Assembly: GCA_030704615.1 (NCBI GenBank) | Contig: CM060731.1 | Coordinates: forward strand, 124,001-188,000 | DNA: 64,000 nucleotides | Direction: 5' to 3' | Origin: Takakia lepidozioides | Taxonomy: Eukaryota > Plantae > Bryophyta | In this document: positions 1 to 64,000 of the stretch, piece by piece | How positions within the stretch are numbered: position 1 is the first letter of the stretch | Layout of the letters: each line of letters opens with the position of its first letter | Program-made: the position numbers and the translations under genes | Notes under the pieces: generated by a model | The model's input: only the letters and a program-made list of their open reading frames with translations | What the model was told of the DNA's origin: nothing | Database searches by the model: none

Positions 1-664
1 GTGGTGGGGCAGCGGCAGCGATAGGTATGGGGGGCTGAGGCACCTTGAGTGCCCAAGGCACTCAGGAAGCGGAGGCGCTCACTAGGTGGAGCCCCGCACA
101 CCGGGTTGCGGTGGGGGTGGCTCCACAAGGGGTGGTGGTAGCTTAGTGGGACTTAGTGGGGGTGGCATAGGACTCACCATGGGGGGCGAGACCTCGTGGT
201 GGGAGTCGTGGGGAGTCTTGGGACTCATCACGGTCCATAGGGGCCGTGGTGAGCGGGCCAAGACTCACCGCGACTCACCACCGGGAATCGAGGGTCTTCG
301 TGGTGGTTCGCCATAAAATGGCATGGCTGGTTGTGAAACCCCCGCGGACAGCTACAGAAGTATATATAGGGAGTAGTAACCCCGAGAACGGTGCAAGCCC
401 GTTGGTGACCAAAAAACTAGTGAGTAAGCGAGCGAGCCGGAAAGCGACCAAAGAGTGGGAGCTGTTCCGGACTGCCATCTACCAAAGGGAATTCCACTAG
501 GCCCAAATAGGTGGAGGGTTTTCGGGAAGCGAAGGGGGACCGTTATGTCCCGGTGAGCAGCCGAAGCTCCAAGTTGGCCCGGCGGCCAGGTTGGGAGTCA
601 GGCGCGCGCATCAAAGCGAGTAACTATGACTTGAAGGGGAGCTTACCGAAGTGAGTGCGCGACA
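1..664 (+). mobile_element. 3' part of a Ty3/gypsy (chromovirus) LTR, truncated by the window start
   Basis: Near-identical to 1815-2481 and to the reverse complement of 59535-60210. Ends in ...GAAGTGAGTGCGCGACA, a canonical CA terminus. Confidence 0.9.
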
Positions 665-908
665 GTCGCCACCTGTGCTGTTGGACATGAAAACTGAGTA
701 CGAGGTGGAGGCAGTACTTAAGTCGAGGAGGTTCAAGAACCGAGAAACGGAGTATCTCGTCAAATGGAAGGGCTATCATCATGTGGAGGCATCTGGGTGC
801 GTGCCTCAGAAATGGAAATGCATCCGAGGCGGTCAGTTTTTGAAGGACGACCTCAAAAGCGGAAGAAGCGTTGATGGGGACATCAACCTTGGAGCGTGGG
901 GGAGGAAA
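665..908 (+). pseudogene. Chromodomain end of a chromovirus pol plus polypurine tract (frameshifted remnant)
   Basis: Translates EYEVEAVLKSRRFKNRETEYLVKWKGYHHVEAS, the same as the end of pol at 61055-61270 (minus). Followed by PPT GGAGCGTGGGGGAGGAAA directly before the LTR TG at 909. Confidence 0.88.
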
Positions 909-2481
909 TGCATGCTTAGCCCGGCTTAGCTAGCTCAGGAATCCGATTGCAAAAACTTGCATTGTACAAAAATTTGTTATAAAGGAAATGGGTTCCAAAT
1001 GTTGTGCGTCCTATTTTGTTTGGAATGGTGATGCATGGTGTGGTTGGCTAGTGGAATGCATGCTAGCTTACAAAAGTGGGAGGTAAATTGGGTTAATCGT
1101 GTGTTTGCGCAGTGCCGAAATCGGGTGACTCCCATCCAAGGGCAAGGAAACATGCGCCTTCTTTGGGGGTTCACGTGCTAGTGCGCACCTGGCGCGTGCG
1201 CGTACTATAACTGCGTTACCGAGGTGGTTGCCTTGTAGTGCGGGCTAACGCGGAAGCTACGTGCTTCCGTTCACGTACTATAATCGTGTAGCCTTGGGAC
1301 GAAGTCGTAGTGCGGCTTCGACGTGTTCCCGTACCTCAGGCCAGCATTCCAAGACGGACCCAATTGTAGTGATTGGGGCGCACGGTTGGTTCAAGGTTAT
1401 CTTCCTAGTCAAAGGGGGTTCGAGGTGAACCCTTGCGCAAGGTGATACCAAAGGCGGCATCATGAGCGATCGCAAGCAATGTGTTGCAGTAAGGCGATTT
1501 GATCCTTGGGGAGGATCGTTCCTTGGCCTTGAAGTAGGCACTGGGAGGAGCTTGAGAGGCTCCACCCCTGGCCGGGACTTGGAGGAAGTCGGCCGAACTA
1601 GCTAGTGGAGAGTAGAGTCAAGTGTGGGGTTTGGTTCTTTGCCATGGGACGCCATGGTACGGAAATAAACTCCTTGATGTGGGACGCCACAACTGGATGT
1701 TCGTTTCTACAAAATGGACAAGTCGATGAGGACATCGACTCCCTGTTGGTAGGGTGTGTGGTCGCGGCCCTTTGCCTTGAGGGCAGGGGTCGGGACACAT
1801 GAGGGGCTGCCCCTGTGGTGGGGGCAGTGGCAGCGATAGGTACGGGGGGCTGAAGCACCCTTGAGTGCCCAAGGCACTCAAGGAGGCGGAGGTGCTCACT
1901 AGGTGGAGCCCCGCACACCAGGATGCGGTGGGGGTGGCTTCACAAAGGGGTGGTGGTAGCTTAGCGGGACTTAGTGGGGGTGGCATAGAACTCTCCTTGG
2001 GGCGGAGACCTCGTGGTGGGAGTCGTGGGGAGTCTTGGGACTCATCACGGTCCATAAGGCCGTGGTGGTGGGCCAAGACTCACCGCGACTCATCAACGGG
2101 AGTCGAGGGTTTTCGTGGTGGTTCGCCATAAAATGGCATGGTTGTTTGTGAAACCCCCGCGGACAGCTACAGAAGTATATATAGGGAGTAGTAACCCCGA
2201 GAACGGTGCAAGCCCATTGGTGACCAAAAACTAGTGAGTAAGCGAGCGAGCCGGAAAGCGACCAAAGAGTGGGGAGCTGTTCCGGACTGCCAACTACCAA
2301 AGGGAATTCCCGCTGGGCCCAAATCGGTGGAGGGTTCTTTGGGAGATCAAAGGGGGACCGTTATGCCCGGTGAGCAGCCGAAGCTCCAAGTTGGCCCAGC
2401 GGCCAGGTTGGAGTTAGGCGCGCGCATCAAAGCGAGTAACTATGACTTGAAGGGGAGCTTACCGAAGTGATGTGCGCGACA
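909..2481 (+). mobile_element. Complete 3' LTR (~1.57 kb) of a chromovirus Ty3/gypsy element
   Basis: Starts TGCATGCTTAGCC right after the PPT and ends TGTGCGCGACA. Collinear with the minus-strand LTR at 59535-61020. Confidence 0.92.
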
Positions 2482-4742
2482 CCCCTTGGGGTCGCATCAT
2501 GACGATACCCCCGGCCCTACCAAACCCGTGAAGTAGCTGAAAGTTTTTGGAGAAGTTTGAAGCCAACTGTATACAATAATCATCTAACCTCAGTTAATGT
2601 GCAACTTCAAGCGAAGTGAAGTTAGATTGCTGACCATGGAGGCAAAGATTGTTGATTAGAGGCGTGCCACATCATCTTGTGTCTCTAGCCTCCACCAATG
2701 CCTCAGGAAGGAATGCAGATGCCACAGGTGGTAAGCATCGACATAACTCTTATGTTAGGTTCAGCCTCCATCTTATCTTCTGTGTACACCAGTTGCTCTG
2801 TTTGTTGCTTGGATGATTTTCCACAGCCACCAATTGTAGGCACCCCTATTCGTGTCTCCAATGGATCTCATTCTAATGATGCATCAGAGACCTCAAGGGC
2901 TTCTATTAGTATGCAAACATGATCTGCTCCTTCTTTGTCTCCTGGAAATCACGATAGAGACATGTTTCCACAATGCTTTTGTTTCTACATGGTGCTTAGG
3001 GCTTCATTTCAGATTCGAGGGGAGATGTCAGGGGGTTCAAGGGTTGTATTTGATTCAGTTGTTTCCCTGCTGACGGAGAAAACTTTTATTGGTGTCAATG
3101 GCAGGATGACCATTCAGATAGTTCAAGGAGCTTTAGACAGTTCAAAGAGTTAATTTGGGTTATTTTCGAGCATTTTGGGCAGCTTCCAAAACAATTGATG
3201 TTGATGACATGGCCCACGAAACGTGGCGACAATGTAGTGGAGACGATGACGTAGTGACGATGACATGACGATGATGATGTGATAACGATGATGTGGCATT
3301 ATGGCACCCTATTCCTGCTGTACGCTAAAACTATTCTATGACCTTGAGTCGTCACTAGAATGTGATGCCACTAGTGCAAATTCTCATTATAATTTTTTGT
3401 TACAAATTACGTATACATTGATTGTACTTTGATATGCTTCATTTCAACGTCGCATATACTTATGGAGCAATTTTTGACATGATCCGAAGTGAATATGCAT
3501 ACCACAAGTGGCTAGTTGCAGATAGCTCTTCCTTGTGAATAATGGAATCTACTTTCATCCGTAATAAACTTGAAAATTGATCCATACATAAGTTGTTCAA
3601 CAACAGAGATGTTACCTAAGGGACGTATTACCTAGAGAAGACACATCATGGAAGTAGTTCTCAACAAAGGAGAGGAGGTGACACTTGGAGAAGGCACAAC
3701 ATGTGCTTAGCGATTTTTGACTGATGCGTAGCCTGCTCTTTAGACTAAAAATGAGCAAAAAAAAAGAGTGCCTTAAATCACTAGTCAATTGTCACTCAAA
3801 CTCAATCAATTTGAAAATAAGTGTCAAAAGACGGATGGATTTGGATACCTTGATTTGTATGTGGGATCATTTTGGGCTTGATGACAAAACCCACACTTTC
3901 TTGTTGGTGGATATATGTGTGTGTTATGGACAACCAAGTTGTAGCCCAGTGGTAAGACCCCGTGCTAAAGCAGCAGTAATGTATGGTGTCACTTCACCCC
4001 AAAGAGCTACTGCTTTACACATGGAAGATGAACACTATTTTAACGGCTATAACCAAGGCAATGCAGGTTGCCCAAACTATTCCCAAGAACTCGAAAGTCC
4101 TCATACATACATACATACATTTAATAACCGGTTGATATTTATATTTTTTAGAGTTATTATTTTTTTCTTCTCATTGATTTTGAGAATAAACACATGTCAC
4201 CCCTAGAAACCACCACTTGACACCCCTACTCTACTTTCCCCTGCATACTACATATCCCTCCTTTTTAATTGCTGTACCATCCTTTATGGACAGGCCCACG
4301 CAAACTTGGGGGATTTTTTTATTTTATTTTTTAAAACTACTCTCAGAGGATTGCGCCCCAACAGAATCTATCCCCTTAGAATGAGTCAGTCGATCTGGCT
4401 GTTATATTATTATTATTTTGAAAGAAAACACGAAAACAAAGACCATAAGCAGTCACAAATTCAATCCTCCTGTCAAGCGTTAGTAACACCACCAGTAATT
4501 TCTACCATCAGTCAGTATCTCAGTTGGATAGTGCCACCCAGGTGATTTTTGTAATAGGGGAGTTGCCATTTCGAGGCCCTTCCTCATGGGCAAGGCAACG
4601 GGTGCCATTAGTTTCTGGAAAGATGCCACATCATCACATGATATCTCCGCTGGCAATATGAACTTTCAATGGGGGGAGATCCGAAATAATACAAAGAAAA
4701 ATAATGGCAAGCTCTTTACCGGTCCAAATCCTGCTACCTTGC

Positions 4743-5016
4743 CCTTCCCTTGGGCAGTGTCTTGTGCGGCCTGCCTCATGGCAAGGTTACTTTGAAAGAG
4801 GTTATTCTCTCCTCTCACTATAATTAAGTTGCCTGATTTGTGAGCAGGTGTGTGTTTATTTATAAATAAATAAATAAATAAGGGAAACACCCCGGGCGAC
4901 CTGCTCACAAATCAGGCCCCTTGATTATAGTGAGAGGAGAAAATAACCTCTTTCAAAGTAACCTTGCCATGAGGCGCCAAGCACAAGGCTCAAGGGGACA
5001 CCGCCCAAGGGAAGGG
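4743..5016. repeat. Imperfect inverted repeat (~110-bp arms) around a (TAAA)n-containing spacer
   Basis: GCCTCATGGCAAGGTTACTTTGAAAGAGGTTATT...GATTTGTGAGCAGGT (4773-4848) pairs with ACCTGCTCACAAATC...AATAACCTCTTTCAAAGTAACCTTGCCATGAGGC (4899-4975). The outer CCTTCCCTTGGGCAGTGTC pairs with GACACCGCCCAAGGGAAGG. Confidence 0.8.
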
Positions 5017-5832
5017 GGAGAAGAACATACCACACCCGAGGTGATCCCTTTATAAAATAAATAAACAAAGGGATCTTCATGTTCAAACTGGTATTTATGC
5101 TTTAGCAGCGATCTACCGCCCAGTAGGCTCAAATGACCCTACCTCAAATAGTAACTGGTCTGGACACATCTGTATGTAGCTGGAAGCATAAAAACCATTC
5201 AACAGTGTAGATTCAATCTTGTGACGAGTCCACTGAGGTATTTTTGGACTTGGGCTGTTTGATAAAGTTCCGGAACCTTAGGTGGAGCACAAGAGCATCA
5301 GCCAACATCTTGGCCTGCGATATGAGCAATTGAGGATAGAATTACCACAGTAACTACATAGACATGGAGACCACAAATACTTTCTGGTTAAGTTGGTACA
5401 TCCCAGAATGACAGTTCTTTCTTTCGATTAAGAAAGCATCCTATGGAAATATTCTAAACAATAAACAATTGTACTGAACTTTTGAAATAGTTCTACGACA
5501 ATCCCACCATTGTTTCATCCCTTGTTCACTGCCCAGTCTGCGAACATGATTCCAAGTTCAGAATTTCTGGGACTGTTTAAGTACTGGTTTTCGCCAGCTT
5601 ATACACATTGATACACACAAGAACTGTAACCAATGTGAGGGATAATGAGTCCAGTAAGACCAAGCCATTGGTGATGGCAGTTGAAACCTCGTTCAACTGA
5701 ACAAGTGCACGAGCCACTGACATGGCATGTACCCATGTTTGATGTCCATCAATTAAGCTCACAGGGGACTGAAGTGTCTAACCATGGGGTTGCCTTGGGG
5801 CTTACTTGGGCTTACTTGGAATTGAGCCTTGG

Positions 5833-8800
5833 CTAGTTTGCTGACCGCAATTGAATTGGCCGCCGAAGACCAGGAATCTGTCAAAACCCATGAAGCACAT
5901 TATGTGCAAACATCGTCACTTCACCTCTGCTGCCTCTCTCATGTTGATTCTCTCTTGGTTCAGGTTTTCTCCACCTCAGCCAAATATTCACAGCACCCCA
6001 TGCTAGACATCAGCACATGTTCTTGGACTTGAATTTATCTTAGACAATCAAGAGTCTGGGAACGGTAGCTTCAAAGTAGATATTTTTACTAGACTAAGGA
6101 CAGACCCAGAAGTGGGAACAATTACAGATGGCAGTGCAAAAAGACCAGAGGACGAAGTCAGAGGGGTGTACCTCAATACCATGTGTGCCGATGCGGTTCC
6201 TAGCTATAAAGTTGAGCACCACACCAACAAACTCATCTGGCTCGTCCTCCTGGCCAACCTCTCCCACGTATTAGTCCATATTAAAGCCTGCATGACAGTT
6301 TGTACTTCTCCTCCCTCCCCACTCTCCGTCTCTGACTCCGTCGTTGTCTGTGTCTGTGTCTGTCTGTCTGTCTGTCTCTGTGGTCTCTGTGGTCCTTGAG
6401 GGTTTACTCACTCTCGGCACTTGACTGAAATTTAAACTCAGGGCGGGAAGCCTACCTATGAACAGCAAACGGACGCAGAGAGGAAAGGGGGATTGCAAAT
6501 GCCCATTGTGTGGGCGACCTGAAGACAATATCCACTTTCTGATTCATTGTCCTGTCAACAGAGAGACCCCCTCTTCAAATCCATAAAGGGTTGGTTCGGG
6601 GAACTCTGTTTACTAACTTTGAAAATCTCGAGAGGCTGAGCAAAAAGCCCAGGCCCTTTTGGGGCCTAGTTATTGGACAAATCACACAGCAGATTGATGC
6701 TTGTGTAAAGGGTTTTTAGAGGATAACAGAAAAACTAGGATCAATTGTCTGTGCCAAGGTAAGTCATACTACCGGCGTCAGCCCCTGACAGAGGTAGTTT
6801 CTGTCCCTTTGTGTTCCGCTCAAACTGGGCGCGGGGTCAATGGGCACAAGGCTACGGCAACCAACGTTTTATGAGTACATTCTGTGGTCTCTGAAAAGTG
6901 ACATCGAACCATTGGCACAATTACCTGGATAGCATGGCCTGAATGACGCACAACAACCATTTGGAACTTGCCTTGCATCTGCCCTATCGTCAGCTGTCTG
7001 CAAACACTTCAGAAACTTAGGGGGTAGTCCAGATAACTCGAATTTAGTGCCTTGACGTTCTCAATCCTCCAATAGCCATCACAGGCAGATTGGCAGGTAT
7101 ATGGCAGATTTTCCAATTCAAAATGCTTATCCTCAGTCGATGCGATGCATTATAGATTAAGGGTCGTATGTTGCACATTTCGCAGTGAAGGGCCAAAGAT
7201 CGAATGTGCAAATTCCTGACATGAAAGAATGAAAGCTTAAACACATCCTCTCATTAGTGACAGAGTCCCAATTAAAATGATGAGAAAAAGAGTGCTCAAG
7301 CTAAAAAGAAATTGTGAGAGGTGGTTTCGCACAGAGTGTTTCCTGTAAACTTCTGCTATAACAAATCCTTGAATGAGTAGTCCTCACCCAATACTCATCC
7401 TCCTGGAGGTCGTCATGGACTTTTTAACCCAACAGCGTACAAAACTCAGATATTGCCACAATGCCAGAGACAGAAGGAAAAAAGAAGAGTTTACAATCCA
7501 GCGATTTACAGAGCATACAGCTCTATACATAGGCCACATGGCCAACAGACAGATGTGTCTTTACTGCGGGAGAAATAAAAAATAAATTTATTGCATTAGC
7601 GGGAGGCCTGAGGGGACAGGGGAGGTACCTGTCTAATCTATCTGTTCCAGCTAGAAGAAAGCGCTTTGGCACTGGGCATGACAAAAACACTTCAGACAAA
7701 CCTTCATACCTTAAACAAGACGGAGGACAAGTATCAGCACACAAGTCTCTCAAAGTTATTTGTGCTCATTTTCATAGTCAGAATATCTACTCAGAGAAAT
7801 CAGTGGTGGCACTGTAAGATGAGGGACATTCCAAATATTCATCCTTCAACCTGCCAAGATAAATACACAGTGAGATCTTCCAAAGTTCAAGAAACTTTGT
7901 AAAAATTGAGAAGAATGGTGGCAGGCCAAGAGCACAGTCCACAGGGTCTACTCCATGAGAGATTTCAACTTCGAGAGAGGGACAGTTCATGGTTAACCCT
8001 AAGCTGAAGGTCTTACCTGCAGTTACCGAGACAATGCTTGCTTCTAGTAGATGCCCACCCAAAGGGAAAAACTTGTACCAAATTTGGGGAAACAATTGCC
8101 ACTATTCTGCTGCTTTCACCAATAGAAAGGATTATGAAAAGGTTCTGTTCAATGGTACCAGCCTCTCCAGTGAGCTTCAGACTCCTCCAGAGGCGTATGC
8201 CACACATAGCTGCACAATATGCCATTGTATGTAAGGCTTTCATCCAAGAATCACTAAAGAAAGGTGTATCCAATGTGCCAACAAACCCCAAGCCCAATAT
8301 GGATAGAGCAGAGTAGGAGGGAAAGGATTGAGAAAAAGGAGGCATATCGAGGGCGAAGACCCCCTCCATTTGTGGGATTTACCTTCGTCCACTGAGCATG
8401 AGGGAGGAGACAATGGAGTGGGAGAGGGAAGAGAGAACCATTGACTCTGTTGAATGACCAAGGAAGGCATAGATATTTTGATAAACTAACCGACCAACCG
8501 ATGATGAGAAAAAATGTACTGACTGAGAACCCAACTGCAAGAGCTCATGAGCCAGAAAAAAATGGGAGAGAGAATGTACCAGTTTTTATCCTCCCAAAAC
8601 TTCAAAGTAGAAGGAACTGAAACACGAGCAGATTCAATGTTCCTAAGTGCACCACCTCCTTTCACACTCCATTCAATCTGCACCCACCGAGCCAAAACAC
8701 ACATAGTAAAGTTTGAGAACAAATCACAAGAGTCTTGCAGCGGAGATCAGTACTAGAGCACCTCTTACACATCTGAATGAACAGAAGTGTACATTTGATG

Positions 8801-11800
8801 ATTGTAGATCAAAATGTAGCAACATATGAGAATATCTAAATTCCTCATGTCTTATAAAATTAGCCATAACAAAAGGTCTGATTCAATAACCAAAGGAAGT
8901 TTATGCAGCCTACAGCTTTTTCAACTGATGGAAAATGGAGTTGGCGACTTGATAAAATGCGTTGCATGTGGCCCAGTGATGCCATTGCTGTCCCCTGCAA
9001 ACAGAGTATGCCACATCATTTCCAGGAATTCCGGTACCTAACTAAAGAGCACCCGACATTAATGTATCATGGTAAACTAATTATTGATGGGTAAAACACC
9101 CTTGATTGTTAAAAAGTATCCAGTTACCAAAGGTTTCACACTGACCTCAACTACATCAATCACAACCAGGCCAGCTAATGTGGGGAGTGCCCTTTTCGCC
9201 GCCACTCGCGCTGCTATGGCACCTCCCATGCTGCAATCCCACCCATGGAAAATCAACTTCACTGTCAGACAATCCCAGATTTTCAGTTCTTTTGACATAA
9301 GACAACTGTGAACGCTTCTGCCATCACATACAGTCCTCTTCATACGTCCCAGGGAGACAGAAGAAGAGAGGGGGTCTTAGCCATCATTCCTGTCAGAATG
9401 TCAGGACAGCTACAATTGAGTGATGAGGGCAGGGACAACCTGTGGCCGATCAGTATGATGGCAGGTGGGTCAAACCCATACATCACTCTTATCACATCCA
9501 GAACATCTTGACATTGTGTCTGCAAATACAAACAAACCCCTCTCACATGATATCTACATTGCAAATTGCAACTTGCTTTTGGTTGTTACAGAAAGGTTGT
9601 TCAGAACATCTACAAGGAACACATCCAAGTTGAAATTGGATACTAGGAAATTTAATGTGCCCTCATCAAACCAGGAACAGAGCAATCCAATGTAGGTATT
9701 GTGACTTCCAAGTTTACCAAATGAACCTTTTTCCTCTCGACTAGTGTTACGATAATCTTGACCCTTTTCTTTCCCCATCCACTACATTGCCAGAGATATG
9801 CACATAGAGGTATTTAAGCAACCAGAAACAATCCCTGTCAGACCCTAAATGAAATACCAGTGTCTAGTGGTCAATCTTATGATCAGTAATCTTTTCAAAC
9901 ATAATTAAAAAAGAATTACATTTCTAGTGGACACAAGAACTTGAGGAAAGTGAAACACAGTGCCTCAGCTGATAGATCAGAGTCATTTTCAGTGTGGGAG
10001 AGACCATGGCCCCTCGTATCCATGGCCACCACTCTAGCTTTTTCCTTCATCTTTCCAGCAGCCAATGCAAACGAAAGCCTGCAAGTGACCCACCGACACA
10101 GCCCATGCACTCCTAAATCTCAGACCATTCAATGTTTACGAATAATAGTGGTCTTCAGGTAAGGTATGTGGATTAGGGTATCATAGTCGCTGAGAAGGAG
10201 AGGATGTGACTCCAGTTCATTTCCTGTGGATGCTCTCCTGGTCCACTTTGTCAGATTTTACTTGGAATATGCAACACCTAGAATAATGTGCTCTTCTGCA
10301 GTACTGCTTCTTTGTGAGAGAGAAACACCACTACAAAAGATTAACTTTGATGTAGCTGACCAAAACTACACATATATATTGAAGTGGCTACTGCAGCCAA
10401 AGAGGAAAACAATACTAGCATTATAATCTCCCACAACTAAGTAGTATGAAGGTCAGTACTGAATCTTTTACTGTGAAGCCAGTGTGCAAGAGAATTAGAT
10501 CCAATAGACTAACATGGTAAGAGCACGCAATTGAAACCTGTGACAAAAATAAGTCAAGCTGCAGAGAGAATGATGAATGCAAGGACCCGAGTATGCAATG
10601 TGGTATTGTATATTGACCTTACCCCGTGTAGCCACCACCATGCAGGCAAAAGACCACCGGGCCTTGCACTCCAGCTAGGTACAAATGGAAGGTCTGCCCA
10701 GCCAAGCCAACAAATCAACTGACGCAGAAAAGGATAAGGATGCCCCAGAATTACAGTTCCAATGAAAAGTATGTGCATCAAAACACAGGGTCCTAGGATT
10801 GCAGAATACCTGCAGATTTAATGTTGCTACATTGATTTGAATTGAATTGAATTGAATTACTTACATTGTCAGAATCCGGGATTGCAACATATTTGTCCTC
10901 ATCAAAATGGTCCTCCCATGGCAACGGCGAGTACTTGCTGTTGGCAGGCCTGCTGATACATGCCGTATAAGCAATGCAGCACATGCAATGAAGGACGCGG
11001 AAAATCAAAAAAGCAGAGGAAGTTTGCCAAATGACCAGACACACACAGAACTGAAGATGTAACGTCACCTAAATTGTCAAATACTTGCAAACTTATGATT
11101 TCCTGGAAAGCCAGAGGTTTCCAAAACCCTCAATCCACTCCACAATTGCAAACAAACAGATTTCAATGGACTTTGAAACAAACAATTTGCAATCTAGAAA
11201 AGACTGGAGGCAGGAAAGCTTCACCTCAAGTCTTTGCTTTGCTCCCTAACAAACGAATTGACGAATCTCACAAGAGAAGATAATGTAGCGCTCTAACGAC
11301 ATACACAGCTGCGGTTGCTTTGCCAGTGGAACTGTAGACTCAAGGGCAAGAACGCTAGCACAGACGTCATATATGGACATACGGGGGAGAAAGAGTGAGA
11401 CGATTGATGCTCTGATAGTATTGTTACCTAAAACCTAATTGCATTTCACCTCTCTCTACCTCGAAACCCCCTATGTCCTTCCAATAGACTTGTTAGCTGA
11501 CATGAAAGGGTTTCCAGTGCCGATGAACACGGAGTACATGCAGAACATGCCCAGCCAAGTACAGATATAGTAATGCTCGAATGTGAAGGGGAGAAAGCTG
11601 AAAATTACTCTCTTATAGGGCGCGGTGGAACGGATGAAAACACAGACTCTTCTTTTGTGGGTTCTGTGACCTCCTCACTCTCGGAGACTGTGGGGAGGCC
11701 GGGCGCCATAGGAGGCTCTCTGAACAAAGATGGCGATGCTTCTACTGGGATTTCCTTGGCTGGAACCAGTGCAACTCGGGACAGGGGTGAAAACCCCACT

Positions 11801-11865
11801 GACGGCATGGGAGGTCTCCCAGCTGCAATTGGTGGCTTCGGATCCTTCCCTGATAACTTCTCCAT
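5833..11865 (-). CDS. PPME1: Protein phosphatase methylesterase 1 (alpha/beta hydrolase), 13 exons, 399 aa. Exons: 11865-11609, 10949-10865, 10693-10623, 10078-9964, 9519-9440, 9230-9146, 8994-8914, 8677-8580, 8209-8159, 7709-7629, 6997-6925, 6249-6172, 5877-5833
   Basis: Exons joined by hand in consistent phase give 1200 nt from ATG to TAG. Motifs match plant PME-1: KYSPLPWEDHFD, GPVVFCLHGGGYTG, VVAMDTRGHG, nucleophile GHSMGG, VIDVVEGTAMASL, LLAGTDRLDRQLTIGQMQGKFQM, GHAIQEDEP, RNRIG. All introns are GT-AG except intron 4 (GC-AG). Confidence 0.96.
6400..6877 (+). mobile_element. 5'-truncated LINE 3' end (C-terminal CCHC zinc finger + 3' UTR) inside PPME1 intron 11, antisense to the gene
   Basis: Translates KLRAGSLPMNSKRTQRGKGDCKCPLCGRPEDNIHFLIHCP. 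Homologous to 47900-48350 and 39370-39510. Ends GGCTACGGCAACCAACGTTTTATGAGTA like the other copies. Confidence 0.8.
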
Positions 11866-12110
11866 CTCAAAATACAACAGATTACAATCCACGCTCAAAA
11901 TCGAACAGCTCTCACAACCCACAAATGTTGAGTTTGATACAAGCAAATTCAAGCAACTGCAGCGGCGGCCCCCTTCAGACAACACCCTGATATTGAGTTT
12001 GATTTGTGAGCAGAAACAGGAAGTGGGAGAACCCGTCCTCAGAATTCAAACACCGGAAGAGAAACCAACCAGCTTTGTGAGGGCCAGCCCACCTTCGGTT
12101 TATTTAGTGC

Positions 12111-12120
12111 AGGCCCAAAT
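12111..12120 (-). promoter_or_regulatory. Possible site II (TGGGCY) promoter element ~250 bp upstream of the PPME1 ATG
   Basis: AGGCCCAAAT is the reverse complement of ATTTGGGCCT. This short motif is common in plant housekeeping promoters; its position is plausible but it could be chance. Confidence 0.3.
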
Positions 12121-13334
12121 CTATTACTTCCAGGGAGGTTATTCTCTTTGGAGTCGGACAGTAATCTCTATAAATAATCTCTCTATACGTTCTGCATTGC
12201 CGGTGCGATAGTGATACATTGATGTGATGAACATTATGCAGCAAGAAGAAGTTGTGGGGTGGATGAGTCATCCATGAGCAAAGGAGAGACCCCAGTGCAT
12301 TATTTGGGTCGTGAGAACCTGCTCATTATTTTCCTTAGCTATTTTGAGGGCATTATTTTGCACAAAATGACCACAAGGTTACAGGGCAGGAGATGGAACT
12401 CTGTTAATTGCCCTGGGCAACAGATGAAATAGAGGAAAAAATTGTCAGCAAGTTTCCAGTGTTAAAAACACCTGCCCTCCTTTGGGGAGACTCTGCAATT
12501 TTTTGAAATCATGGAATCTCCTCGGGCAGGTGCTGTACAATCGCCCTAACCGGATAGGTCCGTTTCGGTCTGTTTCGGTAATTATGATGACATTTTATGA
12601 TATCTTCCCCCTTAAAAATGCACTACCTTACCTCTGATCCTGCGCCCTTCCCCCCTTGACGGGTACTAGGGCTTGCAAACTCCACAAAATGCAAAGTATT
12701 GCGGATTTGCAAGACCGGCTAATCACGGTCAACATTGATAACAAATCTCCACGTTCCGGTATTAACCTGAAGGTGTGAAACGTTAATTGGGGAAAATTCC
12801 TAGGCAGGCAAGAGACAATCCAAAAAGTTTTTTTTTAAACTAACTTGGATTTAGGGTAAATAATAGATTCAAGAGTTATCTAATTCATTTTATTGCTTAA
12901 GCCATAGAGATTTTAACGTGTGGGGTTAATGGGGGGGGATCTTGGCATGATTCTGTAATTAGACCGGTGGTGGGATAGTTTAGATATTGTATGCAGTGAT
13001 CGTTTTGTTACATATGTGTCATAACGTGGATAATATTCATTATGTCCGGTAGATGGTAAATGATAGTTGACTGGGAGTCGGTGTTGAGGAGTGGATGAAC
13101 GATATACAGTTTTGGGATGGTGGCTAGTATGATGTAGGTGAGGGATGTTTTGGAGAGGATGATAGTTGGTGTTGTGTCGTATGTGTCGTAATGTGATAGG
13201 TGGTCAGTGTGCCAGGTAGGGGATACATGATAATCGAGTAGAGAGCAGCAACGGAACGCAGGTGGATGAAAAATGTTTAGGGACTGGAGGCGGGTGAAAT
13301 GTGAGTGGGGGGTGGTTGGGAGCGAATGGTTAAG

Positions 13335-13590
13335 AAGATGGTGAGAAAAGAGTTGATGAACAATATTGAATATGGGGTGGAGACAATTGTGTAGGCTCCC
13401 GAAGAGAGAGTAGCATTTGTATAAAGTCTTTTGTAGTGGAGAGGTCCAACGTGCCCAAAAAGGGGAGCGGATAGTGAACGGAATGGTGAGACAAGAGTTG
13501 ATGCTCAGTATTGAATATGGATTTGAAATGGAGATAATAACATTTGTGTAAAGCCTTTTGAAGTGGAGAGAACCGGCGTGCCCAAAGGGC
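13335..13590. repeat. Degenerate direct duplication (~130-150 bp unit) in a G-rich tract
   Basis: ATGGTGAGAxAAGAGTTGATG..xxTATTGAATATGG...CATTTGT.TAAAG.CTTTTG.AGTGGAGAG....CGTGCCCAAA occurs twice. Confidence 0.6.
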
Positions 13591-15390
13591 TTGAACTCGA
13601 GAGTGAGGAAGAGCCCATGCTTGGAGACAATTCTGTAAAACAGAGACTGGAGTTAGAAACGCGAGCAGATGAGGGTAAGTGCAATTTAGAGATGGGGCCC
13701 TTGGGCAGTGTCTGATTATATAACCGAGATGGAGAAGAAACGTTAATCAGGCCTTGTTTGGTGTTGGTGTGAGAGCAATTGCAGGAACGAAAATAAAGGG
13801 AGCTGAAGCAATGGAATCCAGTGGAATGAAGCAGAGGCAAACCAGGCCTGTTGGGTTTGGAGAAGCAAATTGGGTGTGCACCATAGGAAGGGAGTCTATA
13901 GGCTGCATGAACATGGGGTAGGCAGGGTTATAGTATAGTGAGGATGGGTCCTGCAGCACGGGGGGGGGGGGGGGGGGGTGTATAGAATAGAAAATGTGGG
14001 TGTAAAGAGGTTGTAGTGATCACCAGTATAGAGATTGTGCAATAATCTAGAAGAGCTTGGGAGATCTTGTACCTGAGTGGGTAGGTTGTGATAACCTGAG
14101 TGGTGACTGGCCACTAGCAACTTGCGTTGACAGTTGGTCCTAGTCAGTGAAGCATCTTAGAGGTGTGCATACGACGGACAGCTTACTGATGTGGTATCTC
14201 TTGGATCCGTGGGGGTGACTGGAACATAAAACAGGAGCCACAGAGAGTGGTGAGTACAGGCATAGGGTTAGGCAGGGGCGAATTGACAGGGCCGACATAA
14301 ATATTTGGGAGAGGGGGTGAGTGATCTCCCTTATAGCAAGTTGACTTGAGGGTAGTTGGAGGTAGAAATGGAAATGCTTCTGCTGCCACCATTCAAAATA
14401 CATTCTCCCCCACTGGACCCCACCGCCCACACACCATCGCCTCTCAATACCCTACTCACTACGCTCCCATATACAGACAGCCACTATGTCCTCCCCCATC
14501 TACAACTCAATGCTAATTCAGAAACCATACCCAACGATATGTTCATCCACACCCAAATTTCCCGGGGGGTTACGTGACTTAATACTCTCAATTGGTCTCA
14601 CCATAATCCAAATTAGTGACCATTTGCCTATTCATGAACCACAGTCGTGGCCAATACATCTGCTCTCATATATTCAGCCTCTCTACACCCCCCATGGCAA
14701 CATCTCTGCCAAAAGCGAATAACCCACACTGTCTGTCCCATCCCCTCATCACTTCCACCTACACCACATATCAATGCACCCTCTCAATCCGACTGCCTCC
14801 CCTTCACTGTGTCCAGCACTGGCCCCACACCCACCAAAGTCACATACACGTGACGCCCTCGGCCCCCACACCCCCAAATCAAAGCCCAGTCAATCCCACC
14901 CCACACAACCCCATGCATAGCCCCAAATGCTACACCCCACTCTATAATGGATGTACCAAGAATAAATCACGGGCAATTAAACCTACCTGCCACCTCCCAC
15001 CAATTATCAACAACCCAGATACATAACTGTGGTTACCTTCAAACTTCCCATAACAAGCCGCTCTCTCCCACTCCTGCCAATAAACGCCATGTCAGTTTAC
15101 ACATACTATTTATCTCTCTGCAGAAGTCATACACTCTCTCACTAGTTACACAATGCTAGCCTCCGCTTAATACCAAATCCCGCCCATTGGCATAGTACCT
15201 CCCCCCCACATCCCAGCCCTATGTCTGCTACCATAAAGTCACCTCCCCTCCAGCTCACACACTTAGCACATAAAACCCCAATGCACCCTGACGAATCATC
15301 ACTATCCCCCCAAAACCAAAACCCACACCATAATACCTCCCCACAACCCAGAATTACACAATCGCCCCTAAGACATAATTAACGGCCACT

Positions 15391-17408
15391 ATGAATTCGC
15401 TAAGCTGTCACCACCACCAGTATCAAAGCTATCACCCCAGTCTCTTCCCTGTATATTGCTTGCCGTCACCTTTCGCTGCACAATGCACCCCCCCCCCTCT
15501 CTTGCTGCTCCTTGTCCGCAACATTTTTGCGTGTCCCCAGCTTCTCACTTCCTGCCCTCACCCAATCCCCCATAGAGTAACCCTCTGTCTGCCTGCCTTG
15601 CCTCTGTTGCACACCACGATTGACCATCCCATTCGCATGTCTAGTTCAAGGTTAGGTAGCATCCAGAAGGGAGCAGGTAGCATTCAAAAACAACCCCGCT
15701 CCAGGACTAGTATAGAAACCCGTAGCAAAAAGCCAAGTACCCGCTCACAATCTACCCCTCGATCTGTCCCACAGGTACAAACACAGGAACACAAGATGGA
15801 TGGTGAAAACGGCATGGATTGTCAACACGATGGCGATATGGATGCCAGTGATATGCATCCTTCATACGAGCAATATTTTGCAGACGACAATGCATATCAC
15901 ACCAGCTCATCGCAGAGCCCATCAAAGCCCACCAACAAGGTACACACCGGCTTTGCACAAAGCCCGTCAAAAACCATCAACAAGCTACCACCTGGCGGCA
16001 TGTCGACCTCGCCCCCACCATTAAGAACACCTGAGCAGCAGTATGCTCCTCAACCAACTACTCTTACCTAGCAGCGGAGCTGCTGACACTCCATTCAGGC
16101 GCCAAACGCAACTCCAACGAATTTGACAGTGAGGCTGACAGCAGCCACTCCGACCCCAAAAAAACCAGAGGACTCATCGCACAGGGCCATCTTCAATTAG
16201 CAGACACTTCCAACTCCCCTGGCACCCCTCAACTAGCGATTGACGCGGCTCTACCCCTTATAGAAGAAGACCGTTATACCTCCAACTCTACCCACTGACG
16301 TAGGTGCCCAATGGTACGCAAGTTGATCCAATCTCTGGCCTCCCCACCTTGCCCCCACACATTATGATTCATTTTGACAGGGACACTGACATGCCCAAAG
16401 AACCCTTTACAGGGCGCGAAAGCGTTTCGAGGAAATGGGCATTCCACTTGGAAAGGTCCTGTATACGCCAATCATAGCTTACACCAAACACGGAAGCTAA
16501 TACTGGAACGGGCTTCTCAAAGTTGAACTGCTCAGGCCAGCCACCGATGGCTTAGCACTGCTCCAAGGCAACCGGGCTTTTGTGATGACAATGGCTTCTG
16601 GTGTTCCACTACGAGGCAAAATAGAGAAGGCTTTCGAACTGTCTCCCCCACTGACCATCTCTCTCTCTCCATATGGCGAGCGAGTCCCTACTAGGCATAA
16701 TTGGGAGCAACTTGACCACTCACCTCATCATAGAAACTTACTTCCATGGCGACGAGTTTGATGTCTACAAAAGCGACTTCAGAGACGGAGTTCTGCTTCA
16801 TTTACCTGGCTGCCGAAGATTCCAAGCAGTGGATGTTGGTACACGGGGTGAGGGTCAATCATACACTCATCAAGCCACAGGTCCGCACCCGTAAAACCAG
16901 CATGACTGGCATCTCCGCAACACCCCAAGAGATTGTCGCTGAACGAGATGCCCTCACATTGGTAGCAAGAAACCTCAATCCATTGCACTCTCAGGCAGCC
17001 ACAGAAACTGCCCTCCACGGCATCTTTGGCAAAGACAACGACGTTCAAATTCACTTCGGCAAGAATGCCAGGTCTGAGAAGACCAAGCACACAGGCCTGG
17101 CCCTCATCACTTGCAGGAACCCCAGTATCTACACACAATGGTGTAACTGGCCACCCATCCTGGTAATTGACAAGTACATACACTTCGAACCACATATCAA
17201 CAGCTTGAACAGAGCCACTCCCCCAGCTGCCGAAATACTCGAGCGACTGGGAGTTGCCAATATCAACCAGGCCCTTGCCGACACTGTTCAATCTATCAAC
17301 TTCAAGACGACCTCAAACCAAAAACAGAGACACGACTCACTGATGGCAGGAAATCGGACAACGACCGGCTGTTCATGCCATCTCCATCAAGACGGATATC
17401 AAAGATGA
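15391..17408 (+). pseudogene. Decayed ORF1-like (RRM-like) coding region, probably from a non-LTR retroelement
   Basis: Strong C/A strand skew. A disordered N-terminal ORF (15391-16071) is followed by frameshifted segments WNGLLKVELLRPATDGLALLQGNRAFVM...GKIEKAFEL and the ORF at 16746-17408 with an RRM-like pattern (TLVARNL...GIFGKDNDVQIHF...HTGLALITCRNPSIY...KYIHFEPH). Family assignment is inference. Confidence 0.4.
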
Positions 17409-17409
17409 T

Positions 17410-17692
17410 CTAGTGGCCATGAAAACTAGGGTCTCCATTAGCATGGCCTCCATGTCTCAAGTGAGGCTCGACACCTCATTTGACATGTGAGACCAAATGA
17501 AGTCCCAACACACAAAATATAAATATAAATATCTAAAATGTCATAAGTTAACTAGAAGTAGGTAATACTAGATAAAGTGACTAAAACCATGAGAGCTTGC
17601 GGCACCTAAGCATCGTGCCACAACATACATCGCTGTCCACCACACAATCTAAGCACATGATCCTAGAAAGCTATACCACAATTGCCCCCCTA
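17410..17692 (-). mobile_element. PPT and truncated 3' LTR of the DNMT-carrying gypsy element
   Basis: On the minus strand, AGGGGGGCAAT (17691-17681) is immediately followed by TGTGGTATAG. The sequence is continuous with the PHD end of pol once the CACTA insertion and its TSD are removed. 17451-17592 is closely similar to 34861-35010. Confidence 0.65.
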
Positions 17693-18949
17693 GCTGGTGG
17701 TATCACTGTCCCTATGGTACTCAAACTCTATAGACCAAGAGCAAGGTACAAGGCAACCCCATCGTAGTCGTCGTCTTGCATCTGTGAACTTGAGTCAGGA
17801 TCTCGTGTGTGGGTCTCCTAGTAGCTTGGCCTCACTAGAAGCATTCGTGTCATTTACCACTGGGGTAACGACTCATTTTGAGTCGTAAAAGTCAAAAAAC
17901 TGGGATCGACTGGAATGAAGTTACAACAGACTAGTTACAACAGACGTGGTAGTTGGGTTGGACATCCAATGATTGGAGTGGTAAAGGACGCAGACGTGCG
18001 AACAACTGCTCAGCGATTAATGCGATTAATGCTGAAGAACCACGTGGCGTAACCAGGCGGGCTGCCCTGTGTCTGACCTTTTGGCTGACTTTGACTTTTC
18101 CTTCCGTTGAGTGGACTGACTCACCCGGGGCGCGGTGACACATGGACGCGGACATGGATGCGGACGTGGATACCGATGTGGCGGCGCCGCGACGAGCGGC
18201 AATGCTGCCGCGTGGCCACGGGCCCAACGCCACATCGCAATCGGCCCCATCACTTGGAGTGCTGCATATGACGTCGCAACAGCCACTAGCGAAGTCAACT
18301 GCACACTTCCGGCAGACGAATCCACGGGGACCACAGTGTGTGGTGACGCGTGGCGTCGTCCCCACGCAATGGCATTGACGGGTACGACTGCTAGTGGAAA
18401 GACGTAGAGTGTTTGTGCCATCTCGGGACTGCTTTGGCCAACTCCGCCTGCCACTGTGCTAGTTGGTTGCACTACAATAGGAAAGCACGAAAAATGAGCA
18501 CTTGTAGTGGTTTTGTGTGAGTTCCAACTAACCTGCATTCTAAGCTGAAAATATGGTTCTGATGCATTCTACTGGTTTTAGTGGTTCACCCATATGCAGG
18601 GGGAATTGAGAAGCATGATACTGGGCGAGACTGAGAACACAGACCACGATGCATGCACAACATCACGCTAATGACCAAATAGACGATGCAACAGGGAGAC
18701 CAAAGACCATCACACATACACATAAGGTGGACGGACACGACGACAAGTCAAGAAATGTGATATTACATTCAAATTAGAGACCGTCACGGCACACCTGCAT
18801 ATGAGCAAGACTAAATGCCAACATACATGTTTGCCGGACATCACTTAAACTGTCATGGCCCAAATGTTCAAAACTGGTAACGTGAGTATCATACACACTT
18901 CTATGAGTATCATTAACACCCAACAGGGACTACAAACATGAAATTTCAC

Positions 18950-19226
18950 TTGATACTTTCACCTTTCCTCATACTCTTCTCTGGCCACAGAGTCACCGTG
19001 TTTTTCACGTGCGCTAGTGTGGTCTGGGGGGGGGCATCGTCTACATTTGGGCAAGGCAATGTAACACTTGAAGCATGATCTCGTGGACTTTCACCTTGTA
19101 CCACCCGGATCGAATGTCCTTGCAGTGGAACTTGTCAACCCCGGCTATTCCCACCACTTCTGCCTTGGCGGCGGCTGTCTTTGACCGCTTGTCATGGGGG
19201 TTCAGGAGAAACACAGGATCTGATAT
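18950..19226 (-). pseudogene. En/Spm TnpA-type C-terminal domain exon (Transposase_23-like), frameshifted
   Basis: After a CTGCAG acceptor: VFLLNPHDKRSKTAAAKAEVVGIAGVDKFHCKDIRSGWYKVKVHEIM...PNVDDAPPQTTLAHVKNTVTLWPEK, which fits the V-A-x-G...H...W-Y-K-V...P...T...W-P pattern. Confidence 0.6.
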
Positions 19227-20084
19227 CTGCAGACACCAACATCAGGGTCCACTCAGCAACAAACATAGCAATGACAGATGAAAGTCAAGCGCAGCTGGGC
19301 ATGGAAACGATCTTGGTTGCCACAATACTGAATCAGCAGCCAATTCACGGTGTACCAACGTACCTTGAAGCCAAGCTCGTCGCTAAGGGTGGCAACTGAG
19401 GAAAGCTGCCCACGTGTCTTCAACTGCAGCAGCAAAAAGAGGTTTAGTCAGACGGATAGAATAACATGAACTCTGGTGGTTGCAATGGTATAAACACACC
19501 TCCACGGAGCAAGCTAACAAACATCCTGCTCAGACCCTAGCACTACAACTTCCTGGCAAAAATAACCCTACTAAAACCAGCCAGGCAAAGCAAGGAGCCA
19601 TGAATGCCATGCCTGGGGAACCACGTCCTGCTCGATGATGGTGCCGGGGACAACCACTCCTCTTGCTCACCTGCAATGATAACATTGCAACGCTTCAGGA
19701 AGTGTATCCATAAAGGAAACCAACCAAGTAAGTTTGCGGAGAGGGCTGGGAACAACCATACCTTGGGCGCTGCCTTCCTCATGCCGGGGGGGGAATCCGG
19801 AATGCTGCCGCCGTAGCACTATGGTCGTAGGCGCAGGACCCACCTTCTTCACATTCGACCCCACTGCCACTCCCTGTACATGTGGTCCCTGCAAAACATA
19901 TAGTGCCAGCCTTGCGTGAGAGGGCATCCGGGGGGAACAAAACAAACATGGACTTTGGCTTCGATGTCATGTTGCAAATAGTAAGGTTAGTTTCACCTGC
20001 ATGGGCACAGAAGTACTTCCCCCAACAACCCCATCCTCTCCCACATTCAAGCTGCCAGTCGGGGTCAGCTTCCTTGTGCTTGTG

Positions 20085-20490
20085 AAGACACGCACATCCT
20101 TGGGGCAAAACAAATCTTGGCAGTAGGGCCAGACTGTTTCTAAAAGGTAGTCTGAATCGGGCCCCTCACTGACATTGCCAGTGACATCAAACGACAATGG
20201 ATGGACCATGTTCAAAGGGGAGTTCCCCCTCCCCTTGTGTGGTGAATCATCCACTAGGAGGGTGTTGGATTCGTTAAATCCAGAAAATTCCGACCACACC
20301 CTCGACAGTCTCTTCTGTAAGTTCTGTACGGCAGGCCCTTTTGTGGGGTGTGGCTCTGTCAAGGGGTCACACTCCTCTTGTGACCACACAAAGAGGGGAG
20401 AACCCTTGACCCCCTGCATGACCACTTTGAAGATGTCTGCAACATTCCCCTTGGAAGCACAGGACCATATCCCAACGTAGAAATACCCTG
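20085..20490 (-). pseudogene. FCP1/NIF (HAD-family CTD-phosphatase-like) domain, 5'-truncated, inside the CACTA
   Basis: FYVGIWSCAS...PLFVWSQEECD...KRLSRVWSEFSGFNESNTLLVDDSPHKGRGNSPLNMVHPLSF...DSDYLL is the NIF signature. The N-terminal DxDxT motif is missing because of the junction at ~20490. Confidence 0.8.
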
Positions 20491-20512
20491 GGAGGACATT
20501 TGGCATTTCAGA

Positions 20513-22429
20513 ACCTCTTGCAGCGGTACCTCCTGGACCCCATGCATTGTAAGAAGAACTTCTGCGAGAACATTCTGAAGACTATCTTTGGGGAGAAGGA
20601 TATGATAAACGTACGAAAGGACATGGAGATTGAAGGGATACGGTCACATCTGTGGCTAACGCCTGATCCAAATAGACCAGGCAAAGTGCTCATGCCAGCA
20701 GCATCATACGTCCTGACCAAATCAGAGCAAGAGGATTTTTTGAAGACATTGGGAGCCATGAAAGTGCCAACCGGATTCTCGGGTGCTTTCCAAAAGCATG
20801 CCATAAACAAGAAATGGTCGGGGATGAAGTCACATGATCTACACGTGATGATGCAACAGATTTTGCCAGTGTGCATTCGGGGTACAATGGCGCCAGGTCC
20901 TCGAACAGCCATAATGCGTGTAAGTCGAGTGTTTAGGAAGATTTGTGCGAAGGTTGTGGGATCCGAGGGACATTACATCGTTGCATGAGGATGTGGCTAT
21001 GACCCTATGTTTGCTGGAGAAAGAATTCCCTCCATCATTCTTTGACGTCATGATGCACTTGCTAGTGCATCTTGTAGAGGAGTTGCATGTGTGTGGGCCC
21101 GTAGCCAGCCGGTGGATGTACCCCATGGAGAGGTACATGAAGGATCTAAAGGGGTATGTACGCAACATGGCACGGCCAGAGGGGAGTATGGCGGAGGGCT
21201 ACATCCGTGACGAAGCCCTGGGCTTCATGACAGAGTATATGTCTTCATTTGATGCATACAACGACGGGTGTGGGACGAGAACGAGGAAGAAGGAGTTGTA
21301 GGCGAGGTCCTAGAAGGTGGTGGAACAAAGCGTGTCATGAGCCCGCGCCTTCGGGATGTGGCACATGATTATGTGCTGAACAACACAACAACCATGACAC
21401 CATGGAGACAGTGGGTGCCAACTTACATCCCTCATGTGTTATTCTTAATGGTCTTTGTATGCTGGAATTACATATATATTGTCACAAGTCATTCCGGCCA
21501 CTATGGGAGTGGGATCGTGTACTAACAGGGTGCTTCAGACGACTATAGAGGGTGTTTCGTAGATCTTGGTTGTTGCTTGCAAGTGATTATGAAGTAGGCT
21601 GCATCACTACAGTGTGCTTGAAAGGACACACACTCTGCATGTGGCATGCATGTACAGCACGGTGTTGGTCAGGGGGACTGAGTTGCAGCTTCTATTTGGT
21701 TTCTGCCAGAAAGTACGCAGCGGAGAAGGTCTGCCTGAAAACGGAACGGAGTGCATTTGCAAAAGCATGGCGGAGGGGCGGTCGTAGGCGCAGATCCCCG
21801 GTGGAGTACCCCACAACAATGGAGGAGCTGCAGCCCTTTACAGTGTGGGTCAGATCTGCAATTGCAGTGTACGCATCAGAGAACGAGGACCCAGATGAGG
21901 GCATGGTGAGTCTGTCATTCCCCCCAGGGCTGATTGCCACTTCGTACCGGTCAATGAAAGCATATGGCAATCACTATAGAGTGGATGATGCCAACACCAG
22001 CCTCCTGGTGACTTATGACAGCGGAGTGGCATCATTTTTGAACAAGAGAGTAGGAGCTGTGCACGAGATCAGAATCCAATTTCATGCCATGTGCAATATG
22101 TAGGAGTGATCAAAGAGATCCTTAAACTAGACTATGGTCTTGTGAAGCCAATTCCATTCCGTTGTTCTTGGGTAAAAGCCAATATGGTAGGAGAGAATGC
22201 CACCATGAAACGGGATGAGTACGGGTTCTTCCTTGCTGATTTCAGAAAAATGCTACCACAAGATGAAGAGCCATTCATCTTCCCATCGCAAGTTGAGCAA
22301 GTTTTCTTTTCAGATGACACCCATGCGCCGGGATGGAAGGTGGTTCTTCACAAGGACCCCTGGGCCAAACGAGTCGTGGCCGACGTCCATGATCTGGACC
22401 TAGGGAGAATGCCGACCACGAGGGTCTGA
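20513..22429 (+). pseudogene. C-terminal half of CACTA TnpD transposase (DUF4218/DUF4216-type regions), frameshifted, with introns
   Basis: LLDPMHCKKNFCENIL, GMKSHDLHVMMQQILPV, LEKEFPPSFFDVMMHLLVHLVEE..CGPVASRWMYPMERYMKDLKGYVRNMARPEGSMAEGY, YVGVIKEILKLDY..FRCSWV, EPFIFPSQVEQVFFSDD..GWKVV. Confidence 0.92.
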
Positions 22430-23418
22430 GGGAACCACGAAATCTACCAGATACGGCCGAACCAGTCTCTTTGGAAGGAGCAGTTACCTTTAATGAGGAA
22501 GACATTCCAGGGTTGGTAATTACCACAAGGCAAATTGCAGATGTGGGTAGTGAAGGGGAAGATTATTTGGATATAGATAGTGAGCCCAGCTGAATCTCAG
22601 TGTCCAATAAGCCAGCAGCTCATAGACGAGAGCTATGCTAAGGACTCTTACTGTCCTTAGAACCCATTTTGTACAGTCCTGCAAGCGCGCAAGGGCGAGA
22701 CAGTTAATAGTATCGATAATGTCCCGGTATGTGGTCCGTACTGTCTTGTGAACAAACCTTTTTTTGTTTTGCCAATATTGTTTCTGACATGTGAGGAGAG
22801 GATCGTCTTCATGTACGGGAAGTAGACGTGAATGTGTGCATGCATTTTCTGGCCCAGCTGCATGCTTTCCAGGAACAAAGACCAGTGGAATGGGGGGTGT
22901 CTCCAAAGGAGCAGGACCGAACGACACCTTTTTGTGCTTCCCTTGCTTTCCTTCTCACCGTTGTTGCATTCTCCCACCTGCCCAATAGCAGCACTCTCGA
23001 AGCAATAGCATGACATATGTTGCAACATGGTCTTCTTCACCAGCGAATGAGCTTTTTTGCTACATGTATTGCCACGTCCACATTAACGTTGATCCCTGCA
23101 AGCACTTGGCAAGACACCCTAGAGCCGCAAATCCAGCAACCACCACAAACACATCTAACTGATTGTAGTGACACGGGAATAGCTCACTTGTACAGGAAGT
23201 GAACCTCCAGCCAAATGAATGGCTCTGCCCCTTGTAGCACAAGTGCGATGCAAAAACAAGGTGAGTACAAAATGAAGAAGCACTTACGAGGTCCCCATCC
23301 CTCGGATGGGCTCCCACTTGTGCTCTGGAACTGTGCAGGCCTGACTAGCACCAAATTGCATGAATCCTAAGCCTGAATGTCAAATGCAGGTTTATGTCGC
23401 GATGCAGCACGCCATCAT

Positions 23419-24290
23419 CTAACCTGTAGTTTCCAGTTTCACTGGTGTCACAACTGCCTTCAAGTCAACATCAAAATTAAGTCCACCTATGCGCAAATTG
23501 CAGAATGTCTCATGACACCATCTGCCGCCGCTGGTTGGCATGATATGATTGTAGTTCACAACCTTAATGAACGCTTTCAGCCTTGACCTCTTTGCGATCT
23601 TCTTCTGTGACTGCTTCTTCATAATTTATGAAAGGGAAAAGCAGCTACACATCAAATTCTTGCAAGTACAGGGGGGTACTCAGGCCTCCTTGGGAGAAAG
23701 AGTGCCATAAACACAGACACATCCTTAAATGTAAAAATTGGAGAAGCGAACGTCTGGTGGCAATAACTGCCTAAACCAGAATTATACTCCATTCCAGCGC
23801 ACATGTAAAAGGTCGGATGATAACTCGGAATCCCAGTTGGAGATAATGAGACGAATACATGACTATCTTGCGAGTTTCAACTTTCTTGGAGGTAGTTTCC
23901 AGTTTCTCTGGTGTCACAACTGCCTTCAAGCTGGGTTTAGAGGAATTAAGTCCCACTCGCAAATGCAGAATGTCTTCCTCATCTGCGTGGGCAAAATGGG
24001 GTTTGGCATGATATGATTGTAGTTCACAACCAAAGGGCATATTCTTCAGCCTTGACGTCTTTGCGATCTTCTTCTGTGATGCTTTCTGCATAACTTGTGA
24101 AATGGAAAAGCAGCTACACATCAAATTATTGCGATGCCACTCAATGGCACTATGAACGTTTCGAGCATGCTGTCAGAAAACTAGACGGGCAAAAACCCAA
24201 TTCAGCAGCCTCACCTTGCGTGGATACTTGGGAATTGATGTCAGAAGGGCATGCCCGTATGCGCGCTCCATCGTGCCTCCATCCAGCACA
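23419..24290 (-). pseudogene. RPL27: Two tandem captured fragments of 60S ribosomal protein L27 (eL27) inside the CACTA
   Basis: Copy A: DGGTMERAYGHALLTSIPKYPRK (24290-24212), [25 protein letters not shown] (24097-24005), LKAVVTPEKLETTSKKVETRK (23930-23865). Copy B: [30 protein letters not shown] and [17 protein letters not shown] (23622-23425). Confidence 0.85.
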
Positions 24291-24950
24291 TTCTGTAAAT
24301 GATGAATGACCAAGACCCCGATGTCACACCGTTCTGAGAAGCCACTACGCGCGCTCACAGTATACGAAGGCCTTGCCGTGTCAGGATTTCCATTCCCACG
24401 TCCCGCCATGTCCGACGCAGCACTTGCATCCTTGTCTCTGCCAGGTGGAGGCAGCACGTATTAAAATATCTATTCCCCCAAGGCAACATTTTGTTTACCT
24501 CTTTTTGTGAAAGCCATGTCAGCAAATGTGCTGCCGAGTCATGGGTGCAATGAATGCACAGTGGTTCATGGAGTCGTTGAGTCGACTACATATTCACTTT
24601 AATGAATAAATATCTTTATTCCATTAATCGAATTAGGAAAGAAAAATTGTAGTCGCATGTGCAGTAATTACAACCACTTGTAATTTTGGCTTTTTCAAAT
24701 TTTATGTATTTACGCAATTCGTAAAATAGCTCGGAATTCTGCTACGACTCCGGAGTCGTTGACCCCATTTCTGTCCGTCGTCTGAAATGCCCCCGTGGGC
24801 CCACATTGTCTGTTTTGACTCTGCAGTAGTCCCGTTTACTACCAAGTGGTTCCCGGAGTGGTCGCGGACATGCAGTCGAATCGGAAAAGACACGAATGCT
24901 TCTAGTGCCTTGCATTTCTTGTTAGCCTTCCATGGTTGTATCCACTCCCA

Positions 24951-25097
24951 CTATCCAATGCAATGCGGACATAACCAATCCCCATCAGGAACCATCTCAA
25001 GAAGTGGAGTCAAGCATCACATATGCCAACCTCTAGAGCATTGATCACACACCAGCATGGTGGCTTCCCCTCTAGCAGACCCACACAACATGCACCT
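24951..25097 (-). pseudogene. PHD finger (C4HC3) at the C-terminus of the gypsy integrase
   Basis: One frame reads CMLCGSARGEATMLVCDQCSRGWHM*CLTPLLEMVPDGDWLCPHCIG*, with a single internal TGA. Confidence 0.88.
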
Positions 25098-26370
25098 CAA
25101 ACTTGCAGGTACCACTGCCAGGTTTGGGTCAACCCTTCCATCAACATTTGGAAGGTGACATGGCGCGCAATTACGCACATGGTCCTTCCAAATCATGCCA
25201 TCCCGACCCTCAAAGATCAGGACTCCTGAGGGCAACACCTCTCGAACCCTCAAAATAGTACATCCTGCAGTCACATCCAAGGTCGTAGGAACAATCTGCT
25301 GCAGATAAACATAGTCACCAGGATTAAATCTCCGAACCCCAGGACGATAGCCCCCACCACGTATGATAGCATACCTCAACGTATCACGATATTGTGCAAT
25401 GGCAAGGTTCTCGAAAGCCATGGGCATGACTTTCTTGAACAACTCTGCACGCTGATCACATGCACGTGCCCATGTCCGGATCGTCAAGGTTGAGAACTGT
25501 AGCAGCTTCTCTACGAATGGATGCATGCAAATCCGGCTCTCGGCCAAAGAGAAGAAAATATGGTGAGAAGGAGGCAAGTGATGGCTTGCTGAACATGTAG
25601 CCCATGGCTAACCAAGGTAACTGAAGGTCCCAATCTCCTAGGTGTCCCTTCTGCAAGCCATACTTGCGCAAACCCCTCTTCACTGTCTGAACAACCCTCT
25701 CTGCCAAGCCATCTGCCTCAGGATGATCCCAAGAAGTGGTGCGGTGGTCTACCAAGGCCTTGTCACACAATGCCTGAAACTCCCCCAAGAACTCTCTCCC
25801 TTGGTCCGTGAGTACCTCAGCTGGAGCACCGAATCGGCTAAGTACACAATCCAAGAATGCATACGCAGCTCCCTCACTAGCCTTATCAGGCAATGGAACC
25901 AACTCGATCCATTTGGAGAAGTGCTCCACCATCACCAACACGTACTTGTTGTGGCGCATGGTCAGTGGCAACGGCCCTGCGAAGTCAAGACTCCACCTGT
26001 AGCCCAATCCCATGATCGAAAGAGGGTGCAATTGTGGAGTAGGGGCGTTGAATGAAGCACGCACCCTGTCACATACCATGCACCTAGCCACAAATTGTTG
26101 CACCTTTGTGTGCATACCACGCCACCAATACTGCCCCTGCAGTAGACTATGAGTGCGTCGCACCCAAAAATGCCCCAACTCCTCATGGGCATGCCGCACT
26201 AACCGTGCCCGCTGTGTTGGGTGAGGCACAATCCTCACTCGACCTTCCTCCCACACTCGGAGCAGGTGTATCCCCTCCCACTTGAACCTCTTGGCTCGTT
26301 GTAGGATCCGATCCCTCTCTTTGGCAGTCACAGTGGCTGTCGTGTCTCCAGTGCAGAGGTAGTCCAACAC
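25098..26370 (-). pseudogene. Ty3/gypsy integrase (HHCC zinc finger + DDE core), frameshifted
   Basis: HEELGH...YWWRGM...CMVC, WSLDFAGPLP, LVMVEHFSKW, FGAPAEVLTDQGREF, HPEADGLAERVVQTVK, SPYFLLFGREP. Confidence 0.93.
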
Positions 26371-26453
26371 AGCTGAATCCTCATGTATATCTTTGGCACC
26401 ACCTTACTCATTGTTGGCCTCAGGGTCCTCAGACACTCGGTCTACAGTCATCC

Positions 26454-27944
26454 CTATTGTAGGTCCAACCTGGCCTTCCGTTGCCAAGATACACAGAAAT
26501 GCCATCCGGGCACCATCTCCTCGTCTGTCTCACCATGCCACCGAGCTCCAGTATCATCCTGCTGGCTCGTGCATAGATTGCGACTCAACCCATCTACATC
26601 CCGATTGACCAAACCCGGTCGATGCACAACCTGAAAGTCATACTCTTGAAGGATGAGTGCCCACCGTGCAAGCTTCCCCGTAATCTTGTCTGACTCTATC
26701 AACCATTTGAGTGGTTGGTGATCCGTCACAAGGGTGAAGAGATTGCCGTATAGATAGCACCTGAAGTGTGCCACGGCCCACACTGCAGCTAAGCATTCTC
26801 CCTCATATGAGCTATACTTAGACTCTGCAGCGTTGTTCGAGCGGCTAGCATAAGCCACTACGAACTCTCTTCCCTCATCATCCACCTGTGTGAGCACCGC
26901 TCCAAGCCCCAGCATGCTCCAATCTGTATGCAGCTGAAAAGGAAGCCCCCTGATAGGTCGTCTCAAGATGGGCGCCGAGGTCAACCTCGCCTTGAGCTCT
27001 TGAAAAGCTTGTTCTTGCTCATCTTCCCACTGCCACTCCTGGTCCACCTTGGTCAGTTTGGTTAGAGCCTTTGCAATGGTACTAAATCCCTTAACAAACC
27101 GTCTATAATAGTTTGCTAACCCCATAAAAGCTCGAACTCGGCTCACATCCGTGGGGCGTGGAATTTGTGCAATGGACTCTACCTTAGTCTGCTGTACCCC
27201 CAATCTTCCAGGATATATCATGTGACCCAGATACTCAATTTGGTTGTGGAAAAACTTGCACTTCCCCGGATGTAACTTCAATCCGTGCGCCCTCAAGCGC
27301 TCAAATATCACCTAAAGGTGTCTCTCATGCTCCTCCACCATAGCACTAAAGATGATGATGTCATCTATGTAGCACCGAGCAAACTCCACCCCTACTAGAA
27401 TCTTGTCCATGACTCTCTGAAACTCTGCCGGAGCGTTCTTAAGCCCTAATGGTAAGAACCGCCACTGGTATAGGCCATCCTTCCCATGCTCATTGATCCC
27501 CCAGAATGTCGTCTTTTGCTTATCCGCCTCCTTGATTGGCAACTGGTGATATCCGGATCGTAAATCCAAAGTACTAAAGACCTTGGCATGCCCAATGGCA
27601 TCAAAGATCTCCTCTAGTGTCGGCATGGCATACCTATCGGACTTGGTCTAATGATTTACAAGCCAGTAATCACCGCACATACGTCTCTCCGTCCAATTGC
27701 CATAGACATCCTTCTTGGCTGGCATCACTCTGGCTGAAGCATATTCTCTCCCAGATAGCTCCACCAAACCAGCCTCCCAAAGGTCCTGAGTTCTCATCTG
27801 AATCAAGGACCTCTCCATGTCATTGTATCTATAGGGTCTCCGAAAGATTGGCGTGTTAGTAGCCAATTCAATGCGAATCTCTTGACCCTTCAGCGCTCCT
27901 AAGTCTTTCAAATTGAAGGCAAAGCAGTTCCTGTAAGCCCTCAA
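26454..27944 (-). pseudogene. Ty3/gypsy reverse transcriptase + RNase H (one frame, nonsense codons at 27648 and 27312)
   Basis: [100 protein letters not shown]. Confidence 0.95.
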
Positions 27945-28385
27945 GAACTGCCGTATACATCGTCTTTCTCCTCCGGTGACTATAGGTCCAACATCAGGCT
28001 CCCAGTTGTCCTCCGTGACTGCAACCTCGAGTCCAGCAGACTTAGAGGTAGAAGACGCGTCCCGTGGTTGCTATGCTGCAACCTCTTTAGCAATGACCAC
28101 TACCTCCTCTGTCAGTGACAATGTCTCATCCTGCCCCATCATCCCATCCTTGAGGACCTCCTCAACCCGAGAAAAATCCCCAACCTCATCCATCACGGCC
28201 GCCTTGGCTGCCAACTCTTTTTGAACCTCGAGCACCTCCCACGTGTGCCATGGATGCAGCCTGCACCTCGTAGTCCTCACCTGTTCGTCCCTACTTGCTG
28301 CCTGTACCGTCTCGGTAGGCAGGGAGACCATCAAGGGAAGTGTACTCCGTACTCTGCGCTGCTCAGCCATAGCCAAGCTGATAAT

Positions 28386-29330
28386 TCAGGTCAAGCAATT
28401 GAGATCCATTGCTTGCCCCAACACCTGACGACGTGATGCCTCAGAAAGAGATGGCACCGCCGTGGTACTAGTGATGAAACCCATTGCCCGCTCGTGCTCG
28501 TCAGCATTGGGCTCCACTAACTGCTGCAATTGGCTATCCCACAAGAGGCCAGGTGCACCATCCCGAAAAGTATGAGATCCTGGAAAGCTGAGCAGAGTAG
28601 GCAATGATGCTCGTGGGTGACCCACCTTATTGACCACTGCCAAAGGTGATCGGTCATCGTGTCTCACACGCTGAGACTGCCTCCCTATGTCCAAAATGCT
28701 ATCCACCGTCAGGTTTGGTGGCCGTTGCACCCTATCAAATGCATGTTTGAGCAATGCAGGTGGCATCAAGTTGGTCCACCATAGTCGTGGGCGATGAGCC
28801 CGTGACCCCACTGCAGCTGCATCCAACAACACTGCTGACCCAAGCCAAGACCGCATTTGATGTACATTGGCCATCACCTTGGCCCGAGAATCACCCATCA
28901 ATGGCACATTCTCCAAGATATATGTCGGAGAGTCTGTCTGCTGAAGCTGTAAATAGCGCAGGACCCTCAACATCTCCCAAAACAGGCGTGACCTTGAGTC
29001 TTGTAACCCTTTGCCATACCCAGCTGATGAAACCCCTTGGCAGGGCCAACCTGCCACTACTAAGTGAATAGGGCCAACCCGCTCCAAATCATGCGCCCCC
29101 AGCAAGGAGATGTCTGCTGGCAAGGCTTGTTGGTACCCACGAACTGCAGACACTGGCAACAAATCAGGGTACTGCTGCATCAACTGAGCAACATGGCGCA
29201 GTGAGATGAGTCGTGCAGTCTCATCCTTCTCCACATATAGGTAACGTCGAACTCGTACGGCTGCCTGCAGCACTGCAGCCAATCTAGTGCTAATCCCGCC
29301 AAACAAGTCCAGAAGACATATGCCTTCATC
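28386..29330 (-). pseudogene. DNMT3-like C5-cytosine DNA methyltransferase domain embedded in gypsy pol between protease and RT
   Basis: Ordered C5-MTase motifs: I LDLFGGI, II YLYVEKD, III ADI, IV LVVAGWPCQG, V SRLFWEM, VI YILENV, VIII AHRPRLWWTN, IX ERAMGF, X RRQVLGQAMD. Same reading frame as the protease upstream and the RT downstream. Confidence 0.93.
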
Positions 29331-29717
29331 CGGGCACTGCCACACAAGAGGTGTGGTGTCCAATGGTGACAACTGAGGTGGTCCTGGTGCAATCACCGCA
29401 CTCTCCTCCTCTCTTGATGGTACAAAGGCCTCTACCCAGGCTTGTTGCACCCGTTTATCAGCAGCCTGCTGCAAATCCTTGCTCGTACCCCACAATGGAG
29501 TGTGAGCAACCATGGCAGACAACTCCGCCGTACCATGCATGTCATCCTGCTCTGCTGGAGGTGGCACATCCTCTGCATGGGCATTGCCCTCCAGCAACTC
29601 TCCAGGCCAACTAACTGCAGCAGTGAAGGCTGCTAGTGTTGGCATCTTGCCCCGTTAGGCAGCAGCAACACCCCCCAAGAACGTCACAGGGAGCTGTACA
29701 CGACGACCATCCCCTGA

Positions 29718-30160
29718 CTACCATCCAGGCCTGTAGGATGCTGACTCCTCCCAAAAATCCAGGGTGGAGCCCATGGGATACAACACTGCCCCACCAACGA
29801 GAACATCGTAAAATACCGCGTCTGTCACAATGGCATTGGCTCGCATCACTGAGCCATCTATAAGATGATCCGGCTGTGGTCTAATGGCCAACTCACGTCG
29901 TGTCATGCCCCGAGCCTGCTCTGATCCTCCCAGAGATGTATGTATCTGGAAGGGACAAGGCTCCATATCCGCCTCCATGAGGCCCAAATCTGCAATAACG
30001 GCTTTGCCCAACATCAGTGGCTGAGCTCCCGAGTCCAACAAGACCCGCAGTGGCCGGTACTTCTTGCCTGCCGGTCCACTCAAAGAGAAAATGCCATCCT
30101 GATTGTCTAACAAGACAACTCCAGGTGTCACCATGGCGCGCTCAAAGGCTGTCGTAGCTG
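29718..30160 (-). pseudogene. Retroviral-type aspartic protease of the gypsy element
   Basis: RVLLDSGAQPLMLG catalytic motif and YDVLVGGAVL C-terminal motif. Confidence 0.88.
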
Positions 30161-32247
30161 GCAGCTGCAGCTTGCCATGGCGCAGCCGTGGCAGTCTTGA
30201 CCCTCAAATCTGAGGATCCCTCTGCCACTACACCTTCCACTAACTTCGCAGAAGATGAAGTGACCTCCCCACTCTCACAAAGTGTTGCTGCTAGTCTGAA
30301 CACTACAGCTAGTCTTATCCCCGGCATCGCAATCATGGTTGCCGAGAATAGTGGGGCCTGACACACAGAGGTGGCCGCCCCCAACAACACACTGGCTACA
30401 CTAGCCTTGGCAGCAGGTATCAGTGCTGCACGTGTAGCTCTTCCCAATGGCACAATAACCTCCGCCTCGGTATCCGTGGGGCGAGAATTAGGTGCCATGG
30501 ATGTCGTCGACACTGTCTCCGCCAAGATGAATGATTGAGACAACCTAGCGTGACGGCTTGTCTCCCCACATTGTGAATCCAACTCCACCTCTGCACCTCG
30601 TGGCTCAGGAACTCGTGTTGCTCCTCGAGTGATGGCTGCAGCAGACTCCACCTGCACTAGTGGTAATGCTGCCCCACACATAAATCCCATGTCTCCCATG
30701 TCTCCTCCGTCAGGATGACGCTGCTGAGGAGGAACAGGAGGTGGACCCTCAGGTTTTGGAGCTGGTACCACCTGAGCTGTGGCCATGGCAGCGAACCTTT
30801 GCTCTAACTGCTGAAGCCGGTTGGCCATACCTTGGTCAACGCCCTGACCTCCACGTCCTTGGCCATACTGTGCTTGCCCTTGTCATGCACCTTGTGCCTG
30901 AGCACCTCGTCCTCTCTGAGGCACTCCACCTCGCCCTCGGCCACCATTGTTCCCTTGGAACTGGCCTCGCCGCAACTCAGGGTGCAAGTCATAACATTGG
31001 GCATCTCCATGCCCATACTTGCCACAATGCCCACACTGCAACTGTGTAGGCTGTGCTTGTGCCGGCCCTTTGCCACTTTCTGGGCAATCTTTCTTGACAT
31101 GGGGTCCTCCACATGTCCAATATACCACCCCTGGTTGCTGTTGGCCTGCAAAAGAAGCTACTGGCCTCTGCACCTGAGGTCCCTTATAAGCTCCATGGAA
31201 TTTGGGTTGGGCAACCTTGCCCCCCTGACCACGCTGTTGGGCAGTCCCTTGTACTTGTTGGCTGGCAGCTGCGCCTCGTGCAGGCATGTCCTTGCCAAAT
31301 CCAATGGTAACAACTCGCTCTTTCACCATGTTGAGCTCAATCCGCTCAGCCAGCAAAAACACATCTGCTAATGTGGGTTGGGCCGCTTGTAACAGGGTTG
31401 CATCCCACACCCTTCTCCTGAGCTCCTTGTCCAAAATTCCATACCAGAACTGGACTGCCTGAGCTTCAGTAACCCCTTGGGTCACACTTATCAAGCGCCT
31501 TATACAAGTGTAGGCCTCTCGCAAGCTCTCACTGGATTTGCGCTGGAAGTCTTGCAAACTTCGCAGCTTCTCTGTCCGTACACCTTGGTTGTTCTTCCGC
31601 AACTCCTGGAAGAACTCCACCACCGGGTTGAATCTAGGCACATGTGTTGTAGTCGTGGCAGGAGGAGTAGTAGCACCTTTTGTACTGGTACCACCTGCAG
31701 AAGTACCGGCACTACTTGTTCCACTACTAGTGCTTGTAGTTGGAGATGTTTGTGTAGCTGCTGGTGTCACCGCTGCCCTTGTGCCTCTAGTGATTGAGAC
31801 ATAGTTAGGTGACCAATACTCTCGCCACTCCTCAATCTCCACCGCATGTCCCTGCCTAAATTCATGGTAATCATCCATGGAAGGCCCCTCAAGGTGCTGG
31901 AATAGCCCATTCCACGCCATAAAGGGCGTAAACAGTTGTGGATTGCGCATTTGCTGCAAATCACACCAACTGTCAAACTCTTGTATAAAGTCATCAAGCT
32001 CGATGGTGCCCATAACTCTAGAGTACCTACGTGGCCCCTTGGTAGCTCCATACATCTCCTCCATCGTGTCCCACAACAATGGCACGGAAATGACTTGCAC
32101 CCTCGGCGAGAATCCTCCTGACTCCGAGTCTGAACCTTCCTCAGAAGACACTGAAGGTGAAAGTGGCCTAAACCACACACCTCGTCTTGTGTACCCACTA
32201 GTATCGCTGGTGCTCGTACCAGCACTCCCCTCAGCAGCTGGTGGCAC
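30142..32247 (-). pseudogene. Gag of the gypsy element (capsid-like region + two zinc knuckles), one in-frame stop at 30883
   Basis: LRSLQDFQRKSSESLREAYTCIRRL...QAVQFWYGILDKELRRRV (MHR-like), knuckles WTCGGPHVKKDC and CGHCGKYGHGDAQC. The 30142-30828 ORF continues in the same frame. Confidence 0.85.
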
Positions 32248-32904
32248 CTCCGTGATGAAAACTCACAACCCAACCGGTTGTCAACCTGTCTCTAATCCCC
32301 ACTTTCTACAAGGTAACCGGGTAGAGAACCTGTTGCGGCTACTGGTTCAAGCAGGAATAATAGGTTTCTAACGTAGACCTATACTTGCACCTGCATCCAC
32401 CGCAAGCACTCATATGGTCTGCTGGTCATCAACCCAACCTCACCATAGAAGAAACACTGGTGGTCTTGCTGGTCATCACTCCAGCCTCACCACCGACAGC
32501 ATACTCTAGGATTGGCCGGTGATTAAATCCGGACCAACCTCCTATGAAAACAAGCGCCCACACAAAGCTAACATGGCGCACAGTCAAGCATGCAGGTGTG
32601 GAGGGGATCCAAACACAAGAAAATCAAGACAGCAACTCCCCCACACCAAAAACACTCCACAGTGTCGCTCCTGCAAGGACACCCCAGCCCAAACCCGGAC
32701 TGACTCTTGCCTCCACCTACGGAAAGGTTTTGGCCTACAAAAAGGGTGAAAGACTATGGAGAAGAGAAACTAAAGCAATTCCTAACCCCATAATGCTCTC
32801 ATCCCACCACTCTCCCTCATGTCTCTATCCACTCGCTTGTATGGCCGTGGCAAGTATCCTTCAATATCCCTCAATCAATCCTTCAAGAGCTCTTCAACAT
32901 TATC

Positions 32905-33040
32905 CACCAAAGCTCCTCGAAGGGTCCTCCAAGGACCCCAAAGATCCTCCAAACACTCCTCCAAGGACCCCAAGATCCTCCAAATACTCCTCCAAGGCCC
33001 TCAAATATCTTCCAAACAATCCTCCAAAGGCCCTTAAATT
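32905..33040. repeat. Tandem repeat, ~31-bp unit (CTCCTCCAAGGACCCCAAGATCCTCCAAA.A), ~4 copies
   Basis: Directly visible repeated units. Confidence 0.8.
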
Positions 33041-33059
33041 TCACTAAGTCCTTTCACTG

Positions 33060-33273
33060 TTGATACCTTAACAAAGGTATAGTCTGAAGTTGTTAGGGTC
33101 CCTTATGTTGATGATACCTTTACAGAGGTATAGTCTGAAAATGAGGGTTCTGTTTGGTATACTAACAGAGGTATAGTCTGAGCTGATTAGGATCCACATA
33201 TGGTGATACCTCAACAGAGGTATAGTAAAAGGGACAAGCTCCTGTTTGGTATACTAACAGAGGTATAGTCTGA
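33060..33273. repeat. Five ~26-bp repeats (GATACCT.AACAGAGGTATAGTCTGA) spaced ~45-51 bp apart
   Basis: Units at ~33062, 33113, 33158, 33204, 33249. Three units carry a perfect ATACCT/AGGTAT stem; the other two have ATACT. Confidence 0.85.
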
Positions 33274-35902
33274 GCATACACTACTACGGTTTGTAATGAA
33301 GAGCTAGAATGCAAGTCCTTGACTTCTATGCTTCTACTCAAGCAAAAATATGGTCTCTAGGTGGTCATAAGAGACATCTTCTTGCTCTCTTCCACCCCAA
33401 TGTGCAACCAAGAGTGGTCCAACTCAACTTGCAAGTCATTGTCCACCAAATCAATCCCCCTTCTAGTCCTTGGGATTTGATTGCAAATTACCATATCTCC
33501 ATTGCCGAGCAATCATGCATTTGTCTCCTCATCACTTGACAATTGCTCCAAATCAACACAAATTATCTCAATGTGTAGGAGCAATGCTTGTCACTTACAA
33601 TAATGCTCCCAAGCAATCCGCCTTGGATCCCGCTCTCACGCCATATGCCTCATTTGGGGTCTTGCACCAATCCATCATCCATGTGCTCCCCGTGGTCATT
33701 TGAATGCATGTTCCATGACCTCTTGGCCTATGTGTTGCTCTCCTTCATTATAACATGAATCAACACCTCTCCACTTCACACACAAATGGATCTCAAAGGC
33801 CTTCATCTCTTGCTAGTTCAAGAGCTCCCATTCTCAAACTTGAACTTACAAACTCAAGCAAGCATGCTCCACACATGCACCACTTGTTTGGTCAACTATC
33901 CACCACAAAGCTCGCACTACCAAGAGCATGAATAGCCAAGTATTGTCTCCCCCTCTTGTCACATTACATAGTTAGGGTGAAGCTATGCATACATTGAATG
34001 ATGATTTCCCTTCAAGGATTTCCCACCACATGTTCTCCAAGCCCTTCCAATGGCATCCTAAGCTTGGCTCCACACCACCATGATTGGAAGATTTCTTCAC
34101 ATGCTCCCTTTCAAAACCTCTTGAGCTTCTTAGTGCTCTCCAAGTGCTTGCCCTTGTTGTCTTCAAGCCCAAGCATATATAGCTCATTGGCTTCTCTTCC
34201 ATAACATCCACACTTTGAACTTGCTTAACCCTAGCTTGATAGTGAAATGAGCACTAACAAGTCTTTAGTCACTCTCCACAAGCCATGGTGCACACCATCG
34301 ACTCCATAATGCATACAAAGGATTCTCAAACCCTAGAATCCATGCTTCCACACACACAAGACTTCCTCCTTACAATCCTTGCAAAATCTTGTGACTCAAG
34401 AGCTTTCTTCTCAAGCTCTCCAACTCCTTGGTGCATGCAATACTCGAGCACTTTTCCTTGCAACCCCTTGCAAGCCTTGTGATACAAGAGCTAAATTCTC
34501 CTAGCTCTCAACCTCTTTAAAATACAAGTGCAAAACTAATCCTTACACTCCACACTCACAAGCATAATGTGATCTTCTTGTAGTGATAAGAGATGAGAAA
34601 TGAGAGAAGTAGAAGACAATGAAAGCTCTCAAAGCATGAAGCAATCACATGAAGAACAAGCCCTAGTCCTTCCAAGTGAAATCCACTCTATCACATAAAC
34701 TAAGTCAAGCCAAGGGCACCTTTGTTAAAGGAATCCACCCTACAAAGCCCTCAACACACTCCCTCTCAATACCTAGAGCTATGGAGGTGAGAGAAGCTCA
34801 TGGAGGCTCAACTACAAGAAGATGAGCATCCTCAACACTCATAATGGGAAAACCTATCTCCATGTCTCAAGTGAGGCTCGACACCTCACTTGGCATGTGA
34901 GACCAAATGAAGTCCCAACACACAAAATATAAATATAAATATAAATATCTAAAATGTCCTAGTTAACTAGAAGTAGGTAATTCTAGATAACCATGACTAA
35001 AACCATGACATTCTATTATCAAGAATCTAGGTGCAAACTTAGCACTCTTCTACGAGCATCAGGGATGCCTCGGCGTGAGCGCAGCAGTGCTCACGCCACG
35101 TCACCTTGAGCGAACGCCACGTCACCGGGCTCACTCCACGTCATCGAGCTTAAACGCCACGTCAACACGCGCCAAGTAAGAAGCAGGGTGTATTTCCGCG
35201 GAAGAGCACCCTCAACCGCGGAAACAAGTTGGACGAAATAATAAAAGGACGTGGTCATCCCCACCTGAAAACAACAGTTGAACGCAAAATGGATGAATGT
35301 AGAATGGATGAGAAATATATGGATGTGTGGGAACAATGCAAGCAAATGGATGAATGTGGGATGGATGTTGAATAATGGAAAACATTCTTGAATGGAGGAT
35401 GCATGAATACACAATAGATGAATGCACAATGGATATGACATGAGTGTGAGGGGTTTGTGGAATGGATTCATGAAGATTGACATTTGAATCCGAGTAGATT
35501 GTTTGATACATTTTCTTTTCTGCCGGAACAACTGCAATGAGGCAAGGGAATTCAATCATTTCCGAATAGGATATAAATAGAACATTAAAAATGCGAAGTT
35601 CAGTCTGACTCAGAGTCAGTATAATGTATCCCCGCGTCCTCTGCATCCAAGTCCAAGAATTTAAGAACTCCGGATCTACGATGGCTACTCCTGCGATTGG
35701 GCAATAAGAAGTCAGGGGATAGAGCATCGGCCATTTGAAGTGTCATTGCTTCGGCATAGACAAGAAGCACAAAAGTAGAAAGGGGACTGTAAAAAACAGT
35801 CTCGGCACAAATGGGGGTTTCTCCTGAAGATCCATCGTTGCCGTTCCTGCAAGCATGATAAAAGTTAATACTGCAAACTGGAATGACAATTCCATGGCCG
35901 AC

Positions 35903-37830
35903 TTACTCACATGAAAAGTCGTTGTCGATCTGCTTATCCTCGGTATCCTCATCATTTCTGATTTGAATTTGTTCAGTCTGTGTGCCAAATGTAGAGCCAG
36001 ACACAAGAGGGAGGAGGACACTCTTGAATAGTTCGGTGTCGCCCTCCATGCCAAAAAGGCTTCTCCCGCCAACCTTGCAAGCACGGTAAGTCGCACCTGC
36101 CAAGACAAAAAGCCTCAAGAAGGTTGTAGAGGATGCAAAATCGGATGCAAACTGGAAGACCTTGAAAATGGGAACAATATTGAACCAACGAACCTGTGGA
36201 TAGTGTGAGGTCGACCACCCTTGCAGAATGGTGGCTGCATGACTCCAAGAGTGTCTGCATGAACGCTAGGGTTCTCTCCCTTGCACCTCTCCATGGAAAC
36301 CCATCTGGTCTTTTGGTTGTCTGACTGGAGTGCATGAAATTGTAGAGCATGTCATCCACATGCGGTTCATATGGGGGGTTGATGAAACACCCCTGGTCGG
36401 AAATTCAAAGCTGCGAACGGAGGATGGTGTTTTGGAGGTGCGAATCCTCCTTAGGCAGATTGCCTCAAACATCCTTGTCTGGCAAAGATGCAAGGTAGGG
36501 GTGAGACATGGAAATATGAAAGGAATTATGGCGCAGGAAGGAACAGAACATGGACTGCAAATGAAAACTACAATGGAATGTATTTGTGATGATCGGTGCC
36601 GATCATCACAGATGGTGGTAGAGCAAGCCAGCAGAAACAACTGAAAAGACATTGGGAAACAATTCAGAGGAGGGCGGTGCCATACCAGCTGTCCAGGGCA
36701 ACCACCTTTCAGAAGGTACAGGATGTTCACACAATTCCATGTCCTCAGAATTTCAAACCCAGACGACTTCAGGTATGATGCCAGTCCCCTACGACTATCC
36801 TTGTCACATGACTGGGAGAGCAAAAGCGTTCCTGCATCTGAAAGGAAATTATTGCAGAACCCGAATACCCAACTCCAGTAGTTCTCATCGAATCTATTCC
36901 AGGATGGAGTCTTTCCCTTTGGAGGAACGTCGGGGACAGGTCGGCCGTCTGGGATGTCAAGGATGACCATGTCAGCGGCAAAGGTTTTTTGAACACCGCA
37001 TACGAATGAGGGACCAGTGCTCACCTGCAGCATACATGTACAATTTAAATACAAACAAAAATGAGGGTCCCAACAGAAACCAACATCTACATTGGCATTG
37101 ACAATTTCGAAAGTCCCATGTGAAGAGAAAGATTCTTACCATATTAAGAAATGAAATCATGTTATCCCAAGTCGGTGATGGCACCCCCGAGTAACCTTTT
37201 CTCCGAGTCTCCATCATCGCCATCCATCCCTCATTCACAATCTTGATCTGCTCTGCCAAGTCCGCACGGGAATGGTGTGGCTTGGCATCGAAAACGCATT
37301 CAATAGTGCGGGTGTACCTCCCAGCTGTCTCATCTTTCTCCTTGTCCTTGTCCTTGTCCTTCTCTTTCTCCTTTTCCTTCTCTTTCTTGTTCCCTTTCTC
37401 CTTCCCCTTCTCCTTCTCCTTGGACTTCTCTTTCTCCTTAGTCTTCCCAGGTGACTTGGCTACTAACTCCGGAGCCTTTGGATCTTTCACCTTGCGACCC
37501 CCCTTCCTGCCTTTCTGTGGAGTTATCTGCGCGTCTGGCTCATTGGCGGCCAATGAAGCTATGTTCCTCTGGTACTCTTCGTCGTTCAAAGGTGCCAGCG
37601 TCTCCGCATGGTTGTTCATATACTTATATGCTGCTCTTGAAATGTCGTGTGCTCTGGAGGGCAGTCGAGGTACCATCCACAGTCCCTGAAGTGGGCAGGA
37701 CTCCAATCCCTGAAGATACCAGCTGTGTACATGGTGGGATCGTTGGTAGGGTCGGACCACATGTCCAGGTAATCTGGGATTCCACTCAGGTGTTTTCCTT
37801 CCATCAGCACATATTTAGTGTACTTGCGGA
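35903..37830 (-). pseudogene. Intron-containing beta-class amino-(N6-adenine/N4-cytosine) DNA methyltransferase-like gene. Exons ~37830-37140, 37024-36686, 36478-36194, 36096-35903; two frameshifts
   Basis: Three GT-AG introns join in correct phase. Motif order is beta-class: ADMVILDIPDG (motif IV position), WNRFDENYWSWVFGFCNNFLSDAGTLLL, PWRGARERTLAFMQTLLESCSHHSARVVDLTLSTG|ATYRACKVGGRSLFGMEGDTELF (motifs X-I-II). A K/E-rich linker lies upstream. Confidence 0.72.
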
Positions 37831-39369
37831 GGCTCAAACAAATCCCCCAAAACAAGATATCAAAAAGCAGAAGAAAATGATGATCGGTGGCGATCATCAC
37901 TTTCACATGAGAGAGAATGCAACATGGGTTGGCAAATCCTTATGATTATGTAGACTGCACAACTGGGAAATGTGATGGTCGGCACCGACCATCACTTCAT
38001 TCATCATAAACAAACTGCCTATGATAACAGAGGCAGGATTAAGAATGGAAACATGGACATGATCTGCAGTATTCATTTGTTTGACTGGAGAATATCAGAG
38101 TAGTGGAAGTGATGATCGGTACCGACCATCACCAAACTGCTGTGTAGCAAAAAAGAAATATTAAGCTTTTCTCAATGAGACATGACAAAATTTCAAAGAA
38201 TGTGATGGATAGGCTTAAGGTATTGCACCTGTACACAACACGCATCATCTATGGTGGACCAAAAAGCACGTCCTGCCGTTGTAAGAGAAGTATCGTTTTA
38301 AAATATATAGATTTGGTTCTATAACACTGATGTATTCTTGTTCACTCTATTTTGTCCTGTGCTTAACTTTTTGATCTAAGCCCTAGTGAAAGTTAGGCTC
38401 CAATGAATATTATGACTTGAGTTTTTTTGTTCAAGTATCTTATATGGTATTACTTTGTACACAATTTACAGAATACAAAAATATATTATATTCTATTAGA
38501 AATAAAAAGATTGATGTTGAAAATGATATAAAATTGAAATGGCATTAGAACTACATGATATTTTATTATTTTATAACTATTTCAAAGATACAAGTATAGT
38601 TAAGAACATACTCTAATGCCCTATGGTAATGGGCTTATTTAGATAATATTTTATTTCATGGGGTTGGATAGTTGAGCTTTGCTTCATTATTGAGTAGTAT
38701 AATTTTAATGGGATGATTATTTTTTTATAGTCTTTTTTTATGCACCGTCACTAATGGGGATGAACACAATTCTAATCCATGCTCACATCACCATAGGAGG
38801 GCAAAAAAACAGATTATATGATACCATTAGAGAAATTTGTGGGTTTTGAGGCCCAAACAAGTAGTGTATTTAAGCACGATAAGTGCAACTCCAGTACAAA
38901 TTAAAATACAAATAGGCACATTCAGGAAGGGAGTGGGCGTGGGAGATGTGCAAACTGGATGCTATGAATGCCACAAATTTCATCCGCCAAATTTCATCCT
39001 GAACTTTATCAATGAATGGAATTACCAGGTGTCCTGCGATCATTTGATTATCTGACAACCAAGCATTTTCCTCGATCTTCGCGGAGTGTTACACTTGGGT
39101 TCTTTTCGGCGTGCTAGTTTCTCGGCTCCTCGAGTCTCTTGTTTCTTGGTTTAGGGTTTCGAGGTTTAGTGTACTTGAGATACATGCACCCACTGTGAAA
39201 TAGTATGAGTTCTACACTATAGAGTCTAGAGGTTCTTGGCCAAGCTGACTTTCGGAGACACAGGGGCTGTGTGGATCATATCTTCACTCTAAGCTAGTGT
39301 ATTCAGGGAAGGGAATAAGACGGGAAACCCGCCTTCGTCTTTTTCTTGGATGTCTTGGAGTTGAGCAGG

Positions 39370-39510
39370 AACTCAGAGCGGGAAGCCTACCTTTGGACGG
39401 AAAACAGATGCAGAGAGGAAACGGGATTGCAAATGTGTGTTATATGCGCATCCTGAAGATAATACTCACTTTTTGATTCGTTGTCCTGGGTACGCTCACC
39501 ATAGAGACTT
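39370..39510 (+). mobile_element. Short LINE fragment (CCHC region), same family as 6400-6877
   Basis: AACTCAGAGCGGGAAGCCTACCTTTGGACGGAAAACAGATGCAGAGAGGAAA...CCTGAAGATAATACTCACTTTTTGATTCGTTGTCCT. Two small reverse copies also lie at ~41690-41810. Confidence 0.7.
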
Positions 39511-39519
39511 ACTGACTGT

Positions 39520-41470
39520 TCTCTCTCTTATGTTACAGGTGCCTAATTCCAGCTCAAGACAGGTGAAATTTATCTACTACAAGGTGGAGTTTTTTGTAGA
39601 GTTTCTTTAGACTGGCCTCAGCGAATTCGGGAAAAAAACCCATCATTGTTGTGTTCATCGTTAGGGTGGAATACCAGTCAGCAACAAGGTCTCCATTTCT
39701 CCACTTTCTGCATTCTTGGTATGTACTCGTTCTTGATAGGGCTTTGCATTGGTAGGTGGGCTCTGCTGCCCTGTAGTGACTAACTATGAGCTGGATTTTT
39801 TCAGGTCACCGTTTTCGCACTACAGTAGTCTATGTCCCCTTGTGTGGCCTGATAAAAGTTTTTATGCTAGAGCTAAAGTATGACGCCTCCCGAAGGGAGC
39901 GTAACTTATGGTGTCACTTCACCACACGGGCTACTGCTAGAGCTATATTAACAACAAAGTGAGTCCAAGGAACATGTAGACCCTACTCTTGGCTTCAACT
40001 ACTTGTGCTGAAAAGAAACAGACAGGAATGACCGTTGAAGCTTATGAAAAGTAATCATGTGTATTGCCTATGTGCAGTTTGAGAAGTGGAGTTGGATCCA
40101 GAGGTATGGCTATTTGTGTTTATGCAACTACCGAGGGTTAAGTTGGCATAGGGAAGTGAAGGGGAGGTTTTTGGGGTTGGAAATGGACTTGTTTGTAACG
40201 TGGACAACTTCTATGGGTCCTACAATTTTCTGTCTTGTTGGTGCAATTGTAAGATTGCACACACCAACTGCAGCTTTTCAATTTGGCCTATTATCTTGAA
40301 GCTGATCCAGTGAGGTGGGACCTACTAGGAGAGGCACAGTCAGTTCATTGAGTTGTTTGCCAATAACTGATTCTGAGCAGGGTTTAGGATTTCAGATAAG
40401 GTTAAAGAGAAGTAGAAGGGCATATATCACCATGCTTGAACTTTTTGAACTGTGTCATTCCATTCTTTAGTAGACTCCTCACTGTTAGGCCTGAATCACA
40501 TGTAAGGTTGTAGGGTTTTTTTCTCACATTGTCTCTTATGGTTGCAGGTGCCTAATTCCAGCTAGCATTGTTAGGGTGGATTACCAGTTAGCAACAAGGG
40601 CTCTTTCTGCATTCTTGGTATGTACTCGTTCTTGATAGGGCTTTGCATTGGTAGGTGGGCTCTGCTGCCCTGTAGTGACTAATTATGAGCTGGATTTTTT
40701 CAGGTCACCGTTTTCGCACTACAGTAGTCTATGTCCCCTTGTGTGGCCTGATAAAAGCTTTTATGGTAGAGCTAAAACAACAAAGTGAGTCCAAGAAACA
40801 TGTAGACCCTGCTCTTGGCTTCAACTACTTGTGCTGGAAAGAAACAGACATGAATGACAGTTGAAGCTGATGAAAAGTTATCACGTGTGTTGACTATATG
40901 CATTTTGAAGATTTCCTGAACAAGCGGTGGAGTTGGATCCAGAGGTATGGCTCCCTCTGATTGGACATCTTGTAGCAAAGCGAGTGGTTGGGCTCTTGAC
41001 TGTGATGTTGTGTCTGCACTTGCTGAGTCTACCTCTGTCCACCTCATATTTGTGTTTATGCAAGTACTGAGGGTTAAGTTAGCATAGGGAACTGATGGGG
41101 AGGTTTTTGGGGTTGGAAATGAATTTGTTTGTAACATGGACAACTTTTTGGGTCCTACAAATTTCTGTCTTGTTGGTGCAATTGTAAGACCACACACACC
41201 AACTGCAGCTTTTCAAATTTGGCTTTTATTATCTCAAGCTGATCCAGTTAGGTGGGACCTACTAGGAGTTGAGGCACAGTCAATTCAGTGAGTTGTTTGC
41301 CAATGATTGGTTCTCCGCATGGTTTTGGATTTCAAATAAGGGTAAAGAGAAGTTGAAGGGCCTATATCGACATGCTTGAATTTTTTGAACTGTGTCATGT
41401 TCCATTCTGCAGAAGACCCCTCACTGTTAGGCCTGCAAGTTCATTACATGAAATAGTGGATCACATGTAA
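39520..41470 (+). repeat. Tandem duplication of a ~0.9-1.0 kb non-coding unit rich in splice-like sites
   Basis: CAGGTGCCTAATTCCAGCT (39536, 40546), CTTTGCATTGGTAGGTGGGCTCTGCTGCCCTGTAGTGACT (39742, 40641), CACTGTTAGGCCTG (40480, 41422). The same unit recurs at 53520-55270. Confidence 0.88.
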
Positions 41471-41886
41471 GTGAAATAGGGAATCACCTGTTCAGGAGTT
41501 GATTTATTGCCTGAAGAGGTTTTTTTAACCTTTGGCTGTTCAGGGTGAGTTTTGCACCCCCCCCTAAAGCTCCCGACGAGATGAATAGGTCCGACAGTGG
41601 GGTAAGCTGCAATGTATGACCAATAGCAGATATATCCTAAGTTAATCGCCTCTATATCTTGTATGTAGTACATCAGGCAATCACAATTTCCTCTTCCTCT
41701 CTGCATCTGCTTACTAATCAAAGGTAGGCTTCCCGTCTTGAGTTGTCTGTAGTTACAATCTCCTCTTCCCCTCTGCATCTGTTTAATGTTCTAGGGTAGG
41801 CTTCCTGTCTTACTTAGTGCTCTGTCTGCAGTGATTGCAGGGTATCCACGCCACCATTCGAGATAGAAAAAATTGATCATGCAAAC

Positions 41887-42717
41887 ATGGAGGATGGAGA
41901 GTTGTTTGGAACTCCTCTGAGCAGTCCCAGTAGGTTGATGGTTGATGGTTCTTATGTTGACACGGTAGACTTAGTAGGAGCTGGTTCACCTCCGATTGTT
42001 GATCGTCACGTCGATCCAGCTTCTCTCCTTAGTATCCACGCTGGTTTTACCCACCCAAGCCAATCAGACCACACATTTAGAGGTCAGACAACGTCCTTCT
42101 TACGAGTAAACATTTGGACTACCACCGATTCTGTCGGCCCTGGACTCTATCCCACAACACTTACTTCAACAGTTGCCTCTACGTCATTTGTTGCAGGCCC
42201 CACAACAGATAACCCAGACAATAATGACACAGAGACACGGCATGTATTTGATTTGAGTCCTATATTTGGCATTGCTGGTGGACCTCTTTCAAGGGCACGA
42301 ATCCTCGACCTCATTGTGGGTTTTTCCCCTATTCAAATTCACAGAAACAGGTACCTTGGTGGGACAATTAGAGGGGATCGATTTCGCCTCAGAGGGTTGG
42401 TAGCGGTTGAGGATTTTCCCTTGTTTGGAAATGATGTATGGGTGAGGCCTGGTGGACACAACATATGGAGTCCACTCTTTGAGTGGAGGGAAGTGCCTAA
42501 TATTCAAGATTATGATGTGGTTATTACTGAAAGAAATGAATTGTCTTGCACAGTTGTGACAATTTGGCAAACTCAGATAGATGATGGATGGGAAGAAAGG
42601 GCTACTGCTATTTATGGTTCTTCCTGGGAACTGATGGACTTGGAAGTGCCCGACACTAATTCTGGAATTGGTTTTTCCCGACAATATCCACGGTTGTGGA
42701 TTTGGCCAAATTGGTGA
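41887..42717 (+). CDS. Uninterrupted 276-aa ORF of unknown function
   Basis: ATG in AAACATGG context just after a TTGCAG acceptor (41840). The C-terminal half looks globular and is W-rich. No family recognised. Confidence 0.45.
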   Translation: MEDGELFGTPLSSPSRLMVDGSYVDTVDLVGAGSPPIVDRHVDPASLLSIHAGFTHPSQSDHTFRGQTTSFLRVNIWTTTDSVGPGLYPTTLTSTVASTSFVAGPTTDNPDNNDTETRHVFDLSPIFGIAGGPLSRARILDLIVGFSPIQIHRNRYLGGTIRGDRFRLRGLVAVEDFPLFGNDVWVRPGGHNIWSPLFEWREVPNIQDYDVVITERNELSCTVVTIWQTQIDDGWEERATAIYGSSWELMDLEVPDTNSGIGFSRQYPRLWIWPNW

Positions 42718-42993
42718 CAAGATGTTTCAGGTCAGTTGAGCAGCGCCATTGTCTGCTATGTATTTTGAATGAATTTAGAAGCACGGTGGACCATCCCAAT
42801 TTGCAAGGAATTTGAATGCTTGGCCTTGTGTCTTTACAATTTAATCAGCCTCTGGTGATCAAAGCCATCTTGTGCTTTGGGGCTCATAATCTGACTTTAT
42901 TTCAGTTTGTGCAGAACTCATGCAGTATAGGAGACATTCAAGCTATTCCAGAGGACAATGTTGGGCAGTAGTTAGGAATGGCTAACAAGCGAA

Positions 42994-43773
42994 ATGTGGA
43001 GAGGGTATAAAAGTAGTGCTGCAAGAAGAGCGAAGGATGTTCTTTTAGAGCATGAGCCAGCTACACCAAATCATATAGGCGTTCGGAAGGAAAAACCACG
43101 TTTGCTAAAGGCAAAATGGAGGGAAGGTAACAGGTTAGCAGAAGGAGCTGCTGAAAGAGTTGCTGCTACAACTACTACAGGTCCCCGCAGCACTGAATGG
43201 GGCAGGAAGGTTGCAAAGAAGCTTGTGAAGCAATTTGTGCAATTGACAGGTTCAGAAGGAAATGATTTTCAAAAAGACGCTCTAAGTCACATGACTTCAT
43301 GCCGAGTGTTGAGGAAGAGCTTACCTCCTAATATTCTAACATGTAAGGATGCTGTTGCCACTCAAGAGTATTTTGAGGCTGTTAGAGGTGGGTTGGCTGT
43401 AGTGAAAAGACTGTCTACAAAAGACAAGCTTGCAGCAAAACATGCAGTGTTGAGTATGGGTGTGTCAAGTGCCACCTCAAACATGCGAGCTATTGCTCGA
43501 CTGGTAGGTGTCCATCATCGGAATGTGGCAGCTGCAATTGTAAGACGCAAACTTGTTGATGCTCATGGGGGTGCTTTATGGGCATTGACTGGTAGGAAGC
43601 AGCGTTGGGATGTTGTCCCTTGTGAGACAAGAACTACAGTAATAGCAATGTGGACGGAGCAAAGCAGGGTTTCCCCAAATAAGAAAGATGTATGCAGGCG
43701 TCGAATATCCAGAAACGTTTATGAGACACATGCAACTCACTTCCTCACTGAGACTCGGGTAATAACGCCTTAA
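42994..43773 (+). pseudogene. N-terminal part of a Sola-like DNA transposase (HTH + RKxR..D / SRVSPNKKD region); catalytic core not found
   Basis: MRAIARLVGVHHRNV (HTH-like) and RKQRWDVVPCETRTTVIAMWTEQSRVSPNKKDVCRRRI...HATHFLTE resemble the pre-catalytic region of Sola-type transposases. Ends at a GT donor followed by microsatellites. Confidence 0.55.
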
Positions 43774-43809
43774 CAACTTTCATATGGTTGATTTTTCATT
43801 TAAACTGAT

Positions 43810-43957
43810 TGAGAGAGAGAGATATATATACACATATATATATATATATACTCATAAGATGTTGTTTGCCGTAGCCTTGCGGCCATTGACCTTGCGCCCA
43901 GTTTGAGCTGAACACAAAGGGACAGAACCTACCTCTGTCAGGGGCTGACGTCGGTAG

Positions 43958-43989
<32 letters not shown>
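43810..43989 (-). mobile_element. ~105-bp LINE 3' tip (43851-43958) between (GA)n/(TA)n and (GA)n microsatellites
   Basis: The reverse complement matches 6770-6877 and 48250-48350 and ends GGCTACGGCAAACAACATCTTATGAGTA. Confidence 0.8.
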
Positions 43990-43991
<2 letters not shown>

Positions 43992-45774
43992 ATTTGATGA
44001 TTGCGTTTTGTTGAAGGATCGACAGATAGTGAGGAACATTGTGGTACAAAGTTTGTGATTTATTAAATGTGTAGCCCTTTCAATGATTTCTTGTTAAGAT
44101 GTGTGACTTTGCTGTATGCAGGATATTTCACCACACATTCCTCGAGGGATGGTTATTGTGGGCACTTTTATAAGTTCTTGCTACACCAACCCATTCTCAG
44201 GTCTTTGATTTCTAGTTAAGATGTGTGACTTATGCAGATGTATCACCACACGTACCTTGAGGGAAGGGATGTCATGCAAGTCACTCAGAACACTCACAGA
44301 GCTAAGTAGACAATCTGTTCAGTACATGATATTGTCCACGGACAATTCAGTATTAGAGATTGTCAAAAGCTGTGGGCACTTTGATAAGTTCTTGCTACAC
44401 CAACCCATTCTCAGGTCTTTGAATACACAATGTTGATGTAATTATTGGTCAGTCATGCAATCTATGTGAATATATGACAATTGCATATTGTTGTTGAAGG
44501 ATGGATATTGGTGGGGAACATGTTGGCACAAGGTTTGCATTTCCAACTTCATTTGATTTGGTGTCTTTTAGATATAGATGGTGGGCCCTATTATGGTACA
44601 AGTGTTTGTCTATGGCAGCTATTTGAAGATTTGGTATGCAGGAGATGGAGATCAGTTTCTATGGATGTTGGTTACAGATCATTGTAGCCAACATTTGTCT
44701 AATCTGACCTTGCATCTTCTCCATTGGAATCCTTAGACATCAGACTTACAGAGTTTGAACTTCAAATTGTTTGAGGTTTCTGAAGTGGATGTGGTACTAG
44801 TTCTGACAAATTCGGATATGATGTGAAGTACGTCGTGGCACTGATTTGTGGCTATGTCAGACTAGTTATCAAAGAGCTCTGTCAGTACTGATGCCACGGG
44901 GCGGGGATATTAATCGTACAAGTCAAACTTATGGTGTTCCGATGAACTGGTTAGACAATTTGAAGTATTGAGTACCTTTCAAAGACCACTCGTTACTGCA
45001 AGTACTTGCAAGCAATTGGAATTAAATGTGAGGGGTTCTGAATCATGTCGTCCTTGGTCTTTGTAGTGGTGAATTTGGGGGCTGCTTGCTGTGTGCTTCA
45101 GATAGCACTGGTCAAACAGCTCCAAACCCTTACTAATACTGATTATATTATGTATATATGGTAAGTGTGCATAGTCAAAAGTGTAGTTGACAAAGTTCTT
45201 AGAATGCTCCTTAAAGTATGTGGATGTATGTTTAGTGCTTCTTATTTACCACCCATGTACTCACAACACTCAAGCACTTCCGTGAAAGTGCACGTGGGTT
45301 CAAATGAGTGCTAAGTAGTGGTTTGGATTACAAGGGGATTTAATGGGAATTAACAAGCATTTGCTGCATCTGTGTTTTCTGAATGTATAGTTCAGATACA
45401 TCTACCATATCCTCATTCCGGGGAAGTATCTGAGCGATGATCCTCGATAATACATCTAGTCTTTAACCATCCACTCATCCATTGTTCATGCATTGCGAAA
45501 CGTATGTTTATCTATCAACCATCTCGCATTCAACCATTCATGAATTATTCATCCATCATTCATCCAACATTCATTCAACATTCATCCATCATTCATCCAA
45601 GTACGCATGATATGTACACTCATTCCCGCGGAAATATGTCTCTCGGGGCTTCCTCATCCGCGATTGTAGGCCCATGCACCCTATTACGTGAGCATCTTTT
45701 CGCTCACAGATTGGCATCTTCCCGCTCGCGCATCTTTCCGCTCACGGGAGCCGCTCACGGACTAGCAATCCCCT

Positions 45775-47170
45775 AAGATGGCCAAGAAGGACATGGGATC
45801 GACCATCCTGAAGCCAATCAAGGCCTATGTTCTCCCCCCATGGAAGACAATGCGATGCAGAAATAGGGTCTCTAATCTTGGAGAGAACCCCCTTGGATTT
45901 ATTCCAATTAATTCTGAGGCCTGATGCATCACAGAAGGAGGAAATAGCATCTAGTGTACGTTGAACGTTGGAGAAGCTGTTGTTGTCAACCAGAAGAGAA
46001 GTATCATCCATATATAAGAAGGATTTAATGTTGTAATCAGATATGCAGGGATGCGGGACTTTGAGACCTATGATGTCAGAGTTCTTATTGAGGAGATGGG
46101 TAAGACCATCCGCTGCAATTAGAAACAGAAAAGGAGATAAATGACATCCTTGACGAACAGAGCGGAAAATTGGAAAAGCACTGGATGATGTGACCATTTT
46201 CGATGACCTTGTTGGAGGCAGATTGAAGGAGGATCCGAATCCAGCTAAGGAAGTTTCCATGAATACCACATTTTTGTATGGCACCCAGAAGATAGTCCCA
46301 TTCAATGTTGTCGAAAGCTTTCTCGAAGTCAAGCATTAGAAGAGCTAAAGGCTGGTTCGAAAATGGGCAGTATTAAGAGCCTCACTGGCTAGAAGAATGC
46401 TATCGAGAATCATGCGATCTTTCATAAAGCCAGTTTGCTCAGGACTGATCATCTTGCATAGCAACGGCTGAAGTCTGGAGGCCAAGGCTTTCGCTATAAT
46501 CTTATAGACAACATTTAGCAAAGTGATTGGCCTATAATTAGCCAAGGAGTCTCTATCCCCTTTTTTGAAGATCAAAGTGATCACTCCCTGGGATAATTGC
46601 GATGGCATAATGCCCTTGATGAGGATGTCGTTAGTTAAGTTAACAAAATCCTCACCACAAACAGGCCAAATTGCTTTGAAAAGCTCAACAGGCAGCCCAT
46701 CTAATCCAGGGGACTTTAAAAAAGCAAGAGATGAGAGAGCTTCCCCAAGCTCTATTTCATAAAATGGGGCAGAGAGCTTTTCCAGATCAGCAGGCAGAAT
46801 GACCGAGGGGAAAGCAGACAGTCCACTTCCTATCTGGATAAGATCACATCCTCAGAGGAGGTTCTCCTGCTGAACAAAGATGAGAAGTGGGAAGCAGCTA
46901 AGGAAGACAACTTTTTAGGACGAGAAATAGGAAGAACCGACTCATTCTTCAGAGAGACAATAGTGGTTGCTGCCTGACGTTGCCTAGCCTTAAAGAAGAA
47001 ATATCTAGACATTTTTTCTCCCTTAAGAGAGCAGCTGATACCCGCTTTACATCTCAAGTTATCATCTTTTATCTTGAGCAGCTCAGCTAAGTTTCTTTTG
47101 GCCAAGAAATAAGAATCCCAAGTAGCAGGGGAGGCCCAATCCTTCTCAATGACTTGCTGACAGTGAGACA
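45775..47170 (-). pseudogene. L1-type LINE ORF2 reverse transcriptase, decayed
   Basis: KSPGLDGLPVE, GVITLIFKKGDRDSLANYRPITLLNVVYKIIAKALASRL, EQTGFMKDR, LDFEKAFDNIEW, VRQGCHLSPFLF, LYMDD, SGLRINWNKS. Stops and frameshifts present. Confidence 0.92.
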
Positions 47171-47210
47171 AACACTTAAAGAAATCTGTGAAGCTCTTTT
47201 ACATCCGCAG

Positions 47211-47390
47211 TATGTACTGCTCGGCTGTAATGCTGGTTCCCACGCCAGACCCACTGAGCTCATTCCCTGCACAAATGCATTGTAAGTTCATCGACACACT
47301 ACCTCCATGTGTTTTTACAGGGATCTCCATAATAATGAGCTGGAAGGACCATTTCCAGCCTTCAATAAAAGCGAGAACCTCCTCCCTTCT
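47211..47390 (+). pseudogene. Two degenerate LRR-type exons (receptor-like kinase fragment)
   Basis: A ~72-nt AG...GT exon (..LVPTPDPLSSFPAQMH), a short intron, then an exon DLHNNELEGPFPAFNKSENL matching LxxNxLxGxxP. Confidence 0.45.
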
Positions 47391-47559
47391 TCCAATGCTT
47401 TCCACCAAGGTCCATACATAGGGCCTGCATGTTTAGTGCCTCCCTGGCCTGGGTACCGTGTAGGGCCTCCCTGGCCTGGTTACAGTCAGAGTCCATACCC
47501 CTCTACCTCCTACCCTACTCCTTATTTGAATGGTGCACCAGCACAGGCTCCGGCCCAAC

Positions 47560-48350
47560 CCTCTCCACTGCTCTTCAATGTTTTCATTAATGAGCTCCTT
47601 GGAGATGTGGAAAGCGAGGGATTTGGGTTTAAGATGGGTGACAGCTCTTATGTTTGTGAATGACTTTGTGGGACTAGGGGATACCCCCATCCAATCTTCA
47701 GGAGTTGATTGAGTGTGCAAAGAGGTACTTTGACATGTGGAGGCTAGAAGCCAATGTCAGTAAATGTGCAGTGGTGGCCTTCAATGATCGTGGGGAGGGA
47801 GGAGGGAGTAATGTTCGAACAAAATGAAGTTAGGCTTATGACTTCCCTGCACTTGTTTCTAGTTTGTGACACGGGTGAGGACCTTAAGGATGATCTGAAG
47901 GGCCTACCTACCGTCGGCACTAGACTGAAAACTAAACTCAGGTTGGGGAGTTTGCCTTTGAACAATAAACAGATGCAGAGAGGAAAGGGAGATAGGCAAT
48001 GCCCACAGTGTGGGCGGCCTGAAGACAATATCCCTGTTCTGATACAATGTCCCCGGGATTCCCATCAGAGAGTGGCCCTCTTCAGGACCCACAAGAACAT
48101 AGTCCCTGCACCTATGTTCACCAGCTTTCAAAATCTGGAGGCTGAGCCTAAAGCCCTGGCCTGTTTGGGTCTAATCGCTGGGCATCAATGTGAAGGGCTT
48201 TCTAGAGGAAATCTGGAAAACCTAAACCAATTGTTTATACCAAGTATGGGAGTGAGCCCCTCACAAAGGTAGTGTCTGTTCCCTCTTGTTCCGCCCAAAC
48301 TGGGCACGGAGTCTATGCACTAGGCTACAGCAAACAATGTCTCATGAGTA
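47560..48350 (+). mobile_element. Internally deleted LINE 3' portion (RT domains 4-7 remnant + CCHC + 3' end)
   Basis: SPLLFNVFINELLGDVESEGFG and LEANVSKCAVVAF as in 52465-53194, then KLRLGSLPLNNKQMQRGKGDRQCPQCGRPEDNIPVLIQCP. Ends GGCTACAGCAAACAATGTCTCATGAGTA. Confidence 0.85.
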
Positions 48351-51128
48351 CCTTCTATCACAATCTTATTAGGATTTGGTATGGCAGGAGAAGCACAAGC
48401 CCAGAAAAAACTTTTGAATGACACAGACCAACACACGAAGGGATTCTACATCAACTTTCAGACATGGGAAGTGCAAACACGCACCACCGTGCTACATCAA
48501 AATGAGGTTGCATGTCCGACCATGAGTCCCAGTCATCACTTGTGACACTGTGCATGTGGGGAAAATTTCCCACCTTCATAGCCATAGCTGGTGTGGCTCG
48601 TATTCTAGGGGAGAGAGAATACACAATTGGCTACATCCATGCTGTTTGTGATCAGAGTTCATAAAGCCCTCATCCACGCCGCAGCGGAAGAGAAGACATG
48701 GATGGGACAAGTGAAGGTGTTTCCTGCATAGTACAATAGGCCTAAGTTTTCATGTTGATACAGTCACTCAAATAGCTTACCAGAAGGTTACCGACAGCCT
48801 ATGAGGTCACCACTTCCATGTAGCATCTACTTGAACCCCCTTTGTTGTCGTGCAATCACCGAAAATGCAAGGCAACATGGATCTACCATACAGTGCAGGT
48901 CTGATAGTTCTATGCAACTCATGGTCTTTCCTTTATCTCTCAACTGGCCCTCCCTTCATCATTCTTTTGCTGAACGGATCTCTCTTCTTCCCAATGTTTT
49001 CTCTCCCTTTCTGATGCAAGTGCCCTAGTTTCTTTTATCAGACCAGACAGCCCCTCTACATGCAATGCAGATATACCAAGGCACGCATCCAGTGGAATCC
49101 TCCTTGGAATCATAAGTACACACCACATTCTCTCTTAGCCTTTCTCTCCTTCCAAACAGAATCTCTCCTCATTCCAACAAACCCTCACTTTTCATTCTAA
49201 CCCTAGAATAACGAAGTTTCCTTAAGTTGAGCCCCCTCACTCTCTCAATGAAATGCTACAACAGAAATGGTTCCAGCATATACTGAGCAATGCAGATGCA
49301 TTGATAACTCCCAATTGTTCTACGAATCTGCCCTCAACAGTGTGTATGTTGCACACTCACCTCATACCCTGATGCTGACGGTTGCAGACCATGTCCCTCA
49401 CTTCGACCCTGTAACAAAGTGCAGCAATTCCCTTGGTGAATCTCCCTATACTGTTCATTTTGCAGACCTGTTTAACTATAAACACTAATGCACATTTTGC
49501 TCCAGATTCAGTGTCAAAATCAAAGCAAGACAAACACTATGCATTCAATGATTGTAGGTGGGCTGCATCTGCCTTCTATCACCATTCCCAAAGACATATG
49601 CATCATCTCTCATCCTCTCTACACCATTCTGGTTTGAAGCCCAGACCACCACTCCATTCCATTTTTCAAAACGTTCTCATACTCTCTCTACTAATTCCAA
49701 AGCCCTAAATCATTTCAGCGACATCTATCTAAGTAGAAGAAGAAGATCTCATTTTCACTTAGCTGATTTATAACATCCCTCAGGCGGTGGAGTTTCAGTT
49801 GCCATGATCCACACCACCTCCTCTGTTAGCCAAGTCCTTAATGTTCGTCGTCGCTGCCCTTACTGGCGTACTCTCAAAACAGGAACCATCAACATGACTA
49901 CACGACTATGGGTATGACTATATCACTACAACATACAACACTACAGATGTCACGTGGTCTTGGTCTATGATTTCTTCACCGCCCCCCATCTACTCTATCT
50001 TTCTGCGAGCTAGACCTCACGCACCATAAATACTAAGGCGGCACCGCAGCTTCTTCTGACAGCGTAAGCTCAACCCCTATTGCTACTGCTCTCATCGGTG
50101 CACCCCCAAACTGGGTCCATCAAGGCTCGGCGCTCGAATTCTTCACCGCCCCCCAGCGCTTTATCCTCCAGCAAGACAGGTTTCCACCGATCATAACCAC
50201 CATGACGGCATCACTGGCAGCAGCTCAAATTACCAAGCTGCCTCCCTAATCACCCCTTATCCCTCCACATTATTGCTTCTAAATCGGGCCTTGAGCCAAA
50301 AATCAAGAGTCAGAATACAGATCACGCACTTAGGCGTTGGGCCTGCCAACACTCCCCCCGCAGCTTCACTCTTGTCCTTCTCTGCTTACCCTTCGTCATG
50401 CAGCGGATGATTTCCATCCTGCAACCCATCTGCATAAAAATCTCAATTTTCCACAAGACAAATGTCAAAAATAAATTTAGTGGATGGTGTAACCCCCCAC
50501 ACATTCACACTACATATGTAGTGTGTCTCCATTTTTAAGTGTCAGGGTCCTCACTGACCATGTCCACTGGCTGCCCACTCTTACTTGGTACAAACAGCTT
50601 TGGGTCTCTTCTGCTTCTAACCCACTCCTTTCCTGCTCCATCCTTAAGCTTGTAGCTACATTCACCTTCTCTTCCAGGATCATAAGGTACACCCAAGAGA
50701 TAAAGTCTCACCTTCCATCGGTTTCTGCTCCAAATCCTTTGGAATTGTTTCCTTATAGCATCACTTATCACTCTCATTTGTTGACATTGGTTCAACACAT
50801 GCCCTTCCATGTTTGCTTCATGCTAATCACCATACGTCTCGTACTCTTTGACAAGTGATCCGTCCTTCTAGTTGTAGAAACTGCCTGCTGTAGAGAATCC
50901 GTGATAGTCAGTTTTCCAGAGAGTTTGCTCACGTTCATCAAATTGGAGATTAGCGTTCATCCAGCCCAAAGTTGGAGTCAAATGATTTGATTTCAGATCA
51001 TCCCAAGCATCAAGGCCATTCCTTTCCACAATGGGTTGGCAAGTCTTTGTTCCACATCCAACAAAAATACTGTCTCCCTCCCATTGTCTTGCTTTGGTGA
51101 TGAATGTAGAATGTCTTAGTAGAATCCA

Positions 51129-52082
51129 TCACAGCATCACAAGTGCTAAATCCACCTTTGAAATTGACACTGTGTTGCAAGCATTACTTGAAGTAGTGTG
51201 AATGTCATGCTTTTCCCCAAGTTGCCTCCTGCCTTTCATCTCTCGTTTAAAGCAAACCAGACTTACAGGTGATTGAAAACTTTGTTTCCTTTGTACTTGA
51301 CATTGAAGCGCGCCCATTGAGTCTTCTCTCATCTCCAAATCTGATCCTTCATTTACAGATGAATCAAAATGTGACATCTCCATATTACGTGGTGTCTGAG
51401 TTGGCACAATAGCCATAGGATGATGCTCCCCCTTTTCAGTGTTCAGACGTCCATCATTCAAACATTTGTCCATGATGATGTCCTCACAGATTGCGCCCTG
51501 TTCATGAGCATTCCACTTCTGGTCCAAAAATGTTGGCACCGTGGCAGCAACTTGTCCCCGTTTCACTCCCTTTGTGTCATGAGGTCTGTCCATGCCATCC
51601 CTTCTTTCTTCACCAACTGCTATGCTTGCTGCAAAGCTGACTCTTCTATCTGCATATGGAGGCTGTTCCAGGGCACTGACCTGCCCTCCTTTCAATGTTC
51701 CCTTTTTCTGCCCCACTTCGCTGATAGATCCGATCCCATTCCCACCATCTACGTGGTCCACAGGCCATGTATTCCCCTTATCGTCACCCATATCAGGTCC
51801 ATGCCTCTCAAGTTCATGCCTCACAGGTTTCAGAATGTGGGCTCCCTTCCCGCTCCCCTGTGCTGCCAAACTTGCATGCGTATTGCAGCACAGTAACGTC
51901 ACTTGGTTGGGATTCACCTCTTCATTTCCAGCATCTGCAAACAGCTCACTTCTTCTCTGAATTACCTCTGCTAGCAACACTGGCCTCACTTCGCTGGTTT
52001 GAACAATACTGATGGGTGGCAGGTTACTGTGACACCTGGTGCTGCAAAACCTTGTGTCCACATTCTGCTGATGGCTGCCCAC
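51129..52082 (-). other. 317-codon open frame of unknown function, probably a large disordered exon or decayed gene (similar composition continues to ~50300 with stops)
   Basis: Long uninterrupted frame, polar/charged composition, no recognisable motif. Confidence 0.3.
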
Positions 52083-52159
52083 CGGTGGGCTCTCGTTGCA
52101 AACATTGGTGACACTTAACTCCCATGGAATCCTTCCACAATATTGAAGGGTACCACCCT

Positions 52160-52464
52160 GGCATACATGTCAATGACGGTGTTGCTCAGATTGTCATTTG
52201 GTAAAATTCCAGCCCTCTTGATGTCATCATAGACCTGCCTTCCCTCTTTAAGAGATTCAGGGCTGGTGTACGCCTTGCAAATGGAAGTGATCGTGACATG
52301 GGCGGGCTTAATAGCCTCCCACATCAACTGCCCATCCATCTCCAGAGCCTGAATTTCACAACCATGCTGGGCATTTCTTGCAATCATCACATTTGATGAC
52401 ATCACATCTCGTTCAGCCGTGTTGATGAACACTCCCTTTGCATTCTTGATACCCCCACACTTGG
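52160..52464 (-). pseudogene. PLS-class pentatricopeptide repeat (PPR) fragment
   Basis: KCGGIKNAKGVFINTAERDVMSSNVMIARNAQHGCEIQALEM...IKPAHVTITSICKAYTSPESLKEGRQVYDDIKRAGILPNDNLSNTVIDMYAR follows the S-P-L motif consensus. Confidence 0.85.
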
Positions 52465-53194
52465 TGAATGCCACCACTGCGCATTTACTGACATTGGCCT
52501 CTAGCCCCCAAAGATCAAAGTATCTCTTTGCGCAATCTATCAGCCCCTGGAGGTTGGAAGGAGTCTCCCCTATGCCTGCGGAGTCATCCAAAAATGTAAG
52601 GGCTGGTATGGTGGCATCACCCACCCTTAATCCAAATCCCTCACTTTCCACATCCTCCAGTAGTTCATTGATGAAAACATTGAAGAGCAGAGGGGAGAGG
52701 GTACATCCTTGAGCTACACCTTGGTCTATGTCAAAGAAATTAGATTTCAGTCCATTGACCGTCTCTCCATACAGTGTCATAGGCCTTTTTGACATCCAGG
52801 AAAAAGACAAAAGTAGGTTTCCCTTCTTTTTCCTTCCTTGTATAATCTGGCTGAGTGTGAAGATATGATCCACGTAGCCCCTGTTCGGCCGAAAGCCAGC
52901 TTGGCCTTCATGGAAACAACCTCTGGACTCCAGATCAACCTCGAGACGAGTACTTATAATTCTGCAGAATATCTTGCCAACTGCATTAAGAAGCGTGATG
53001 CCCCGATAGTTACCCGGCTCTTCTCTGTCACATTTCTTATAAAAATTGACAATGACCCCTTGCCGCCAGCGAAAGGGGGTAATTTCAGTCCTCCATATAA
53101 GGTTAAAGAGAAGAACAAGGGCCTCTATCATAGGGTCACCACCACGCTTGATAAGCTCATTGACAATGCCATCAGGGCCACCAGATGTATCCAT
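52465..53194 (-). pseudogene. LINE (RTE-like) reverse transcriptase fragment with an internal deletion
   Basis: SGGPDGI, GVIVNFYKKCDREEPGNYRGITLLNAVGKIF, EGQAGFRPNRGYVDHIFTL, QGVAQGCTLSPLLFNVFI, TFLDD, LEANVSKC. Confidence 0.9.
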
Positions 53195-53519
53195 TGAGCA
53201 GGCAAAAGAAACAGAGCCTCAGATGCACAGGAGGCGATGATCCAAACTAGCATCAGTGGCTCTGCCACACTATGACTGATGCCTACAGGCCAAGAGGGCA
53301 GTTAACCACTGATCCTCGAACACCGGGCAACATGTAACTAGGTCCAAGTGTGTTAGGTCAAAGTTCTGCAACCTTACAAGAGGTTGCGAGTCACTTTGAA
53401 TTGCAGACAGTTGGGGAATCTGCCGGGGGCCAGCAGTAGTCCTGAAGACATCGTGGGCAAGGACTAAGTTCACACCATTGCTCACCAACTTAGATCTCAT
53501 TTTATTTTATTTCTGGAAG

Positions 53520-55393
53520 GTCCTATGTGGTGGATCTTGCTTTGCATTGGTAGGTGGGCTCTGTTGCTCTGTAGTGACTAACTATGAGCTGGAATAGGCA
53601 AACGAATCTCTAGTTGCCATTAGGGCTCTCATAGCATGGGTTTGTCACTGGGATTTGGGGCATTTAGTAACTGACCATGAGCTCCAGCTCGGGAAAACAA
53701 CCTTCGGTAGTGTGTAGAGTTAATCGTAGAAGAGTTATAATCAATGTGTAGCAGTGGCTTGTCATTCTCGACGTTTAGTTGCTGCATCTGCATTTAATCT
53801 TCAACCATGCATTAATAGTAGGTAGATTGCTCTGCACTTATGCTTGGGGAGTTTGCATTTGGGTGTGACCTCTGCAGTTGGGCTCCCTGCTTACTCATTC
53901 TTCCACTTTCTCCTCCGATCTCCCAAAGCTGGCAACGCTGGTCTCTTGATGGGTAAGCGTAGTAAAATTAATTCCACCAATTTTTGATGTTAAAAGGCAT
54001 GTTGTCACACTGGTGGTTCAGCCAAATGTTGAAGGATTTTATATGAAAATCACTGCAGCCGAATAATGAGTTCATCTTGCAATAGTTCATAACAATGGCA
54101 CTAACACATGTGAGGAGCAACATCATTTATAACTCAAGGTGATAGATTGCTGCCATGGCCTGATTGCGGCTCTGAGGACCATTGTGTGAAGACTGGATGG
54201 TGGGACAAAGTTAGCAGGCAATGGAATGGAAATTTTAATGTTCATTTGATTGGTGGAAATTTAGTGAAGTCTCAAACGATAATGTACCTAGTGCATTGGT
54301 CTCTGATCTGACGAGTCGCTACTGTGCTTATATTTGTTCATGCATCACCAACTAATGGTACAGAACTGACGATGTTCAATAGGCCGCAAGATCGCTTGGT
54401 AGACTGGTTTTTTTCAGGTCACCATTTTGGCACTACAGTAGTCTATGTCCCCTTGTGTGGCCTGATATAAGTTTTTATGCTAGAGCTATATTAACAACAA
54501 AGTGAGTCCAAGGAACATGTAGACCCTACTCTTGGCTTCAACTACTTGTGCTGAAAAGAAACAGACAGGAATGACCGTTGAAGCTTATGAAAAGTAATCA
54601 TGTGTATTGCCTATGTGCAGTTTGAGGATTTCTTGGAACAAAGAAGTGGAGTTGGATCCACAGGTATGGCTATTTGTGTTTATGCAAGTACCGAGGGTTA
54701 ATTTGGCATAGGGAAGTGAAGGGGAGGTTTTTGGGGTTGGAAATGGACTTGTTTGTAACGTTGACAGCTTCTAAATTTTCTGTCTTGTTGGTGCAATTGT
54801 AAGACTGCACACACCAACTCCAGCTTTTCAATTTGGCCTATTATCTTCAAGCTGATCCAGTGAGGTGGGACCTACTAGGAAAGGCACAGTCAGTTCATTG
54901 AGTTGTTTGCCAATAACTGGTTCTCAGCAGGGTTTAGGATTTCAGATAAGGTTAAAGAGAAGTAGAAGGGCATATATCACCATGCTTGAATTTTTTGAAC
55001 TGTGTCATTCCATTCTTTAGAAGACCCCTCGCTGTTAGGCCTGCAAGTTCATTACATGAAATAGTGAATCTCATGTAAGGTTGTAGGGTTTTTTTCTCAC
55101 ATTGTCTCTTATGGTTGCAGGGGCCTAATTCCAGCTAGCATTGTATGTACTCGTTCTTGATAGGGCTTTGCATTGGTAGGTGGGCTCTACTGCCCTGCCC
55201 TGTAGTGACTAACTATGAGCTGGATTTTTTCAGGTCACCATTTTCGCACTACAGTAGTCTATGTCCCCTGCAACCATAAGAGACAATGTGAGAAAAAAAA
55301 CCCTACAATGGTACAACCTTACATGTGATTCATTATTTCATGTAATGAACTTGCAGGCCTAACAGTGAGGGGTCTTCTAAAGGATGGAATGAC
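53520..55393 (+). repeat. Dispersed copy of the 39.5-41.5 kb repeat unit, ending in a ~120-bp inverted duplication
   Basis: 54408-55135 is collinear with 39795-40570. 55266-55393 is the reverse complement of 55004-55122. Confidence 0.88.
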
Positions 55394-58300
55394 CACTAGA
55401 AGAAAAACGCGGAATAACCACTGGCCCTTTTAACCACTCTTGTCTTTTATCACTCTATAAATCACTCCAAGTAATGGTAACCACTGGTCAGTGGTTAATT
55501 CCGATAAAATACCACTGTGGCATCATATGGAGTGGTTGGAAGTGGTTTCAACCACTGAGTAACCCACGTGTAATATTTAATTTTATATTTATTATTCGAC
55601 ATTTGGTCAAATATTTATATTAATAATGATAATATCCGACATGGATGGGTACAGTGATAAATTATGAGTGGTTAAAGACACCTCAGTGATGGGAAGTGGT
55701 TGAAACCACTTTCTATTCCACATGTAATAAATATTTTTTTTAGATTTTTATCATTTCAAAATATATTATTCCACGTGGACGAGGATAGTATGCGTAGATC
55801 ATGAGTGGTTAAAGACCCCCCCAGTGATTGGTACCACTTGCACAGTGGTGGAATGTGAGTGGTTAAGACCCTTTTGTAACTGGAACCACTCTTTAAGTGG
55901 GCACTTGTGAGTGGTTACATACACGTGAGTGATTGGTACCACTTCTGTAGTGGGTTGTGAGTGGTTGAAGACACCTCAGTGATGGGGGTGATTGAAACCA
56001 CTTGCTACTCCACGTCTAATAATTCAATTTTTATTTAAGATTTATCATTTCAAAATATATTTTAATTATGAACTATATTATTCCACGTGGACGGGGACAG
56101 TATACGTAGATCTGGAGTGGTTAAAGGCCCCCATTGATGGGTACCACTTTGAGAGTGGTGTAGAGTGAGTCGTTACAGACCATTTAGTAACTGGAACCAC
56201 TCGACCAGTGGTTACGCGCGAGTGATTACATACACACCAGTGATTGGTATTACTTCTGTGGTGATACATGAAAAACTTTAGTGGTTTGTGTGTTGATGGA
56301 AAACACAAAATCCATCCATCTATCGCTACATTCATCCATCCAGTCATGAGTGAGGGGACTTAGCGTTTTTTTTGTCTTCCCTGCCACTGTGGCATCTGTT
56401 TGTTTTCTTTGTGTTGTAGTGTGAATGCAGGGGAGTGACATTGAAATTTTTGTTGTTACTCACTGAGATTCTGCATTTCTACAAAGGAAGGGCCCTGGTA
56501 CCAATGTGAAAATAGGTTGAGTTGTCCTTGCAATTTATTCCATACATGTTTCTAGGTTAAATCATGGGAACGATGGGGAACTCTTGGCCAGGATGAAAAT
56601 GCTCAAGTACTTGCGATTTATTTCATCCACCAGATGGACGGATTTCATCCCTGATTTTACAGATTACTCTATGAGCGCGATGAAAGTCCGCGGCCTGGAT
56701 GAAAGTCGATCAAACTCATCATCTACCTATTTTTATCCCGACGATGAACGGACTTCATCCCTGCAAGAAGTATGATGGCGGGGAAGCCCTACGGGTGTTG
56801 TGGGAAGTAGAATGGTGTGGTGTGTGCAACAGGGAGCTTGGCGCGCGTGCATTGAGGTATATCGATTGAGGAGCATGGTGTGGCATGAGGTGCGGCTGAC
56901 AGAGGAGGAGCAATGCTTGGAAGGGTGTGCAGCTGCGATTACAGGGAAGCGGTGCCGTCTTTTGATGATCTATTTCTGAAAGATCAACTCACGAGGGAAG
57001 GACTTGCTTTGAAGAAAGGGAGTGCTGCAGGACGATTCATTAAGGGCAAAGGAGGCTTGATGCCATGTGCTACTGACAGAAGTGATGGAGGCTTAGTCAA
57101 TCAGTTTAGTCAAAGGTCGGGGCTTCTTCTTCTTCTTCTTCTTTCACTTAGGAATAGTTGTTGTGGAATTTTGGTAGAGACACTCTCAATGGAAATAAGA
57201 GAGACAAAAAAAGGATTTTGGAAAATGGAATGGGGACTCTGGACTTCAATCTCCAGGAGATTGTGGAGATGAATGGATCTGATGCATATGTCTGTGGGAG
57301 TGGTGATTGAGGGCAAATGTAGTTCACCCACAATGACATAATGGTTGCTATTTGTTTTGTTTTTGTTCCTTTGGCTACAACATTATGAATCTGAACCACA
57401 ATGCGGCTCTGGGATTTTGATGGTTAGATGTACATGCAATCCGGTATAGTTGATGTGAGCACTAGTGAGGGTTAGCTATGATTTCTTTGTAAACAGAAAG
57501 AGGAAGGTGTGGATGGCTGGATGCAAGGAGTAGGGCACATTGAATCATAATGCTTGCACACTGTAAGGCAATTAGATTTCAAGAGGGCAGTGTACCTACT
57601 ATGGGGGTAGGCTGTAGCTTTTCTGAAAGAAGACATCAGGTGGCATGCATTTGTTCCCTACTGCTTGTATCAATAAGCTTAGAAACATTCATGGACTGAG
57701 ATCTGCAATTAGTGGGGCATAAGGGTCTTTCAAAAAGTTAAAATGCAGTTTTAAGGAGGAGTCAAAAGTGGGGGCACTGTGATATCATGCCCTCTTCATG
57801 CAAAAGGAAAGAGAAGAGAAATCTGAAATAGAGAAGCTAGGGTTTTGCATTTTGATTTAAGTAGATGTGAATGATGTCAAAATACCATGCATCAGTGTAC
57901 AATCCATGGGCAGGATATGAAGGGGTAGCAATGTCATGCCAAAGGGGGTCTGTTTCTTAGATAGTTGTAGTATTAATAAAGAAGGAAAATAAGAGCTCAT
58001 GTGTAGAAACTAGGGCCTTTGCATTCTGGTTTACAGTAGAGTAAGTGGCACACATATTTCTGCATCACTTACCTAGTCCAAGTATGGGCCAGTGGGGTAT
58101 CTCTGATATGTTTACACTGTGGATAGGATCAATTTCTGTATAAGGATCAGAATGTACACCCTGTGATTTTCCAATGATGACATTTGTAGGGAAGAAGAAC
58201 CCTGGCATATATGATGATCTGTTCACTAAAGAGACCCAATAACAATTTAGATAACCTCAGCCCTGTCCATGTCTTCTCTTCCGCTGCGGCATGGATAAGG

Positions 58301-59534
58301 GTATAAAGTCTCTGGTCATAAATAGATTTAGAATGAATTAAGTAGGGTCTGAGTCATTTTAGAAAGAACAAGTAGGTTGATGTCTTAGGGCAGGGCCATG
58401 GATCACTGCTCAAGAAACAGTTAACTATAGTTTACCAGAAGGGTTTCATGCCCCTTCTTTTTCACACTACAGTGTGGCTTTTCCTTAATGTAGGATGTGA
58501 AGAAGTTTGTCCATCCTGCAAATGTGGGCTTTTGGCTCCTGTTAGTACGGTATTCTTCCTGATGTTTACAAGGTTCTTGGGAGAATCAGCTTGGTCTTAG
58601 CAGCCCGCTGATTCATTTCTTGATTCAACCTATTTCAGTCTGTTTTGCCCTCTTATCAGACTCGGGCTTGATATGCATATTGAAATCTGTAAGTTAGCTC
58701 GTTGGTGCAAGAGAGAGAGTTAGCTTGGTCTTAGCAGGCCGTGCCATGTTTAAAGCTGGAATTGTACCTAATGTCATTCTGAACACTGCCTGGCAGCTCT
58801 GGAAAAAGGGAAAGAGGTCGACATGTTTGCAAAATGAAGGCCTTGATTGGTGCCTGCAGAATCCATGGCAATGTGGAGATGGCTGAACGTGCGGCATGAA
58901 GGTACCTTCTTCAACACATTTCACCTTGTTTTTCCCTATTACCAGAGTAGTCCCTAAATTTTCATGTAGAATTCTGCAAGTTAGCTCGTTTGTGATGTGA
59001 GGTTGCATGAGTTTTATACCGATCCTTCACAATGGTGGGACAACCGCAATCACCAAGTGTGGCTTTTCTTAATGTACGATGTGAAGAAGTTCGTCCATCC
59101 TGCAAAGGTGGGCTCTTCGTACCTGTGAGTATGATTTGGTATTCTTCATAATGTTTACAAGGTTCTTGGGAGAGTCAGCTTGCAGGTCTTAGCAGGCCAT
59201 GTTTCAATCTCTGCCTGCTCAGCTGTACCACGGTGGTTCTCACAGACCAATCCAACATTACCTTACTACAGACAAACAACACGCACAAGAGGTCATTTTG
59301 GGTTGATGGTCGGTCAAATCCTCCATGGGTCAAGGACAATGTGGTGAGGGCACGTTTCAGCCTGTTTTGCCCTCTCATCAGACTTGGCCCTGAGATGCAT
59401 GTTGAATTCTGCATGGGTGATAAGTAGGGTTGGGTGTTTGCTGGAACAATTGTAGGCTGTCATTGTCAGCCGCTAGCAGCAAGGGAAGGATGTATGCATG
59501 ATTTGTGCAGAGCTTGGATAGCTGAGGGAGCAGG
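55394..59534. mobile_element. Left end and internal sequence of a second CACTA element, interrupted by the chromovirus insertion
   Basis: Starts CACTAGAAGAAAAACGC, followed by ~900 bp of dense AACCACT/AGTGGTT subterminal repeats in both orientations. The right TIR is not in the window, so the extent beyond ~56300 is inferred. Confidence 0.7.
58834..58896 (+). pseudogene. PPR E-domain fragment
   Basis: MKALIGACRIHGNVEMAERAA matches the E1 consensus WxALLGACRIHGNVEMAERAA. Confidence 0.7.
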
Positions 59535-61020
59535 TGTCGCGCACCTCACTTCGGTACGCTCCCCTTCAAGTCATAGTTACTCGCTTTGATGTGCGCACCT
59601 AACTCCCAACCTAGCCGCCGGGCCAACTCGGAGCTTCGGCTGCTCACCGGAACATAACGGTCTCCCTTTACTCTTCCAAAAGATCCTCCACCAATTTGGG
59701 CATAGTGGAAATTCCCTTTGGTAGATGGCAGTCCGGAATAGCTCCCCACTCCTTGGTCGCTTTCCAGCTCGCTCGCTTACTCACTAGTTTTTGGTCACCA
59801 ACGGGTTTGCACCGTTCTCGGGGTTAATACTCCCTATATATACTTCTGTGACTGTCCGCGGGGGTTTCACAAACAACCCTGCCATTTTATGGCGAACCAC
59901 CACGAAGACCCTCGACTCCCGGTGAAGAGTCGCGGTGAGTCTTGACCATCCACCACGGCCCCATTGGACCGTGATGAGTCCCAAGACTCCCCAGGACTCC
60001 CACCACAAGGTCTCCGCCCCATGATGAGTCCTATGCCACCCCCACTAAATCCCGCTAAGCTACCACCACCCCTTGTGGAGCCACCCCCATCGCAACCCGG
60101 TGTGCGGGGCTCCACCTAGTGATCGCCTCTGCCTCCTTGAGTGCCTTGGGCACTCAAGGGTGCTTCAGCTCCCCGTACCTATCGTTGCCACTGCCCCCAC
60201 CACAGGGGCAGCCCCAAGTTGTGGCATCCCACATCAAGGAGTTTGTTTCCATACCATGGCGTCCAATGGCAAAGATCCAAACCCCCACTTGACTCAACTC
60301 TCCACTAGCTAGTTCAGCCGACTTCCTCCAAGTCCCGGCCAAGGGTGGGCTTCTCAAGCTCCTCCCAGTGCACTCTTCTTGGCCCACTTCAAGGCCAAGG
60401 AACGATCCTCCCCGAGGATCGAATTGCCTTACTGCAACAATATTGCTTGCGACCGCTCATGATGCCGCTTTTGGCATCACCTTTAGCAAGGGTTCACCTT
60501 GAACCCCTTTTTGACTAGGAAGGTAACCTTGAACCAACCGTGCGCCCCAATCACTACAATTGGGTCCGCCTTGGAATGCTGGCCTGAGGTACGGGAACAC
60601 GCCAAAGCCGCACTACGACTTCATCCCGAGGCTACACGATTATAGTACGTGAACGGAAGCACGTAGCTTCCGCGTTAGCCTGGACTACAAGGCAACCCCC
60701 TCGGTAGCGCAGTTATAGTGCGCGCACGCGCCAAGTGCGCACTAGCACGTGAACTCCCAAAGAAGGCGCAAGTTTCCTTGCCCCTTGGATAAGAGTCACC
60801 CGATTTCGGCACTACGCAAACACACGATTAATCCAATTTACCTCTCCCACTTTTGTAAGCTAGCATGCATTCTACACACTAGCCAACCATACCATGCATC
60901 ACCATTCCAAACAAAATAGGACGCACATCATTTGGAAACCATTTCATTTATAACAAAATTTGTACAATACAAGTTTTTGCAATTGGATTCCTGAGCTAGC
61001 TAAGCCGGGCTAAGCATGCA
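59535..61020 (-). mobile_element. 3' LTR of a chromovirus Ty3/gypsy element
   Basis: TGCATGCTTAGCC...GTGCGCGACA on the minus strand, PPT at 61021-61040. Same family as 909-2481, with an internal deletion near 60215. Confidence 0.93.
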
Positions 61021-61054
61021 TTTCCTCCCCCACGCTCCAAGGTTGATGTCCCCA

Positions 61055-63973
61055 TCAACGCTTCTTCCGCTTTTGAGGTCGCCCTTCGAAAACTGCAACT
61101 GCCTCGGATGCGTTTTCCATTTCTGAGGCACGCACCCAAGATGCCTCCACATGATGGTAGCCCTTCCATTTCACGAAATATTCCGTTTCTCGATTCTTGA
61201 ACCTCCTCGACTTAAGCACTGCCTCCACCTCGTACTCAGGTTCATTTTCATGATCCAACAGCACAGGTGGCGGACGCAACACTTGATGCCGATTCAGACG
61301 CGCTTCATCTTTGAAGTAAGGCTTCAAAAGGGAGACGTGGAATACCGGATGCACCTTGCTGTTTGCCGGCAGCTCCAATTCATACACATCCTCATTCATA
61401 ACCTTCCGGATGCGAAAGGGTCCCGCATACGGAGATACAAACTTCGGACTCACTTCCGGAGGTAGTCGAAAATTTTGATGTTCAACCAGACCTCCGTGCC
61501 TGCCTCAAACTTAACTTCCCTCCGCTTCCGATTCGGCTGCCGTTCATACCGTTTCCTAGCTTTGGCAATGTTGTACTTTGCGAGCTTCAACAAACGCTCG
61601 CGTTCTTCCAGCACCGCTGCTGCTGCCGGTTCCTCAACGTCTTGGGCGGCCCAACTTGTCGACACCAGAGGCGCTTTTTCATAGACCAATACGAAAGGGG
61701 AAACTCCCATTGCGGAGTGTTTTGTGTTATTATAACAGAACTCTGCCGCATCCAAGTGCTCTACCCAGTTCGATTGGTCTGCCGACACGTAATTCCGCAA
61801 GATTTGCTTCACCACGGAATTCACCCTTTCCGTTTGGCCGTCCGTCGTAGGTCGGAAGGCGGTGCTCATCTTGAGCCTCATCCCCATTTTCTTCCAAAGT
61901 GCCCTCCAAAACTTACTTGTAAACTTTGGATCGCGGTCCGGGACAGTCCATGATGCTTGAAGACGTGGACGAAGTAAAGTCGCCCCGTCTCCTGCGCCGT
62001 TGCCATCTCCTTGGTGGGGATAAAATGGCCCATTTTACTGAACCTATCCACCACTACCATGATTGCATCGAATCCTTTTGACAGCGGCATAGCAATCATG
62101 AAATCCATCGAGACACTTTCCCAAGACCCCTCTGGAATCGGTAAGGGTTGTAACAGCCCCGCTTGCTTTTTGTACTCGCTCCGGTTTTGTTGGCATGTGG
62201 TGCATGTCTTGACATACTCCTCTGCCTCCTCCCTTAGTTTGGGCCAGAAATACTCTTTCTTCAGGAGTGCCGCGGTGCGCTTGGCTCCGTCGTGGCCCGC
62301 AAGCGGGCCATCATGGCATTCTCTCAAGAGACTATCTCTGATCCCTCCCATTGGCACGTAGAGATGCTTTTGCTTGTACCGGAGCAGTCCATTTTGCAAG
62401 TGGAACTGCGATTTAACCCCCATCCTCAAGTCCTGCATCACGGACTTTGCCATCTCGTCCTTCCGGTAAGCCTTCCGGTAAGCCTTCCGGATCTTCCTTT
62501 GGAGCGCCGTCTCGCCCCTGTACACCAACATGAGCTGCTGCTTTCTACTTAGAGCATCGGCCACCACATTGTCCCGTCCCGATTTATACTGGATATCCAC
62601 GTCGAACACCGCCAAAGTATCTTGCCACCTAAGTTGTTTCGGGGACAACTTAGGCTGTGTGGCAAAATACTTCACCGTGACAATGCCCGTGAACACCTTC
62701 ACCGGGTTGGAACCAACATAGTGGCGCCAAAACTCAAGGCAATGCACCACCGCCTTCATTTCTTTCTCGTGCGTTGGCCACCGTCGCTCCACTTCATTCA
62801 GTTTCTTACTTTTGTAAGCCACTGGACGTCCATCCTGCATGAGTACACCTCCAATCGCGAAGTCCGACGCATCCGTATGAATCTCAAATGGACGGTCGAA
62901 CTCCGGGATTTTCAGGACTGGAGCTTCCGCCATCCGCTGCTTCAACTCGGCCAAAGCTTGGCCACAAAAGGTGTTCTATACCCATATCTTGGATTTACAC
63001 AGAAGGTCTGACAGTGGCCCCGCGATCTTGGCGAAATTTCTCACATACTTTCGGTAATAGGAGGCGAGTCCTAGGAAGGATCGCACTCCCGGGACCGAAG
63101 TCGGAGGCTCCCAGTCCAAGATTGCCCTCACCTTTCTGTCATCCATTTTGATCCCATCATGTGTAATCACATCCAGAAATTGCGGGAATGGAAGCTGTAT
63201 GCCAAAGCTTCAAAGTGCGAATTCGGGGTCACAAAAGTAGAGTTCCTACTTTTGAGGTGCTCTAGGTGCTCTTCCTTTGTTTTCGAGTACACCAAGATGT
63301 CGTCAATGTACACGATTACAAAGTCATCCAACCACTCCTGGAAAAGGCTGTTCATTAGCGTGCTAAAGGTCGCGGGTGCGTTGGTGAGTCCAAAAGGCGT
63401 CACCAAGAACTCATATGAACCATATCTTGTCCTGCACGCGGTTTTCTCCTCATCTCCTTCCGCCACTTGGATTTGATGGTAGCCGGAGCGCAAATCGATC
63501 CGGATGAAATACTTCGCTCCTGCCAACCGATCGAAGAGGTCGTCGATCCTTGGCAAAGGGTACCAGTTCTTGATAGTCACCTTATTCAGAGCCCTATAAT
63601 CGACACACATCCGCAGCGTCCCATCCTTCTTGTCTGCGAATAGCACCGGGGCTCTGTAGGGTGACTTACTCGGCCGGATATAACCCTTTGACATTAGATC
63701 CTTGAGCTGAGCCTTCAGCTCGACCAACTCTCTGTGGCTCAACTGGTAGGGCGCCTTGGCAGGCGGCTCCGATCCCGGTATCACCTCAATCTTGTGGTCA
63801 ACTCCTCTTCGCGGTGGCAAGCTGCTTGGTAAATCCTCTGGCATCACATCCTGGTATTTCTCCAAAATCCCCTTGATCCAATCTGGGCTCGGCTCCCTAT
63901 CGCCTTCTCCCTTCACTTGTCTTACGTAAAGCAAAAATTGGGGCTCGTGTGGCTCCTCCACGGCCCACTCCAT
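61055..63973 (-). pseudogene. Chromovirus pol: RT, RNase H, integrase, GPY/F module, chromodomain (frameshifted; continues beyond the window)
   Basis: [64 protein letters not shown]...CTTC, SMDFM, VVDRFSK, TDGQTERVN, YAGPFRI, HPVFHVSLLKPY, YEVEAVL...YFVKWKGY...SWV. Confidence 0.96.
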
Positions 63974-64000
63974 TGCTGATAGCAGGTTTATTCGCCCTCC

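Follow-up and report, generated by a model that had tools for sequence, protein, structure and literature searches.

A stop codon at 28071-28073 of the window (the whole 64,000-nucleotide stretch of Takakia lepidozioides DNA analysed here; GCA_030704615.1, contig CM060731.1) is, judged by comparison of related elements, not a product of decay: it is conserved within a family of retrotransposons and lies in a readthrough context, which appears to be new. Because of this conservation and context, and because the same codon is the sole stop of an intact distant copy (L028), the DNMT3-type methyltransferase preceding it is predicted to close a first open reading frame (ORF1, gag-protease-methylase), and production of the reverse transcriptase (RT), RNase H, integrase and PHD finger that follow (ORF2) would need readthrough.

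Pfam matches and reading frames place gag, protease, a DNMT3-fold methyltransferase, RT, RNase H, integrase and a PHD finger in this order on the minus strand, which includes the gag-protease-RT-RNase H-integrase order of Ty3/gypsy LTR retrotransposons. The features are as follows.

24907..32852, minus strand: decayed Ty3/gypsy-type retrotransposon with a DNMT3 domain, truncated at its 3' end (contig depth step, loose ends)
30145..32262, minus strand: gag plus the linker to the protease, opening ORF1 (one stop, 30883-30885; frame break at ~30160)
30994..31122, minus strand: two zinc knuckles (coordinates counted by hand; compared with relatives P0001 and P0003)
29835..30056, minus strand: aspartyl protease (PF13975, E 6.6e-4; PF13650, E 0.004; both below the curated cut-off)
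28389..29333, minus strand: DNMT3-type C5 cytosine methyltransferase, unpermuted (PF00145, E 5.8e-11)
28065..28073, minus strand: in-frame TAG (28073-28071) followed by CAA CCA, predicted end of ORF1 (CAR-YYA readthrough context)
27150..27950, minus strand: RT (PF00078, E 2e-19; the two catalytic Asp retained; interrupted by stops at 27648 and 27312)
26560..26999, minus strand: RNase H (PF17917, E 1e-35)
25470..26250, minus strand: integrase zinc-binding region and core (PF17921, E 1e-14; PF00665, E 1e-13; frame breaks near 26498 and 25470)
24954..25094, minus strand: PHD finger ending the integrase (stop 25017-25019 inside it)

The domain order and coordinates given in an earlier note on this DNA hold, and the profiles it had named for a check (DNA_methylase, PHD, RVT_1 and rve) were all matched. 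Its span of 24951 to 32247 lies within the element, which extends from ~32852 to ~24907, where the copy is cut off. Between ~24.9 and 32.9 kb the depth of sequencing contigs is ~10-50 fold over the flanks, and loose contig ends accumulate at 24907 in two sequencing runs; the 5' end probably lies at ~32852, as suggested by the depth step and by the first 13 letters, which resemble those with which related elements begin. Stops, frameshifts and the missing 3' end leave the window copy dead, yet it belongs to a repeated family. In one run, which we guess to be RNA, a contig extends over 26283-28448 without a skip, an observation that bears on neither splicing nor expression.

The gag region gave no Pfam match in the window pieces and is 55-72% identical to Marchantia gag regions; the protease is 37-58% identical to its relatives, and in intact relatives gag region, protease and methylase form one continuous ORF. 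Of the two CCHC motifs claimed for gag, both zinc knuckles are present, the first without its first Cys in this copy. Gag, integrase and integrase tail have left the main frame via indels that are absent from other copies, as compared in four sequencing runs. From protease to RNase H the frame stays the same, and the stops in it are precisely the six listed before; these had all been taken for point stops, a description that fails for 28071-28073, a conserved family feature.

Junction DNA was seen for three subfamilies. In six independent Sphagnum-like insertions the junction codon is TAG (three), TAA (two) or GAG (one), so that five of the six have a stop at this same place, and CAA CCC follows in all six. 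In L028, with a methylase 51% identical to that of the window, two ORFs of 1162+ and 1047 codons lie in one frame and abut with no non-coding spacer, parted by one TAG followed by CAA TCA, the only stop of the coding run. The CAR-YYA consensus, which alone drives readthrough in tobacco mosaic virus according to the available text of PMC2194720, is matched in six of six letters in the window and L028 and in five of six in the Sphagnum-like copies. This context, which simple arithmetic predicts for a random stop about once in 500, is absent from the other 8 stops listed for the window. Synonymous sites between the window and the Sphagnum-like copies are near saturation (pS 0.66-0.84 across gag, methylase, RT, RNase H and integrase), and their methylase-RT linkers do not align at the DNA level. 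Protein data, which for ORF1 ends consist of listed tail lengths only, agree: seven Marchantia proteins terminate 98 residues and four Calypogeia-type proteins 100 residues past motif X, and in several further families ORF1 proteins terminate each at its own fixed point. Separate RT-to-PHD proteins measure ~1010-1080 residues, some beginning at Val rather than Met. Two members have no stop, P0442, which belongs to the split group, and L006. Position 28071 is not among the 40 listed of 1387 differences between window and contigs, and six sequences gave no support for a stable RNA structure downstream of the stop (z -1.59 to +1.36).

That the stop is ordinary decay and the methylase a normal pol domain, as the earlier note had it, is hardly credible. 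The window copy does contain at least seven other internal stops, and deamination hot spots can give rise to shared stops; among the Sphagnum-like copies 19 of 75 decay stop positions occur in more than one copy, one methylase codon being a stop in five of six. Pooled dN/dS values of these dead copies are 0.75 for the methylase, 0.47 for RT and 0.99 for the PHD finger and, because of these ratios and the shared decay stops, the Sphagnum-like copies alone do not prove selection. Against decay, however, the codon is the only internal stop of the intact L028, no copy shows the precursor Gln or Trp codon, and dozens of intact ORF1 proteins terminate there. The earlier note had also proposed comparing selection on methylase and RT. 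Between the window and seven related copies, at saturated divergence, pN/pS is 0.28-0.47 for the methylase, 0.25-0.39 for RT and 0.39-0.58 for the protease, i.e. the methylase is RT-like and below the protease; for the Gypsy-Dnmt3 lineage a methylase Ka/Ks below 0.2 is stated in PMC5890265, as far as that source was available.

A conserved stop could also be bypassed by splicing, an internal promoter or reinitiation, leaving the methylase at Gag level all the same, which we consider unlikely. Ogre elements have an intron between GAG-PROT and the rest. In some plant LTR groups the first ORF is that of GAG-PROT (PMC6317226, in part), and an in-frame stop need not mean readthrough because the gag-pol stop of Tca2 showed none measurable in a reporter, a minor junction promoter being described instead in the accessible part of PMC2194720. 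In addition, the Sphagnum-like copies have an in-frame ATG three codons past the stop, and two Marchantia gene models, which are predictions, skip the junction region (P0005, P0012). These points are countered by the direct, in-frame abutment of the ORFs, by the lack of an ATG beside the stop both in the window and in L028, by several ORF2 proteins that start at Val, and by the six letters past the stop, which fit the readthrough consensus in two distant subfamilies.

The methylase domain matches the C5 methylase profile, and its motif IV Pro-Cys (29045-29040, minus strand), motif VI Glu-Asn-Val and motif VIII Arg-x-Arg are unbroken, both as claimed previously. In other respects the domain has suffered in this copy: Arg stands at a motif I position that is Gly in 60 of 70 relatives, a His replaces the Arg shared by 69 of 74 relatives, and the stop at 28386-28388 truncates the last helix region. 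Among PDB sequences DNMT3A is the best match (E 4e-12), ahead of M.HhaI (2e-4) and DRM2 (0.07). A structure model (pLDDT 91.7) resembles DNMT3A/B/C in all fold matches listed (best E 1e-20, TM 0.73/0.81), at a sequence identity to DNMT3A/B of only 21-24%. The methylase occurs in hundreds of relatives, with the same order in independent loci, arguing against the one-off capture that the earlier note had weighed and for an old integral part of the element. The further claim that it is a pol-level domain does not apply to this branch, in which the conserved stop separates it from RT.

That the fold has been kept as a nucleic-acid-binding or RNA-modifying particle component rather than as a DNA methylase appears quite improbable. 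Besides the low identity to DNMT3A/B, loop position 250, aligned by eye to the Arg of DNMT3A that we take to read CpG, is mostly Tyr or Phe in the family. The isolated Klebsormidium domain produced no methylation in yeast, a result that its authors call inconclusive; human DNMT3B likewise failed in that assay (both PMC5890265, available part), which weakens the objection. Moreover, the catalytic residues are near-invariant over very deep divergence (Cys in 72 of 73 family rows, Glu in 77 of 77, second Arg in 72 of 76), and the modelled fold matches DNMT3-DNA complexes over its full length.

The PHD finger retains eight of eight zinc ligands in the window. Pfam recognised the half before the stop at 25017 (E 0.0024), and the whole finger, with the stop read as X, matches solved PHD fingers with E down to 1e-14, the best being those of CHD4, ATXR5, KDM5A/B PHD1, DPF, BAZ2, PHF21A, UHRF1 and AIRE. 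These are presumably readers of unmodified H3 tails, so that the closest solved fingers suggest this as the likely, predicted specificity of the element's PHD. A PHD follows the integrase in 42 of the 49 representatives that hold an integrase tail, consistent with the earlier description; the combination is not peculiar to land plants, being present also in Scenedesmus, Haematococcus and Klebsormidium relatives.

The nearest named relatives, from Marchantia, Calypogeia, Riccia and Sphagnum, are bryophyte, in keeping with the affinity suggested before. Farther relatives are found in charophytes and chlorophytes, many with the methylase after RNase H; those of Klebsormidium, Closterium and chlorophytes have one continuous ORF. 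In a quick 85-row tree rooted on four bacterial-like methylases, the window methylase falls into a 59-row clade with the K. nitens retrotransposon enzyme (SH-aLRT 99). A quick tree of RT-RNase H unites the split elements (22 rows, SH-aLRT 99) and puts the window RT into a group of 48 rows, mostly elements with a methylase or PHD (SH-aLRT 92), together with K. nitens P0053, whose RT is a long branch and not sister to it. Both large trees are quick IQ-TREE runs without bootstrap, drawn from the midpoint and without host DNMT3, REM1, Phygy or Chlamyvir references. We place the element as one branch within the KnitGypsy-Dnmt3 lineage published from Klebsormidium; a K. nitens protein, P0527, carries a PHD. 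A viral collection contained no relative of P0022, and the methylase alignment retrieved only weak phage-type methylases from it.

Two other assignments found no support. No chromodomain was matched in 11 window pieces or 14 relatives, and in the window the PHD finger is followed by a stop, which speaks against a chromovirus. Phygy (REXdb) is characterised by an NCGN target duplication, a tRNA-Trp primer site and no extra domain, going by the accessible text of PMC6317226; the target duplications in two relatives are not NCGN, and extra domains are present here.

No LTR was found in and around the window, where the copy's 3' end is lost. Among distant relatives, L013/L014 have an 825-bp LTR after a purine tract; L005 and L011, which are close relatives, are bounded by TG...CA and flanked by 4-bp target duplications but lack a repeat pair, and L003 repeats ~165 bp of its own start at its 3' end. 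The truncated window copy shows neither the purine tract nor the 4-bp duplication, and no primer site was identified. The ends of L003, L005, L011 and L028 are compatible with split repeats without proving them, and a DIRS-like arrangement of repeats is mentioned in the legend of Fig. 4c of PMC5890265, a source seen in part.

Taken together, we regard it as somewhat probable that the conserved stop splits the element and is read through at a low rate, so that ORF2 would arise from occasional readthrough, and the methylase would be produced, and enter particles, at the level of Gag, in bulk with capsid protein and in excess over RT and integrase. Within the particle it would likely methylate newly made cDNA, and the PHD finger would likely guide the integrase to nucleosomes whose H3 tail is unmodified, keeping insertions off H3K4-methylated active promoters, by analogy to chromoviruses. 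cDNA methylated beforehand might resemble host heterochromatin on arrival, or escape the cell's DNA sensing, cutting or editing. More speculatively, and with less probability, bryophyte and related streptophyte retrotransposons of this kind may use a leaky stop to load particles with active DNMT3, methylate their cDNA and aim a PHD-integrase at H3K4-unmethylated chromatin, a recoding switch having turned a one-per-pol passenger into a bulk component of elements that may lack ordinary LTRs and that, once derepressed, could bring de novo methylation to bryophyte genomes. The lineage as such does not require Gag-level methylase because algal relatives use one continuous ORF.

Alternatively, the enzyme might serve self-restraint or the host, free methylase acting on the element's own loci or repeats and limiting transposition, a possibility raised in PMC5890265 (in part) that we judge improbable. 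Synthesis at Gag level would yield enzyme well beyond the needs of a single cDNA, and the window copy has A/T where the family has G/C at 421 of 858 listed places, against 196 of the reverse (run X1), as expected of a methylated repeat. Host enzymes account for such decay equally, however, the tie to Gag and protease positions the domain for packaging, and its persistence from chlorophytes and charophytes to bryophytes is what an advantage to the element would lead one to expect.

Why retrotransposons carry an enzyme of the type used to silence them has been open since 2018, the only previous green-lineage example being an algal one that proved inactive in the yeast assay. A 2019 opinion held transposon methylases to be absent from land plants such as tracheophytes (PMC6338049, as far as available); contrary to it, the homologies found here show Gypsy-Dnmt3 methylases in bryophytes. 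Our search found neither land-plant Gypsy-Dnmt3 elements nor this stop in print, most subscription papers lying outside it. Marchantia polymorpha has members with complete gag-protease-methylase ORFs as well as methylation mutants with derepressed transposons (bioRxiv 10.1101/363937, in part), making the question of the methylase testable in this model. The conserved stop is a clue to dosage, as one branch appears to have raised methylase relative to RT and integrase. A further caution is that retrotransposon pieces are among what bryophyte gene catalogues count as DNMT3.

DNMT-bearing retrotransposons have reportedly been described in dinoflagellates and charophyte algae by de Mendoza et al. 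in 2018. KnitGypsy-Dnmt3 likewise has an unpermuted DNMT3-type domain between protease and RT (P0053); a PHD finger goes unmentioned in the available text, and Fig. 4c may show one (PMC5890265). Klebsormidium-like proteins run on into RT, whereas in the bryophyte elements the stop puts the methylase in ORF1. SymbioDIRS-Dnmt3 is also a retrotransposon-borne DNMT3, with de novo CG methylation in yeast (PMC5890265, same part), but belongs to a dinoflagellate DIRS element, an independent capture with no DDE integrase. DAM-LTRs/EpiLTRs, also of Ty3/gypsy type, likewise combine DNA methylation with chromatin reading; in their case an adenine methylase or a DNMT4-related cytosine methylase is paired with a chromodomain, and they are called distinct from streptophyte Gypsy-DNMT3 in the part of bioRxiv 10.64898/2026.05.21.726589 available to us. 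As in the element described here, an in-frame stop lies between the ORFs of MuLV (gag-pol) and SIRE1 (pol-env), where it is read through, and tobacco mosaic virus, a further case of readthrough, has the same CAR-YYA context as the window (PMC2194720, in part). Here, by contrast, the stop follows gag-protease-methylase, and no MuLV-like pseudoknot was found (z -1.6 to +1.4). We know of no methylase in the PHD-bearing retrotransposon REM1 of Chlamydomonas. REM1 and chromoviruses resemble the element in carrying a histone reader at the integrase C-terminus (PMC6673714, in part) and differ in that no chromodomain is present here. Host DNMT3 (animal DNMT3A, bryophyte DNMT3) has the same catalytic fold and motif order, whereas the element lacks ADD, PWWP and introns and has its reader on a separate protein product. 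The parallel with the reader-plus-methylase design of host DNMT3 is a loose likeness: because the PHD finger is fused to the integrase in ORF2, most methylase molecules would be made without it.

We recovered all domains of the element in the order that the earlier note had given, and a check of the reading frame returned one frame shared from protease to RNase H, broken by exactly the six stops named there.

~32.3 to 24.95 kb, minus strand: gag (two zinc knuckles), aspartyl protease, C5 cytosine methylase, reverse transcriptase (RT), RNase H, integrase and PHD finger
28073-28071, minus strand: in-frame TAG between methylase (end of ORF1) and RT (ORF2)

The methylase matched PF00145 in a Pfam profile search (E 5.8e-11), and a sequence search of solved structures gave DNMT3A as best match (4e-12), followed at a wide distance by M.HhaI (2e-4) and DRM2 (0.07). 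A structure model built from an alignment of 35 rows reached a pLDDT of 91.7, and all matches listed in the fold search with this model were DNMT3A, B or C chains (best E 1e-20, TM 0.73/0.81); as modelled, the window methylase has a DNMT3 fold. Cys, Glu and Arg at the catalytic positions, claimed to be intact, are all there. Alignment with relatives revealed a Gly to Arg exchange in motif I and other changes private to this copy, further stops are located in gag and PHD together with three frame breaks, and the window copy is dead.

Contigs from four public runs were compared with window positions 21000-36000 and stack up over the element, methylase included. Depth, which does not equal copy number, was 516-823 in the methylase bins versus ~30 in the left flank in run X5, and 474,000-673,000 versus 14,000-38,000 in the flank in run X1. 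A single 5009-bp contig spans 24907-29630 unbroken with 287 differences from the window; it represents another copy, in which the domains from methylase through RT, RNase H and integrase to PHD lie in line. Loose contig ends at 24907 in X1 and X8 show that the window copy breaks off there. Two indels, at 26498 and 25470, and the stop at 27648 are absent from the other copies. At 421 of 858 places in X1 the family has G/C where the window has A/T, against 196 in the opposite direction, a bias as expected for a methylated repeat.

No host gene was recognised within the 64-kb window, and the DNA around the element contains further repeats.

33060-33290: imperfect tandem repeat of ~42 bp, four copies, directly upstream of the element
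33129-35010: distinct repeat, near-identical copies of which occur in another run
34858-34942: recurs at 17448-17532
39370-41805: unit of ~900 bp, two copies, enclosed by imperfect inverted repeats, probably a non-autonomous DNA transposon
20431-22430, 45742-46851, 52115-53218 and 61450-63868: further decayed mobile DNA

Decayed mobile DNA elsewhere in the window includes fragments of CACTA-like transposase and two LINE-like RT fragments, both kinds recognised by eye, and a gypsy element unrelated to the methylase-bearing one. As for element ends, two Sphagnum-like copies (L005:4845-14177 and L011:5750-15443, ends approximate) start with TG, end with CA and lie between 4-bp target duplications; neither has a pair of long terminal repeats. 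In locus L003 the first 165 bp recur at the 3' end, as far as another repeat cutting in, and the distant intact copy L028 is circular, its 3' end meeting the 5' start across two letters. These ends would reflect either collapsed split direct repeats or an LTR-less mode of replication.

The methylase search yielded 62 longer proteins, 240 of similar length and, among 50%-identity representatives, 234 with E up to 1e-30. Named relatives come from Marchantia polymorpha, M. paleacea, Calypogeia fissa, Riccia sorocarpa, three Sphagnum species and Klebsormidium nitens; a search with RT-RNase H brought in Coleochaete, Closterium, Tetraselmis and Haematococcus, and a cluster look-up Scenedesmus. No named vascular plant occurred among the matches listed (62; best 120 of 240; best 120 of 219), a minority of rows carrying names. 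Among 27 metagenome loci the low-GC ones share the domain order of the window, and in the high-GC ones the methylase follows RNase H and precedes integrase, with the PHD at the end in both. The methylase tree unites the protease-methylase-RT elements, including the window and P0053 from K. nitens, in a single clade (59 of 85 rows, SH-aLRT 99); nested in it, 49 rows (SH-aLRT 96) contain the families with an ORF that terminates behind the methylase. The methylase is thus old and, as the earlier note had proposed, integral rather than a later insertion, and neither a one-off capture nor a missing profile match was found.

A large chlorophyte-type group (loci L007-L015, L020, L022 and L023; proteins P0272 from Scenedesmus and P0534 from Haematococcus) has the methylase between RNase H and integrase, as do 74 of 138 new 50%-identity representatives; in 14 it lies ahead of RT, as in P0533 from Tetraselmis, and 50 are too short to tell. 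Since these RNase H-methylase-integrase elements form one RT clade, the domain moved once within the polyprotein. L028, filed under an uncultured Synechococcales cyanobacterium, and P0168, from an Obscuribacterales MAG, place plant-type retrotransposon sequence in bacterial metagenome bins, most likely by eukaryotic contamination.

Between the window and seven related copies synonymous sites are close to saturation, and with that limit pN/pS was 0.28-0.47 for methylase, 0.25-0.39 for RT, 0.16-0.17 for RNase H, 0.17-0.29 for integrase, 0.39-0.58 for protease and 0.47-0.52 for PHD. Pooled dN/dS in the decayed Sphagnum-like copies was 0.75, 0.47, 0.36, 0.62 and 0.99 for methylase, RT, RNase H, integrase and PHD, respectively. 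Long-term constraint on the methylase is clear because its active site is near-invariant across relatives; recent constraint in the decayed Sphagnum-like copies is not clear.

The earlier note had taken all stops in the protease to RNase H frame for point mutations, but the stop at 28071 is instead conserved, as seen in L028 and in intact protein ends. Numerous related proteins, 1250-1440 residues long, comprise gag, protease and methylase but lack RT, and their ends are fixed family by family: seven Marchantia proteins stop 98 residues past motif X and four Calypogeia-type proteins 100 residues past it, and in other families on different contigs the distance is 104, 116, 120, 131-138 or 162-164. 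Matching families also have separate RT-RNase H-integrase-PHD proteins of ~1010-1080 residues. Split elements, ranging from Coleochaete to Marchantia, fall together in the RT-RNase H tree (22 rows, SH-aLRT 99), with P0442 as sole continuous member of their group. L028, whose methylase is 51% identical to that of the window, has two ORFs in the same frame with a lone TAG between them, followed by CAA TCA; the window reads TAG CAA CCA. Six independent Sphagnum-like insertions carry TAG (three), TAA (two) or GAG (one), each followed by CAA CCC, and count for little here since shared stops are common among these dead copies (19 of 75 stop positions). The argument rests on L028 and the intact protein ends, and we regard a split of the coding region by a conserved stop as nearly certain. 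Methylase codon 54 is a stop in five of the six Sphagnum-like copies (L002, L005, L006, L011 and L018), which points either to a hot spot of deamination or to the spread of a subfamily whose methylase was already dead.

According to the accessible text of PMC2194720, the CAR-YYA consensus is sufficient by itself for a stop to be read through in tobacco mosaic virus, and the case of Tca2 shows that an in-frame stop need not mean readthrough. The CAR-YYA context occurs at none of the other eight listed window stops, and no RNA structure stood out downstream of the stop. Readthrough is likely, if less firmly held than the split itself. The majority of ribosomes would halt behind the methylase, so that Gag-protease-methylase would be made in large amounts, and a minority would read through to yield RT and PHD-integrase. 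The protease might then release the methylase within the particle, where cDNA would be the obvious substrate, and the PHD would favour chromatin without H3K4 methylation. We lean slightly towards this chain as a whole.

The best solved matches of the PHD finger are CHD4, ATXR5, KDM5B and KDM5A PHD1, DPF2/3, BAZ2A/B, PHF21A, UHRF1 and AIRE, which we take to be readers of unmodified H3 tails. In 42 of 49 representatives the finger comes directly behind the integrase tail, and likewise in algal relatives. Because the PHD lies in ORF2 on the integrase, we read it as an integration guide rather than as the methylase's own reader, best understood by analogy with the chromovirus chromodomain. Three chlorophyte-type proteins (P0043, P0050 and P0056) carry more conserved-looking segments C-terminal to the PHD without Pfam match, one of them Tudor-like by eye. 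Retrotransposon-borne PHD fingers are already known (PMC6673714, accessible part). The combination of reader and writer appears plausible and in outline is not new.

As far as the accessible texts go, KnitGypsy-Dnmt3 of K. nitens, described by De Mendoza et al. 2018 (PMC5890265), has a Ka/Ks <0.2 and DIRS-like repeats and gave no activity in yeast; neither Marchantia nor PHD occurs in their text. A 2025 paper (PMC12344493) and a 2026 preprint (bioRxiv 10.64898/2026.05.21.726589) mention streptophyte retrotransposon DNMT3s, land plants not being named in the parts available. Morozov et al. 2019 (PMC6338049) state, in the part available, that such methylases are missing from land plants such as tracheophytes. 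Methyltransferase and PHD are unmentioned in the accessible main text of REXdb (PMC6317226), and the available parts of PMC11982613 and PMC12885004 hold nothing further on such methylases. Compared with these systems, what is probably new here is a bryophyte-related branch of the known Gypsy-Dnmt3 elements, in which a conserved and probably leaky stop would move the methylase to the level of Gag.

Follow-up and report, generated by a model that had tools for sequence, protein, structure and literature searches.

A decayed transposon copy in Takakia lepidozioides with a gene related by predicted fold to beta-class DNA methyltransferases

In the window, the 64,000-nucleotide stretch of Takakia lepidozioides DNA analysed here, the interval from about 35061 to about 45774 most probably represents a single decayed copy of a cut-and-paste DNA transposon that exists in multiple copies; this one is probably non-autonomous. 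It carries on its minus strand an accessory gene with the fold of beta-class amino-methyltransferases and a replaced catalytic loop. Two long open reading frames of the opposite strand lie where relatives of the element have their transposase gene, yet they are unclassified. The copy is inert; its interest lies in the family to which it belongs.

The minus-strand gene and its fold

A spliced gene occupies 35603–37831 on the minus strand, and its motifs follow the order of beta-class amino-methyltransferases. The upstream exon (37140–37831) holds a conserved GWYLDCP box, a Lys/Glu-rich low-complexity linker and the N-terminal lead-in of the methyltransferase domain. It is separated by intron 1 (37025–37139; GT..AG, phase 0) from an exon with the equivalents of motifs IV to VIII (36686–37024; ADMVILDIPDGRPVP..PSWN..FLSDAGTLLL..W.CVN), for which 84 homologues were found (best E 2.9e-21). 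Intron 2 (36479–36685; GT..AG, phase 0) has one 24-nt palindrome inside and is skipped (joint 36475>36686) in one contig of a run that is guessed, not known, to be RNA. The third exon (36194–36478) comprises a variable region, a PWRGARE box and the motif I equivalent (VVDLTLSTG). Intron 3 (36097–36193; GT..AG, phase 1) is conserved in position, the equivalent stretch being kept in frame in the relative P0007, and the last exon (35603–36096) leads from the tail of motif I through the motif II/III equivalents (ATYRAC..GRSLFGMEGD) to an acidic C-terminal tail and a natural stop at 35605–35603. Long relatives cover 37831–35639 colinearly in tblastn, and residues 622–745 of the relative P0058 are colinear with 36097–35639. 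An NPPY string at 36369–36380 was rejected as a catalytic motif: it is not conserved, and motif VIII and the PWRG box enclose the variable region to which it belongs.

The first-pass annotation had proposed a gene of four exons, of which the in-phase introns and the beta-class motif order stand, while the exon limits are corrected here. It had overlooked roughly the first 75 coding nucleotides of the third exon (which starts at 36478, TRMFEAICLRR...), the run of the last exon past a TAA at 35905–35903 to the stop at 35603, and the absence from this copy of the family's 5' (ParB-like) part. It had correctly called the copy frameshifted: every other copy aligned at 37625 has an additional C after that position, and other genomic copies have one base more at about 36403, in the third exon. 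The TAA at 35905–35903 is in frame and breaks the last exon. The 5' exons of relatives, including the ParB-like one, are absent, and a search for ParB-like or linker exons upstream of 37831 returned only noise. Because of the missing 5' exons, the two frameshifts and the premature stop, the family's protein cannot be made from the window copy.

The fold was modelled not on the window's own protein but on residues 290–575 of P0067, a natural homologue with about 31% identity that is encoded by one unbroken ORF on a contig of 3 kb. The model (pLDDT 78, pTM 0.80) has a Rossmann-like class I methyltransferase fold, in keeping with the family that the first-pass annotation had named and had proposed to examine by fold. 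In a Foldseek comparison with the PDB, the top 43 matches (43 chains, about 11 entries; E 3.2e-12 to 5e-8) are all DNA methyltransferases, made up of beta-class N6A/N4C enzymes together with type III Mod-like and putative DNA methylases. CcrM ranks first (E 3.2e-12), and M.BceJIV, M1.HpyAVI, RsrI, MboIIA, PvuII and the bdelloid N4CMT are also among the best matches. CcrM is likewise first when the family profile is compared with PDB sequences, at full length (28–228 vs 30–229; E 0.087) and with its DPPY aligned to D-I-P-D. This alignment displays the permuted order, with motif IV N-terminal and motif I C-terminal, and the window exons fall in the same columns. Phage matches of the family are weak (E 0.1), and all 63 lie within genes annotated as DNA methylase. 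Pfam N6_N4_Mtase (PF01555) is reached below threshold by P0067 (4e-4, 20.8 bits) and P0058 (0.015, 15.7 bits), no family member scoring above the gathering cut-off of 26.7 bits; Pfam searches with all exons and ORFs of the element gave low-complexity noise only, and the window exons are without a match. The homologue model supports the gene as a real relative, by fold, of bacterial beta-class N6A/N4C methyltransferases; in the proteins of the family it is the C-terminal half that takes this fold.

The catalytic loop departs from that of the known enzymes. Motif IV of the window is D-I-P-D-G and the canonical (D/N/S)-P-P-(Y/F/W) is absent; 64 relatives have a conserved D-x-P-[E/D]-[G/N]-LPVP in place of DPPY. 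The first position is D in 53 of the 64 and is followed by an aliphatic residue, P (58), E or D (38 and 21, together 59) and G or N (44 and 16, together 60), and neither DPPY nor any other canonical motif IV occurs in the set. The earlier reading of DIPD where DPPY sits is therefore upheld, and the non-canonical loop proves to be conserved as such. The motif I loop is D-x-x-A-x-T-G in the family and DLTLSTG in the window, which differs from FxGxG, and the acidic residue after strand 2 is kept (ALE in relatives, GME in the window).

Ends, repeats and partner reading frames

The ends of the element are related to each other, having in common a GGGAT..GTGAGCG terminal stretch, a TATTTCCGCGG box and opposed TGGATGAATG arrays; four motif types occur at both in mirrored orientation. 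The left terminal and subterminal region (35061–35470, plus strand) is composed of a GGGATGCC..GTGAGCG terminus, GTGAGCG/GCTCAC motifs, the TATTTCCGCGG box and three TGGATGAATG-type repeats, and the right subterminal array (45472–45774, minus strand) of seven TGGATGAATG-type repeats, the TATTTCCGCGG box, CGCTCAC motifs and a terminal ..AATCCCC stretch. With at most one mismatch, TGGATGAATG has three plus-strand sites (35290, 35347, 35415) and seven minus-strand sites within 45472–45599; the whole 64-kb window has 19 matches (8.5 expected), with strand-wise clusters at both ends. The oriented clusters, the box and the common terminal stretch bear out the mirrored subterminal arrays by which the first-pass annotation had delimited one element. 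A flanking repeat (34858–35008) stops at 35008, and the true left terminus lies between 35009 and 35061. The target-site duplication that was to be defined did not emerge, a scan of 75 x 75 boundary pairs near both ends yielding none that is convincing. As neither a target-site duplication nor exact termini can be defined, it is only the similarity of the ends that makes the interval one element.

Within the interval, a probable nested insertion (39370–41744) consists of 51-nt inverted arms (82% complementary) flanking an interior in which about 935 bp are duplicated in tandem, and an arm related to these is present at 47935–48052. The family is multicopy, 700 contigs of a DNA run from the same species matching a 2.6-kb stretch, and its members were presumably mobile.

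The first-pass annotation had overlooked a 24-nt palindrome, GTGATGATCGGTGCCGATCATCAC, which is specific to the element. One copy lies within intron 2 (36586–36609) and three more form an array at 37877–38132 (at 37877, 37972 and 38109), so that all four sites fall within 36586–38132, inside and just upstream of the methyltransferase-like gene, against none expected by chance. Joints at the palindromes reveal that the array length differs between copies; one of them (36608>37969) marks a deletion between palindromes in other copies. Of six related loci examined, from mosses and metagenomes, five (L015–L019) have an array of a 24-nt palindrome with a sequence of its own, and in L015, L016, L017 and L019 the array is located between a transposase-like ORF and the ParB/methyltransferase gene.

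On the plus strand, ORF1 (41887–42714) encodes 276 aa from its ATG, is open for 299 codons and has no match anywhere searched. ORF2 (42994–43770), in the same frame, encodes 259 aa, is open for 265 codons, has a basic N-terminus and holds the string SRVSPNKKD; no catalytic domain was found downstream of it. A divergent partner ORF exists in five related loci, and three Ceratodon copies have about 16 kb in common that includes the gene and a partner ORF of 714 aa, a moss family without a Pfam match of its own. No moss-type partner ORF was detected in the window, either by tblastn with 65 homologues or with a profile against six-frame fragments, which suggests that the element may belong to a transposon lineage other than the moss ones.

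Intact relatives have extra N-terminal exons, one of them putatively ParB-like. This upstream exon is linked to the gene in relatives and carries a GNHRVTAW motif, in which GNHR was recognised by eye; Pfam, PDB sequences and phage tblastn were negative for a ParB identity of the moss exon, and a four-sequence model was unusable (pLDDT 36). Eleven metagenome loci of the methyltransferase family span 1.3–3.7 kb each, too short for linkage to be visible. An ENA contig (contig_2062) was extended in search of both element ends; its cargo gene is interrupted and terminal repeats were not found.

Alternative readings

That the interval is composite, either with ends from two partly deleted insertions of one family or with a right half (41806–45774) separate from the methyltransferase-bearing left half, is quite unlikely in our estimation. 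The missing target-site duplication, the nested insertion in the middle, the loss of the 5' part of the cargo gene and the deletion between palindromes seen in other copies would all suit such an origin. They are set against the mirrored occurrence of the same four motif types at both ends, an arrangement shared with the relatives, in which the cargo gene and the divergent ORFs occupy opposite ends, and the lack of internal inverted repeats, besides those of the 39370–41744 insert, that would mark off a second unit. Within a single element, the plus-strand frames bear on its superfamily. Mutator-like elements are characterized by a Mutator-type transposase and target-site duplications of 9–11 bp; this assignment is not supported, the window having no moss-type 714-aa partner ORF and the boundary-pair scan no 8–11-bp duplication. 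The first-pass annotation had instead seen a Sola-like transposase in the SRVSPNKKD frame, in which case ORF1 and ORF2 would encode the N-terminal portion of a Sola (DDD) transposase in an autonomous-type element with the methyltransferase-like gene as cargo. The two frames are indeed real, long, in one frame and divergent from the cargo gene, like the transposase of relatives, and the sole published pairing of such cargo is with Sola1 (PMC12477816), yet no search backs a transposase identity. ORF1, ORF2 and nine downstream ORF fragments are without a match in Pfam, DUF7869 included, a search of 5.8 billion proteins gave no homologue of ORF1 or ORF2 within the length range it covered, and a metagenome scan, an Atlas search and a search of PDB sequences were blank. 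None of these sequences matched a Sola-type DDD transposase, in searches made without a curated Sola profile that leave room for remote similarity. The 4-bp AWWT target-site duplication that is the hallmark of Sola1 (PMC3845634, citing Bao et al. 2009) is also absent at every plausible boundary of the element. We therefore regard a Sola element as unlikely and retain the description of a single decayed transposon copy with unclassified partner frames.

A further question concerns the activity of the domain in intact relatives. The aromatic residue of motif IV in DNA amino-methyltransferases stacks on the flipped base. Its exchange for Glu or Asp in 59 of the 64 sequences, together with an aliphatic residue in place of the first proline, a motif I unlike FxGxG and Pfam scores that stay under the cut-off throughout the family, speaks against an active writer of DNA 6mA/4mC in which the altered loop merely shifts specificity. 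The intact fold, the retained acidic residue after strand 2 and T-G of motif I, and a loop that is clearly conserved and not decaying speak in favour of such a writer, and we consider it possible, if doubtful.

Possible role and comparison with known systems

We propose that the protein of intact relatives would recognise the 24-bp palindromes of its own element, which vary in sequence from element to element and are constant in length and layout. Following recognition, it might deposit an amino-methyl mark nearby or act as a SAM/DNA-binding scaffold, and the element's own DNA would in consequence be marked or shielded. The window copy would at most keep palindromes and subterminal repeats that serve in trans as targets for the proteins of intact copies.

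More speculatively, the methyltransferase-like gene could, with the 24-bp palindromes private to it, be a portable cassette for 'self-recognition' that was passed from one unrelated transposon lineage to another, namely Sola1 in a brown alga, a moss lineage with a Pfam-less transposase of about 700 aa and, here, a lineage with unclassified partners (ORF1/ORF2). In the present subfamily it may act without a ParB domain, and the conserved D-x-P-[E/D]-G loop may confer a non-canonical activity or make the protein purely a reader; we hold this extended proposal to be improbable as it stands. Transposon proteins that recognise, and perhaps chemically mark, their own DNA would represent a strategy of counter-silencing or self-regulation unlike those known from plants. 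Predictions of the family have until now come from algae only, and the window adds a land-plant member. Together with related loci it also discloses two regularities, a substitute for the catalytic DPPY loop that is strictly conserved and element-specific palindromes with a constant length of 24 nt. The value of the inert copy is that of a family data point and a record of the decay of such elements, for instance through deletion from one palindrome to another.

The closest known system is the ParB-methyltransferase accessory gene of Sola1-1_Ec32 (21.5 kb) from Ectocarpus, published in 2025, in which a ParB-like part and an N4C/N6A methyltransferase are encoded in one gene (1104 aa) opposite the transposase (PMC12477816). 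The pairing of methyltransferase and transposase, which the first-pass annotation did not recognise as characterised, hence has a precedent. In both cases a spliced gene encodes an N6_N4_Mtase-class domain of prokaryotic type, runs opposite to the other large coding unit and lies in a large DNA transposon with inverted repeats, a probable one in the window; binding and modification of the own element are proposed for both. The window copy differs in being without a ParB-like part, in having partner ORFs that are not recognisably Sola and in its host, a land plant and not a brown alga. The Plavaka accessory genes PAG2/PAG3 of the red alga Bostrychia similarly provide transposon-borne ParB-domain and N6A-methylase-like functions, with tandem inverted-repeat arrays adjoining the ParB-domain accessory gene, and self-binding and self-modification have been proposed for them (bioRxiv 10.1101/2025.02.11.637652). 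In these Plavaka/KDZ-type elements, however, two separate genes are involved, one joining ParB to a 2OG oxygenase and the other joining the methylase to a SET domain.

Chlorophyte and chytrid 'chlorophyte-type Dam' methyltransferases fused to ParB-HTH (Iyer et al. 2016, PMC4738411) also join, in eukaryotes, an amino-methyltransferase derived from prokaryotes to a DNA-binding module of ParB type; they belong to Group-2 (Dam/EcoKI-TaqI-like) and not to the beta-class fold of the present family. That fold and the permuted order IV...X-I-II are held in common with CcrM (6pbd), M.BceJIV, M1.HpyAVI, M.RsrI, M.MboIIA, M.PvuII and the bdelloid N4CMT (8s9m). Compared with these bacterial beta-class enzymes and N4CMT, the present family has 13–17% identity, a replaced DPPY/SPPY and an altered motif I, and its domain resides inside a multi-exon eukaryotic gene (about 1000 aa) within a transposon.

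Methyltransferase-like gene on the minus strand

The exons of the minus-strand gene were searched singly, each by reference, without being joined into a spliced protein. The exon carrying motif IV, the position of the DPPY catalytic loop in beta-class amino-methyltransferases (36686-37024), recovered 84 relatives from 1.84 billion representatives (best E 2.9e-21), the majority of which are single-exon fragments. The long relatives are P0058 (758 aa, a Ceratodon purpureus hypothetical protein) and P0067 (596 aa, read as one unbroken ORF from a contig of 3 kb), and by tblastn they match colinearly from 37831 to 35639 and at no other place in the window. On the minus strand, an exon from at least 37831 to 37140 (GWYLDCP box and Lys/Glu-rich linker) is followed by a phase 0 intron (37139-37025), the motif IV exon (37024-36686; ADMVILDIPDGRPVP..PSWN), a second phase 0 intron (36685-36479), a third exon (36478-36194; TRMFEAICLRR.., PWRGARE, VVDLTLSTG), a phase 1 intron (36193-36097) and a last exon (36096-35603; ATYRAC..GRSLFGMEGD and an acidic tail). 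The four-exon model of the first-pass annotation was nearly right; its third exon lacked the 5' end and its last exon stopped too early.

This copy is defective. It has frameshifts at about 37625, where every other genomic copy aligned at that site carries one extra base, and at about 36403, where most copies do; an in-frame TAA lies at 35905-35903, and none of the 5' exons known from relatives is detectable in the window copy. The family is highly multicopy, as 700 contigs of a same-species DNA run align at 80% identity or more to 2.6 kb of the gene. Further, one contig from a run labelled RNA by guess skips 36479-36685 and retains the third intron, the equivalent of which is retained in frame in P0007, another natural homologue. 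This observation points to transcription and splicing of related copies without proving either.

No Pfam match was found for the window's own exons, and N6_N4_Mtase appears in the long relatives only below threshold (P0067, E 4e-4 and 20.8 bits, where the cut-off is 26.7). In a comparison of the family profile with PDB sequences, CcrM ranks first (E 0.087) in a full-length alignment that places D-[I/L]-P-[D/E] over DPPY and D-x-x-A-x-T-G over DPFFGVGT. Phage matches of the domain are weak (E 0.1), and in all 63 records the matched gene has a DNA methylase annotation, with no other phage matches. The decisive evidence for a methyltransferase relationship is the predicted structure of P0067:290-575 (pLDDT 78, pTM 0.80; 64-sequence alignment), whose best 43 Foldseek PDB matches are without exception DNA methyltransferases. 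These comprise beta-class N6A/N4C enzymes, type III Mod-like proteins and putative DNA methylases, among them CcrM (3.2e-12), M.BceJIV, M1.HpyAVI, M.RsrI, M.MboIIA, M.PvuII and the bdelloid N4CMT. Sequence identity between P0067 and the window's exon is about 31%, so the fold assignment extends to the window gene by homology.

The altered motif IV loop is conserved across the family and is not a product of decay. Across 64 relatives the motif reads D (53), an aliphatic residue, P (58), E/D (59) and G/N (60), then L-P-V-P, a pattern that DIPDGRPVP in the window matches, and DPPY, NPPY or SPPY occurs at this position in none of the 64. Motif I keeps its T-G, and the acidic residue past strand 2 is also retained. 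An NPPY at 36369-36380 was considered as the catalytic motif and rejected, as it lies in a variable region and lacks conservation.

Ends, flanks and plus-strand content

The proposed element spans approximately 35061-45774. With at most one mismatch, TGGATGAATG occurs in three plus-strand copies at 35290-35424 and seven minus-strand copies at 45472-45599, forming strand-sorted clusters at both ends (19 matches in the window against 8.5 expected). Read inward, both ends also carry the terminal sequence GGGAT..GTGAGCG, recurring GTGAGCG/GCTCAC motifs and a TATTTCCGCGG box; the two ends are related. The first-pass observations, namely related ends, a spliced minus-strand gene and an altered loop, were largely confirmed, and their interpretation was supported in part.

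On the left, the flanking sequence belongs to another repeat and stops at 35008 (34858-35008 is 91% identical to 17448-17592), which places the left terminus between 35009 and 35061; this 150-bp repeat ends 52 bp short of the proposed terminus, bounding the element start. On the right, LINE-like reverse-transcriptase ORFs on the minus strand (45742-47171) abut the end, with the ORF running directly into the element terminus. The element either inserted into this LINE-like retroelement or truncates it. A scan of all boundary pairs gave no convincing target-site duplication, and the assignment to one putative element rests on end similarity and gene layout.

Two long open frames lie in the same plus-strand frame (41818-42714 and 42976-43770) and are too long for chance. 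Neither matched Pfam, Atlas, the metagenome scan, PDB sequences or, within the length range visible to the search, any of 5.8 billion proteins; nine downstream ORF fragments likewise had no Pfam match. With all searches blank, none of which used a curated Sola profile, the proposed 'Sola-like' label of these ORFs is unsupported but could still hold. Also, 39370-41744 is probably a nested non-autonomous element: inverted arms of 51 nt (82% complementary) enclose a stretch of about 935 bp duplicated in tandem. It is also represented at 41766-41805, and a related arm lies at 47935-48052, 6 kb downstream and outside the main element.

Related loci and palindrome arrays

Three Ceratodon loci have about 16 kb in common, in which a 714-aa ORF diverges from a GNHRVTAW exon and the methyltransferase-like gene that follows this exon on the opposite strand. 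The 714-aa ORF has 65 homologues, unnamed and without a Pfam domain, and two ENA contigs likewise place an ORF of this type divergent from methyltransferase or ParB-like exons. The window lacks this partner ORF. Searches of Pfam, PDB sequences and phage returned nothing to confirm a ParB fold in the relatives' upstream exon, and a model built from only four sequences was unusable. In the ENA contigs L018 (12311-13810) and L019 (12321-13766), the transposase-like ORF is followed on its own strand by another ORF of about 480-500 aa, which has no Pfam domain and may also be a conserved component of the moss-type element. In the Ceratodon locus L001, the NCBI model of P0058 (M758_9G084500; 10001-14794) begins downstream of the conserved GNHRVTAW exon (8226-9239), which probably leaves the protein as annotated truncated at its 5' end. 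Just past the moss element end in L001 are a kinase-like ORF (17518-19182) and a 1148-aa ORF (19932-23378), the latter hAT-like by eye only; both are unrelated neighbours.

The 64-kb window holds exactly four copies of the 24-nt palindrome GTGATGATCGGTRCCGATCATCAC, at 36586 (within intron 2), 37877, 37972 and 38109, against 0 expected by chance. Five related loci (L015-L019) each have a 24-nt palindrome of their own, repeated 5 to 17 times in an array; L001, the third Ceratodon copy, is without such an array. The sequence varies by element, while the 24-nt length and 10+4+10 layout are constant. In L015, L016, L017 and L019 the array sits between the transposase-like ORF and the ParB/methyltransferase gene; in L018 no match to the latter was found. 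Contigs from other genomic copies of the window gene's family join palindrome to palindrome, indicating that array length varies and that deletions occur between palindromes; such a deletion could have caused the 5' exon loss. The window copy is a decayed, 5'-truncated accessory gene of the beta-class methyltransferase-like type, borne by a transposon and accompanied by private palindromes. Distant from the element, a different 23-nt palindrome of CTTGAGTGCC.AAGGCACTCAAG type has three copies (44-66, 1860-1882 and 60136-60158). Three clustered 22-24-nt palindromes with an AACCAC/GTGGTT core (55477-55713) may be the subterminal repeats or binding sites of a further element.

Comparison with known systems

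ParB-HTH fusions to Dam-type enzymes occur in chlorophytes and chytrids (PMC4738411). No land-plant report of transposon-borne methyltransferase-like accessory genes was found in the literature searched. In Bostrychia, inverted-repeat arrays adjoin ParB-domain accessory genes, for which self-binding and self-modification are proposed (10.1101/2025.02.11.637652). The window gene represents a new land-plant member of a kind of transposon-borne accessory gene recently described in algae.
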